From the NCBI GenBank assembly GCA_950097015.1, contig CATNEN010000029.1:2914001-2978000 (forward strand): a stretch of DNA of 64,000 nt. The letters are read 5' to 3'. Shown piece by piece: positions 1 through 64,000 of this stretch; positions within the stretch are counted from its first letter, which is position 1; every line of letters begins with the position of its first letter. The position numbers and the translations under genes are program-made. The notes under the pieces were generated by a model. That model was not told the DNA's origin, ran no database searches, and saw nothing but the letters and a program-made list of their open reading frames with translations. The stretch comes from Macrostomum hystrix (Eukaryota > Animalia > Platyhelminthes).

Positions 1-1005
1 GGGCACAATGGAGGAGAAGATCTACAGCCGCCAGGTCAATAAACAGTCCCTGGGATTTCGCGTGATTGACGAGCACCAGATCAATCGGCACTTCACCGCC
101 GCTGATTTAGTACAGCTGTACACCCTGTCCGTGGACCGATTCGATCCCCTTAGCGATGCGCGCAAAAAATTCGACCTGCCCGTGGACGACGTGCTTGCAG
201 GTGAGATCCTGAGATCGAATTCGCTTTCTAATTCCTTTCATCCGATATGTATCGAAAAAACTTTCGCACTCCCGCAGACCTACTAGCCAAGGAAGCCCGC
301 TGGATATCCAGCTACCATCTGCACGACTCCCTGCTGGAGAACATCGAGAGCGAACTGCTCACCGACGAGGAGCGCCAGCAGGCCTGGCGTGAGTACGAAG
401 AGGAGAAGACGGCCAGGCCAAGGATCAAGCAGCTACAGCAGCAGCAGCAGCAATTAGAGCAGCTCAGCCTTACGGCCATAGCAGTAGAAAACGGTGACAA
501 CAGCGGCAGCAGCAGCGGTGTCAACAATGGCAGCTCTAATGCTCGCATGCCCTACAAGATAGTGAGCTGTCCGACAAAGCCACCGACCGCTACGCTTGGA
601 CACAGCGCCAGCGCTGTCAATCTGCTTGGCGCTGCGACCAGCGCGCGACCGACCTCTGCTGCAGCCTCCATGCCCAGAGTGGCCAGCTCGGTTGCTGTAC
701 TGCAACAGCAGAAGCCGGCCCCAAGCACTGAGGAGCAGCAGCAGCAGCAGCAGCAGCTAGAGCAGTTCAGACAGCTGAGGCACCAGTATCCGCTGCAGTA
801 TTTCAATATCCGCAGCCAGGTGCTAAGCCAACGCCCGGACTTGAAGGATAAGCCGGCCGACCTGAACCGGCTGGCCTGTACCTACCTATTGGACTGGCTG
901 CGCAGCCAGCAGGAACAACAGGAGCAGCGCCGGCATGAGAGGCAGCAGCAGCGGCAGCAGCAACAGCAGAAGGCTAGTGAACCCATCACAATTGACGATG
1001 ACTAG
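1..1005 (+). CDS. ATRX: 3' end of ATRX/XNP-type SNF2 chromatin remodeller; exons <1..200 and 278..1005, with a Gln-rich tail
   Basis: TMEEKIYSRQVNKQSLGFRVIDEHQINRHFT and YHLHDSLLENIESELLTDEERQQAWREYEEEK match the ATRX C-terminus. A GT-AG intron at 201..277 joins the two ORFs in frame (phase 1). Stop TAG at 1003-1005. Confidence 0.9.
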
Positions 1006-1871
1006 TGAGAGCAAATTCATAGCTCATTGTTTTGCTTCTCCAGGTAAAAAAAAATATTTCTAATGCGCTACTCTTAGCAGCATATATTGTGTTTTTATAC
1101 TGAGCTCTATATGCGAGCGTATGCTTCGCTATTCCGATTGCTCCCAGAGCAAACAGCTTTACTTGTTGCAATGTTTTCTGCATTCAATGTATAGTTTCTC
1201 ATTTATTCTAATATCGTTATTATGGAAACTAATTAGTCTGGCTATTTAATATTGTTCGTAGCCCTGTTCCACTTTGTTAATATCTCTTCTTTCATTGGCT
1301 CAGGATTTCTTTGTGTTGCGTACTGTACTCGATTTATTCATAGTTTTTTCCTATTCGCTAATATAATAGAACAGTAAATAACTATTATTCCTCCGAAGGA
1401 GTAGTTCCGCTTTCCGCTAAACTGTTGCTTACTGCTTAGTCAGACCTAAAGTCCATATAATTGACTACGGTTAGTGTATTATGATTTATGAATGTTTTCA
1501 TTAATGCGTGCTGTAAACCAGTTTTCAATAGAAATGCCAAAACTAAACGTAAAACATATTGTGTTATCATAAACAATGGGCTACGTCAAGTAGAATAGTT
1601 ATGTTATTATTATTTACGTGTTTTATTATATTTACTAGCTGTTTTTGCCCGTTGTTTTTGGGGCAGAAATTTAAAGCAAAGCAGTAAGCAATTCACGTCT
1701 CTGTATTAACTTTATAGTGAAGGTCACCATTTATTTATTTACTGCATTAATGAAAAGTGAAGAGTTTGTTTAAGGGCGTTTTAAGTAAAAAATAAGTGAA
1801 AAGTTTGTCCAAACAGCCCCCTCTTGATTACTTCTTTAGAAACATGTCTCTTAGCCACTCCTCTATACAGT

Positions 1872-2174
1872 CAGTGGCAGATCCAGGAATTTTGTTTTGG
1901 GGCGGTCTGTCAGGGGAGCGCCATGAGAATCACAGAGGGGCCGAAAAAGGGCGCCAGGAGCCAAGAAAGGGCGCCAGGAGCCAAGAAAGGGCGCCAGGAG
2001 CCAAAGAAAGGGCGCCAGCAGCTGAAAAACGGGAGCCAGCGGCTGAAAAAGGGGCGCCAGCGGCCGAAAAGGGGCGCCAGTGCTGCGACTGGCGCCCCTG
2101 GTGGGGGCATCTTATTCCCATGATTTAAATTTAGGGGGGCGACTGCCCCCCCGCCCCCCCTAAATCTGCCTCTG
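1872..2174. mobile_element. 303-bp hAT-type MITE inside Helitron unit 1; left-deleted copy about 4142..4350, interrupted copy 6357..7894
   Basis: TIRs CAGTGGCAGAT / ATCTGCCTCTG; perfect 8-bp TSD TATACAGT (1864-1871 and 2175-2182); internal 20-bp GGGCGCCAG repeats. Confidence 0.85.
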
Positions 2175-2326
2175 TATACAGTATGCATGTACACGCGTAT
2201 ACATAAGGAAAATAGCCATGGCATAACAATAACAATGTCAAAGAAACAAAATTAAACTGTTTCAGAGTTCAGAGTTAGACAGGTCAAGGTCAATTCGTGA
2301 CTACTTTTCTATTAATTGCTTGCGAG

Positions 2327-3290
2327 TCACCTCAAGGCCTGGGGATACACCACATTCTTCGTTCTTCCCCTTGGTGCGAAAATGAATAGGCCAGCTGGAG
2401 TTTCAACACGGGAGCAGGCGACATAAAGCTGCCCATGCGAGAAGCAAGGAGTCTCCAGGTTGATGCCAGCCACCTTCAGCGACTGTCCCTGAGCCTTGTT
2501 AATAGTCATCGCAAAGCACACTCTCACAGGGAACTGCAGTCGCTTGAACTGAAATGGCAGGTCCGTGGGGATAATTGGAATCTGGGGAACGAACACAGAC
2601 TCTCCTCTGCCAGATCCAGTCATTATCGTGGCCTCAATCACGTGTGGGAAGAGCCGCCTGACTATCAGTCTGGTGCCGTTACACAGCCTTGGCGCATTCA
2701 GGTTGCGGAGGAGCATAATTGGTGCCCCAACTTTCAGCTGCAAGTTGTGCGATGGAGTTCCAGGAGGATCTAGAGAGTTCAGAAACTCAACAGGATACTC
2801 CACAGCGGTGTCATCAGTCAACGTTGTATCAATTGACTTGTAGGGGAAAACTGCACCTGGCAACTCCTGAAGCAGTTGGTAGTTAATTTCGTTGGCGGCA
2901 TCATTTCTAGGACACAGAATTGCCCTCTCTGACAGCCAGTCAACGTCAGCATATCGAACCATCAGGTTCGGGTAAACTTTTGCCTTGAGCTCCTGCACTG
3001 ACTGCACAATGTTTCCGATTGTAGCGATCGATGACTGCCCATCCTCGGTGCTAATCTTCAGCAGACCATTGCCGATTCGCAATAGATTGGCAGAGAACTC
3101 ATGAATCATGAGCTGTTTCGTCTCCTTGAATTGTAGCTCCCATGTTTGTTCGTAGGTGCAACTTCACAACCGATGGCCACAGGTGAGATGATTTTAGGCA
3201 AGCATTAATCTCATCAGCAGGAGTGCCACGCGGAATCACAGGCAGCGTCTGTCTAAAGTCTCCAGACAGCAGCAGAGTGACACCACCCAT
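2327..3290 (-). pseudogene. Helitron PIF1 helicase C-terminal fragment, unit 1, frameshifted near 3105-3112
   Basis: GDFRQTLPV (ORF 3099..3383) and the later motifs (ORF 2327..3109) are in different frames; the same region is continuous in unit 2. Confidence 0.8.
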
Positions 3291-4502
3291 CAGTTGATCG
3301 CCAGCCTCTCTCTTTCTTCTATCCCAGGCTGGCTGGAGAGAAATATAGACCGGAGAGCCCTGCGCACTGGGACGCCACCGCACTCAGTCTCAGTGCTGCT
3401 TGGGGGCCAGTAGACAGTCTAGGGGTTTGGGCTGTGTACATTCACGGCTTGAAATACAATGTAGAGTCTGGGGCTTCGGCGCCCGGGGAAGGGAGGGGGT
3501 GGCTGTAATAAAATTTGGCCCGCAGAGTGGCGGAGGGGAGTTGGGGTGGCTGTCCTCGGAACACAAAAAGTGACTCACTTTGAGATAATGCAGCTTTGCT
3601 CTGGATTGAGTAGAGATGTTCAAAATTGACAGCATTGTTGGAAAACATGTAAAGTGTAAGTGGATCAAATTTGGAGAAAATCTGACAAAGTGGGGCGACG
3701 ATATGTCGAATTGAGTGATTTTTTGACGATTTTTGAGCAGTTTTTTGCACTTTTGAGCAGGAAGGAAATGATTTTTCGGGAATTTGAGTAGCCTATTGCA
3801 CTCAGCGTAGGTGGTTTTAGGTATGTGCAAAGTTTGGTGCGATTTGGTTGAGCGGTTTCGGCGTCTATAAAGACAAAAGGTTGCACACACACAGACAGAC
3901 AGACAGACAGAGTTTTCACTTTTATATGTATAGACTAGCTTTTTTTGCCCGTTGTTTTTGGGGCAGAAATTTAAAGCAAAGCAGTAAGCAATTCACGTCT
4001 CTGTATTAACTTTATAGTGAAGGTCACCATTTATTTATTTACTGCATTAATGAAAAGTGAAGAGTTTGTTTAAGGGCGTTTTAAGTAAAAAATAAGTGAA
4101 AAGTTTGTCCAAAAAGCCCCCTCTTGATTACTTCTTTAGAAGTTCGGCCAGCGGCCGAAAAAGGGCGCCAGGAGCCAAGAAAGGGCGCCAGCGGCTGAAA
4201 AACGGGAGCCAGCGGCTGAAAAAGGGGCGCCAGCGGCCGAAAAGGGGCGCCAGTGCTGCGACTGGCGCCCCTGGTGGGGGCATCTTATTCCCATGATTAA
4301 AATTTAGGGGGGGCGACTGCCCCCCCGCCCCCCCCCTAAATCTGCCTCTGTATACAGTATGCATGTACACGCGTATACATAAGGAAAATAGCCATGGCAT
4401 AACAATAACAATGTCAAAGAAACAAAATTAAACTGTTTCAGAGTTCAGAGTTAGACAGGTCAAGGTCAATTCGTGACTACTTTTCTATTAATTGCTTGCG
4501 AG

Positions 4503-5543
4503 TCACCTCAAGGCCTGGGGATACACCACATTCTTCGTTCTTCCCCTTGGTGCGAAAATGAATAGGCCAGCTGGAGTTTCAACACGGGAGCAGGCGACAT
4601 AAAGCTGCCCATGCGAGAAGCAAGGAGTCTCCAGGTTGATGCCAGCCACCTTCAGCGACTGTCCCTGAGCCTTGTTAATAGTCATCGCAAAGCACACTCT
4701 CACAGGGAACTGCAGTCGCTTGAACTGAAATGGCAGGTCCGTGGGGATAATTGGAATCTGGGGAACGAACACAGACTCTCCTCTGCCAGATCCAGTCATT
4801 ATCGTGGCCTCAATCACGTGTGGGAAGAGCCGCCTGACTATCAGTATGGTGCCGTTACACAGCCTTGGCGCATTCAGGTTGCGGAGGAGCATAATTGGTG
4901 CCCCAACTTTCAGCTGCAAGTTGTGCGATGGAGTTCCAGGAGGATCTAGAGAGTTCAGAAACTCAACAGGATACTCCACAGCGGTGTCATCAGTCAACGT
5001 TGTATCAATTGACTTGTAGGTGAAAACTGCACCTGGCAACTCCTGAAGCAGTTGGTAGTTAATTTCGTTGGCGGCATCATTTCTAGGACACAGAATTGCC
5101 CTCTCTGACAGCCAGTCAACGTCAGCATATCGAACCATCAGGTTCGGGTAAACTTTTGCCTTGAGCTCCTGCACTGACTGCACAATGGTTCCGATTGTAG
5201 CGATCGATGACTGCCCATCCTCGGTGCTAATCTCCAGCAGACCATTGCCGATTCGCAATAGATTGGCAGAGAACTCATGAGCTGTTTCGTCTCCTTGAAT
5301 TGTAGCTCTCATGTTTGTTCGTAGGTGCAACTTCACAACCGATGGCCACAGGTGAGATGATTTTAGGCAAGCATTAATCTCATCAGCAGGAGTGCCACGC
5401 GGAATCACAGGCAGCGTCTGTCTAAAGTCTCCAGACAGCAGCAGAGTGACACCACCCATCAGTTGATCGCCAGCCTCTCTCTTTCTTCTATCCCAGGCTG
5501 GCTGGAGAGAAATATCGCCCTGCGCACTGGGACGCCACCGCAC
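4503..5543 (-). CDS. Helitron PIF1-family helicase C-terminal half, uninterrupted ORF in unit 2; lacks Rep and Walker A/B
   Basis: SGDFRQTLPVIP, ERAILCPRN, LKVGAPIMLLRNLN-PRLCNGT, RLQFPVRVCFAMTINKAQGQSL and FSHGQLYVACSRV are the canonical Helitron/PIF1 motifs. Confidence 0.8.
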   Translation of the reverse strand: MRWRPSAQGDISLQPAWDRRKREAGDQLMGGVTLLLSGDFRQTLPVIPRGTPADEINACLKSSHLWPSVVKLHLRTNMRATIQGDETAHEFSANLLRIGNGLLEISTEDGQSSIATIGTIVQSVQELKAKVYPNLMVRYADVDWLSERAILCPRNDAANEINYQLLQELPGAVFTYKSIDTTLTDDTAVEYPVEFLNSLDPPGTPSHNLQLKVGAPIMLLRNLNAPRLCNGTILIVRRLFPHVIEATIMTGSGRGESVFVPQIPIIPTDLPFQFKRLQFPVRVCFAMTINKAQGQSLKVAGINLETPCFSHGQLYVACSRVETPAGLFIFAPRGRTKNVVYPQALR

Positions 5544-6597
5544 TCACCGCACTCAGTCTCAGTGCTGCTTGGGGGCCAGTAGACAGTCTAGGGGTTTGGG
5601 CTGTGTACATTCACGGCTTGAAATACAATGTACAGTCTGGGGCTTCGGCGCCCGGGGAAGGGAGGGGGTGGCTGTAATAAAATTTGGCCCGCAGAGTGGC
5701 GGAGGGGAGTTGGGGTGGCTGTCCTCGGAAAACAAAAAGTGACTCACTTTGAGATGATGCAGCTTTGCTCTGGATTGAGTAGAGATGTTCAAAATTGACA
5801 GCATTGTTGGAAAACATGTAAAGTGTAAGTGGATCAAATTTGGAGAAAATCTGACAAAGTGGGGCGACGATATGTCGAATTGAGTGATTTTTTGACGATT
5901 TTTGAGCAGTTTTTTGCACTTTTGAGCAGGAAGGAAATGATTTTTCGGGAATTTGAGTAGCCTATTGCACTCAGCGTAGGTGGTTTTAGGTATGTGCAAA
6001 GTTTGGTGCGATTTGGTTGAGCGGTTTCGGCGTCTATAAAGACAAAAGGTTGCACACACACAGACAGACACACACACACACAGACAGAGTTTTCACTTTT
6101 ATATATATAGACTAGCTTTTTTTTGCCCGTTGTTTTTGGGGCAGAAATTTAAAGCAAAGCAGTAAGCAATTCACGTCTCTGTATTAACTTTATAGTGAAG
6201 GTCACCATTTATTTAAGTGAATTTATTTAAGTGAAATGAAAAGTGAAGAGTTTGTTTAAGGGCGTTTTAAGTAAAAAATAAGTGAAAAGTTTGTCCAAAC
6301 AGCCCCTCTTGATTACTTCTTTAGAAACATGTCTCTTAGCCACTCCTCTATACAGTCAGTGGCAGATCCAGGAATTTTGTTTTGGGGCGGTCTGTCAGGG
6401 GAGCGCCATGAGAATCACAGAGGGGGTGCCAGCGGCCGAAAAAGGGCGCCAGGAGCCAAGAAAGGGCGCCAGCGGCTGAAAAACGGGAGCCAGCGGCTGA
6501 AAAAGGGGCGCCAGCGGCCGAAAAGGGGCGCCAGTGCTGCGACTGGCGCCCCTGGTGGGGGCATCTTATTACCATGATTAAAATTTAGGGGGGCGAC

Positions 6598-7855
6598 TAG
6601 GGATGCCAACCGGTTTTAAAACCGGTTTAAAAAAACCGGTTTTTAGCAGGAAAACCGGTTCTAAAAAAACCGTTTTTTTTGTCCGGTTTTTTGACGGTTT
6701 TTAATGGGTTTTTTATTTTAATTATGTCTCACAGAGTCACAATTTTTGCACTTTGGAGAAAAAATAACTGGCAACAAAAGTCCTCAACTGCAACTGCAAG
6801 TATGCTCAACTCTGGAGAGTCGCATTGGCCGTGAACTGGAGTTCCTTCGCATTGCGCATCAGCGGGGAACACTGCTGACACAGCTTTTTGATAAGCTTCT
6901 ACTAATTCCGCCAACAAGTGTTGAAGCCGAGCGGTCATTTTCTGCTAGTGGTCTTTTTCTATCAAAGGTCAGGTCCCGCGGTTGTCAGACAGGACACTGT
7001 CCCGGCTGATTATGCTTCGTCACTATTTTTTGAAGTGATTTTTCTGAATTTAGTAAAGAGTAAAGACTATATTTATGCAGTGTTGGGCATTGTTAGTAGA
7101 TTTTTCTAACTTCGTTAAGTTAACAAGCGTTAACAAAAAACTTTAACTTTAACTTCAACTTTAGTTAACTTTAAAAAAAATAAATTTAACTTCGTTAATA
7201 AAAGTTAAAAGTTAAATTTACTCAAATTTTGTCCTGAATATATTAAGCTGCACCATAGTACCCGTATTTTCCATTTGCCCTTTCATACTGGTTCTGATTC
7301 CTGAATTGGAATAACTCTGCTTCTGGAGCTTATCGTGAACTTTCTCGTGAAAAGGCTCATAGTCATTGACTCGTTATGTAAAAAATTAACCCGGAAGCAA
7401 AAAAAGCTTCCTAGATTTGTAAATGTCTCATAAATATGTTAACGGACCAAGCCAATTGTTAAATTGAAAAAGGGTACCGAAAATTCGTTAAAAAGTTAAC
7501 CCGAAAAAAATTAACTTAGGTCCATTAACTTTTAAGAAAAAACTTAACGCTTATTAACGCTTATTAACTTTTTAACGCTTTTTAACGGACCATTATTTAG
7601 ACCGAATTAGAATTCGCTAATTCTGTTGCGCCCAAATTTTGGCAGCCATTATTGTACAATTTTATTTGTCATTAATAAATAAGTGAAATCGAAGTTTATT
7701 TTCTGTTAAAATTAGTAATATCTGTGTATCTATCTATCTTCTATGCGTATTTAGTGCTTTTTTAAAAACTTGGCACACAAACCGGTTTTCTTATAAAAGG
7801 CGGTTTTCAAACCGGTTAACCGGTTTTCAAAAAGGGCCGGTTTTTGGCATCTCTA
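6598..7855 (+). mobile_element. 1258-bp non-autonomous hAT element nested in the MITE of unit 3, with a transposase dimerisation-domain remnant
   Basis: TIRs TAGGGATGCCAA / TTGGCATCTCTA; perfect 8-bp TSD GGGGCGAC (6590-6597 and 7856-7863); subterminal ACCGGTTTT repeats; LLIPPTSVEAERSFSASG in ORF 6746..7009. Confidence 0.9.
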
Positions 7856-8046
7856 GGGGCGACTGCCCCCCCGCCCCCCCTAAATCTGCCTCTGTATACA
7901 GTATGCATGTACACGCGTATACATAAGGAAAATAGCCATGGCATAACAATAACAATGTCAAAGAAACAAAATTAAACTGTTTCAGAGTTCAGAGTTAGAC
8001 AGGTCAAGGTCAATTCGTGACTACTTTTCTATTAATTGCTTGCGAG

Positions 8047-9010
8047 TCACCTCAAGGCCTGGGGATACACCATATTCCTCGTTCTTCCCCTTGGTGCGAA
8101 AATGAATAGGCCAGCTGGAGTTCCAACACGGGAGCAGGCGACATAAAGCTGCCCATGCGAGAAGCAAGGAGTCTCCAGGTTGATGCCAGCCACCTTCAGC
8201 GACTGTCCCTGAGCCTTGTTAATAGTCATCGCAAAGCACACTCTCACAGGGAACTGCAGTCGCTTGAACTGAAATGGCAGGTCCGTGGGGATAATTGGAA
8301 TCCGGGAACGAACACAGACTCTCCTCTGCCAGATCCAGTCATTATCGTGGCCTCAATCACGTGTGGGAAGAGCCGCCTGACTATCAGTCTGGTGCCGTTA
8401 CACAGCCTTGGCGCATTCAGGTTGCGGAGGAGCATAATTGGTGCCCCAACTTTCAGCTGCAAGTTGTGCGATGGAGTTCCAGGAGGATCTAGAGAGTTCA
8501 GAAACTCAACAGGATACTCCACAGCGGTGTCATCAGTCAACGTTGTATCAATTGACTTGTAGGTGAAAACTGCACCTGGCAACTCCTGAAGCAGTTGGTA
8601 GTTAATTTCGTTGGCGGCATCATTTCTAGGACACAGAATTGCCCTCTCTGACAGCCAGTCAACGTCAGCATATCGAACCATTAGGTTCGGGTAAACTTTT
8701 GCCTTGAGCTCCTGCACTGACTGCACAATGGTTCCGATTGTAGCGATCGATGACTGCCCATCCTCGGTGCTAATCTCCAGCAGACCATTGCCGATTCGCA
8801 ATAGATTGGCAGAGAACTCATGAGCTGTTTCGTCTCCTTGAATTGTAGCTCTCATGTTTTGTTCGTAGGTGCAACTTCACAACCGATGGCCACAGGTGAG
8901 ATGATTTTAGGCAAGCATTAATCTCATCAGCAGGAGTGCCACGCGGAATCACAGGCAGCGTCTGTCTAAAGTCTCCAGACAGCAGCAGAGTGACACCACC
9001 CATCAGTTGA
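8047..9010 (-). pseudogene. Helitron PIF1 helicase fragment, unit 3, two frameshifts
   Basis: The same motifs are split over ORFs 8818..9096, 8244..8855 and 8047..8247. Confidence 0.8.
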
Positions 9011-10377
9011 TCGCCAGCCTCTCTCTTTCTTCTATCCCAGGCTGGCTGGAGAGAAATATCGACCGGAGAGCCCTGCGCACTGGGACGCCACCGCACTCAC
9101 CGCACTCAGTCTCAGTGCTGCTTGGGGGCCAGTAGACAGTCTAGGGGTTTGGGCTGTGTACATTCACGGCTTGAAATGCAATGTACAGTCTGGGGCTTCG
9201 GCGCCCGGGGAAGGGAGGGGGTGGCTGTAATAAAATTTGGCCCGCAGAGTGGCGTTGAGGGGAGTGAGGGGAGGGGAGTGAGGGAAGTGAGGGGAGTTGG
9301 GGTGGCTGTCCTCGGAAAACAAAAAGTGACTCACTTTGAGATGATGCAGCTTTGCTCTGGATTGAGTAGAGATGTTCAAAATTGACAGCATTGTTGGAAA
9401 ACATGTAAAGTGTAAGTGAATCAAATTTGGAGAAAATCTGACAAAGTGGGGCGACGATATGTCGAATTGAGTGATTTTTTGACGATTTTTGAGCAGTTTT
9501 TTGCACTTTTGAGCAGGAAGGAAATGATTTTTCGGGAATTTGAGTAGCCTATTGCACTCAGCGTAGGTGGTTTTAGGTATGTGCAAAGTTTGGTGCGATT
9601 TGGTTGAGCGGTTTCGGCGTCTATAAAGACAAAAGGTTGCACACACACAGACAGACAGACAGACAGAGTTTTCACTTTTATATATATAGATGTTTGGCCA
9701 GTCAACGACTGTTCTATTTTTAGTATCATATTTTCATAATCATTCATTTTCATCAGAACGCAAGGCAAAGCCATAACACTTTTGCCCTTTTGGCCAATAA
9801 GAGAAGTAGCGAAAATTCCTTTGTCCGAATTACACTTATATTTGGAGTAAAAAGTATAGATAAATGATTATAATGTTACTTTCACACATATGTATGCAAT
9901 TGGAGGGAAGAACATTTGGAGGGTTCCGCTTGTATGAAATATGATTTCCAACCCACGAGATTTGCATACTGATTGAGTATCACGTTGAGTATAACATACT
10001 GCAGTAATGAGAGACAAGTCCCCTAGCCGCTTATTAAAATTTTGAAACAGCAAACTACAAGTGTAAAGTAAAAATACACTGACTTTTTATGTACTAACCT
10101 GGCAAATAATTGTTTCTACTATGAAATCACTAAAACACATTTACCACACACAAAATTAATCAAAAATGGCATTGTTTTTATCAAAAAAACCGGATTATTC
10201 TATAAAAAAACCTCAGCGATACCTTCGACAGTAATAAGTGGATGCATTTTAGCATAACAAAAAAAAATTGATGTTAATTCGGATTGCTAATCTAGTCAAG
10301 TAAAAGAAGATTTGGTTAGATTAGCAATCCGTCGCATGTCTGCTCCGCCATTGCAAATAACATAGTCTATGGCCGGA

Positions 10378-13300
10378 TCACTCGATGGCAGGCATTGGCC
10401 CCACACCCGCTGCCAGCTGATAGACAGCTCCGGCCACGTCCAAGGCTAGTTGGTCGGCCAGCTCTCTAGTGGCGCCCTCGGCGTAAACCCGGACAACGTC
10501 CTCCGTGCCAGATGGTCGGACAAATGCTCGGCCGCGGTTGGTTGCCGACACCAGCGCGTCAATAGCCTGCTGAAGGCCGTCTGGCAGCACGCAGCGCCTC
10601 TCAGCATCGGTTGTGGTCACTGCGGACCGGTTGGCAACCGACACCTTCAGCTGACGGCTGGGCAGGTCCGTGTAGCAGGCGTTCCAGTCGGCTGCGCCCC
10701 AGCCGGCCTCGGCCAGGGCGTGCTCCACCAGCAGCAGCACCGAGACGGCGTCTCCCACCTCAACGGGTTGACGATGGGTGATCAGGCGGTAGTGAACTTC
10801 GCATCAGGTTTTATAGAAAATGATAGTAACCTTTCAGGACTGAATCCTAGCTCCTAATAATACGAGTATTCTTTGATTTCATGTGGTCAGAGCTACTGAC
10901 TTATGACCGAGTGGTCGCGAGTTCGAATCTCAGTTCTATGGAAATAGCTCATGTATTTCTTTACCTATAGTGCTTTAGTTTAGCCAGCTGTAAAATCTGT
11001 CTCAGCACTAACTGAGGGTAGGGATTTTGGTAGGTGTGGAGGCCTCCTCAGTTTACAGACTGAGCAGCTGGCTCAATTGGGGCAGGTGTAATTAATTATT
11101 ATTCTTAATATTGATCACAATATTCCAAAGCTATGCCTTACCGTCTCATTAATCAAGTCCATCACCAGGCGCAGCTCTGTAGCCGCTTCTCGCTTATCGT
11201 CGCCGTCGCCCTCAGCGGCTGCCAGAATGGCAGACCTGGCCCGTTCGCTAAACAGCACGGTGCCGTGTCCGTTGGCTTCGAAATAAACGCCAATGTCGTA
11301 ATCCTTGGCCCGCCGGTGCAGATGCTTCACTCCGGTTGGCACGCAGGCCACATCGACCCCCAGCTGCTCAGACAGGTAGCGAGTGGACTCGGCATTGGCG
11401 TAGGCCGTCTGCACCAGCCCGGTGTTCAGCTGCAGGCCGGCTGCTCGCGTGCGGCCAATCAGGTAGCCCGCGATCAGGGCCGCTTGCTTGTCCCCGTCCA
11501 GCATCTGCCAATGGGGTGGAGCCGGCCCCTTCATGATATTCCCAAATCTATCAGCCTGTCTATCCCCCACATCTATCAGCCTGTCTATCCCCCACATCTA
11601 TCAGCCTGTCTATCCCCCCCACATCTATCAGCCTGTCTATCCCCCTCCCCCACATCTATCAGCCTGTCTATCCCCCTCCCCCACATCTATCAGCCTGTCT
11701 ATCCCCCTCCCCCACATCTATCAGCCTGTCTATCCCCCACATCTATCAGCCTGTCTATCCCCCACATCTATCAGCCTGTCTATCCCCCACATTTATCAGA
11801 CTGTCTATCTCCCACATATAAATTTGAATTTATATGGTAAAAAAGAAGTTTTACCTGAAAATGACCAGCCGAATCCCTATAAAAATAGATAATTCTATCA
11901 GCGTCGCCGTCAAACGATGCCCAACGCTGGCAGCGCTGGAATTCGAGTCCACGACCTTCCGGGAAGCGCATTTGTACTTTTACGAAATCGGCGCCGCACC
12001 TAGTTTTTTTGTGAGAAAGACTGGTTTAAGGAATACTTTGGGCTGGGATCGAACTCCAGACCTCTCGGTTAATAAATGCAAAGACAAGCATATGTACAAA
12101 TACGCACCTGTAGTTCAGCCGGCCCTCGCCCTGATTATGCACAACCAGGCGCAGGTGGCTGCCCAACAGTGGAGCCAGCTGAGCCAGCGCCCCGGCTCCC
12201 ACGCCGTTGGCGGCGTCGATGTGTACACAGCGGGCGTCGCCGCTGACGCCTACGCCGCGTCGTTCTCGTCGTTCAGCTAGCCGGACAAAGGCTCCGGCGA
12301 GTTTCTCGGCGTAGCCGTCCAGACTAGGCCTTCCGTAGGCCGGGTTGTTAGTGCAGGCCACAATGTAGTGCAGCTGTGGCGTGGTCAGCTCGCCCAGCAG
12401 CTCCGGCACCGCAGGCGAGTAGTCGTCATCGGCGTCGCCTTCTTCGCCGCCGGCCTCAACAATGGGATTGCAGGCGCGAACGCCGGCGGCGACAGCCTCG
12501 GCTAGGCCGGGCGATGATTGGCGGGAGTCGTGGCCAATCAGAACGCGACCGGGCCTGCGATGGAAGAAAGGCGTGGTGATGACTAATTCTTATATTTAAA
12601 ATTTTTCTATCCCTTACTTATCCCTAACAGTAGCGTAGCGACGATTTTTGTCAAGGGGGTGGGGGGTTTGGGGGCGCCACTATGGCCACTACTCGTACTA
12701 GTGCGCGCCACATGGTTTCGTCAGACAATTAGGCCGGTGGCTACGCCCCTGACTCCCTAAAGAGCTACAAAGACGATCGATTCCCATTAATAAATAAATA
12801 ATCTAAAATCCTATATCCTAAAAAGAAATTGACCCTCGATTCGAAATCCACGATTCCAGATCCTGATTTATCTAAGATAAAACATGGATTCTAAATCCCT
12901 ATCACTAAACAGTGATCCTCAATTAAAAAATAATCCCTATTTTTTTTACTTTTCTTTTGATTTTTCAATCCTTAATCTGAAAAACGAACCATCTTTTTAA
13001 GTCTTACCTATTTTAATATTAATCCTCAATTCCAAATCTAAAATCCATCCTTAACTCTAAATCCCCGATTACTGAATTTTCTGTTTATTTGAAAATATCA
13101 TATCGTCAGAGATTGATAATAAATCATAAATCCCCGATTCCTTAATTGTAATCTCCGTGCCTCACCTGGCCACAAACTGAGCCGTAGTGACAGCCCGGCT
13201 GTCGTGAAGGGTGCTGAGGAGGACGTGCAGGTGATTGCGCAACTCGGTGTCTAGAGCATTCACCAAGCCGCTGGCCACGGGCTCCCACTCCACCGGCAGC

Positions 13301-13617
13301 ATGTCGCCATTGGGCTCCACCAGTTTCACGCCGTTGTCCTGCTCCGGATTGTGGCTGGCCGTCACCATAACGCCCACAGTTTGACCGTTGAGGGCGCGAG
13401 ACCGCAGGGCGGCAAGCACGCCCATGCGGAACATGATGTAGTCCATCTGGCCGGCGTCCGCGCGCATTCGAAAGCCGGCCGTGCCATAGGTCACGTGACC
13501 GTGAAGCTGCGGATGCCGGTATTTGCCGCCGGCCGCCGAGTGGCAAACGGACTTCACCAGAGCGTCGACTGAGGCTGGCGCTGGCAGCACCGCCGAGTTT
13601 CTGTGCGATGAGGCCGA
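10378..13617 (-). CDS. PGM3: Phosphoacetylglucosamine mutase (PGM3/AGM1); exons 13617..13166, 12554..12108, 11999..11855, 11504..11142, 10758..10378; no ATG at the 5' end
   Basis: TYGTAGFR, catalytic TASHNP, LTTPQLHY, metal-binding SFDGDADR, GVYFEANGHGT and RAFVRPSGTEDVVRVYAE are present. All GT-AG junctions keep the frame. Confidence 0.93.
11545..11810. repeat. 25-bp minisatellite (CCCCCACATCTATCAGCCTGTCTAT) in PGM3 intron 3
   Basis: About 10 visible tandem units. Confidence 0.9.
12628..12751. mobile_element. Small hAT-like MITE in PGM3 intron 1
   Basis: Ends CAGTAGCGTAGC / GCTACGCCCCTG; both flanks contain TCCCTAA (imperfect TSD). Confidence 0.55.
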
Positions 13618-13645
13618 CTGAAAGCACGAGGCGAATTAGCGCTGA
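13618..13645 (-). promoter_or_regulatory. 3' splice acceptor (cis or trans) at the head of the PGM3 ORF
   Basis: Minus strand reads GCTAAT (branch-point-like) TCGCCTCGTGCTTTCAG|TCG GCC TCA, in frame with PGM3. In-frame TAA at 13638-13636. Confidence 0.7.
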
Positions 13646-13685
13646 TTTTCACTTAAGATGACGGAATGTCTGGAGACAGGCACTG

Positions 13686-16600
13686 GTTGACAGATAAGAG
13701 TTGACTGATGTTGATTGACAGATAGGATTTGACTGATGTTGATTGACAGATAGGATTTGACTGATGTTGATTGACAGATAGGATTTGACTGATTTTGACT
13801 GACAGATAGGATTTGACTGATTTTGACCGACAGATAAGAGTTGAATGATGTTGACTGACAGATAGGATTTGACTGATGTTGATTGACAGATAGGATTTGA
13901 CTAATGTTGATTGACAGATAGGATTTGACTGATGTTGATTGACAGATAGGATTTGACTGATGTTGATTGACAGATAGGATTTGACTGATGTTGATTGACA
14001 GATAGGATTTGACTGATGTTGATTGACAGATAGGATTTGACTGATTTTGACTGACAGATAGGATTTGACTGATGTTGATTGACAGATAGGATTTGACTGA
14101 TGTTGATTGACAGATAGGATTTGACTGATGTTGATTGACAGATAGGATTTGACTGATTTTGACTGACAGATAGGATTTGACTGATTTTGACCGACAGATA
14201 AGAGTTGAATGATGTTGACTGACAGATAGGATTTGACTGATGTTGATTGATAGATAGGATTTGACTGATGTTGATTGATAGATAGGATTTGACTGATGTT
14301 GATTGACAGATAGGTTTTGACTGATGTTGATTGACAGATAGGATTTGACTGATGTTGATTGACAGATAGGATTCGACTGATGTTGATTGACAGATAGGAT
14401 TTGACTGATGTTGATTGACAGATAGGATTTGACTGATGTTGATTGATAGATAGGATTTGACTGATGTTGATTGATAGATAGGATTTGACTGATGTTGATT
14501 GACAGATAGGATTTGACTGATGTTGATTGACAGATAGGATTTGACTGATGTTGATTGACAGATAGGATTTGACTGATTTTGACTGACAGATAGGATTTGA
14601 CTGATTTTGACCGACAGATAAGAGTTGAATGATGTTGATTGACAGATAGGATTTGACTGATTTTGACTGACAGATAGGATTTGACTGATGTTGACTGACA
14701 GATAAGAGTTGAATGATGTTGACTGACAGATAGGATTTGACTGATTTTGACTGACAGATAGGATTTGACTGATGTTGATTGACAGATAGGATTTGACTGA
14801 TGTTGATTGACAGATAGGATTTGACTGATGTTGATTGACAGATAGGATTTGACTGATGTTGATTGACAGATAGGATTTGACTGATTTTGACCTGACAGAT
14901 AAGAGTTGAATGATGTTGATTGACAGATAGGATTTGACTGATGTTGATTGACAGATAGGATTTGACTGATGTTGATTGACAGATAGGATTTGACTGATTT
15001 TGACTGACAGATAGGATTTGACTGATGTTGATTGACAGATAGGATTTGACTGATGTTGATTGACAGATAGGATTTGACTGATGTTGATTGACAGATAGGA
15101 TTTGACTGATTTTGACTGACAGATAGGATTTGACTGATTTTGACCGACAGATAAGAGTTGAATGATGTTGACTGACAGATAGGATTTGACTGATGTTGAT
15201 TGATAGATAGGATTTGACTGATGTTGATTGATAGATAGGATTTGACTGATGTTGATTGACAGATAGGTTTTGACTGATGTTGATTGACAGATAGGATTTG
15301 ACTGATGTTGATTGACAGATAGGATTCGACTGATGTTGATTGACAGATAGGATTTGACTGATGTTGATTGACAGATAGGATTTGACTGATGTTGATTGAT
15401 AGATAGGATTTGACTGATGTTGATTGATAGATAGGATTTGACTGATGTTGATTGACAGATAGGATTTGACTGATGTTGATTGACAGATAGGATTTGACTG
15501 ATGTTGATTGACAGATAGGATTTGACTGATTTTGACTGACAGATAGGATTTGACTGATGTTGATTGACAGATAAGAGTCGAATGATGTTGATTGACAGAT
15601 AAGAGTTGAATGATGTTGATTGACAGATAGGAGTTGAATGATGTTGACTGACAGATAGGATTTGACTGATGTTGATTGACAGATAGGATTTGACTGATTT
15701 TGACTGACAGATAGGATTTGAATGATGTTGATTGACAGATAAGAGTTGAATGATGTTGATTGACAGATAGGATTTGACTGATGTTGATTGACAGATAAGA
15801 GTTGAATGATGTTGATTGACAGATAGGATTCGACTGATGTTGATTGACAGATAGGATTTGACTGATTTGACTGACAGATAGGATTTGACTGATGTTGATT
15901 GACAGATAGATTTGACTGATGTTGATTGACAGATAGGATTTGACTGATGTTGATTGACAGATAAGATTTGACTGATGTTGATTGACAGATAAGAGTTGAA
16001 TGATGTTGATTGACAGATAGGATTTGACTGATGTTGATTGACAGATAGGATTTGACTGATGTTGATTGACAGATAGGATTTGACTGATGTTGATTGACAG
16101 ATAGGATTTGACTGATGTTGATTGACAGATAGGATTTGACTGATGTTGATTGATAGATAGGATTTGACTGATGTTGATTGATAGATAGGATTTGACTGAT
16201 GTTGATTGACAGATAGGATTTGACTGATGTTGATTGACAGATAGGATTTGACTGATGTTGATTGACAGATAGGATTTGACTGATTTTGACTGACAGATAG
16301 GATTTGACTGATTTTGACCGACAGATAAGAGTTGAATGATGTTGATTGACAGATAGGATTTGACTGATTTTGACTGACAGATAGGATTTGACTGATGTTG
16401 ACTGACAGATAAGAGTTGAATGATGTTGACTGACAGATAGGATTTGACTGATTTTGACTGACAGATAAGAGTTGAATGATGTTGATTGACAGATAGGATT
16501 TGACTGATTTTGACTGACAGATAGGATTTGACTGATTTTGACTGACAGATAAGAGTTGAATGATGTTGACTGACAGATAGGATTTGACTGATGTTGATTG

Positions 16601-17740
16601 ACAGATAGGATTTGACTGATGTTGATTGACAGATAGGATTTGACTGATGTTGATTGATAGATAGGATTTGACTGATGTTGATTGATAGATAGGATTTGAC
16701 TGATGTTGATTGACAGATAGGATTTGACTGATGTTGATTGACAGATAGGATTTGACTGATGTTGATTGACAGATAGGATTCGACTGATGTTGATTGACAG
16801 ATAGGATTTGACTGATGTTGATTGACAGATAGGATTTGACTGATGTTGATTGACAGATAGGATTTGACTGATGTTGATTGACAGATAGGATTTGACTGAT
16901 GTTGATTGACAGATAGGATTTGACTGATGTTGATTGACAGATAGGATTTGACTGATGTTGATTGACAGATAGGATTTGACTGATGTTGATTGATAGATAG
17001 GATTTGACTGATGTTGATTGATAGATAGGATTTGACTGATGTTGATTGACAGATAGGTTTTGACTGATGTTGATTGACAGATAGGATTTGACTGATGTTG
17101 ATTGACAGATAGGATTCGACTGATGTTGATTGACAGATAGGATTTGACTGATGTTGATTGACAGATAGGATTTGACTGATGTTGATTGATAGATAGGATT
17201 TACTGACAGATAGACACTGATTGACAGATGGGAACTGACAGACACTGATTGACAGATGGGAACTGACAGACACTGATTGACAGATGGGAACTGACAGACA
17301 CTGATTGACAGATGGGAACTGACAGACACTGATTGACAGATGGGAACTGACAGACACTGATTGACAGATGGGAACTGACAGACACTGATTGACAGATGGG
17401 AACTGACAGACACTGATTGACTGATGGGAACTGACAGACACTGATTGACAGATGGGAACTGACAGACACTGATTGACAGATGGGAACTGACAGACACTGA
17501 TTGACAGATGGGAACTGACAGACACTGATTGACAGATGGGAACTGACAGACACTGATTGACAGATGGGAACTGACAGACACTGATTGACAGATGGGAACT
17601 GACAGACACTGATTGACAGATGGGAACTGACAGACACTGATTGACTGATGGGAACTGACAGATGGGAACTGACAGACACTGATTGACAGATGGGAACTGA
17701 CAGACACTGATTGACAGATGGGAACTGACAGACACTGATT
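13686..17740. repeat. 28-bp satellite with two sub-arrays: GACTGATGTTGATTGACAGATAGGATTT (to about 17204) and GACAGACACTGATTGACAGATGGGAACT (about 17205-17740)
   Basis: Tandem units are directly visible. The 1391-aa and 1280-aa ORFs are by-products of the repeat. Confidence 0.97.
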
Positions 17741-18210
17741 CACAGAAATCTCTCACTGACAAGGTCAGATTTACAAAAGCTGTAAACTTCCCAGTTCTAC
17801 GTAGAGAATAAATGCAAATGACTGACACAGCATAATAAGACTTTAATTAGTGCAATGATTGTGTATAAAAACAAAAAATGACGTTTATTGTCTATTTATA
17901 ACAAATGCCTGTAGAGATAAATTGTAAACATGCACAAGAACAAGTTTAGCACCAAAATTATAATTGCTTTAATAATTTATAAGTGGATAAAAATTAAAAA
18001 AGAGCTTAAGTTTAAACGCAACAGAAAGTAAAATACAGTGATACAATGAAAAAATAAATGAAAGATTTTTAACAACTGTGAGTATAATTAAACTGACTTA
18101 ATAGAGCAAAAAATGCGAACCCTTACATTGCTTGAAGACCATTGTGCTAAAAAGTGTCAAACAAAGTCACACAAGAAAGAAGCAAGATAAACAGAGCCTT
18201 TGACGTCGGC

Positions 18211-21200
18211 TCATTTGGCAGCTGTTTTGTTGTCCTTGAAAGCAGTTAGTTTGCGCAGAGAACGCCGATGAACTATTAGTTTGCATCGCGGACACTGCTT
18301 GATTCCCTGCGGATAAGACAAGAGAGAATGGTCAAGGGTCGTAGGTTTAATTCTTGATTCGAACTCATGACCTCTAGAAATTATTCAGCAATGTAGATAA
18401 GGCGCTCACCACTTCCATAATTGAGCGCCAGCAGAGGAAGCAGCAGACGTGATCGCAGGGAGCAGCCAGCGGTGTGTCAGCGTCGCTTGTTTCGCAAGAT
18501 TCGCATCTCATTCCAGACTCTGGAGATCATTGCGGCAAGATGTATAGATTTGCGCAAGTATGCCTACTCCAAGTAGGCTACGCGAATTTAAAGAAATCAT
18601 ATGGAAAAATCGAAAGGATAAAGGGAACAGAGAGACTAGACTTGCGAGTGAATGAGTGAGTGAGAGACTAGATAAGTGAGAGACAAGATAGGTAAGAGAC
18701 TAGATAAGTGAGAGACTAGATAAGTGAGAGACTAGATAAGCGAGAGACTAGATAAGTGAGAGACTAGATTTAGGAGAAAGATATTAGAAGTTGAGAACTC
18801 ACTTAGACGTTTCGCTGGCGGTCTCAGCGAGGCTCCATCGTCATCCTCGTCGCTGTCGCTGCTATCAGCCTTGCCATCATCCGTCTTGGAGGCAGTTTCG
18901 GACGACCTGGCGGCAGCGAATGCTGCGGACGCGTTGCCTTTAGTAATCGAGGCAACAGCGGCGGCCAACCTGGTGGCAGCCACCTCGGCCAGACGGTCGC
19001 AGCACTGCCTGTACCTGGCCTTGTCCGGCGTGCGGACCAGGCGGCCAAGACCGGCCAATAGCTGCCGGACCGCGTCCGGATCGCCGCGCGGCCCGCCTGA
19101 CGCCGCCAAGTCGGCAGCCGATTGAAAGATTTCAGATAGGCGACCAATTAGCCTGTCAATACCGCCAGATGATTTATAATCGGCCAGCGCCGAGCGAAAC
19201 CTGGCCCGCTCGCCTTGGCCGAGAGCGCGCTGCAAATTGACGCGCAGTTCGGATACTTCCGGCGACGGCGACGGCGATTGTGGAGCCAACCGCGGTGAAG
19301 CCGACTTAGACGGCGTTGTTGGCGTCGGCGACTGTGTCGATGGCGACGAATTTATCGTCGAAGCTGACGAAGACGTGCCGCCGGAAATTCGAATACGGCG
19401 TCGAGAATTCGGCGGCGCGGATGTCGGCACCTTGAACTCCGAGTCGGCAGCGGGGGCTGTGGCGGGGGCGGTGGCGGAATCCACCTTTCTGACGGCGTAA
19501 TCGGCAGACTCTTTGAATGAGACATGTTTCTGGCGTGTCGTGCCGGCTGCGTGCTGTTTCGACTCGACACTTTGGCTAGATTTATGTTCCATGTCTTCCT
19601 GTTGATGTGTGTGTTTGGTAGGGCATCTTGCTTAACAAAACATTTTAACAAAGCAATAACAAAATGTTTTTGTTCCAAAATAGATGGTAGATCTAACAGA
19701 TGAGACAACGTCTTACAGGGGTGAAGCTGCTGTGTAACAATTAAGGCAGCTTTACGAAAGGGGAGAACTGCTGTTTAACAGGTGAGACTGAGGTCCAACA
19801 GGTGAGAACTGGTGTCCAACAGGTGAGAACTGCTGTCCAACAGGTGAGACTGAGATCAAACAAGTCAGGCGGTTGTCTAACTGCCGTTTCGCAGGTGAGA
19901 ACTGTTGTCTAACAGGTCAGGCGGTTGTCTAGCAGGTGAGGCGGCTGTCCAACCGCTGCGAACTGCTGTCAAAAAAACATTTAAGCACAAATTAATAAAG
20001 AATACTGAACTTTCACTTACTTCGTGCTGTTTGAGCCTGTCTCCCAGGCTGGTCTTATTTGAGTCCGAGTTCTCCTTGTTGATATCCGGGGTGCAGTAGA
20101 GATTAGCTAATTCGTCTAAGGCGGGAGATTTCTCTGTAAATTGCCAATCAAAGAAATGCAATAGGATTTCAAAATGAAATCGGCTGTAAAAATGATTGTC
20201 CTTTACCGTAGCTATGCAGGAAGTCAACTAGACTGCCGGCCCGTCCGCCGCCAATCAGAGGCGATACAGAGCCGCCATAGACGGGGCCGCCCTGACTAGG
20301 CCGATGCTGCTGACGACTGCCGGAGCCGAATTCGATAGCCATGAGCTGGCTATCGAGCTGCATCGGCTGGCGTTGCGCAGTATCGCGTATCTTCGGCCCG
20401 TCCGGGGTCGGATATTTCACACTGTTGGCAGAGAAGAATTCTCGCAGTCGCACCGGTATGGATTCGAATGATTTTGCCACGGTCACCGAGTGCTGCAGCC
20501 AGGCTGGCAGTTGGCGTCGTAGATTCATCGGTAGCGAAGCGTTCGTCGCACAGTAGAACGGCGCCGTAGTCGTTTCGATGACGCAGGACCCGACCAATGG
20601 CCTGATTGACGGCGCGATAGGCCTGCTGCTTGTACCTGCGAGATGAGCGTGGCGGCGACAATCCAGGACCTGCTCATCCACTCACCCCAGGACCTGCTCA
20701 CCCACTCACCCATCCAGAGCTGCTCACCCACTCACCAATCGAGGAGCTGGTTACCCACTCACCAATCCAGGAGCTGGTTACCCACTCACAAATCCAGGAG
20801 CTGGTTACCCACTCACCAATCCAGGAGCTGGTTACCCACTCACCAATCCAGGAGCTGGTTACCCACTCACCAATCCAGAAGCTGGTTACCCACTCACCAA
20901 TCCAGGAGCTGGTTACCCACTCACCAATCCAGGAGCTGGTTACCCACTCACCAATCCAGGAGCTGGTTACCCACTCACCAATCCAGGAGCTGGTTACCCA
21001 CTCACAAATCCAGTAGCTGGTTACCCACCAATCCAGGAGCTGGTTACCCACTCACCAATCCAGGAGCTGGTTACCCACTCACCAATCCAGGAGCTGCCCA
21101 CTCACCAATCCAGGAGCTGCTTACTCACCAATCCAGGAGCTGCTCACGCATCAATCCAGGAGCTGCTCACCCACCCTCCAATCCAGGAGTTGCTCACTCA

Positions 21201-24200
21201 CCAATCCAGGAGCTGCTCACTCACCAATCCAGGAGCTGCTTACTCACCAATCCAGGAGCTGCTCACGCATCAATCCAGGAGCTGCTCACGCATCAATCCA
21301 GGAGCTGCTTACCCACCCTCCAATCCAGGAGTTGCTCACCCTACTCACTAATCCAAGAGCTGCTCACTCACCAATCCAGGAGTTGCTCACCCTACTCACC
21401 ATTGCTTAATAATAATTGCAGCAGGGCTGCGGGCAGTGGCACACCATTTGGTGACACTAGACCCGCAACCAGCGAGGATGGGGCAATTCTGGCCATTTCG
21501 CTGACTCCTGAGCACACACGCACACAGATACTGTACGCAGGCATACGCTCACACAGGTGTGTACATCTGCCCTGACTTTCTCATCGTCAGGCAGTGTACA
21601 TTTCCCTGTGCCTTGGAGGTTAGGCCCCTAAGAGGCGTAAATTGCACGACAAGCCCTCAAGCCTTCTCTCCGCGGCTGCGCCCCAAATAATGTGGCCTCG
21701 CCGTGGAATCGAACTTAGGGACCGTGGTGCGAGAGACAAACGCGATAACCGCTCTGCCACCGACCCCTCACCATTGCTTGCCAGTGATGCCTCGCCCAGT
21801 GGCCAGCCGTCTCTCATCTAGCCAGGCCTGCTTGAGTCGCACTCTCGGATCTGTCCACATAGGATAGGGCAGGCCGGTAACCACAACGGCTCGGCCAAAG
21901 TGATCAGCAAAGTCCAGGCCTTCGCTAACCTTGCCGCGGCAGACGGCCAAGAAGATGGCGCCAGAGTATTGCGGATCGCAGACTCGCTTATAATAATCGG
22001 CGAAAGCGACGGCGAATTCCGCCTTTCGGCGAGGCTCAACAAACACCGGCTTGCGGGCGCTAATGCGATCGAACAGTCGATTAGATCGCCAGGCATCTAG
22101 GCAGCGGGACAGCAAGGAATAGGACGGGAAGAATACTAGGAGGCCGTGGGGCACGCAGCCGCACAGTGTCACAATGCATTCGCCTAGGGCGCGTTGATAA
22201 TCAAGCGAGTCCCGATTCTCGTAGCCGGAGCTCAGCCTGACCGAGCCAGGACCTCGCGGCACCACAGTAGTGACAATCTGGTCCTTATTGATCACATGCG
22301 GATTGCTGAGCTCGATTGGAAACGGCAGCTGCAGATCGTGACGCAGCGACTCCATGGGGTAGAGGGTGCCGCTAGTGAGGATGATGGAGCGAACGCCGTG
22401 AGCGGCCAAGTCCAGCATAGCCTTGGCCGGCGAGAAGCACCAGTAGGAGAGCAGGCGGTACGGCTTGCCGCTGGCGGCGACGCCGGAGCTGGCGCTGGCG
22501 GCGGTGTCGAAGCCGATAGCGGGCGCCGCTGCAGCCGATTGGCCGCCAGGCGTCGATCTGCCCGCCACCTCGCGGATGTGCAATTTGTAGCAATGCGCCA
22601 AGCCGATGCTCGAAGGCGCGCCGCCGCGACGTTTAGGCGCCGACGAGGACGAAGAAGCGCCGGACGGATCGCCGAAGGAGGCCTCTGGAAACACTCCGGC
22701 GATGAATTCGCTCAGCCGGGTGAGGCCGGTGCCGCGGAACAGGCGGCCTGGTACGGCGAGAACGGTAGGGAAAAATATAGATCGAATTGGATGAGTAATG
22801 TAACAAGGGAGATAAACAAGAATAAGATGTACGAGGTAAAAAGACACGCAATTAGAAGTCGTTTGAGAAACAATTAAGTCGCTTAAAAAGCGGTCAAGGG
22901 TTGGGGAAAATGATAAGCCAAAAAAATTCGCTAGAGAAGCGTTACAGTCATTAGAAAAGCGTTTGAGTCGTTAGAGAAGCGTTGAAGGCGTTAGAGAAGC
23001 GTTTGAGTCGCAGGAAAAGCGTTTGAGCCAATAAAAAAGCGTTTGAGTCGCAGGAAAAGCGTTTGAGTCGTTTGAGAAGCTTTTGAGTCGCTAGAAAGGC
23101 GTTCTAGTCGCAGGAGAAGCGGTTGAGTCGTCTGAGAAGCGTTTGATTCGATAGAGAAGTGTTTGAGTCGTTAGAGAAGCGTTTGAGTCGTTAAAAAAGC
23201 GTTCCATCGAGATTGAGAGTGGAGACGAAGCAGCAGAGGATTTACCCTGAGTAGCGGACATAAACGCCAATATCTTGTCCAGCCGGTCCAGCATGTGTGC
23301 CACCCTGTGAGCCGAGATGTCCGCCTGGCCCAACAGTTCGAAAACGAATGCGCCCGGCCTAGTGAAGCCTGGTCCAGCGTCGCCACTGCCCAACGGGATG
23401 CAGTCAATGGCCTTCTCCAGCGCCAATAATTGGCCCTTCAAAGCAAATAGATCAGACACGGTGAAGTCCAGGCTCTCTTGAGCTTCGACACCGCTGAGCT
23501 CTTCTAAACTGAGACTGCTGGCCTGCTGGTCCGCGGTGATCTTCTTCATCAGATTACTGACGGCGGCGTCAATTTCAAAGATGCACTGGGCTAGATCTAC
23601 TGAGCTTAACTCGACTGAGGCGCCGTCTTCGCACACTTGCTCCTGCGGCGGTGCGGGTAACGACAAACCATCTAGGGTCATCTAGGTTTGTCAAATGATT
23701 ACTAATTCAGAATCGGAAGCTAATTGCTTACAATATTGTGCGCCTCGTCTAGGATAACCACGTTGCCCTCAAGGTCGATTTTGTTGCGATAGCGAACCTT
23801 TAAAAATATTTAATTGTATGTTATAGACCGGCTATTGCGGAAAACGGTTTTCTATTGGAAATCTCTGAGACGGATTGTGTTCGATAGAGGACAATTCTCT
23901 ATTTTATAAAGATGATTCTCTACTGGATAGAGAAAATTCTCTAATTGATAGAGATGATTCTCTACTGGATAGAGACTATTCTCTATTTGATAAAGATGAT
24001 TCTCTACTGGATAGAGACAATTCACTATATGATAAATATTATTCTCTACTGGATAGAGACAATTCACTATTTGATAAATATTGTTCTCTACTGGATAGAG
24101 ACAATTCACTATTTGATAAAGATGATTGTCTACGGGATAGAGACAATTCTCTATTTGATAAAGATGATTCTCTACTGGATAGAGACAATTCTCTATTTGA

Positions 24201-26295
24201 TAAAGATGATTCTCTACTGGATAGAGACAATTCACTATTTGATAAAGATGATTGTCTACGGGATAGAGACAATTCACTATTTGATAAAGATGATTGTCTA
24301 CTGGATAGAGACAATTTTATATTCGATAAAGAAAATTATCTACTCGATAGAGACAATTCTCTATATGATAAAGATGATTCTCTACTGGATAGAGACGATT
24401 CTCCATTAAATAGAGGCGATTCTCTATACGATTCTCTATCAGAGATGCGGCTTAGCGTCACGTGTTACTTAATTATCGTAATTTCAAGTAAAGTCTTAGA
24501 CGGCACCATAAATTGCAAACTATTTCTCACCTTAGGATCCAGCAGATAGTTATAGGGCATAAATATCACATCAGCTGATTCCTTTTGATCCCGCGACAAA
24601 TAGTAAGGGCAGCACCTAGTTCGCTTGCCGTAGTCAGCTAGATCCTCGATGTCCATAATCTTGTTGCTGAGCGGCGGCGCCGGCGTGGCATCTTTGTCAT
24701 TCTTTGGACGAAGCGCTAAAGAAAAATGGCATACGATTGCTACTCAAAAACTCTAAATTTTATATAATATAATTCAATTTGCTTGTTCTCTTACAATCGT
24801 ACTGTATGTAGTACTGGCAGGATCTAGTCTCGACGCGCACTTTGCAGTTTATCATTTTAGCGGCGTTCGATTCCAACTGTTGGACATCTTCGTTGATGCA
24901 CAGCTGATCGCGAGATCCGATTATGGCTACCTTGTGGCTGCAGTTTTTTGGTATGAAAGTAGAGGCTTGAATCGGTTGTGGTGGGATTTACAGATGGAGA
25001 GAGTAGACACAGATGGAGAGTGTAGATACAGGTGGAGAGAGTAGACACAGATGGAGAGTGTAGATACAGGTGGAGAGAGTAGATACAGGTGGAGAGAGTA
25101 GATACAGGTGGAGAGAGTAGATACAGGTGGAGACAGTAGATACAGGTGGAGAGAGTAGATACAGGTGGAGAGAGTAGATACAGGTGGAGAGAGTAGATAC
25201 AGGTGGAGAGAGTAGATACAGGTGGAGAGAGTAGATACAGGTGGAGAGAGTAGATACAGGTGGAGAGAGTAGATACAGGTGGAGAGAGTAGATACAGATG
25301 GAGAGAGTAGATACAGATGGAGACAGTAGATACAGGTGGAGAGAGTAGATACAGGTGGAGAGAGTAGATACAGGTGGAGAGAGTAGATACAGATGGAGAC
25401 AGTAGATACAGGTGGAGAGAGCAGATACAGATGGAGACAGTAGATACAGGTGGAGAGAGTAGATACAGGTGGAGAGAGTAGATACAGGTGGAGACAGTAG
25501 ATACAGATGGAGACAGTAGATACAGATGGAGACAGTAGATACAGGTGGAGACAGTAGATACAGATGGAGACAGTAGATACAGGTGGAGAGAGTAGATACA
25601 GGTGGAGAGAGTAGATACAGGTGGAGAGAGTAGATACAGGTGGAGAGAGTAGATACAAGTGAGAGAGTATATGCAAGTGAAGAGAGTATATACAGGTGGG
25701 GTAAATATGGCTGGGGAGAGAGAGAGAGACAAGTGGGCAGACAAGTCGGTGTAGGAAGAGAGTAGAGACCAAAACGGATTCAGAGTGAATTATGAAATGC
25801 CAGTAAATCTCACTTAGTGTAAACTGTTCGCCTCAACTCATGCATGGCCTGAGACAGTTGGCTGTGCGTCCTAGACGCATAAATAATCCTGGGCGCGCCG
25901 CGTACCGGATCCCAGGCGCCGGCGGTCTCGGCGAAGCCACGCTCCAATTCGGCCACCAGCTCGGCGGTGGCGTCGCTGTCGCCGCGGCTGCCGGCTGAAG
26001 CTGCCTGAATGTTGAAGGCCTGCTGTCTGGCCTTCATTGCAGCCTGCCAGGCTAGGGCGGCGCAGAGCAGTGACAAACTTTTGCCTGTGCCAGTAGGAGA
26101 TTCTAGCAGAGCATTCTGACCAGTCTGTAATTTAATCATTTCCAATTTTCAGCTTCAAAGCAAGAGCAAATTACAGAATAATTGACCGCTTACCTGCAAA
26201 GCTTCCAACACTTTGCTCATGTAATCCACCTGGCATGGATACGGTTCGAATGGGAAGCACACATCAATGCCCTTGATTCGAATTTGGCTAGTCAT
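18211..26295 (-). CDS. RTEL1: RTEL1 Fe-S helicase with harmonin-homology domain and C-terminal RING; exons 26295..26194, 26124..25814, 24937..24795, 24715..24531, 23797..23732, 23642..23246, 22747..21772, 20635..20207, 20133..20021, 19598..18803, 18519..18410, 18306..18211; apparent +1 frameshift near 20523
   Basis: [57 protein letters not shown] and [18 protein letters not shown]-like [31 protein letters not shown]-x2-C..C-x-H-x2-C-x2-C..CPRC. The junctions I traced are GT-AG and phase-compatible. Confidence 0.9.
18655..18770. repeat. 16-bp minisatellite (GAGACTAGATAAGTGA) in RTEL1 intron 10
   Basis: About 7 tandem units. Confidence 0.85.
19780..19945. repeat. Degenerate ~21-bp repeat (AACAGGTGAGAACTGCTGTCC) in RTEL1 intron 9
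   Basis: AACAGGTGAG recurs at about 20-bp spacing. Confidence 0.7.
20670..21400. repeat. 27-bp minisatellite (CACTCACCAATCCAGGAGCTGGTTACC) in RTEL1 intron 7
   Basis: Tandem units; each reads TG|GTGAGT on the gene strand. Confidence 0.93.
21408..21766 (-). mobile_element. tRNA-derived SINE, full length, 13-bp TSD
   Basis: Head GGTGGCAGAGCGG (A box) and GTTCGATTC (B box); (ATT)n tail; TSD CTCACCATTGCTT at 21395-21407 and 21767-21779. Confidence 0.88.
22925..23195. repeat. 20-bp minisatellite (GTTTGAGTCGTTAGAGAAGC) in RTEL1 intron 6
   Basis: About 13 degenerate units. Confidence 0.85.
23900..24430. repeat. 42-bp (2x21) minisatellite in RTEL1 intron 4
   Basis: Unit GATAGAGACAATTCTCTATTTGATAAAGATGATTCTCTACTG; the [17 protein letters not shown] periodicity is 14 aa. 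Confidence 0.9.
24990..25690. repeat. 19-bp minisatellite (GGAGAGAGTAGATACAGGT) in RTEL1 intron 2
   Basis: About 36 tandem units. Confidence 0.93.
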
Positions 26296-27749
26296 TATTG
26301 TTAATAATAGCTGGCACTCTTCATAAGTACTAGGCCAGTAGTAGAAACGCTGTTGCTACAGACCCACTGTCAGATCCTTTACAGATGATCTGTTATGCTG
26401 AGGGTATGCTGAAATTTAATAATTTGTTTTTAATAAGATCCCTCTTACTTAAAATAAGCCTAAAACTTTAGGTTAATGTAGTAACAATAATAATATATGC
26501 AAGAGGGCTGTGGGCACTAATACTTAATTTAGTGACAGTAGGCCTACACCTAGCAATAGTTAATTCTGCCCATTTCACTGACTAGTAACATACAAGTTGC
26601 AAACAGATGTAGATTAATTATAGACATGTTTACATTTACATAGAGATGCAAATTAACACTCACAGTGTAAATTATCACTTTGACTTCTGATGGTTGGCCT
26701 TTAGTGTATAGAATATACCATAAACTCGACAAGCTTTTGGCTGCAGCCCAAAATGACTATGGCCTTACCACAATTATGAGCTCAGGAAACTTTATTACAA
26801 AGTAAACCATTAGTAGGCCAACAAATTCTTTGTGTTAGATTATAAAAGAGCTAACTGTTGTGACTAAACTATATACTGAATGTTGATGAACTTTCAGGTT
26901 AGCATCAATTTATTTTAGAATTAATACAGATGACAGAGTAGTTCAAGCTAATCTGTGCTTAGAAGATTAAAGATTATTTAAACCTATGGATTTTTATATG
27001 AGTATGCTATTGTGGTTCTTTACAAACAACCTAGGATGCTGGATACTATCCTTGGATCCCAATTAGAATAAGTGGTATTTTTTGCAGATTTCATTGAGTG
27101 AATTTTCATGTGTTATCATGACACATGGCATGCATAGTCAGGATACAAGAATTTGATTCATTATGCATATAGTGGCCAGTGTAATACCAAACAATGATAT
27201 AAAACATGTAATTGGAGGAAGTCAATAGCATAATAGAAATTCCTCAAACTGTAGTGTAAGCAAAGCTTGTTTCATACTTTCTTCAGTCATGTGCCATGAT
27301 GCACTACCTAGGACTAGGTCAGGATGCGAGAAGAACTTGACTAACCATGTATTATATGTAGCAGTCAATGCTCCCAAACAAGGACAAGTTCAAGCATGTA
27401 TAAGAGGAGGTCAACAAAAAGCAAAATAGAAATTCATCAAACTGTAACTGTTTAAGCCTAACGAATTTATTGCAAGGTTCAACACAGTGTTCAATTAGCA
27501 TTTTTCTGCTTTCCAGTTTGGCTAGGCCTTAATATTTAAGAGAAAGAATGTTCTTAAAAATTATAAGTCACAGTCAGTTATGAGCTAACTTGTGTTTAAT
27601 AAGCCATTTATCACATTTATCAAGTTACAGAGACTAGAATTAAATAAATGTGCAATACTACGTGGATCCTGAAGTACTATGTCACCTAAAGGTTTGCAAT
27701 TTACAATGACACTATACATACTAGTCTTATTATGATTTAAAAAGGCAGA

Positions 27750-28514
27750 GCTTATTCCCATGGTCCCATGCCGATAATTTCACTTTTATCCACACGGATC
27801 CGTGCCGATAATTTTCTGCTTATCCTCACGGCAGCTTGTATGAATAGGTCTACAACTAAGAAAATTGTCCAGCAAAAGCATTGGGAGACTGTTTTAACTC
27901 TCAAGAATTTAACGCCTAAGTCCAAAGGACACACAATTGTAAAGATTCGCAGAGGAAAGCGCGGAACTAGTTAACATGCTTTCGTCGAGTTTCTGAAACC
28001 TTATTTTCGTACGGTAACAAGTCAGTAGTTATCATTTGCGCATGTGCATCATATCATATTTCAAGCGCGTGTGCAATACAAATGTCAGCGCGATTCTTCA
28101 TATGCAATTGTTAGCAATGTTGCATATTATTCGAAATTAACGATTATTCGAAATTAACGATTATTCGAAATTTAACGTGTGCATTGCTCGTAATTAAAAG
28201 ACGCCCTACTACAGGTAACTGCAGGTTCTGGAAAACATGTATGACCAGTTGTATATAGTACATGAAAATTGCTACACAGTTCCTGTAAAATATGTGCTTT
28301 AAGTTCTTAAAGTTATCGGCAAAACAAGCTGCCGTGTGGACAGGCAGAGAATTATTGGCACAGATCTGTGTGGATAAAATTGAAATTAACGGCACGGCAT
28401 ATATGAGTTGTAGACCTATATTCATACAAGCTGCCGTGTGGATAAGCAGAAATTATCGGCACGGATCCGTGTGGATAAAATTGAAAATATTGGCACGGGA
28501 CCGTGGGAATAAGC
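27750..28514. mobile_element. 765-bp MITE-like element with ~105-bp terminal inverted repeats
   Basis: Left GCTTATTCCCATGGTCCC..CACACGGATCCGTGCCGATAAT..GCAGCTTGTATGAATAGGTCTACAACT is matched in reverse at about 28408..28514. No TSD seen. Confidence 0.75.
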
Positions 28515-29709
28515 ACTTCCATTTAAAAATTGTATGACACACTGTCCATGCCACTTTGTCATTTATATGGCATATTTTCTGCAGTAGTTAAATACTTATT
28601 TCAATAGGGCCTGGGTTTGCCAACTTTATCTAGCTAGCTATCTTGTAGGCTATATCCAAATTCTTATAATAAAGGCCTACTCATAGCCATCATAGGAGGC
28701 ATATGCTACCATTTTAGCTTGTAGCTAGATAAAAATGTATATAATTTAGGAAAAAATTACTGAACTATGATGCTTATTCCATATGTCATGATGCTTGCCA
28801 ATAAAACTACAAAGAATAATAGCTACTACAAAAAATATTTTTATGTCAGTGTAAATACTTCATTTTGAATTAGCTATTCTACACATTTCAAAGATTCCAA
28901 TGCAAACAAGGCCTAACTGTTTCTTGTTAAAAAATCTAAATAATTTAGTAAACTACCTAACGTGTTCAAACTTAAAGATGGAATTAGGCTTAAACTTAGG
29001 CAAGGCAAGACAACATTTGTCAAGAGCCAAGACCCCGTACAATAATTTTTTGGGGCAAAAGAACAGTCCTGCTGATTATTCTCAAGGGTTAGGTTGGCCT
29101 TGGCATGGCACATGTCGCTATCCAGATTAAATCATGGCTAAATGAATAAATTGTACATTAAATAAAAACGAATGCACGACCATTAAGCTCACAACCAAGC
29201 AAAGATCATCTTGAATCGTCGTATTGCAATTATTAACAATTCAAAGTAAGAACATTTAGAAATAAAGAGTTAAAACAAAAAATTGTATGAATCATAGAAT
29301 AAAGTTTCAATATTTGTATAAAATTGTGCCATTTTTTACGAAAGAAGTATTAATCAACCATAAACTTTATGTAAGCTGTCAAGTACTAACTTTTTTGTTT
29401 TCAAAAGTTTGCTGTAATGAAACGGTACTTTTTTAACAAGAAAAATTTGTATCTTTTTGTCTCTTGCTAGCTAAAGCTATTTAATCACATTGTACACATG
29501 ACACAAAAGGTTTATGTTCGTGTTCAACTGCTTATGTCTGTTAAGTAGTGATTTTTACAAGCTAGCCATATAGTGCGTTGTAATGGTAGTTTTTTAGTTT
29601 ATTCATAGACGAAGAGCATTTTAAATGAGCATAAATGTTTGTCTTTGCATCTCCGATCGTACTGTGTACGCCTTATTTTAAAAGGAATCCAGTTTCTTCT
29701 AACCCAGTT

Positions 29710-29869
29710 CAGGGGCGTAGCCATGATTTCTTTGGGATTTCGGTTTGGTTCTATCCAGTTAAAAGCAATTAATTCATTTCTTTCGAAGAAACTGAACGCG
29801 AAAAAATTTGAGACATCAAATTTTGGGGGTATCGGCCGATACACTGATACCCCCTTCGCTACGCCACTG
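29710..29869. mobile_element. 160-bp hAT-type MITE
   Basis: TIRs CAGGGGCGTAGC / GCTACGCCACTG; 8-bp TSD ACCCAGTT / AACCAGTT (one mismatch). Confidence 0.75.
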
Positions 29870-30532
29870 AACCAGTTAGCTTAAACTTCCAACTTAGAAA
29901 GTTTTCCCGCATGTTTATGTTACAGCTTTCGTTTGTGAAGGCCAAAAAGCACCAGGAAATAAAATCAAGTGCACCATATTTCATTTCTGAAGAAAACACG
30001 GCACATCTTGGAGATTTGTTGTGATTTCGTATTATTTATAGTACATATGATGCCTTATGTAATACTTAAATCTTATATTCACATAGTTCCATCAGACTTG
30101 ATTGAATTTTTACTATTTTCTAGTCTAGTGGGCTTTATTCATTCGTTTGTACAAGCAGTAATTTTATTTTCAGTTTCAATCTGACACCTTCGTTCTAGAT
30201 GTCACATAATTAAACAGACAAAATAGTTTACAAAAGCATTTTGGTATCATTATACTGTATGATTATAGTCCATCATAATCATAACTACCATCATTATGCT
30301 ATAAAGTATCACTATCGGCCAATCTTAGTTAATCTCTATTGTTCGTTATGAGACACCTCTGCGTTAATTTTCTTTCAATTGGCTACAATTATTATTCTTT
30401 CTTGGATTGTTTCAATCGACCGCGATTTAAAGTGGAGCAATGGCGCCAGCGTTACTTTCGTGTCATAATTATAATTAGTCGTATCCCAAAACTCCCACAG
30501 ACTGAACGCCCCATGAACCCTAGCAACCGAGC

Positions 30533-33149
30533 ATGAGTGCAGCAGCGCAAGAAGAAGTTGCCACGGCGGGCGCTGCCGCATCTTCAAATGGCCATCATTC
30601 TCGCGACGCCGCGTCGGCAGGTCGCCAAGCCTCGCCAGCCAAACAGTCGGTGTCGTCGCCTGAGCGGGCGCGTTCTTCGTCGCCAGTGAAGCCAGACGAC
30701 AAGCCAAGATCGGGCCTGTCCCGCGCCGAGAAGCTGCTGTTGGATCTGGACGCTGAAATTGAACGCGATCGGCGACACCAACGCGGCGGCAGCGCCTCGG
30801 CGTCCCCCACTCCGCCGCCGCCCCAGTCGGGACTCGGTGGAAGCAAAACTAATAGTCGAGTAGATGTCAGAACAGTGTCGGTAAGTTTCCAGCTTCAATT
30901 AGACGTTCAGATGGATTCAGATGATGCTACAGCCCGTGGCACACATCTGACCTAACGCGCGGCACTTTCAAAGGCTGCGTACAGCTGTGTTCAGTCCGTG
31001 GACTGGGGAGTCTGCCACAGACACCAGAGTTTCTACCCATCTGTTGTTTATAACTATCTTAGCAAATTTATTAAATAAATCAATGGAGAAATTAGTACCT
31101 CACTCAAGGTCACTAAATAAAACTCGAACCCCCGACCTCTCGATCGAAATTCCGCAGCTCTATCCGCTGGGCTACAAGCTCCCTTACCAGAGTGAACTTT
31201 GGCAATGGTTAGAACAGGACAGGAGCTCTAAACAACTATCAACCAACTGGTACATAGGGTACTGTTTCACTCAAAGCAGCCTGACATTACAATTAGTGCT
31301 TTGGCTTGAGCAGGAAGCAGGGCCTCATAGGTCTGTGGAATTTGCGCAGTTTTATTTTTGTGCATCCGTTTCTACGGTTCCCCTCCCTCCCCATGCGTTT
31401 CTCGACCTTTTTAACTTTTCCGAGAGCTACAGCCGCCACCGCGAACAGTGGCTTAACCATCTCGAGGGGCGCCCTAGCTCTAGCAGGGATTTCTCTAGCC
31501 CAGCCTGCAAGAATAGCTCAGCAGAGCAATGACCCTAGCTAAATATGTCCCTAGCGTGTCCGCCGCAGCTTATCGCGTGTCGAATTTCGACTTCCAGCGC
31601 GCACTGGAGGAGGACGCCGCCATCCATCACACAGAGGCCTCTCGTAAAAGCATCGAAAAGCAGCAGCAGCAGCAAAAGCAGCTACTGCCTGATCAGCAGC
31701 AACTGCAGCGTCGAGTAGACGACCTACTGGAAGAGAATCGACGCCTGCAGGCCTCGCTAAGTCGGGCTACAGCATCGGGCGGCTCGTCGGACCCCGGTAC
31801 CTCGGCGTATGGCGATCGTCCCCGCTTGGACTCCGACGAATCTCAGCACCTCCTGGATCGCCTGCTGCTGGACAAGGAAACCATGGCAACGGAGATGCAG
31901 CTTCTACGATCGGAAATTGAATCGTTAAAATCGCGAGACCGCACTGAGAATGCGTTGGCTAAGCAGCAGCAGCAGCAGCACCCTGGCCTGCCCGAGTACG
32001 ATCCTAACAACCCGGCCGCTTTAAAACGACGCATTGGTGAGTTCGATTGATTTGCTAATAGAGGATTAGGCTGGGATTTTTATAGATATTTTAATTCACC
32101 TAGAATAATATATTGGCATAATTTGTTTAAGGCATAAAGGCCCATGCCTTTGATTATAAGAGTCTTTAGTTGTAAATTTCTAATGACGAAAAATTCCTGG
32201 CTAACTTAGTTCTCACTTTTCATCAGAATGTGAGCTCTCGACTGACCCTTAGTTGACTATTCTATACTCTCTAACCTATAAAACACATTTTCAATGCACA
32301 GTTGATGAGGCTGAATATTGAATCGGAAGGAGTGGTTAAGAGCCCCCTCCCAGTTGTTGACTTAACAGAAGAGAACAAAAACCTGAGCCAGGATCGCTTG
32401 TTTGCTAACAGCGTGTTGCCGGCTTCGCCAGTTTTCTGCGCCAATGATAAAAACTAAAAAAATGATGGTAAAAATATTTTACTCTTTAGTTGGGCGGCAT
32501 TTATAGATGAACCAGCAGCGTATGCACTGCAGTTCACAAACTGAATCATAGGTAGTTAGTAGTTGTTTAGTCACTACGTTTCATTTCCTTAATCGTATCC
32601 TTATTGGTAATAATAATTGCAGGAGGGCTGCAGGCAATGGAACATCATTAGGTGACAGTAGACCCGCAGCCAGCGAGGAGGCAATCCTGCCCATTTCGCT
32701 GATGTACAGATAGCGAAAGCATCCCTGACTTTCTCATCATCAGGGAGTGTACAATTTACCGTGCCTTGAAGGTTGGCCCTAAAGGGCGTAAATTGCACGA
32801 CAAGCCCCCAAGCCTTCTCTCCGCGGCTACGCCCCAAATGAATGTGTCCTCGCCGGGGAATCGAACTTAGGGACCTTGGTGCGAGAGGCAAACGAGATAA
32901 CCGCTCTGCCACTCACCCTCTCGTGGACTGATTAGGCTGACACACCCTGGTGCTAATACATTCAGTATTCAGTGTACTTGTTAATTTGTTTTGTATTCTA
33001 ATTTACAACGATGTCAAGAAAGTTTCTACAAACAAACCGAATCTATCTTTATCCACATAGTTGACCTGGAGCAGCAGATATCTGACCTGCAAGAGGCAAA
33101 CGAGACAATGAGACAGAGCTACGCTGTTAACCAGACACCACATCAGCAT

Positions 33150-33180
<31 letters not shown>

Positions 33181-36100
33181 TGGGCCTAGGTCTGCCTAGC
33201 TGGAGCCCGGCTTCGGACAGTCGGCTCAGGGCCACCGTCGAGGAGCTCACTGTGGAGAACCGCGTACTGCGCGATGAGGTGAGATCGACTGAGGCCAATC
33301 AGACACACTCCCAGATCATCAGGTTGATGAGACACTCCCAGATCATCAGGTTGATCAGACACTCCCAGATCATCAGGTTGATGAGACACTCCCAGATCAT
33401 CAGGTTGATGAGACACTCCCAGATCAACAGGTTGATGAGACACTCCCAGATCATCAGGTTGGTGAGACACTCCCAAATCATCAGGTTGGTGAGACACTCC
33501 CAGATCATCAGGTTGATGAGACACTCCCGGATTATCAGGTTGATGAGATACTCCCAGATCATCAGGTTGATGAGACACTCCTAGATCCTCTCAAGTTGAT
33601 CAGACACTCCCAGATCATCAGGTTGATGAGATACTCCCAGATCATCAGGTTGATGAGATACTCCCAGATCATCAGGTTGATGAGACACTCCCAGATCATC
33701 AGGTTGATGAGACACTCCCAGATCCTCTTAGGTTGATCAGACACTCCCAGCTCCTCTCAAGTTGATCAGACACTCCCAGATCCTCTCAAGTTGATCAGGC
33801 ATTCCCAGATCCTCTTAGGTTGATCAGACACTCCCAGCTCCTCTTAGGTTGATCAGACACTCCCAGCTCCTCTCAAGTTGATCAGACACTCCCAGATCCT
33901 CTCAAGTTGATCAGACACTCCCAGATCCTCTCAAGTTGATCAGACACTCCCAGATCCTCTCAAGTTGATCAGACACTCCCAGATCCTCTCAAGTTGATCA
34001 GACACTCCCAGATCCTCTCAAGTTGATCAGACACTCCCAGATCCTCTCAAGTTGATCAGACACTCCCAGATCCTCTCAAGTTGATCAGACACTCCCAGAT
34101 CCTCTCAAGTTGATCAGACACTCCCAGATCCTCTCAAGTTGATCAGACACTCCCAGATCCTCTCAAGTTGATCAGACACTCCCAGATCATCAGGTTGATG
34201 AGACACTCCCAGATCATCAGGTTGATGAGACACTCCCAGATCATCAGGTTGATGAGACACTCCCAGATAATCAGGTTGATGAGACACTCCCAGATCATCA
34301 GGTTGATGAAACACACTCCCAGATCATCAAGTTGATGAGACACTCCCAGATCATCAGGTTGATGAGACACTCCCAGATCATCAGGTTGATGAGACACTCC
34401 CAGATCAACAGGTTGATGAGACACTCCCAGATCAACAGGTTGATGAGACACTCCCAGATCATCAGGTTGGTGAGACACTCCCAGATCATCAGGTTGGTGA
34501 GACACTCCCAGATCAACAGGTTGATGAGACACTCCCAGATCATCAGGTTGGTGAGACACTCCCAGATCATCAGGTTGGTGAGACACTCCCAGATCATCAG
34601 GTTGATGAGACACTCCCAGATCATCAGGTTGATGAGACACTCCCAGATCATCAAGTTGATAAGACACTCCCAGATCATCAGGTTGATGAAACACACTCCC
34701 AGATCATCAAGTTGATGAAACACACTCCCAGATCATCAAGTTGATGAAACACACTCCCAGATCATCAAGTTGATGAGATACTCCCAGATAATCAGGTTGA
34801 TGAGACACTCCCAGATCATCAGGTTGATGAAACACACTCTCAGATCAACAGGTTGATGAGACACTCCCAGATCATCATGTTGATGAAACACACTCTCAGA
34901 TCAACAGGTTGATGAGACACTCCCAGATCATCAGGTTGATGAAACACACTCCCAGATCATCAAGTTGATGAGACACTCCCAGATCATCAGGTTGATGAGA
35001 CACTCCCAGATCAACAGGTTGATCAGTGTTTCATCATTGATTGAAATCCCAACCTGTAGGTGACGCGGCTGCGCCAGAAGGAGCGCCCGGATTTTTCGCA
35101 CCTTCGCGAAGATGTTGGCGGCCTTCGCTCCGAGATGGACTCGCTGCGAGAGAAGAACAGTCAGCTCGTGCAAGAGAACAGGCGACTCCTGGGCAGCGTG
35201 TCCTCCGGTGACTCCATGACTTTGTCCGGCTACCACCATCGACCGCTGATGTACGACGGCGTCATCAACAGTGTGGGAGGTTAGTGAACAGATTACAGAT
35301 CAATAGGAAAACCCTATAAATCAGACCCCATTTTTCGGATTTTGTTTCTATAGTGTGTGAAACTTTCCTGCACCTACTTTTACTTTCAACATCAGCGTTA
35401 AAAATGCAATCTGTGTTGTTCCAATCGCAATTTTTGCACTGATTGGATTATAGATTGCAATCAATGTGGAATCCCATGGGACAGTTAGGGGTAGAAATAA
35501 ACACTCGCGTTGCATTTTGTTCCAATTTAACTATCATTGTTTGTTTTTCCAAGACAGCGACTTCTAGCTTTGCTTTCTACCATAGACTACGGACCCTTCC
35601 TAAATTATTCATATTAATCTGTGACCGCCAGATTGTTTTCGCTTTGCTTCTTTGTCTATGGCTATGATAGATAAATGATAGAGCGTTCGCATCACCTGAA
35701 CATTGTACACTTTTGGAGGGGTTTTTTCCCAGCCACCAATGAAGCCTGATTGTTGCACGCCTTTACTGTCTATGTCCCGAACCCCGCCAGCTCGTCTCGC
35801 TGTCTTACAGCCTTCCCCAAACTGAGTTCTCTTGCTGCCCTAAGTCAGGCGGTCTACTTTTGGACCATAGACATTTCGGGCGTGCACCAATCGACAAAAT
35901 AATCGATTGCTGCACGCCCCGCGAGACCGCTGGCTATATCCGCTCCGTGAGACTGATTGTTGCACGCCCCAACTGTCTGTGGTCCAAAAGTATACAATGC
36001 CAGTGATAAACGGCTATTCGTACTGCAAAGTTTTAAACCTCGGGTGCTACGCGCCCTCGGTTAAAAACATTGCAGCACTCATAGCCGTTTATTACTATAT

Positions 36101-37499
36101 CAGACTTCAATACCACCCGGACAGACTTCAATACCACCTGAACAGACTTCAATACCACCCGAACAGACTTCAATACCAACCGTAACGACGCTCGCCAAAC
36201 ATTGTCACGCACAGGGGCCGCTGATCGTTTATACATTGTTGCAGGCTCGGCTAGCAGAGATTTCTGCGCCAATGGCGCTACTACCGGCCTGCATCGCGGG
36301 CTGGGCTCCAATCTTCGGGCTCAGTCTATGGCCGATGTCAGCTGTGAGCAAGCCTCGCACTCTGGAACGCGTCCACCCTATAAAATTTTTTCTGTTTGAT
36401 TCATTATTTTTAATTTTAGATTTTTCAAACTTCCTCAAACACACTTGGCTTGCTGTTCCAACCCTTACACTCCTGTGTAGACACTAGTTTATTCACACTA
36501 TAATTTCCTCCGGGCGCCAGTCGTCCACTGTAAACGAGTAAATTTACGTTGAGCTTTTCTTTGGTAACGCTGTCCCAAGCACAAAAATGTGTGTCGTACT
36601 TTTTTCCACACGTAGACTAAGCAGATTACTAATCGCAATAATGATTTTGATTGTCGTAATTGAGCGGCGACTGAAAAGAGGAACACAGCACTCAAATTAG
36701 GTGAAAATCGGCCTTCCAATTTTCATTGGGTGGCGTCAGTCACGTGATTTGGCGAAGGGTGGGTTCAAAATAAAATGTTTTAAAAATAGCGACAATTCAG
36801 CCCTTCGTCGGACAATCAGAATTCCGAAGTAATTTGTTCACCAGGGTTGTTTAAGCCGCTGTCACTCTATTTTAGTTGTGTGGTGCCATCGTATGGCGAA
36901 AGGGAACAAAAAGCAGGTAAAGAAACAAAGTAACGGACTGCCGGTTCGTACTGACACAATGCCAGCGTTACTCCCTGCTTCATTCACAAATTTGTTATTC
37001 ACATTTATGCATTTTTTTCGTTTTTAACCGTTATACTGCTCTCGGTACGCCGACACACCCTCCGCGTCTTTCATTGGCTGCTGCCTCTATCAATTCTTCC
37101 TGAAAAATTCCAAAGCACTTAATTTTTTCACCCACCTCCCTCCGCGTCTCTCATTGGCTGTGTCACTTTTTACTCGTAAAATTCCAATGCAGTTAAATTC
37201 TTCACCAACCTTTCTACGCGATTCCGATTGGCTGCGGGTTCTGCCATATTTTATTGACAGTCTTATCTCATTCCAACGTGTAATGTTCACAACGCCAAGC
37301 TACAATGTTTAGTTACAGCTTCCTCCTTCATCGTTCCGCAGCCATCTCATCTGGTCGTCAAAATCAACAGTCGCAGCCGCACTTCGAGGCTAGAAGCTAC
37401 CAGCGATACGAGCAGCCTTTTGAAATGTCCGCTTCAACAACTCTGGATCGACAATCGCGCTCTCGTTCGCCAACGCGCCAATCTCTAAGTCAACATCGT

Positions 37500-37531
<32 letters not shown>

Positions 37532-39097
37532 AAAGCAGGCGTTTTTTGACGCTTCAATCGAAACAGCGCAGAAATCAGCCACTTGGAAGAAGCGCCACCC
37601 AGCGGTACCGCCGCTAGCCCTGTCGGGCGCCGCTGCTCCCGCTGGCAATGGAACAGCCGCCGCAGCAAAAGCTGCCGCTATTCGGGCTGACGACTCTGGC
37701 GACTCAACTGACACTATACTGACAGATGTCGAGCGGGAGTTTGAAGGCTTCGATTCCGGCAAGGGTGAGACCCATGTTGACCATGTTAGTGGGCTGGGAG
37801 ACCAGACTGGAGTATAAATTCGTACCTGAATTGCCATTGCCTGCCTTACAAAATCTCCTAATGACCCATTTTCGTGAAAGTCCACCATATGCATCAAATT
37901 TTCCGCACTTTACGATGAACTAACTTTCGAAGCCGTCCGAGTCAGCATCGTCTAGATATTCAGCGATTCTTGTGGACGAGGACAACTACAATTGCTCTGC
38001 ATAAACCTTTTTGACGAATCCATATTCGTATGGTATTTGAAATTACCCCGGTCTTAAACAGTATTTCTACTGCTAACGGAATAGCGTAGTCAACGCGACA
38101 TTAGTACTCAAATCCACCACTTCTAGCCGGCTACCGCAGCAAGTATTCGCGAGAGATTTCGCCTGTGCGTCAATCGGCTGCTGGCAAGGACAAACAGCAG
38201 CAGTTTCACATTGGCTCTCGACACGGCCGATCTAGTTCCAGCCTGGCCGTTGATCGCTCTGGTGTCATGATTTTGCCGCCTCCGGCGTCGCCTCTGTCGC
38301 CGCCGATTACGCCGCCGTCACCGCCGCCCCGACGGCATCACCAGTTCCCGTCGGACAGTCCGTTCTCCACCGTCGGCCGGCATCCGTTTGCTCCGAAGCA
38401 TCACGCCGACATTCGATCGGGAGATTTAGTGAAATTCACCAGACAGGGCGGCCGAATCTCCAAGGGCCTGGTGCACTACATCGGCCGCCTACCGGGCAGG
38501 AACGATGTCTACATCGGCGTGGAGCTGGACCACGAGGAGGGCAAGCACGACGGAGTGTACGACGGACGGCGATACTTCCAATGGTGAGTGTGAACTCTGA
38601 CCGTCTGTGAGAGCGACTTGATAAAAAAGTTACGAACACTTCGTGATAAGGAAACCCATTCCTCACGGCCTATTTTCCATACTCAATTTTCCTGTGCACA
38701 TCATTTGGTGACAGTAGACCCGCAGCCAGCGAGGAGGCAATTCTGCCCATTTCGCTGACTCCTGAGCACACGCACACAGGTGTGTACATTTGCCCTGACG
38801 ACAAGCCCCCAAGCCTTCTCTCCGCGGCTGCGCCCCAAATTAATGTGGCCTCGCCGCGGAAACGAGCTCAAGGACTTTCGTGCGAGAGGCAACCGCGTTA
38901 TCTGCTCTGCCACTCACCCTCAGTCGCTAAATTTCACGCTCCAGTTTTAGATCTGGGGCGATTAGGTGAGCATGAACATTATACCTATGTTAGTTATCCT
39001 AACGGATTATTAATCTACCTGCGACCATTTCAGCAAGCCACACAAAGGTGTCTTCGTCGCCTTCAACAAGCTGATCATGTGCTACCAGTCCAAGTGA
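30533..39097 (+). CDS. Coiled-coil protein with a single C-terminal CAP-Gly domain; probable exons 30533..30880, ~31425-31555..32037, 33061..33279, 35061..~35278, 36214..36343, 37341..37763, 38127..38583, 39034..39097
   Basis: GDLVKFTRQGGRISKGLVHYIGRLPGRNDVYIGVELDHEEGKHDGVYDGRRYFQC|KPHKGVFV is a CAP-Gly domain (GKHDG). Several heptad-rich exons. The start of exon 2 is uncertain. Confidence 0.75.
31085..31185 (-). mobile_element. 5' fragment of a second tRNA-derived SINE
   Basis: Minus strand GTAGCCCAGCGGATAGAGC..GGTTCGAG followed by GTGACCTTGAG; no cloverleaf 3' end. Confidence 0.55.
32608..32920 (-). mobile_element. tRNA-derived SINE, same family as 21408..21766, internally deleted
   Basis: Alignable head, body and (ATT)n tail. 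Confidence 0.85.
33300..35025. repeat. 27-bp minisatellite (GTTGATGAGACACTCCCAGATCATCAG) with a 29-bp variant block at about 33715-34180; CAP-Gly gene intron 3
   Basis: Tandem units are directly visible. Confidence 0.95.
38700..38921 (-). mobile_element. tRNA-derived SINE, same family, tail-truncated and deleted
   Basis: Alignable with the other copies. Confidence 0.8.
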
Positions 39098-39488
39098 ACC
39101 CACTCTCGCCTGCCTACCTGATCAATCTAATGCAGCTGCATTGATGACTAAATATTACTGCTCACGTGATTCAATAGCGACCGAAACTAGAAAATTCATT
39201 TAAAACAATAGATTTCAGTAGTAATCAGCCCTCAAAATTTCTTTGGCTAAGTTCCACAAAAAGTCTGTGTTCTAAAAATAGAAACATTGAGGCCTTCCAA
39301 GAAAAAAGATAGCTGTGTTCTACTGCAACTTTATGTTCAAAGAGAACATACGAGCTAGCTATATGCAGTCCTGTCTTTTGAATTCGACTGTTCTCCGTTG
39401 GCAACTAAATATATCGATAATGTAACTTTAGCCGTCATTGACGCAAGACTATAAAGTAAAACTAAATTTAAGCAGTCCTAACAAATCG

Positions 39489-40078
39489 ATTGGGATCTGA
39501 ATCTGGATTGGGATCTGAATCTGGATTGGGATCTGAATCAGGATTGGAATCAGAATAAGGGATTGGGATCTGAATCTGGATTGGGATCTGAATCTGGATT
39601 GGGATCTGAATCTGAATTATGATCTGAATCTGGATTGGGATCTGAATCTGGATTGGGATCTGAATAGGGGATTGGGATCAGAATCTGGATCGGGATCAGA
39701 ATCTGGATTGGGATCAGAATCTGGATTGGGATCAGAATCTGGATTGGGATCAGAATCTGGATTGGGATCAGAATCTGGATTGGGATCAGAATCTGGATCG
39801 GGATCAGAATCTGGATCGGGATCAGAATCTGGATTGGGATCAGAATCTGGATTGGGATCAGAATCTGGATCGGGATCAGAATCTGGATCGGGATCAGAAT
39901 CTGGATTGGGATCAGAATCTGGATTGGGATAGAATCAGGATTGGGATCAGAATCTGGATTGGGATAGAATCTAGATTGGGATCAGAATCTGGATCGGGAT
40001 AGAATCAGGATTGGGATCAGAATAGGGGATTGGGATCAGAATCTGGATCGGGATCACAATCTGGATTGGGATCAGAAT
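39489..40078. repeat. 18-bp minisatellite (GATTGGGATCAGAATCTG)
   Basis: About 32 units downstream of the CAP-Gly stop codon. Confidence 0.93.
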
Positions 40079-40865
40079 AAAAATAAAGTTGTTTTAAGTA
40101 ACATACTGATTCAATATAAGACTGTCGGAAGTATTTTGTTGTTTTTTTCTTGTCCTCGTCCTCATCCATCGTTGAGGCGTCCTTAGCTAAAACGTCCTTT
40201 CTTCTTAGAAACTTGTCTTCCTGTTTGTTAGGGCAAAGTAAATTACTTAAAATAATTGAAGAAAGCACATTGTAGTTTTTCACCCGCATATGTTCCAGTT
40301 GTTTTTCCTCATTTTATTATCGGCATTGCTTTTGTCTCTCACACTACTGCTCCGAAGTAGCTAGTTTAGTCTTTTTAACGCAGGCTTTTTCTGTATAAAT
40401 ACAGAATAAATTTCTGCCAGTGTTCTGGATGGACGAAGCATGGATGGAATTAAGTAACTAGGCTTGGGCGCTGTGTGCAGGAATTAAAGAAAAAATTGTA
40501 AAAACAGATCAACTTAATTTTTTTTTTATTTCGCAGTTTTAGCAATTCAATTTAAGTCGAATTCATTCATAATGATTAGTTATTTTAATGCACGCTAGAC
40601 TACTAACAGTAGTTTTTCAGCCTGAAGCAGCGATTACTGGCTGGTTCAGAACATTTCGCATTGCTTTGTTGTTAGTTTTCGACTTAATGCTTCTGTGATA
40701 AACTTACTGAATCAGCTGTGTTTTTTGTATTGAAATTTAGAAGTAAATATAATGACAAAAATAAGTTAAAACAAACAAGCTAGTATTAATATGATTCTAA
40801 TTTGCTTTTGGATGTAGACAAATTTGGCATAAGAATTTTCTCTTCAAATTAAACTGTCATCAAAT

Positions 40866-43800
40866 GTTTGTGAAAAGGGCTTTGTCATCAACTGTGTCAT
40901 CAACTGGATGTGATGAGGGCTGTGTCATCAACTGGATGTGATGAGGGCTGTGTCATCAACTGGATGTGATGAGGGCTGTGTCATCAACTGGGTGTGATGA
41001 GGGCTGTGTCATCAACTGGGTGTGATGAGGGCTTTGTCATCAACTGGATGTGATAAAGGCTGTGTCATCAACTGGGTGTGATGAGGGCTGTGTCATCAAC
41101 TGGGTGTGATGAGGGCTGTGTCATCAACTGTGTCATCAACTGGATGTGATGAGGGCTGTGTCATCAACTGGATGTGATGAGGGCTGTGTCATCAACTGGA
41201 TGTGATGAGGCTGTGTCATCAACTGGGTGTGATGAGGGCTGTGTCATCAACTGGATGTGATGAGGGCTGTGTCATCAACTGGGTGTGATGAGGGCTTTGT
41301 CATCAACTGGATGTGATAAAGGCTGTGTCATCAACTGGGTGTGATGAGAGCTGTGTCATCAACTGGGTGTGATGAGGGCTGTGTCATCAACTGGGTGTGA
41401 TGAGGGCTTTGTCATCAACTGGGTGTGATGAGGGCTGTGTCATCAACTGGGTGTGATGAGGGCTTTGTCATCAACTGGATGTGATGAGGGCTGTGTCATC
41501 AACTGGGTGTGATGAGGGCTTTGTCATCAACTGGATGTGATGAGGGCTGTGTCATCAACTGGGTGTGATGAGGGCTTTGTCATCAACTGGATGTGATAAG
41601 GCTGTGTCATCAACTGGGTGTGATGAGGGCTGTGTCATCAACTGGGTGTGATGAGGGCTGTGTCATCAACTGGGTGTGATGAGGGCTGTGTCATCAACTG
41701 GATGTGATGAGGGCTGTGTCATCAACTGGGTGTGATGAGGGCTTTGTCATCAACTGGATGTGATGAGGGCTTTGTCATCAACTGGATGTGATAAAGGCTG
41801 TGTCATCAACTGGGTGTGATGAGGGCTGTGTCATCAACTGGATGTGATGAGGGCTGTGTCATCAACTGGATGTGATGAGGGCTTTGTCATCAACTGGGTG
41901 TGATAAAGGCTGTGTCATCAACTGGGTGTGATGAGGGCTGTGTCATCAACTGGGTGTGATGAGGGCTGTGTCATCAACTGGATGTGATGAGGGCTGTGTC
42001 ATCAACTGGGTGTGATGAGGGCTTTGTCATCAACTGGGTGTGATGAGGGCTGTGTCATCAACTGGGTGTGATGAGGGCTTTGTCATCAACTGGGTGTGAT
42101 GAGGGCTGTGTCATCAACTGGATGTGATGAGGGCTGTGTCATCAACTGGGTGTGATGAGGGCTGTGTCATCAACTGGGTGTGATGAGGGCTGTGTCATCA
42201 ACTGGGTGTGATGAGGGCTGTGTCATCAACTGGGTGTGATGAGGGCTGTGTCATCAACTGGGTGTTATGAGGGCTGTGTCATCAACTGGATGTGATGAGG
42301 GCTGTGTCATCAACTGGGTGTGATGAAGGCTGTGTCATCAACTGGATGTGATGAGGGCTTTGTCATCAACTGGGTGTGATGAGGGCTGTGTCATCAACTG
42401 GGTGTGATGAGGGCTGTGTCATCAACTGGATGTGATGAGGGCTGTGTCATCAACTGGGTGTGATGAGGGCTGTGTCATCAACTGGATGTGATGAGGGCTG
42501 TGTCATCAACTGGATGTGATGAGGGCTTTGTCATCAACTGGATGTGATGAGGGCTGTGTCATCAACTGGGTATGATAAGGGCTTAGGGCTGTGTCATCAA
42601 CTGGGTGTGATGAGGGCTTTGTCATCAACTGGATGTGATAAAGGCTGTGTCATCAACTGGGTGTGATGAGGGCTGTGTCATCAACTGGGTGTGATGAGGG
42701 CTGTGTCATCAACTGTGTCATCAACTGGATGTGATCAGGGCTGTGTCATCAACTGGATGTGATGAGGGCTGTGTCATCAACTGGATGTGATGAGGGCTGT
42801 GTCATCAACTGGGTGTGATGAGGGCTGTGTCATCAACTGGATGTGATGAGGGCTGTGTCATCAACTGGGTGTGATGAGGGCTTTGTCATCAACTGGATGT
42901 GATAAAGGCTGTGTCATCAACTGGTGTGATGAGAGCTGTGTCATCAACTGGGTGTGATGAGGGCTGTGTCATCAACTGGGTGTGATGAGGGCTTTGTCAT
43001 CAACTGGGTGTGATGAGGGCTGTGTCATCAACTGGGTGTGATGAGGGCTTTGTCATCAACTGGATGTGATGAGGGCTGTGTCATCAACTGGGTGTGATGA
43101 GGGCTTTGTCATCAACTGGATGTGATGAGGGCTGTGTCATCAACTGGGTGTGATGAGGGCTTTGTCATCAACTGGATGTGATAAAGGCTGTGTCATCAAC
43201 TGGGTGTGATGAGGGCTGTGTCATCAACTGGGTGTGATGAGGGCTGTGTCATCAACTGGGTGTGATGAGGGCTGTGTCATCAACTGGATGTGATGAGGGC
43301 TGTGTCATCAACTGGGTGTGATGAGGGCTTTGTCATCAACTGGATGTGATGAGGGCTGTGTCATCAACTGGATGTGATGAGGGCTTTGTCATCAACTGGG
43401 TGTGATAAAGGCTGTGTCATCAACTGGGTGTGATGAGGGCTGTGTCATCAACTGGGTGCGATGAGGGCTGTGTCATCAACTGGATGTGATGAGGGCTGTG
43501 TCATCAACTGGGTGTGATGAGGGCTTTGTCATCAACTGGGTGTGATGAGGGCTTTGTCATCAACTGGGTGTGATGAGGGCTGTGTCATCAACTGGGTGTG
43601 ATGAGGGCTTTGTCATCAACTGGGTGTGATGAGGGCTGTGTCATCAACTGGATGTGATGAGGGCTGTGTCATCAACTGGGTGTGATGAGGGCTGTGTCAT
43701 CAACTGGGTGTGATGAGGGCTGTGTCATCAACTGGGTGTGATGAGGGCTGTGTCATCAACTGGGTGTGATGAGGGCTGTGTCATCAACTGGGTGTGATGA

Positions 43801-45693
43801 GGGCTGTGTCATCAACTGGGTGTGATGAGGGCTGTGTCATCAACTGGATGTGATGAGGGCTGTGTCATCAACTGGGTGTGATGAAGGCTGTGTCATCAAC
43901 TGGATGTGATGAGGGCTGTGTCATCAACTGGGTGTGATGAGGGCTGTGTCATCAACTGGGTGTGATGAGGGCTGTGTCATCAACTGGATGTGATGAGGGC
44001 TTTGTCATCAACTGGATGTGATGAGGGCTGTGTCATCAACTGGGTGTGATGAGGGCTGTGTCATCAACTGGGTGTGATGAGGGCTGTGTCATCAACTGGA
44101 TGTGATGAGGGCTGTGTCATCAACTGGGTGTGATGAAGGCTTTGTCATCAACTGGATGTGATGAGGGCTGTGTCATCAACTGGGTGTGATAAAGGCTGTG
44201 TCATCAACTGGATGTGATGAGGGCTGTGTCATCAACTGGATGTGATGAGGGCTGTGTCATCAACTGGGTGTGATGAAGGCGGTGTCATCAACTGGGTGTG
44301 ATGAGGGCTGTGTCATCAACTGGGTGTGATGAGGGCTGTGTCATCAACTGGATGTGATGAGGGCTGTGTCATCAACTGGATGTGATGAGGGCTGTGTCAT
44401 CAACTGGGTGTGATGAGGGCTGTGTCATCAACTGGATGTGATGAGGGCTGTGTCATCAACTGGGTGTGATGAGGGCTGTGTCATCAACTGGATGTGATGA
44501 GGGCTTTGTCATCAACTGGGTGTGATGAGGGCTGTGTCATCAACTGGGTGTGATGAGGGCTGTGTCATCAACTGTGTCATCAACTGGATGTGATGAGGGC
44601 TGTGTCATCAACTGGATGTGATGAGGGCTGTGTCATCAACTGGATGTGATGAGGGCTGTGTCATCAACTGGGTGTGATGAGGGCTTTGTCATCAACTGGG
44701 TGTGATGAGGGCAGTGTCATCAACTGGGTGTGATGAGGGCTGTGTCATCAACTGGGTGTGATGAGGGCTGTGTCATCAACTGGGTGTGATGAGGGCTGTG
44801 TCATCAACTGGGTGTGATGAAGGCTGTGTCATCAACTGGGTGTGATGAGGGCTGTGTCATCAACTGGGTGTGATGAGGGCTGTGTCATCAACTGGATGTG
44901 ATGAGGGCTGTGTCATCAACTGGATGTGATGAGGGCTGTGTCATCAACTGGGTGTGATGAGGGCTGTGTCATCAACTGGATGTGATGAGGGCTGTGTCAT
45001 CAACTGGGTGTGATGAGGGCTGTGTCATCAACTGGGTGTGATGAGGGCTGTGTCATCAACTGGGTGTGATGAGGGCTGTGTCATCAACTGGATGTGATGA
45101 GGGCTTATTCATCAACTGGATGTGATGAGGGCTGTGTCATCAACTGGGTGTGATGAGGGCTTTGTCATCAACTGGGTGTGATGAGGGCAGTGTCATCAAC
45201 TGGGTGTGATGAGGGCTGTGTCATCAACTGGGTGTGATGAGGGCTGTGTCATCAACTGGGTGTGATGAGGGCTGTGTCATCAACTGGATGTGATGAGGGC
45301 TTATTCATCAACTGGATGTGATGAGGGCTGTGTCATCAACTGGGTGTGATGAGGGCTTTGTCATCAACTGGGTGTGATGAGGGCAGTGTCATCAACTGGG
45401 TGTGATGAGGGCTGTGTCATCAACTGGGTGTGATGAGGGCTGTGTCATCAACTGGGTGTGATGAGGGCTGTGTCATCAACTGGGTGTGATGAGGGCTGTG
45501 TCATCAACTGGGTGTGATGATGGCTGTGTCATCAACTGGATGTGATGAGGGCTGTGTCATCAACTGGGTGTGATGAGGGCTGTGTCATCAACTGGGTGTG
45601 ATGAGGGCTGTGTCATCAACTGGGTGTGATGAGGGCTGTGTCATCAACTGGATGTGATGAGGGCTGTGTCATCAACTGGATGTGATGAGGGCT
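40866..45693. repeat. 4.8-kb 28-bp satellite (TGTGTCATCAACTGGGTGTGATGAGGGC)
   Basis: About 170 units, no spacers; internal inverted repeat TCATCA/TGATGA. Confidence 0.97.
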
Positions 45694-45930
45694 GATAGCC
45701 GAGAATAAAATTAATTAATTTTATCATTCTCGTAAAAATTTAGACCTTTTTAATTTAAAACCCTGCATAAGAAATCTGTGTATTAGGAAGTCATTCAAAT
45801 TATAAAACCACCCAATGGCTGCTGGGATTGGTCAAATTCGAAGAGGCACCTGTTTCTGTTCTCAATAAAGTGGACTTCTCAATCACCCCAACCGTTTGCT
45901 TGACTCCCACCCCAGCCACAATAGACCGAA

Positions 45931-47314
45931 ATGGCCCAGAAGCTGAAAATTATCCTCGCCTTGGCCTGTCTCAGCTTGGCTCTATCTTCTGAGTCTACTC
46001 CGCCAGACTATAGGCCGGAAGTGCACATTCTGATTTGCGACTCAATCGACATACCCTTTGTTAACGACATCTACTACCTGAAATATTGGGTTCGCTACCT
46101 CAACAGTCGTTCAGATTTGTTTCCGAGCTTTCGTCTGGCGCCAACTTATAAAGAAATTCGAGAGGGTAAATTGATTCGTTTAAATTTCACTTTGTCAGCG
46201 CTAGACCAGCATTAGAACAATCACGTTAGACCTGTAGTTGTACGATAAATTTGAATTTTTCGATACATATCGCCATTTTATTAAACTGCAGTATCATAGT
46301 ATCACCAAGCAATTTTGCCGCACGTTTTTATACCAAGGGGGGAATTCCCCCCACCCCACTGAAAATTTCTTCTGCACCCGAACGGAACAATGTAAGCTCA
46401 AGAACAAGGGGCCAAATTTTTGTTGCGCATCTTCTGAAACAAAAATCAAGTCTCCAGCTCTTCAGACCGTCGAGATATTCAATGGTTCTGGCCGAAGGTC
46501 AGATTTTTGCCTTAAGAGAGAGACTGTGTACTTCATTCACCCCTATACACGAATTAGCACTGCGCCTCCGTGCGGCCTTGCCAGGCCTTCAAAATTTATC
46601 AGCACGTCACCCGAATGTGCCTGCATCATCTCCGACTTCGGTGTTGTCACCGACTTTGATCTAGACGGAGCTGCTGGACCTTCAACAAGGTGACTAAATT
46701 ATTGTTTCAAAAGAAGTTGGCCCGTGTTCTTGAGTTTCGTGTGCTTGCGTTGCTCCATTCATCTGCTGCACAAATAATTGTCAGTAGGGAATTCTCCCGC
46801 CCTTGGGAGCTCATTGTTAATCAATTCAATAAGAAGCAGATGAAAAATCATCTTATTTGCAGTTTATCTACGAGTATAAAACAATCAAATCATTGATTTC
46901 AGACTACAAGTGCGTCAGTTATAAAAACGAACGATTTGCTTACTTGAAGAACACAGTTTTGAGTGGTCACCTTGCATTCAATTCCGAATTTTTCGTCTAG
47001 TTTTCATCTTTCTGAGCACTAAATGAAAAATTCTGTCGATTAATTTATTAAGCGCCAAGTCCCACTCAAATTAATTGCTGCGGGTTAAACTAGTCAAAAA
47101 ATTCACTTTTGTTGCTTTACGAAAATAAATTCTCATCGATTGCCGCCAATAAAATCACAAACCAGCAAGAAGACATTGGCGCCGCGCTGAAGGCATTCGT
47201 TGACGGCTACCCGGCTACCTGAGTGGCAGCAGCAAGGCCCTGATGCTGGGGGCCAGCTTCTCACAGCAGTCTCAGGTGATCGCTGAGCTGGCTCGCTACT
47301 ACTGCCTGACTCAG
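45931..47314 (+). pseudogene. 5'-partial duplicate of the GABA-B-like receptor (exon 1 45931..~46165, exon 2 ~47166..47314)
   Basis: Signal peptide plus EVHILI..YLNSRSDLFPSFRLAP parallels the downstream gene. Exon 2 carries an 8-bp duplication (GGCTACCC, 47205-47212) that shifts the frame. I found no exon 3 before 49694. Confidence 0.7.
46335..46690. repeat. Unclassified interspersed repeat of ~330 bp; second copy at about 51300..51630
   Basis: Shared TGCACCCGAACGGAACAA, GGGCCAAATTTTTGTTGCGCATCTTCTGAAACA, CCCCTATACACGAATTAGCACTGCGCCTC and CTAGACGGA.CTGCTGGACCTTCAA. Confidence 0.8.
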
Positions 47315-48352
47315 GTGAGAGACTGGGATAACTGCTGCCTGACTGACTCAGGTGAGAGACTGGGATAACTGCTGCCTGACTGACTCAGGTGAGAGACTGG
47401 GATAACTGCTGCCTGACTGACTCAGGTGAGAGACTGGGATAACTGCTGCCTGACTGACTCAGGTGAGAGACTGGGATAACTGCTGCCTGACTCAGGTGAG
47501 AGACTGGGATAACTGCTGCCTGACTGACTCAGGTGAGAGACTGGGATAACTGCTGACTGACTGACTCAAGTGAGAGACTGGGATAACTGCTGCCTGACTG
47601 ACTCAGGTGAGAGACTGGGATAACTGCTGCCTGACTGACTCAGGTGAGAGACTGGGATAACTGCTGCCTGACTCAGGTGAGAGACTGGGATAACTGCTGA
47701 CTGACTGACTCAAGTGAGAGACTGGGATAACTGCTGCCTGACTGACTCAGGTGAGAGACTGGGATAACTGCTGCCTGACTGACTCAGGTGAGAGACTGGG
47801 ATAACTGCTGCCTGACTCAGGTGAGAGACTGGGATAACTGCTGCCTGACTGACTCAGGTGAGAGACTGGGATAACTGCTGCCTGACTGACTCAGGTGAGA
47901 GACTGGGATAACTGCTGCCTGACTGACTCAGGTGAGAGACTGTGATAACTGCTGCCTGACTGACTCAGGTGAGAGACTGTGATAACTGCTGCCTGACTCA
48001 GGTGAGAGACTGGGATAACTGCTGCCTGACTGACTCAGGTGAGAGACTGTGATAACTGCTGCCTGACTCAGGTGAGAGACTGGGATAACTGCTGCCTGAC
48101 TGACTCAGGTGAGAGACTGGGATAACTGCTGCCTGACTGACTCAGGTGAGAGACTGTGATAACTGCTGCCTGACTCAGGTGAGAGACTGGGATAACTGCT
48201 GCCTGACTGACTCAGGTGAGAGACTGGGATAACTGCTGCCTGACTCAGGTGAGAGACTGGGATAACTGCTGCCTGACTCAGGTGAGAGACTGGGATAACT
48301 GCTGCCTGACTGACTCAGGTGAGAGACTGGGATAACTGCTGCCTGACTGACT
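47301..48352 (+). repeat. 37/33-bp tandem array of the exon-2 donor junction
   Basis: Unit ACTGCTGCCTGAC(TGAC)TCAG|GTGAGAGACTGGGATA; about 29 units. Confidence 0.95.
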
Positions 48353-48994
48353 CTAGCAAATAAGCAAATTTGAGAACAGGTGATTTAACAGGTGAGTTAG
48401 TGTGTTGCTACCCAAGCTAATTGATTTGTGAATAATTAGCTACTGAAATCGTTTTGTTGCACTTTTGCTGCTGTCTTAGAAGCATTGTGTCTGAAGCGGC
48501 AAGTCTCCTGTTTATGATCGAAAATGTCTTTTACCTAAATCAGGCGTTAAAAATGTTGTCAACAAAAAGCGCTTTAAACGACAGCCTTTAAAAATTTGAT
48601 CAATTTAATGCAGCCAAATCCTTTAAGCTGGGCTGCCTAGAAAAAGGATTCAGAAAAGATCCAGTTAGTCAAAGAAAATGTAGGCTACTGAAAGCAGTGG
48701 CATTTTTCCACAGAATATTGCCTTTAATATTCTTTCATCAAGATAGCTCGTAACCAACTTTCATCTTTCTGTTTTTTTGTTCAGCTTTTTGCTCGCCTGA
48801 AAATAGGTGGCAAAAGTTTAGACCAAAACACAACGAACGTAGATTTGTAACACATTGGAGCATATTTTGGAACACATTTTGGAACATATTTCGGAACAAA
48901 TATTGGAACATTTTCTAGAACACATTATGCAACTTTTTTGGAACGCATATTAAAACATGTATTAGAGATTTGATTTTAACACACTCAAAAATAG

Positions 48995-49260
48995 TATATA
49001 TATATAATTGCAGCAGGACGGCGGGGGCTGGCACATCATACTGTACGCAGGGACACGCTTACACAGGTGTGACATCTGCCCTGACTTTCTCATCATCAAG
49101 CAGTGTACACTTTCACTGCGCCTTGGAGGTTGGCCCTCAAGGGCGTAAATTGCACGACAAGCCCCCAAGCCTTTTCTCCGCGTCTGCGCCCCAAATGAAT
49201 GTGGCCTCGCCGCGGAATCGAGCTTAGGGACCTTGGTGCGAGAGGCGAACGCGTTAACCG
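48995..49260 (-). mobile_element. tRNA-derived SINE, same family, head-truncated
   Basis: Body alignable with the other copies; B box present, A box lost. Confidence 0.8.
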
Positions 49261-49693
49261 GTATGCCTCAGAAGTAACAACTAACAATAAGTGCCCTCGT
49301 CAGTTGCGAGACTAATGAAGAATCAGTTGGTTAGTCCCGTGAAATCCTAAATGTAGATGCAATACTAAACTTTGTTCGGTTGTGTAAAAAGGTCGCAACT
49401 TGACCTCGAAAAGGACGAAACTCGATGATTCTGTGATACGAATATTTCATAATTCTTTCACTCAATGCTCTACGAGATTAGAACAAAATAATCAAGGCAA
49501 TACAGGTGCAAAAGTTTCTGAAGTTCTGATTGTGATTTCAAACGCGGGATCAATTTGCTGAGTTGTAGCATAGAATCTTTGGTTGGCTGAAATCCAGTGT
49601 TACGAGTAGTTTCGGGACCTACCTGAAACGGACTATCCAATCAGAATCGGTTCCATAAATGCATATATAGTCCTAGCAATTAGGCAAGCACAT

Positions 49694-52600
49694 ATGCCAT
49701 GCAGTGAGCATCAAATGTGTGAAGCAATCGCAATGCTTCCGCTGCGCTGTGTGCTCATAAGCGCTATATCCATGATGGTCGCCGGTGCCTCAGCGACACC
49801 CGGGACAACTGGTCGCCAGGAAGTGCACATACTACTCACAGTGTCAGTGGATAGTCCGTTTGAGAACGAGATTGTCTACTTTAACTACTCAATCAACTAC
49901 GTGAATAGTCGATTAGACTTATTTCCAAGTCTTCTATTAAGACCAACCTATCGAACGGTTACAGGGGTGAGAAATGGTTGTTCTGCTCTCATCACTATGA
50001 GAACCTGCGTGTGTAATGAACAGAACTTAAAGTCAAGCTAGATTATTTTGCCTTTTTTTAAACAGCAGCAAAACATTGGCGCCGCGCTGAAGGCATTCGT
50101 TGACGGCTACCTGAGTGGCAGCAGCAAGGCCCTGATGCTGGGGGCCAGCTTCTCACAGCAGTCTCAGGTGATCGCTGAGCTGGCTCGCTACTACTGCCTG
50201 ACTCAGGTGAGAGACTGGGATAACTGCTGCCTGACTCAGGTGAGAGACTGGGATAACTGCTGCCTGACTCAGGTGAGAGACTGGGATAACTGCTGCCTGA
50301 CTGACTCAGGTGAGAGACTGGGATAACTGCTGCCTGACTGACTCAGGTGAGAGACTGGGATAACTGCTGCCTGACTGACTCAGGTGAGAGACTGGGATAA
50401 CTGCTGCCTGACTGACTCAGGTGAGAGACTGGGATAACTGCTGCCTGACTGACTCAGGTGAGAGACTGGGATAACTGCTGCCTGACTGACTCAGGTGAGA
50501 GACTGGGATAACTGCTGCCTGACTGACTCAGTCAGGACTGGGATAACTGCTGCCTGACTGACTCAGGTGAGTCTGAGTTCAAGAAGAGTTCAAGTTCTTA
50601 AAAATATTTCAACTACTGTTTTTAGATTGGGATCAATCCGTCGCCAGAGCTGAGTGACAAGTCCAGGTATCCGTACTATTTCCGCATGACAACCACCTAC
50701 AGCATCAACGTGGCTCCTGTTGTTGCCATAGTTACCAGCTTTGGCTGGAAGAAGATTGGTCTCTTGGTGCAGGACTTTGCGGCATTTTCATCTGTGAGAT
50801 TTTTTGTCAGCGATTTTCGCTGAAGTTTTCAATTTCATCTACTGTAGTAGTAGAGTAGAATTGAGTAGATGAAAATTAATTCTACGCGGTTTTTTACGAT
50901 ATTAAATTTAGGTGACTTCAGAGCTGGAGATCGCCTTTAAAAGTCGCAATGTGACAACTGTGAAAGCAAACTACGGCACAGATCCCACAATGGCCTTATC
51001 TAAACTGATGGTGAAGAATCTCTGTCATTGCCCAAATACAAAACCGCTAGATTGATAACTTACGAGCTTGTCTATTTATTGCTTTAGAAGGCCGATCTGA
51101 GAATTTTCATCGCAATTCGCGCTATGGTTGTGGAGGATGCAACTAACAGATTGGATTGTGTGGTATGATACTATTTTCATCTGTTTGTTCCATGTTTGAG
51201 TATTGCGAACTAGTTCTGGGCAATGCAGACACTTTACAGTGAGCTGTAACTGCAACTTATTAACAGTGGAACTACCAATCGCGGAACTACCACCCCCAGA
51301 CAATTATTTGTGCTGCACCCGAACGGAACAACGCAAGCACGCGAAACTTAAGAAAACGGGCCAAATTTTTGTTGCGCATCTTCTGAAACAACAATCTAGT
51401 CGCCATCTCTCTGGAGACTGTCGAGATATTCAAAGGTTCTGACCGAAGGTCGGATTTTTCCCATAAGCGCTAGTGTATTTCATACTCCCCTATACACGAA
51501 TTAGCACTGCGCCTCAGTGCGGCCTTGCCAGGCCTTCAAAATTCATCAGCATGTCACCCGAGTGTGCCTGCATCATCTCCGTCTTCTGTGGTCACCTACC
51601 TTTATCTAGACGGACTGCTGGACCTTCAAGGGCTACAACAGGTGGAACTAGGCCACTATGGACACCCTGACACGAATTTTTCCGATTTCACTGATTAAGC
51701 CTGAATATTAGGCGCGGCTCAACCACAGGACACCATCGCCTAGTCTGTCAACCAATCAGTCACCACCCAACGCTGTTAGCTTTCAGACGCTGCGAAAAAA
51801 AATATTTGCGGGGGACCCTTGATAAGGGGCACCTGAAGGTATAAAAACGGGCGGCAAACTGGTAGTCCTACTGTTAACAACTAGATGATTTCAACGAGTT
51901 TGAACCTAAATCAGGATCTTGTCAATATCAAAAGTACAAGTTCTCGCCAAGTTAATAAAGTTAGTAATTTCTTCAATTTCTTCAAATGAGGAGGAAGGGG
52001 GATTGTAGCCAAGTGGTTAGAGCGTCGGACTAACGACTTGAAGGTCGAGGGTTCGATGCCGACTCCAATGGAACAATTTGTGACCTTTAGCAAGACACTA
52101 AACTCTGCATTGCTTCAGTTCACCCAGCTGTTAAATGGGTACCAGCATTAGCTGGGATAATTGAGGGTGGGTGTGGCGTCCCCCCAGTCCATGGACTGAA
52201 CAGCCGTACGCAGCCTTCAGATGCGCCGCGCAATAGCTGCGGCTGTGCTGTCGGCTGCACATCTGGCCCGATTTGGTACTTCTCTAACAGGTCTATCAGT
52301 TAGGGGCGTACGGGCGCAAGTACCAGTGGATCCAGATAGGCATACCGTCCACCACGAGGCTCAATTTGAGCAGCGGCTGCTCAGATGCCCACCGAGCCGT
52401 TGCTATGGAGGGCTCCATGGAGACGGACAATGACATCGACGACCCCGGAGTCAACCATCCGATCAGCTTCACTGGTCAGGTGAGAGTTTCTAATCTTCTG
52501 GGCCTAAGGAGTTAGTTTTGAGTCAGGAGCCTGTGGTCAGTTGTATTCTGTCGTGCGTTCTGGTATGCTTTCTTGTGTCTGTTCTGATGCTTGCTCTGGT

Positions 52601-55600
52601 GTGCGTTCTGTTCTGGTGTGTATTCTGTTGTGTTCTGGTGTGTGTTCTGTTGTGTTCTGGTGTGTGTTCTGTTGTGTTCTGGTGTGTGTTCTGCTGTGTT
52701 CTGGTGTGTGTTCTGTTGTGTTCTGGTGTGTGCTCTGTTGTGTTCTGGTGTGTGTTCTGTTGTGTTCTGGTGTGTGTTCTGTTGTGTTCTGGTGTGTGTT
52801 CTGTTGTGTTCTGGTGTGTGTTCTGCTGTGTTCTGGTGTGTGTTCTGTTGTGTTCTGGTGTGTGTTCTGCTGTGTTCTGGTGTGTGTTCTGTTGTGTTCT
52901 GGTGTGTGTTCTGTTGTGTTCTGGTGTGTGTTCTGCTGTGTTCTGGTGTGTGTTCTGTTGTGTTCTGGTGTGTGTTCTGCTGTGTTCTGGTGTGTGTTCT
53001 GTTGTGTTCTGGTGTGTGCTCCGTTGTGTTCTGGTGTGTGCTCTGTTATGTTCATGTGTGTATTCTGTTGTGTTCTGGTGTGTGTTCTGTTGTGTTCTGG
53101 TGTGTGTTCTGTTGTGTTCTGGTGTGTGTTCTGCTGTGTTCTGGTGTGTGTTCTGTTGTGTTCTGGTGTGTGCTCCGTTGTGTTCTGGTGTGTGCTCTGT
53201 TATGTTCATGTGTGTGGGTTGGTGTGTGCAGCTCTGGGGATTTCGATTCAAACAAGCGCCTCATTTCGGCTTGAACTTCGGAACCTGTGTCTCGGTGCAC
53301 CAACTCAAACAGCAGCTTGACATTTGTTATTTTCAGTCCGAGAACGAAACATTTCAAGACTTCCTGAACAAACACGGCAGGCAGGCTATGGACCCGCAGC
53401 CGGATGGCACCCTTGGCTTCAATCTGCGCTTCGATGCCATCCTGGCTGTGGCTGTTGCACTCAACTCCAGCCTGCAGGTGGAGAGCTACTCAGCCGAGCC
53501 AGCTGATTTGAATTGCAGCGCCTTCAAGGCTGAAGTCTTCAGTAGTGTGCAGAACATCCGGTTCGCCGGTCTATCCGTGAGAGTTCTAGCTGTCAACCTG
53601 TTCTTGACTTCAGGCCTTTGAAACATTAATTTGAACTTTTTATCCCCAGGGTCTGGTAAGATTTGACAGTCACGGAGATCGGACAACAAAGGTCAACTTC
53701 TACCAAATTCGAGGTAATAAGTTTAATAAAATATTCGGCAATTCCAGAGTTAGACTCTCACAAAAAAATAAAATTCAATCTGGCAGGTCTGACCAGGGAT
53801 TTGATAGCCATCTACAATCCGGTGACACAAAACACTGACTGGCTCAAGTCTCCGTGGTTCGCAGGTAAGCGTCTCAATCATGACTAGATGGGCCAATCCT
53901 GTCTCATCCGTGTTGCCATCACCGGTCAGTCGCACCACACTCGTCACTCGCACTCCTCAGGTGGCTCAGCCCCTGTGGACTCTCCGAGAGTGCTCACCCA
54001 GCTCATCCACGCCAGCCTGGCCAGTGCGGTCGTCACAGGCGGCCTGTCGGTCCTGGGTGCCGGCCTCACCCTGTCGGCAGTAGCCGTGAACCTGCGCTTC
54101 CGTCAAGTGGCCTTCATTCGGCTGAGCAGTCCCATTGTGAACAGCATCATCGGACTGGGCTGCCTCCTGTGCCACCTGTCCTGCCTCATCATGACCTTCG
54201 ATGCGTACATGGGTACCCAGCTGGGCCTGTGCTGGTCTCAGCTGCTCTGCCTCACAACTGGCTACTCGTGCGCCTTTGGCGGCATCCTCGCCAAGACCTG
54301 GCGGGTGCACCGCATCTTCACCAGCAAGACGAGAGTCTCAGTGAGTTGGGCTGCTGGCAGCTGGGATCCAGTTGGATGAGCAGAACTCTCAAAAACTCTT
54401 GTTGCTTTGCCTCTGCAGACTGTGAAGGACTGGCACCTCTGCGTGATGATTGCAGCCATTCTGCTGCTTGATGCTCCCATTCTGCTGGCCTTTGGCCTTC
54501 TCAACCCGATGGAGCTCATTGTGAAGAGACTGACTGAGCAGGTATTTCTCACCGTTGCATATTCGCTCATTGACTCTATGGCATTTCCTGAAACTGCTCT
54601 CCTTCGTTGCAGGATGTGGTGTCTGACGGAACAGTGATCCTGCAGAACCTGGTTGTGTGCCAGTCCAGCAATGACATCCTATGGAAGGGGCTGCTGATCG
54701 GACTGAAAGGTAGGACTTGATGGAGCTGGAGACAACTGCGCGTATTGGCTCAAGGTGAGAACTGCTCACTGAGACTCTTCACAACCTCCGCTTGCAGCCG
54801 TGTTTCTTCTGTTCGGCATCTTCTTTGCCTGGGAGACCCGCACCATCCAGGTGGAGGCGCTGAACGACTCCAAGGTGATCGGCATCTGCGTCTACAACAC
54901 CACCGTGATGGGTCTGATTGGAGTTGTGCTAGAGTTCGCGCTGCCCGTCAGCTCCGTGAACCTGCGACACGTTCTGCTGACCTGCTGCATAAATATCTGC
55001 GCTGCCACCACCGTCCTGCTGGTGTTTGGCCGGAAGGTCAGTGACTGGACATTGTTGCCTGGTGTTTGGCCGGAAGGTCAGTGACTGGACATTGTTGCCT
55101 GGTGTTTGGCCGGAAGGTCAGTGACTGGACATTGTTGCCTGGTGTTTGGCCGGAAGGTCAGTGACTGGACATTGTTGCCTGGTGTTTGGCCGGAAGGTCA
55201 GTGACTGGACATTGTTGCCTGGTGTTTGGCCGGAAGGTCAGTGACTGGACATTGTTGCCTGGGGTTTGGCCGGAAGGTCAGTGACTGGACATTGTTGCCT
55301 GGTGTTTGGCCGGAAGGTCAGTAACTGGACATTGTTGCCTGGGGTTAGTGCCTGTGGGCTGGTCTGTGTTTTGTTCTGTGCGCTGGTCTGTGGGCTGGTC
55401 TGTGGGCTGGTCTGTGCGCTGGTCTGTGGGCTAGTCTGTGGGCTGGTCTGTGGGCTAGTCTGTGGGCTAGTCTGTGGGCTAGTCTGTGGGCTAGTCTGTG
55501 CGCTGGTCTGTGCGCTGGTCTGTGGGCTGGTCTGTGGGCTAGTCTGTGGGCTGGTCTGTGCGCTGGTCTGTGCGCTGGTCTGTGAGCTGGTCTGTGCGCT

Positions 55601-56065
55601 GGTCTGTGGGCTGGTCTGGTCTGTGGGCTGGTCTGTGGGCTGGTCTGTGGGCTGGTCTTTGGGCTGGTCTGTGGGCTGGTCTGTGGGCTGGTCTGTGGGC
55701 TGGTCTGTGTGTTGATCTGTGGGCTGGTCTGTGGGCTGGTCTGTGGGCTGGTCTGTGGGCTGGTCTGTGTGTTGATCTGTGCGCTGGTCTGTGGGCTGGT
55801 CTGTGCGCTGGTCTGTGCGCTGGTATGTGGGCTGGTCTGGTCTGTGGGCTGGTCTTTGGGCTGGTCTGAGGGCTGGTCTTCGGGCTGGTCTTTGGGCTGA
55901 TCTATAGTTAACCAAATGCAGCTATGCTAGTCCTGTACTGCTTCTTTCCAGGTGATGAAAATTCTGAAGGATCGTGGCGTACGAGTTGCCGATGCCAACT
56001 CTGTCCTGCAGGCAGGACCAGTTCGACTCGATGCCGAAACCAGGAATGCTACTGGAAGCTCCTGA
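49694..56065 (+). CDS. GABA-B-receptor-like class C GPCR; exons 49694(or 49733)..49966, 50066..50206, 50626..50793, 50912..51010, 51088..51162, 52291..52479, 53337..53576, 53650..53713, 53787..53864, 53961..54340, 54419..54541, 54613..54709, 54798..55036, 55952..56065
   Basis: Signal peptide; Venus-flytrap segments (SPELSDKSRYPYYFR, FGWKKIG, YGRKYQWI, GLSGLVRFDSHGDR); no cysteine-rich domain; 7TM motifs IRLSSPIVN, AFGGILAKTWRVHRIF and FFAWETR..ALNDSKVIGICVYN typical of GABA-B receptors. Exon phases are consistent. Confidence 0.88.
50193..50570 (+). repeat. 33/37-bp tandem array of the exon-2 donor junction in the intact GPCR
   Basis: Same unit as 47301..48352; about 10 units. Confidence 0.93.
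52003..52160 (+). mobile_element. tRNA-derived SINE with a CORE/V-SINE-like central domain
   Basis: TAGCCAAGTGGTTAGAGCG (A box), GGTTCGATGCC (B box), then TGTGACCTTTAGCAAGACACTAAAC..CACCCAGCTGTTAAATGGGTACC. Confidence 0.7.
52590..53215. repeat. 22-bp minisatellite (GTGTTCTGTTGTGTTCTGGTGT) in GPCR intron 6
   Basis: About 28 units; the Cys/Val-rich ORFs are artefacts. Confidence 0.93.
55021..55340 (+). repeat. Eight 40-bp copies of the GPCR exon-13 donor junction
   Basis: Unit GGTGTTTGGCCGGAAG|GTCAGTGACTGGACATTGTTGCCT with exact 40-bp period. Confidence 0.95.
55350..55900. repeat. ~12-bp minisatellite (GGGCTGGTCTGT) in the last GPCR intron
   Basis: Tandem units are directly visible. Confidence 0.9.
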
Positions 56066-56509
56066 TCGAACTACGTAGAAAGATGGCACCCTGCGCTGTC
56101 ACAGCTGCCATCCTATAGAAGAGATTAAATTCTTAGAATACACTTAACGTTGAAGCTAAATCCCATCCTCTAACATCCTCTAACATCCTCTAACTCCTAG
56201 TATGCAACTGAAAGAAGTATGCTTGTAGGGTAAAGAGGTGGCAAACAAAATTAAAACACAAAGCATTAGTTCAGATGAATAATCCATGCTTAAGCAGTGA
56301 TATAGAACATAAATTTTAGATATTTGTAGGCTTTTACTTGTGCGAACTGCATCTAAGCTCGATACTTCGTCGAGAGTAACGAATTAAGTAAGCAAATATA
56401 CATTTTAGAGTCACTTTCATTCAAGTACTGTGACCAATGCTTGTAGCTGCGCAAAGAACCGCGAATACTCATAGATGAACTTAAAATACTCGTATGTGCA
56501 GGAGAATAT

Positions 56510-57240
56510 GATATGTTGAGGGTAAACAGGGACACCGAGTGAGGTGGATGTTGAGGGCATAGAGGGACACGGATTGAGGTGGATGTCGAGGGTATAGAGG
56601 GACACGGAGTGAGGTGGGTGAGCGTATAGAGCGACACGGATTGAGGTGGATGTTGAGGGCATAGAGGGACACGGATTGAGGTGGATGTCGAGGGTATAGA
56701 GGGACACGGAGTGAGGTGGGTGAGCGTATAGAGCGACACGGATTGAGGTGGATGTTGAGGGCATAGAGGGACACGGATTGAGGTGGATGTCGAGGGTATA
56801 GAGGGACACCGAGTGAGGTGGGTGAGCGTATAGAGGGACACGGATTGAGGTGGATGTTGAGGGCATAGAGGGACACGGATTGAGGTGGATGTCGAGGGTA
56901 TAGAGGGACACGGAGTGAGGTGGGTGAGCGTATAGAGCGACACGGATTGAGATGGATTTTGAGGGCATAGAGGGACACGAATTGAGGTGGATGTCGAGGG
57001 TATAGACACGGATTGAGGTGGATGTCGAGGGTATAGACACGGAGTGAGGTGGGTGTTGAGGGTATAAACACGGAGTGAGGTGGGTGTTGAGGGTATATAG
57101 GGACATGGAGTGAGGTGGGTGTTGAGGGCATAGAGGGACACGGATTGAGGTGGATGTCGAGGGTATAGAGGGACATGGAGTGAGGTGGGTGTTGAGGGTA
57201 TAAAGGGACACGGAGTGAGGTGGGTGTTGAGGGTAAACAC
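56510..57240. repeat. Compound ~35-bp minisatellite (GAGGGTATAGAGGGACACGGATTGAGGTGGATGTC) between convergent genes
   Basis: Tandem units with a recurring three-unit higher-order pattern. Confidence 0.9.
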
Positions 57241-57481
57241 GCACATGAATTGAGGTGGGAATTCGTGAATTGAAGGGAAAATATGCTTAGCGAGCACAGT
57301 ATGGGACGTCGGAGAGAAGGGGTGGGATGTGCTGACGTTCGAATGGTTGGAAAATTTGGAAAGCGACTATAAGATGCTCTTCACTATCCATCATCTGGGT
57401 GGTTATGCGTGACAGTGTGAAACTGTCAATATGGATAAAACGATGGTCAGAATCCACCAGTTTGTCAGACTAAATAGATCG

Positions 57482-60400
57482 TCAGCAGGGCCTACCAATC
57501 AGGCGGTACAAGTTTAAGCAGGCGCACTGCAGACTGACATGGGTGCTGCGCAACTCCACGCTCGTGGCCAACTCCTGGCAGTCCAAACTTTCACTGGATG
57601 TTAACAAAGATTGACAACCGGTTTGATTGGTGGCGTTGGTGACATCCTGAGGGTCACCAATTGTGGCGTCGGTAGCGACCGTGTCAAATAATTCATCGGA
57701 TTCTTCGCAAATTGAGCCGGTGAAGCAGGATCTGGGCGCTAAAAAATGGTTTTTTTCGATCCGATATGCTGAATAAGCTACTGCCAGTAGAAAGTAGGGA
57801 ATAGAAAGTTACGAAACACAACTCACCCACAGTAGAAAGTAGGGAATAGAAAGTTACGAAACACAACTCACCCACAGTAGAAAGTAGGGAATAGAAAGTT
57901 ACGAAACACAACTCACCCACAGTAGAAAGTAGGGAATAGAAAGTTACGAAACACAACTCACCCACAATAGAAAGTAGGGAATAGAAAGTTACGAAACACA
58001 ACTCACCCACAGTAGAAAGTAGGGAATAGAAAGTTACGAAACACAACTCACCCACAGTAGAAAGTAGGGAATAGAAAGTTACGAAACACAACTCACCCAC
58101 AGTAGAAAGTAGGGAATAGAAAGTTACGAAACACAAGTCACCCACAGTAGAAAGTAGGGAATAGAAAGTTACGAAACACAACTCACCCACAGTAGAAAGT
58201 AGGGAATAGAAAGTTACGAAACACAACTCACCCACAGTAGAAAGTAGGGAATAGAAAGTTACGAAACACAACTCACCCACAGTAGAAAGTAGGGAATAGA
58301 AAGTTACGAAACACAACTCACCCACAGTAGAAAGTAGGGAATAGAAAGTTACGAAACACAACTCACCCACAGTAGAAAGTAGGGAATAGAAAGTTACGAA
58401 ACACAACTCACCCACAGTAGAAAGTAGGGAATAGAAAGTTACGAAACACAACTCACCCACAGTAGAAAGTAGGGAATAGAAAGTTACGAAACACAACTCA
58501 CCCACAGTAGAAAATAGGGAATAGAAAGTTACAAAACACAACTCACCCACAGTAGAAAGTAGGGAATAGAAAGTTAAGAAACACAACTCACCCACAATAG
58601 AAAGTAGGGAATAGAAAGTTACGAAACACAACTCACCCACAGTAGAAAGTAGGGAATAGAAAGTTACGAAACACAACTCACCCACAGTAGAAAGTAGGGA
58701 ATAGAAAGTTACGAAACACAAGTCACCCACAGTAGAAAATAGGGAATAGAAAGTTACGAAACACAACTCACCCACAATAGAAAGTAGGGAATAGAAAGTT
58801 ACGAAACACAAGTCACCCACAATAGAAAGTAGGGAATAGAAAGTTACGAAACACAACTCACCCACAGTAGAAAATAGGGAATAGAAAGTTACGAAACACA
58901 ACTCACCCACAGTAGAAAGTAGGGAATAGAAAGTTAAGAAACACAACTCACCCACAGTAGAAAATAGGGAATAGAAAGTTACGAAACACAACTCACCCAC
59001 AATAGAAAGTAGGGAATAGAAAGTTACGAAACACAACTCACCCACAGTAGAAAGTAGGGAATAGAAAGTTACGAAACACAACTCACCCACAGTAGAAAGT
59101 AGGGAATAGAAAGTTACGAAACACAACTCACCCACAGTAGAAAGTAGGGAATAGAAAGTTACGAAACACAACTCACCCACAGTAGAAAATAGGGAATAGA
59201 AAGTTACGAAACACAACTCACCCACAGTAGAAAGTAGGGAATAGAAAGTTACGAAACACAACTCACCCACAATAGAAAGTAGGGAATAGAAAGTTACGAA
59301 ACACAACTCACCCACAGTAGAAAATAGGGAATAGAAAGTTACGAAACACAACTCACCCACAATAGAAAGTAGGGAATAGAAAGTTACGAAACACAACTCA
59401 CCCACAGTAGAAAGTAGGGAATAGAAAGTTACGAAACACAACTCACCCACAATAGAAAGTAGGGAATAGAAAGTTACGAAACACAACTCACCCACAGTAG
59501 AAAGTAGGGAATAGAAAGTTACGAAACACAACTCACCCACAGTAGAAAGTAGGGAATAGAAAGTTACGAAACACAACTCACCCACAGTAGAAAGTAGGGA
59601 ATAGAAAGTTACGAAACACAACTCACCCACAGTAGAAAGTAGGGAATAGAAAGTTACGAAACACAACTCACCCACAGTAGAAAGTAGGGAATAGAAAGTT
59701 ACGAAACACAACTCACCCGCAGTAGAAAGTAGGGAATAGAAGGTTACGAAACACAAGTCACCCACAGTAGAAAGTAGGGAATAGAAAGTTACGAAACACA
59801 AGTCACCCACAGTAGAAAGTAGGGAATAGAAAGTTACGAAACACAAGTCACCCACAGTAGAAAGTAGGGAATAGAAAGTTACGAAACACAACTCACCCAC
59901 AGTAGAAAGTAGGGAATAGAAAGTTACGAAACACAACTCACCCACAGTAGAAAGTAGGGAATAGAAAGTTACGAAACACAACTCACCCACAATAGAAAGT
60001 AGGGAATAGAAAGTTAAGAAACACAACTCACCCACAGTAGAAAGTAGGGAATAGAAAGTTACGAAACACAACTCACCCACAGTAGAAAGTAGGGAATAGA
60101 AAGTTACGAAACACAACTCACCCACAGTAGAAAGTAGGGAATAGAAAGTTACGAAACACAACTCACCCACAGTAGAAAGTAGGGAATAGAAAATTACGAA
60201 ACACAACTCACCCACAGTAGAAAGTAGGGAATAGAAAGTTACGAAACACAACTCACCCACAGTAGAAAGTAGGGAATAGAAGTTACGAAACACAACTCAC
60301 ACACAGTAGAAAGTAGGGAATAGAAGGTTACGAAACACAACTCACCCACAGTAGAAAGTAGGGAATAGAAAGTTACGAAACACAACTCACCCACAGTAGA

Positions 60401-63258
60401 AAGTAGGGAATAGAAAGTTACGAAACACAACTCACCCACAGTAGAAAGTAGGGAATAGAAAGTTACGAAACACAACTCACCCACAGTAGAAAGTAGGGAA
60501 TAGAAAGTTACGAAACACAACTCACCCACAGTAGAAAGTAGGGAATAGAAAGTTACGAAACACAACTCACCCACAGTAGAAAGTAGGGAATAGAAAGTTA
60601 CGAAACACAACTCACCCACAGTAGAAAGTAGGGAATAGAAAGTTACGAAACACAACTCACCCACAGTAGAAAGTAGGGAATAGAAAGTTACGAAACACAA
60701 CTCACCCACAGTAGAAAGTAGGGAATAGAAAGTTACGAAACACAACTCACCCGCAGTAGAAAGTAGGGAATAGAAGGTTACGAAACACAAGTCACCCACA
60801 GTAGAAAGTAGGGAATAGAAAGTTACGAAACACAAGTCACCCACAGTAGAAAGTAGGGAATAGAAAGTTACGAAACACAAGTCACCCACAGTAGAAAGTA
60901 GGGAATAGAAAGTTACGAAACACAACTCACCCACAGTAGAAAGTAGGGAATAGAAAGTTACGAAACACAACTCACCCACAGTAGAAAGTAGGGAATAGAA
61001 AGTTACGAAACACAACTCACCCACAATAGAAAGTAGGGAATAGAAAGTTAAGAAACACAACTCACCCACAGTAGAAAGTAGGGAATAGAAAGTTACGAAA
61101 CACAACTCACCCACAGTAGAAAGTAGGGAATAGAAAGTTACGAAACACAACTCACCCACAGTAGAAAGTAGGGAATAGAAAGTTACGAAACACAACTCAC
61201 CCACAGTAGAAAGTAGGGAATGGAAAATTACGAAACACAACTCACCCACAGTAGAAAGTAGGGAATAGAAAGTTACGAAACACAACTCACCCACAGTAGA
61301 AAGTAGGGAATAGAAGTTACGAAACACAACTCACACACAGTAGAAAGTAGGGAATAGAAGGTTACGAAACACAACTCACCCACAGTAGAAAGTAGGGAAT
61401 AGAAAGTTACGAAACACAACTCACCCACAGTAGAAAGTAGGGAATAGAAAGTTACGAAACACAACTCACCCACAGTAGAAAGTAGGGAATAGAAAGTTAC
61501 GAAACACAACTCACCCACAGTAGAAAGTAGGGAATAGAAAGTTACGAAACACAACTCACCCACAGTAGAAAGTAGGGAATAGAAAGTTACGAAACACAAC
61601 TCACCCACAGTAGAAAGTAGGGAATAGAAAGTTACGAAACACAACTCACCCACAGTAGAAAGTAGGGAATAGAAAGTTACGAAACACAACTCACCCACAG
61701 TAGAAAGTAGGGAATAGAAAGTTACGAAACACAAGTCACCCAGGTAATAATAATAAAAATGCTTGCAGGAGGGCTGCGGGCAATGGCACATCATTTGGTG
61801 ACACTAGACCCGCAGCCAGCGAGGAGGCAATTCTGCCCACTTTGCTGACTTCTCGGCACACACGCTTTCAGATTCTGTAGGCAGGCACACGCTCACACAG
61901 GTGTGTACATCTACCCTGACTTTCTCATCGTCAGGCAGTGTACACTTTCACTGCACCTTGGAGGTTGGCCCTCAAGGGCGTGAATTGCACGACAAGCCCC
62001 CAAGCCTTCTCTCCGCGGCTGCGCCCCAAATGAATGTGGCCTCGACGCAGAATCGAGCTCAGGGACCTTGGTGCGAGAGGCAAACGCGTTAACCGCTCTG
62101 CCACCGAACCTCCCTACTCACTCAGGTAGTCAGCTGATAAATCTGTGGCGACAACCGGCTCACAGAAGTAGATAAACGGCCGGTAACACTTGAGGAGTTG
62201 GTCGGACTGACCGCTGCAGTGGATCGCATCATCGGCTTGCACTGCGGCCCTTCTAGTCGACTTTTTTCGACGTTTTCGGCGCCCAACGAGATCGCCGCAG
62301 CCACCGACGCTGCTGTGGACGCCTTTGGCAAGACGAATAGCCGGACCGTCTGGGACGAAGCCGGGCGATACAGCCAGATCCCAGTCGATGATGGGACCGC
62401 CGGCTGGCATTTGCAACACCTGTTCAATTAAGAAGAGACAGAAATCAGAACTAGCCAAGAGGGCCATTTGCACAGCCGCAGCTATTGCATCGAAAGGCTG
62501 CGTACAGACAATTTAGTCCTACTGTTTTGAATGACATTTGGGGGGTTTCAAATTCCCGCATTTTTTCTTTTTTTCCTATCTCACAAAATTTTCAACCAAT
62601 CGCTGTAGAAATAGCGAACGGCAGTCTACTGCTAACGGCAGCTCACCAGTTGACAGGCCAGCGGCGAATGCGGCTCAGGATCCGGCGGAATCGGCCGCGG
62701 CCTCGTCCACGGCACCTTCGCAATGCAGTCTGGGTCGATCTTGTCTTCATTATCTGCTATGACAACCACCGAGCTGTGACACGGCTGGCACCGGTGCCTC
62801 ACCCGGAAGACAGACGAGCAGCTGTTGCTGTTATTGTCATGGTAACGTTGATGCAGCCGTCTCGAGCGCACAATTGTAATTGTTGCTTCAATCGCGGAGC
62901 GCATTGGTGGCAGTGGCTCCAGCGGCGTCATCGTCCAGGCGACGGGAGGCAGGCGACAAATCGAAAGACGAACAGAACGACAGGGGACCGATGTCGACGA
63001 CCTTGACGAGGCAGGCGTCGTCGATCTTAACGACAAGAGGCGGTCTCGGCACAATATCCGTCGCATTGCGAAGATCTGCATATGATAGCGTCTCTGTCGT
63101 TTCGCGCGAAAATTGCCAACGCCAAGGAGGTCACCGCGGCGCAGCTGGAGGAGCGGCCGACGTCGCCGACGCCATCGTCGCCAACGATTCTGCAGCCGCT
63201 GGATCGTGAGCTGCGAGCGTAGGCAACTCAATTGCAGACCGAATCGTGTGGCAGTCAT
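57482..63258 (-). CDS. Unrecognised protein of about 388 aa; exons 63258..62647, 62419..62122, 57738..57482; may extend further 5'
   Basis: Three GC-rich open frames are joined by good GT-AG sites in matching phases (0, then 1) and end at TGA 57484-57482. I recognise no domain. Confidence 0.55.
57783..61742. repeat. 4-kb 45-bp satellite (CACAGTAGAAAGTAGGGAATAGAAAGTTACGAAACACAACTCACC)
   Basis: About 88 units; the 15-aa periodic ORFs are artefacts; each unit reads GG|GTGAGT on the minus strand. Confidence 0.97.
61747..62116 (-). mobile_element. tRNA-derived SINE, full length, degenerate 12-bp TSD
   Basis: A and B boxes, (ATT)n tail; flanks GTCACCCAGGTA (61735-61746) and CTCACTCAGGTA (62117-62128). 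Confidence 0.85.
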
Positions 63259-63659
63259 GTCGCCACTGTGGCCCCAGCGGTAGCGGAACAGCGAGGTGGG
63301 TTTTCTAATGAATGCCACATGCCAAGTCCAGCGTTGAGAATTTAACTAGACTTGCACAAACTCGTCATTATCAACTGAGATTTTCTGTTATCTATCTAAC
63401 TATTCGATTGGATTGATTTTATGTTTCTCCCGTCAGACTTTAGCCATAGACATAGGGTGTCGTTTTTGGGGTCTATTTTAATTCTTAGGTCAACGCGAAC
63501 ACTCCATGGCCTACTGACACAGCAATGAAATTAAATTGACTATTTATGTATCAACATAACATTTATCTTGATCTTTATTCATTTTGCTACAGCTTTACAA
63601 CCCTGGGTCGAGTGATTTTTTAGGTAAAAATGCTCCATTAGAATTAGAGGTAACAGCTT

Positions 63660-63940
63660 CAGGGATAGTGGATACAAATTCATGGATCGTGGATACAGAT
63701 TCAGGGATAGGGATACAGATTCAGGGATAGTGGATACAGATTCATGGATAGTGTGCACAGATTCATGGATAGTGTGCACAGATTCATGGAAGTGTGCACA
63801 GATTCATGGATAGTGTGCACAGATTCATGGATAGTGTGCACAGATTCATGGAAGTGTGCACAGATTCATGGATAGTGTGCACAGATTCATGGATAGTGTG
63901 CACAGATTCATGGATAGTGTGCACAGATTCATGGATAGTG
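63660..63940. repeat. 21-bp minisatellite (GATAGTGTGCACAGATTCATG)
   Basis: About 13 units. Confidence 0.9.
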
Positions 63941-64000
63941 GACATAGAAGGATAGTAGGCACAGCATTAGAGGGTGATCAACGTGTAAAAAATGTAATAA

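What the first reader, a model, noticed from the sequence alone, without database searches (positions are those of the whole stretch)
13590..18211. ATG-less PGM3 directly downstream of RTEL1: candidate operon with the start codon supplied by a spliced leader
Seen: the PGM3 frame begins exactly at an acceptor (branch-like CTAAT, pyrimidine tract, TTTCAG|TCG GCC TCA, phase 0). There is an in-frame TAA 7 codons upstream. The first internal ATG lies after the conserved YGTAGFR motif, so it would truncate the enzyme. Upstream on the same strand are only ~60 nt, a 4-kb satellite, ~130 nt with a U-rich tract, and the RTEL1 3' UTR (AATAAA at 17889-17884). I found no ATG-bearing exon or promoter-like sequence there. 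Established: flatworm spliced leaders end in AUG, which can act as the initiator, and SL trans-splicing resolves polycistronic RNA. Inference: RTEL1-PGM3 is a dicistron, PGM3 starts M-S-A-S-S-H-R with an SL-derived Met, and the intercistronic region has expanded to more than 4 kb of satellite.
Basis: partly seen in the sequence, partly recalled or inferred. Interest (0 to 1): 0.8.

Follow-up and report, generated by a model that had tools for sequence, protein, structure and literature searches.

The report
Spliced leader gives PGM3 its start codon
In this Macrostomum-type flatworm the sugar-metabolism gene PGM3 has no start codon of its own, and RNA data show it receives one from the AUG ending the trans-spliced leader, a mechanism already known in flatworms; whether it is co-transcribed with the upstream gene RTEL1 across a 4-kb satellite is plausible but not shown.

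Summary
On the minus strand, PGM3 (phosphoacetylglucosamine mutase) begins at a TTTCAG acceptor, with its first coding base at 13617. There is an in-frame TAA 7 codons upstream, and no in-frame ATG before residue 51, which lies after YGTAGFR.

Transcript contigs from four runs of one study are spliced at four GT..AG introns. They continue past 13618 with the last 23 nt of the Macrostomum spliced leader (...GCGAAGACTCAATTTATTGCATG). This places the leader's ATG directly in frame with TCG GCC TCA. The genome carries at least 23 exact SL RNA genes (SL-ATG|GTAAG, three hairpins, Sm-like site).

So trans-splicing and an in-frame SL AUG are shown. Use of that AUG as the initiator is a strong inference: it is the first AUG, the next one is out of frame, and coding-type GC3 starts at the acceptor.

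The operon claim is not shown. The RTEL1 poly(A) signal and the PGM3 acceptor are 4,266 nt apart. About 4,060 nt of that is a 28-bp minisatellite found essentially only at this locus. The repeat-adjusted distance of about 190 nt meets the published M. lignano operon criterion, but I have no RNA evidence across the spacer.

The scan has already confirmed SL-donated start codons elsewhere in this genome (for example CHMP6). This is a new member of a known kind.

The parts
13618..13623 (-). SL trans-splice acceptor TTTCAG (AG at 13619-13618). It matches the published M. lignano trans-acceptor motif YTNCAG.
   Evidence: Sequence. SL-bearing contigs end here in 4 runs. Motif from PMC8629364; motif scan.
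13635..13639 (-). Branch-point-like CTAAT, 16-20 nt upstream of the AG. It contains the in-frame TAA (13638-13636) that closes the frame upstream.
   Evidence: The branch-point role is inferred only.
13166..13617 (-). PGM3 exon 1 (452 nt). It begins TCG GCC TCA (S-A-S) and has no genomic ATG before residue 51. It contains YGTAGFR and the active-site loop TASHNP.
12108..12554 (-). PGM3 exon 2.
   Evidence: Joints; open frame.
11855..11999 (-). PGM3 exon 3 (contains DGDADR).
11142..11504 (-). PGM3 exon 4 (contains EANGHGT).
10378..10758 (-). PGM3 exon 5 with stop codon (contains RPSGTEDVVRVYAE; PGM_PMM_IV).
9791..10377 (-). PGM3 3' UTR. Contigs run about 109 nt beyond 9900; the end is approximate.
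   Evidence: table 8.
13618..13686 (-). Unique 69 nt between the satellite and the acceptor. It is removed by trans-splicing (end of the outron or intercistronic RNA). No contig covers it.
   Evidence: (depth of the last bin).
13687..17221 (-). 28-bp minisatellite, variant A (sense unit TCAACATCAGTCAAATCCTATCTGTCAA), about 126 copies. The sense strand is G-poor.
17222..17746 (-). 28-bp minisatellite, variant B (sense unit ATCAGTGTCTGTCAGTTCCCATCTGTCA), about 19 copies. It matches variant A at 21 of 28 positions.
17747..17883 (-). Unique spacer after the RTEL1 poly(A) signal. It holds a T-rich run, one ATTAAA (17847), one ATG (17833, short closed frame) and one GTRAG (17756).
17884..17889 (-). 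AATAAA, the likely RTEL1 poly(A) signal. The 3' end itself was not mapped.
   Evidence: inferred.
18211..26294 (-). RTEL1 gene. It has its own ATG at 26294-26292 ([22 protein letters not shown]...). It carries DEAD_2, ARCH_RTEL1 and Helicase_C_2 domains and a C-terminal RING finger. Stop codon at 18213-18211. Its introns hold several minisatellites.

Best explanation
PGM3 (AGM1, phosphoacetylglucosamine mutase) is a five-exon gene on the minus strand whose genomic coding sequence starts at codon 2.

Shown: the pre-mRNA is trans-spliced at the TTTCAG acceptor (first exon base 13617) to the 35-nt Macrostomum spliced leader. That leader ends in AUG, so the mature mRNA reads ...UUAUUGCAUG|UCG GCC UCA.

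Inferred: ribosomes start at this leader AUG and make a 596-aa enzyme beginning M-S-A-S-S-H-R.

Inferred, roughly even odds: the RNA upstream of the acceptor, including the 4-kb locus-specific minisatellite, is discarded. Most likely it is the intercistronic part of an RTEL1-PGM3 polycistronic precursor. The original spacer of about 190 nt would have been inflated by in-situ amplification of a 28-bp piece.
For: RNA evidence:
- in four runs, contigs of 1.9-2.4 kb lie on all five exons with four GT..AG joints. All run on beyond 13618 with the + strand letters ATGCAATAAATTGAGTCTTCGC. The reverse complement, plus the shared G at 13618, equals the last 23 nt of the leader CGGTCTCTTACTGCGAAGACTCAATTTATTGCATG published for M. 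lignano (PMC8629364).

SL RNA genes:
- 23 exact copies of that leader in this genome, against 0 in the reversed control.
- the leader is followed by GTAAGA. The 109-nt gene folds into three hairpins with a U-rich Sm-like site (z = -3.6).

Reading frame and start codon:
- the five exons give 595 open codons. In the mature mRNA the SL AUG is the first AUG. The next AUG is out of frame (41-aa ORF). The first genomic in-frame Met is residue 51, after YGTAGFR (44-50).
- codons 1-26 have GC 64% and GC3 73%, the same as the whole CDS. The 69 nt upstream are 49% GC and the UTRs 29-34%.
- solved AGM1 structures and homologues align from about residue 27-35, and all carry 23-70 residues before YGTAGFR. 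The enzyme therefore needs sequence that lies upstream of any genomic ATG.

Operon:
- RTEL1 lies upstream on the same strand, with no gene on either strand in between.
- The downstream gene is SL trans-spliced.
- The repeat-adjusted distance is about 190 nt, under the 1-kb published criterion. The same paper reports that repeats inflate operon spacers.
- The sense strand of the 4,266-nt spacer has no AATAAA, one ATG and one GTRAG.
- RTEL1 introns also tolerate 0.1-0.75-kb minisatellites.
Against: - No protein-level evidence shows that the SL AUG is used. Its context (U at -3, U at +4) is not a strong Kozak context by vertebrate standards.
- The RNA evidence comes from assembled contigs of one study, not raw reads. 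Minor isoforms with another 5' end would be missed.
- For the operon there is no RNA evidence at all over 13619-18211.
- The raw distance of 4.27 kb is far above the roughly 100-nt mode of flatworm and nematode operons.
- About 60% of trans-spliced M. lignano genes are not in operons.
- A TATAAATA at 17899-17892 and the satellite itself could belong to a separate promoter.
Confidence: 0.85

Rival explanations
1. PGM3 is monocistronic. It has its own promoter, either in the roughly 137-nt unique spacer after the RTEL1 poly(A) signal or inside or next to the satellite. The transcript begins with an outron of up to about 4.2 kb, which is removed by SL trans-splicing. The SL still supplies the AUG. 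RTEL1 is only a neighbour.
For: By the published count, about 60% of trans-spliced M. lignano genes are not in operons. The raw distance is 4.27 kb. TATAAATA at 17899-17892 would place a start near 17865. No contig bridges the two genes.
Against: I recognised no promoter in the 69 nt next to the acceptor. The repeat-adjusted spacing of about 190 nt falls in the operon mode of the published bimodal distribution. TATA-like strings are expected by chance in a 29%-GC 3' UTR.
Confidence: 0.4
2. The SL AUG is in frame by chance (one in three). Translation really starts elsewhere: at a near-cognate codon such as GTG at 13590, or at Met51.
For: The SL AUG has a weak vertebrate-type context. A GTG-initiated ORF from 13590 is listed mechanically.
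Against: The SL AUG is the first AUG and is in frame with no stop. The next AUG is out of frame and would divert scanning ribosomes. Met51 lies after the invariant YGTAGFR strand, so that product would lack a conserved part of domain I. Coding-type GC3 starts at the acceptor.
Confidence: 0.05
3. The main PGM3 mRNA has a cis-spliced upstream exon with its own ATG, and the SL form is a minor isoform.
For: Contigs drop rare or alternative variants (caveat printed).
Against: All four runs assembled only the SL-joined form. The only sense-strand ATG in the 4,266 nt upstream (17833) opens a frame that closes before the only GTRAG donor.
Confidence: 0.03

Closest known systems
[quoted passage not shown]
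   Same: The leader ends in AUG and is joined directly in front of codon 2 of a conserved ORF that has no AUG of its own. The AUG is in frame with no intervening stop.
   Different: The organism is a free-living macrostomid and the gene is PGM3/AGM1. Translation from the SL AUG was not tested here.
Macrostomum lignano SL trans-splicing and distance-defined operons (Ustyantsev and Berezikov 2021, PMC8629364). The SL is conserved in M. cliftonense and M. hystrix and is noted there as likely carrying the start codon (Wiberg et al. 2023, PMC10468722).
   Same: The 35-nt leader is identical. The acceptor fits YTNCAG. The pair is same-strand with the downstream gene trans-spliced. The repeat-adjusted spacer is under 1 kb. 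Repeats inflating operon spacers is already reported there.
   Different: Here the repeat is a single array of about 4.06 kb and about 145 copies, found essentially only at this locus. That is much larger than the spacer it sits in. Co-transcription at this locus is unverified.
C. elegans operons resolved by SL2
   Same: A polycistronic precursor is cut into monocistronic mRNAs by 3'-end formation plus SL trans-splicing. There is a U-rich stretch after the upstream poly(A) signal.
   Different: Nematodes use a dedicated SL2 and spacers of about 100 nt, and their leaders do not donate the start codon. Flatworms use one SL for both operonic and monocistronic genes, so the SL type cannot diagnose an operon.

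Membership tests
mRNA with SL-donated initiator AUG (flatworm type) | The organism has SL RNA genes whose leader exon ends in AUG, followed by a GU donor, an Sm-like site and hairpins. | tested here: met
   23 exact leader copies against 0 in the control. ...TTGCATG|GTAAGA. Three-hairpin fold, z = -3.6.
mRNA with SL-donated initiator AUG (flatworm type) | The leader is found joined to the gene's acceptor in RNA. | tested here: met
   Contigs in 4 runs of 1 study carry the last 23 nt of the SL at 13618/13617.
mRNA with SL-donated initiator AUG (flatworm type) | The SL AUG is in frame with the conserved ORF, with no stop between and no genomic in-frame AUG upstream of the conserved domain. | tested here: met
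   ATG|TCG GCC..., 596-aa ORF. The first genomic Met is residue 51, after YGTAGFR. The frame is closed by TAA 7 codons upstream in the genome.
mRNA with SL-donated initiator AUG (flatworm type) | The protein is actually initiated at the SL AUG. | not testable with these tools
   This needs N-terminal proteomics, ribosome profiling or a reporter. Indirect support only.
SL-resolved operon (polycistronic transcription unit) | Adjacent genes lie on the same strand with nothing between them, and the downstream gene is SL trans-spliced. | tested here: met
SL-resolved operon (polycistronic transcription unit) | Short intercistronic distance (mode about 100 nt; published M. lignano cut-off under 1 kb after subtracting repeats). 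| tested here: inconclusive
   The raw distance is about 4,266 nt from AATAAA to the acceptor. After removing the 4,060-nt array it is about 190-206 nt. It passes only on the repeat-adjusted measure.
SL-resolved operon (polycistronic transcription unit) | One primary transcript spans both genes and there is no internal promoter. | not tested
The satellite was not sent because the tool turns long repeats away. No contig covers 13619-13686.
Phosphoacetylglucosamine mutase (PGM3/AGM1, alpha-D-phosphohexomutase superfamily) | Four-domain architecture with the active-site Ser loop TASHNP, the metal loop DGDADR, the sugar loop E-x-NGHG and the phosphate loop RPSGTE. | tested here: met
   All four motifs are in the exon translations. 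Pfam PGM_PMM_I and PGM_PMM_IV. PDB AGM1 2dka E = 6e-27 for exon 1.

The most novel reading that the evidence does not exclude
RTEL1 and PGM3 really are one polycistronic unit. RNA polymerase II then has to read through about 4 kb (about 145 copies) of a locus-specific minisatellite after RTEL1 3'-end cleavage before it reaches the PGM3 trans-splice site. That would be a natural case of an operon spacer inflated roughly 20-fold without loss of an essential downstream gene. It would imply that flatworm operons lack the tight spacing constraint seen in nematodes. It would also imply that array length could tune the ratio of downstream to upstream expression.
Probability: 0.45. Interest if true: 0.45.

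Novelty: new member of a known kind. Interest (0 to 1): 0.3.

Why it matters
For annotation: PGM3 here, like other genes in this genome, cannot be given a correct protein model from genomic DNA alone. Gene callers will truncate it at Met51 or invent an exon. The correct N-terminus needs the leader's AUG.

For biology: it adds a conserved, essential metabolic enzyme (UDP-GlcNAc synthesis) to the set of flatworm genes that depend on trans-splicing to be translatable at all.

The open part is whether the 4-kb locus-specific minisatellite lies inside a working polycistronic unit. This locus makes that directly testable, and it bears on how much spacing flatworm operons tolerate.

Tried and rejected
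1. Cross-species check of the N-terminus and of RTEL1-PGM3 synteny failed.
   - The search of protein representatives with exon 1 returned only distant PGM3s. The top hit was 56% identical and none exceeded 68%.
   - Two profile searches with the search for homologous proteins used the exons as separate rows beside a full-length scaffold protein. They surfaced only red-algal, protist and vertebrate PGM3s and no Macrostomum protein. In hindsight these were poor value.
   - The look-up of encoding contigs says that records of the window's genome or a very near one may be left out. P0098, whose N-terminus MSASS... looked similar, is encoded on a 2.3-kb JGI metagenome contig, and I did not pursue it.
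2. The joined (spliced) PGM3 protein was never sent to a search tool. The exons were joined only inside a script to check frame and count ATGs. Look-ups that need the exact full-length product were therefore left out.
3. The satellite (13687-17746) and the RTEL1 3' end were not sent to read laying, because that tool turns long repeats away and only one call was allowed. There is therefore no RNA evidence for or against read-through.
4. A cis exon in the upstream 4.27 kb was rejected. The one sense ATG (17833) has a closed frame before the only GTRAG.
5. The 1,391-aa 'ORF' at 13653-17828 was rejected as an artefact. A 28-bp unit that lacks stops in one frame repeats every 84 nt.
6. Species name: a literature search did not settle which Macrostomum species the 220-Mb assembly is. 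I leave it as Macrostomum-type with an M. lignano-identical leader.
Full report
**What is in the sequence**

Everything relevant is on the minus strand.

- Searches show ...GCGCTAATTCGCCTCGTGCTTTCAG|TCGGCCTCATCGCAC. The AG is at 13619-13618 and the first exon base is at 13617.
- An in-frame TAA lies at 13638-13636, inside the branch-like CTAAT.
- From 13617 the frame runs S-A-S-S-H-R-N-S-A-V-L-P-A-P-A-S-V-D-A-L-V-K-...-Y-G-T-A-G-F-R.
- Upstream come 69 unique nt, then a 28-bp tandem array (13687-17746, TRF score 6148, 94% matches). After the array come 137 nt with a T-rich run, then AATAAA at 17889-17884.
- Next is a 3' UTR of about 320 nt at 29% GC, and then the stop codon of the upstream gene at 18213-18211.

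That upstream gene is RTEL1.

- Its exons hit DEAD_2, ARCH_RTEL1 and Helicase_C_2.
- Its last two exons encode a RING finger.
- It has its own ATG at 26294 ([22 protein letters not shown]).

The only corrections are the gap sizes, 69 and 137 nt.

**The organism and its leader**

I tested this independently.

- I took the 35-nt M. lignano leader from Ustyantsev and Berezikov 2021 (PMC8629364) and searched the window's own assembly.
- It has 23 exact copies and 49 within two mismatches. The reversed control gives 0.
- Many copies sit in arrays with spacing of about 11.6 kb.
- A copy reads CGGTCTCTTACTGCGAAGACTCAATTTATTGCATG|GTAAGACACC....
- The 109-nt gene folds into three hairpins, with the donor paired in stem I and a U-rich Sm-like site between hairpins 2 and 3. 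The energy is -32.6 kcal/mol, z = -3.6.

So the refuting condition 'an organism without an AUG-ending leader' does not apply.

**RNA evidence**

The look-up of sequencing runs gave four runs of one study that hold about half of the sampled words of 12000-13686. That share is what a spliced mRNA would give. I laid them on 9900-13686.

- Each run has one contig of 1.9-2.4 kb lying on five blocks, joined across four skipped segments with CT..AC ends (GT..AG on the minus strand).
- Every contig continues beyond 13618 with 22 loose letters, ATGCAATAAATTGAGTCTTCGC on the + strand.
- The reverse complement, followed by the G at 13618 (which fits both the genome and the leader), is GCGAAGACTCAATTTATTGCATG. 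These are the last 23 nt of the leader.
- The mature mRNA therefore reads ...UUGCAUG|UCGGCCUCA.
- Contigs stop 23 nt into the leader. I take this to be because thousands of mRNAs share it.
- No contig covers 13619-13686. The depth in the last bin is exactly what coverage up to 13618 would give.

Trans-splicing at the predicted acceptor, with the AUG in phase 0, is thus shown. The limits are that these are assembled contigs and that they come from a single study.

**Gene model and the start codon**

With GT..AG-adjusted boundaries the exons are:

| Exon | Coordinates (minus strand) |
|---|---|
| 1 | 13617-13166 |
| 2 | 12554-12108 |
| 3 | 11999-11855 |
| 4 | 11504-11142 |
| 5 | 10758-10378 |

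Together they give 595 open codons plus a stop. The model has the PGM3/AGM1 hallmarks TASHNP, DGDADR, EANGHG and RPSGTEDVVRVYAE. It hits Pfam PGM_PMM_I and PGM_PMM_IV, and exon 1 matches C. albicans and Aspergillus AGM1 structures at E = 6e-27 and 4e-25.

Four points support the leader AUG as the initiator.

- In the mature mRNA the leader AUG (nt 33-35) is the first AUG and opens the 596-codon frame.
- The next AUG (nt 166) is out of frame and opens a 41-codon ORF.
- The first genomic in-frame Met is residue 51, after the invariant YGTAGFR.
- Homologues all carry 23-70 residues before YGTAGFR, and their alignments to this exon start around residues 14-43.
- Codons 1-26 have the same composition as the rest of the CDS (GC 64%, GC3 73%). 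The 69 nt upstream are 49% GC, introns 37-50% and UTRs 29-34%.

From this I infer that translation starts at the leader AUG. I did not show it. I put the probability at about 0.9. This is the mechanism described for schistosomes by Cheng et al. 2006 (cited in PMC12582326). Wiberg et al. 2023 already suspected it for Macrostomum (PMC10468722).

**The satellite**

- The array has two 28-bp unit variants that match at 21 of 28 positions.
- Variant B lies on the RTEL1 side (17222-17746, about 19 copies). Variant A lies on the PGM3 side (13687-17221, about 126 copies).
- Genome-wide pattern searches at up to 2 mismatches found 108 A-type and 18 B-type matches. Every listed match lies in this array; 8 A-type matches were not listed. 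All are on the minus strand.
- It is therefore a locus-specific minisatellite, not a dispersed family.
- The sequences flanking the array resemble the units, which suggests that a piece of the native spacer was amplified in place.
- The sense strand is 9% G. Between AATAAA and the acceptor it has no AATAAA, one ATTAAA (17847, next to the RTEL1 end), one ATG, one GTRAG and only three YTNCAG matches, the last being the real acceptor.
- This is compatible with harmless transcription through the array. Because one unit is copied about 145 times, it counts as a single observation, not as statistical support.
- RTEL1's own introns hold arrays of 16-, 19-, 27- and 42-bp units up to 0.75 kb long. Transcribed non-coding DNA at this locus clearly tolerates such arrays.

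**The operon question**

What supports it:

- The two genes lie on the same strand with nothing between them.
- The downstream gene is SL trans-spliced.
- After subtracting the array, the distance from the RTEL1 poly(A) signal to the acceptor is about 190-206 nt.
- Ustyantsev and Berezikov define M. lignano operons by exactly this repeat-adjusted measure (under 1 kb). They report that repeats inflate operon spacers.

What is missing:

- There is no RNA that bridges the two genes, and no mapping of the RTEL1 3' end or of transcription starts.
- Flatworms use one leader for operonic and monocistronic genes, so the leader itself does not discriminate.
- By the same paper, about 60% of trans-spliced genes are not in operons.
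- The raw distance is 4.27 kb.
- A TATAAATA sits at 17899-17892.

I put the operon at about 0.5 and an independent promoter with a long outron at about 0.4.

**What failed**

Attempts to bring in orthologous loci or proteins from other Macrostomum species failed. The look-up tools appear to withhold records of the window's genome and near relatives.

**Verdict**

The mechanism is already known in flatworms. This scan has already confirmed it for other genes of this same genome, for example CHMP6 and a mitochondrial tyrosyl-tRNA synthetase. It is therefore a new member of a known kind.

The dicistron with a satellite-expanded spacer remains a reasonable, testable hypothesis. It matches a published genome-wide pattern, but it is not demonstrated here.

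Noticed in passing
L005:1838-2000 (-) and L005:1427-1535 (-); arrays on G000 contigs C15, C17 and C42: Each SL RNA gene copy in the tandem arrays (spacing about 11.6 kb) has a full-length U1 snRNA gene (Rfam RF00003, 151.7 bits) about 300 nt upstream on the same strand. SL RNA and U1 are therefore linked in one repeat unit.
   Followed up: partly
window 18659-18769, 20659-21401, 22928-23203, 23883-24426, 24989-25699: RTEL1 introns are full of minisatellites (16-, 27-, 20/60-, 42- and 19-bp units, up to 37 copies). The sense strand of the 27-bp unit contains GTGAGT, so a donor-like motif is repeated about 29 times just after an exon. This recalls the 'arrays made of donor junctions' noted elsewhere in this window (s1-366079).
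   Followed up: partly
window 2327-3383, 4503-5543, 8244-9096 (-): Three near-identical copies of a PIF1-like helicase fragment (Pfam PIF1 and Pif1_2B_dom), probably from a Helitron-type element. They are arranged in tandem with a repeated companion segment (3390-3890, 5559-6077, 9164-9646), directly downstream of the PGM3 3' UTR.
   Followed up: partly
window 13653-17828 (-): A 1,391-codon 'ORF' runs through the whole satellite. It is a mechanical consequence of a 28-bp unit without stops in that frame, not a gene.
   Followed up: yes
window 13687-17221: Variant units of the array recur at offsets of about 950-953 nt (about 34 units). For example, the TCGAATCC and CTATCAA variants recur at that spacing. 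This suggests growth by duplication of multi-unit blocks.
   Followed up: partly
window 26300-26420 (-): Upstream of the RTEL1 ATG (26294) there is an ATTTCAG acceptor-like site near 26415 and a short upstream ATG-TAA frame. RTEL1 itself may be SL trans-spliced with a non-coding use of the leader AUG. No RNA evidence was examined.
   Followed up: no
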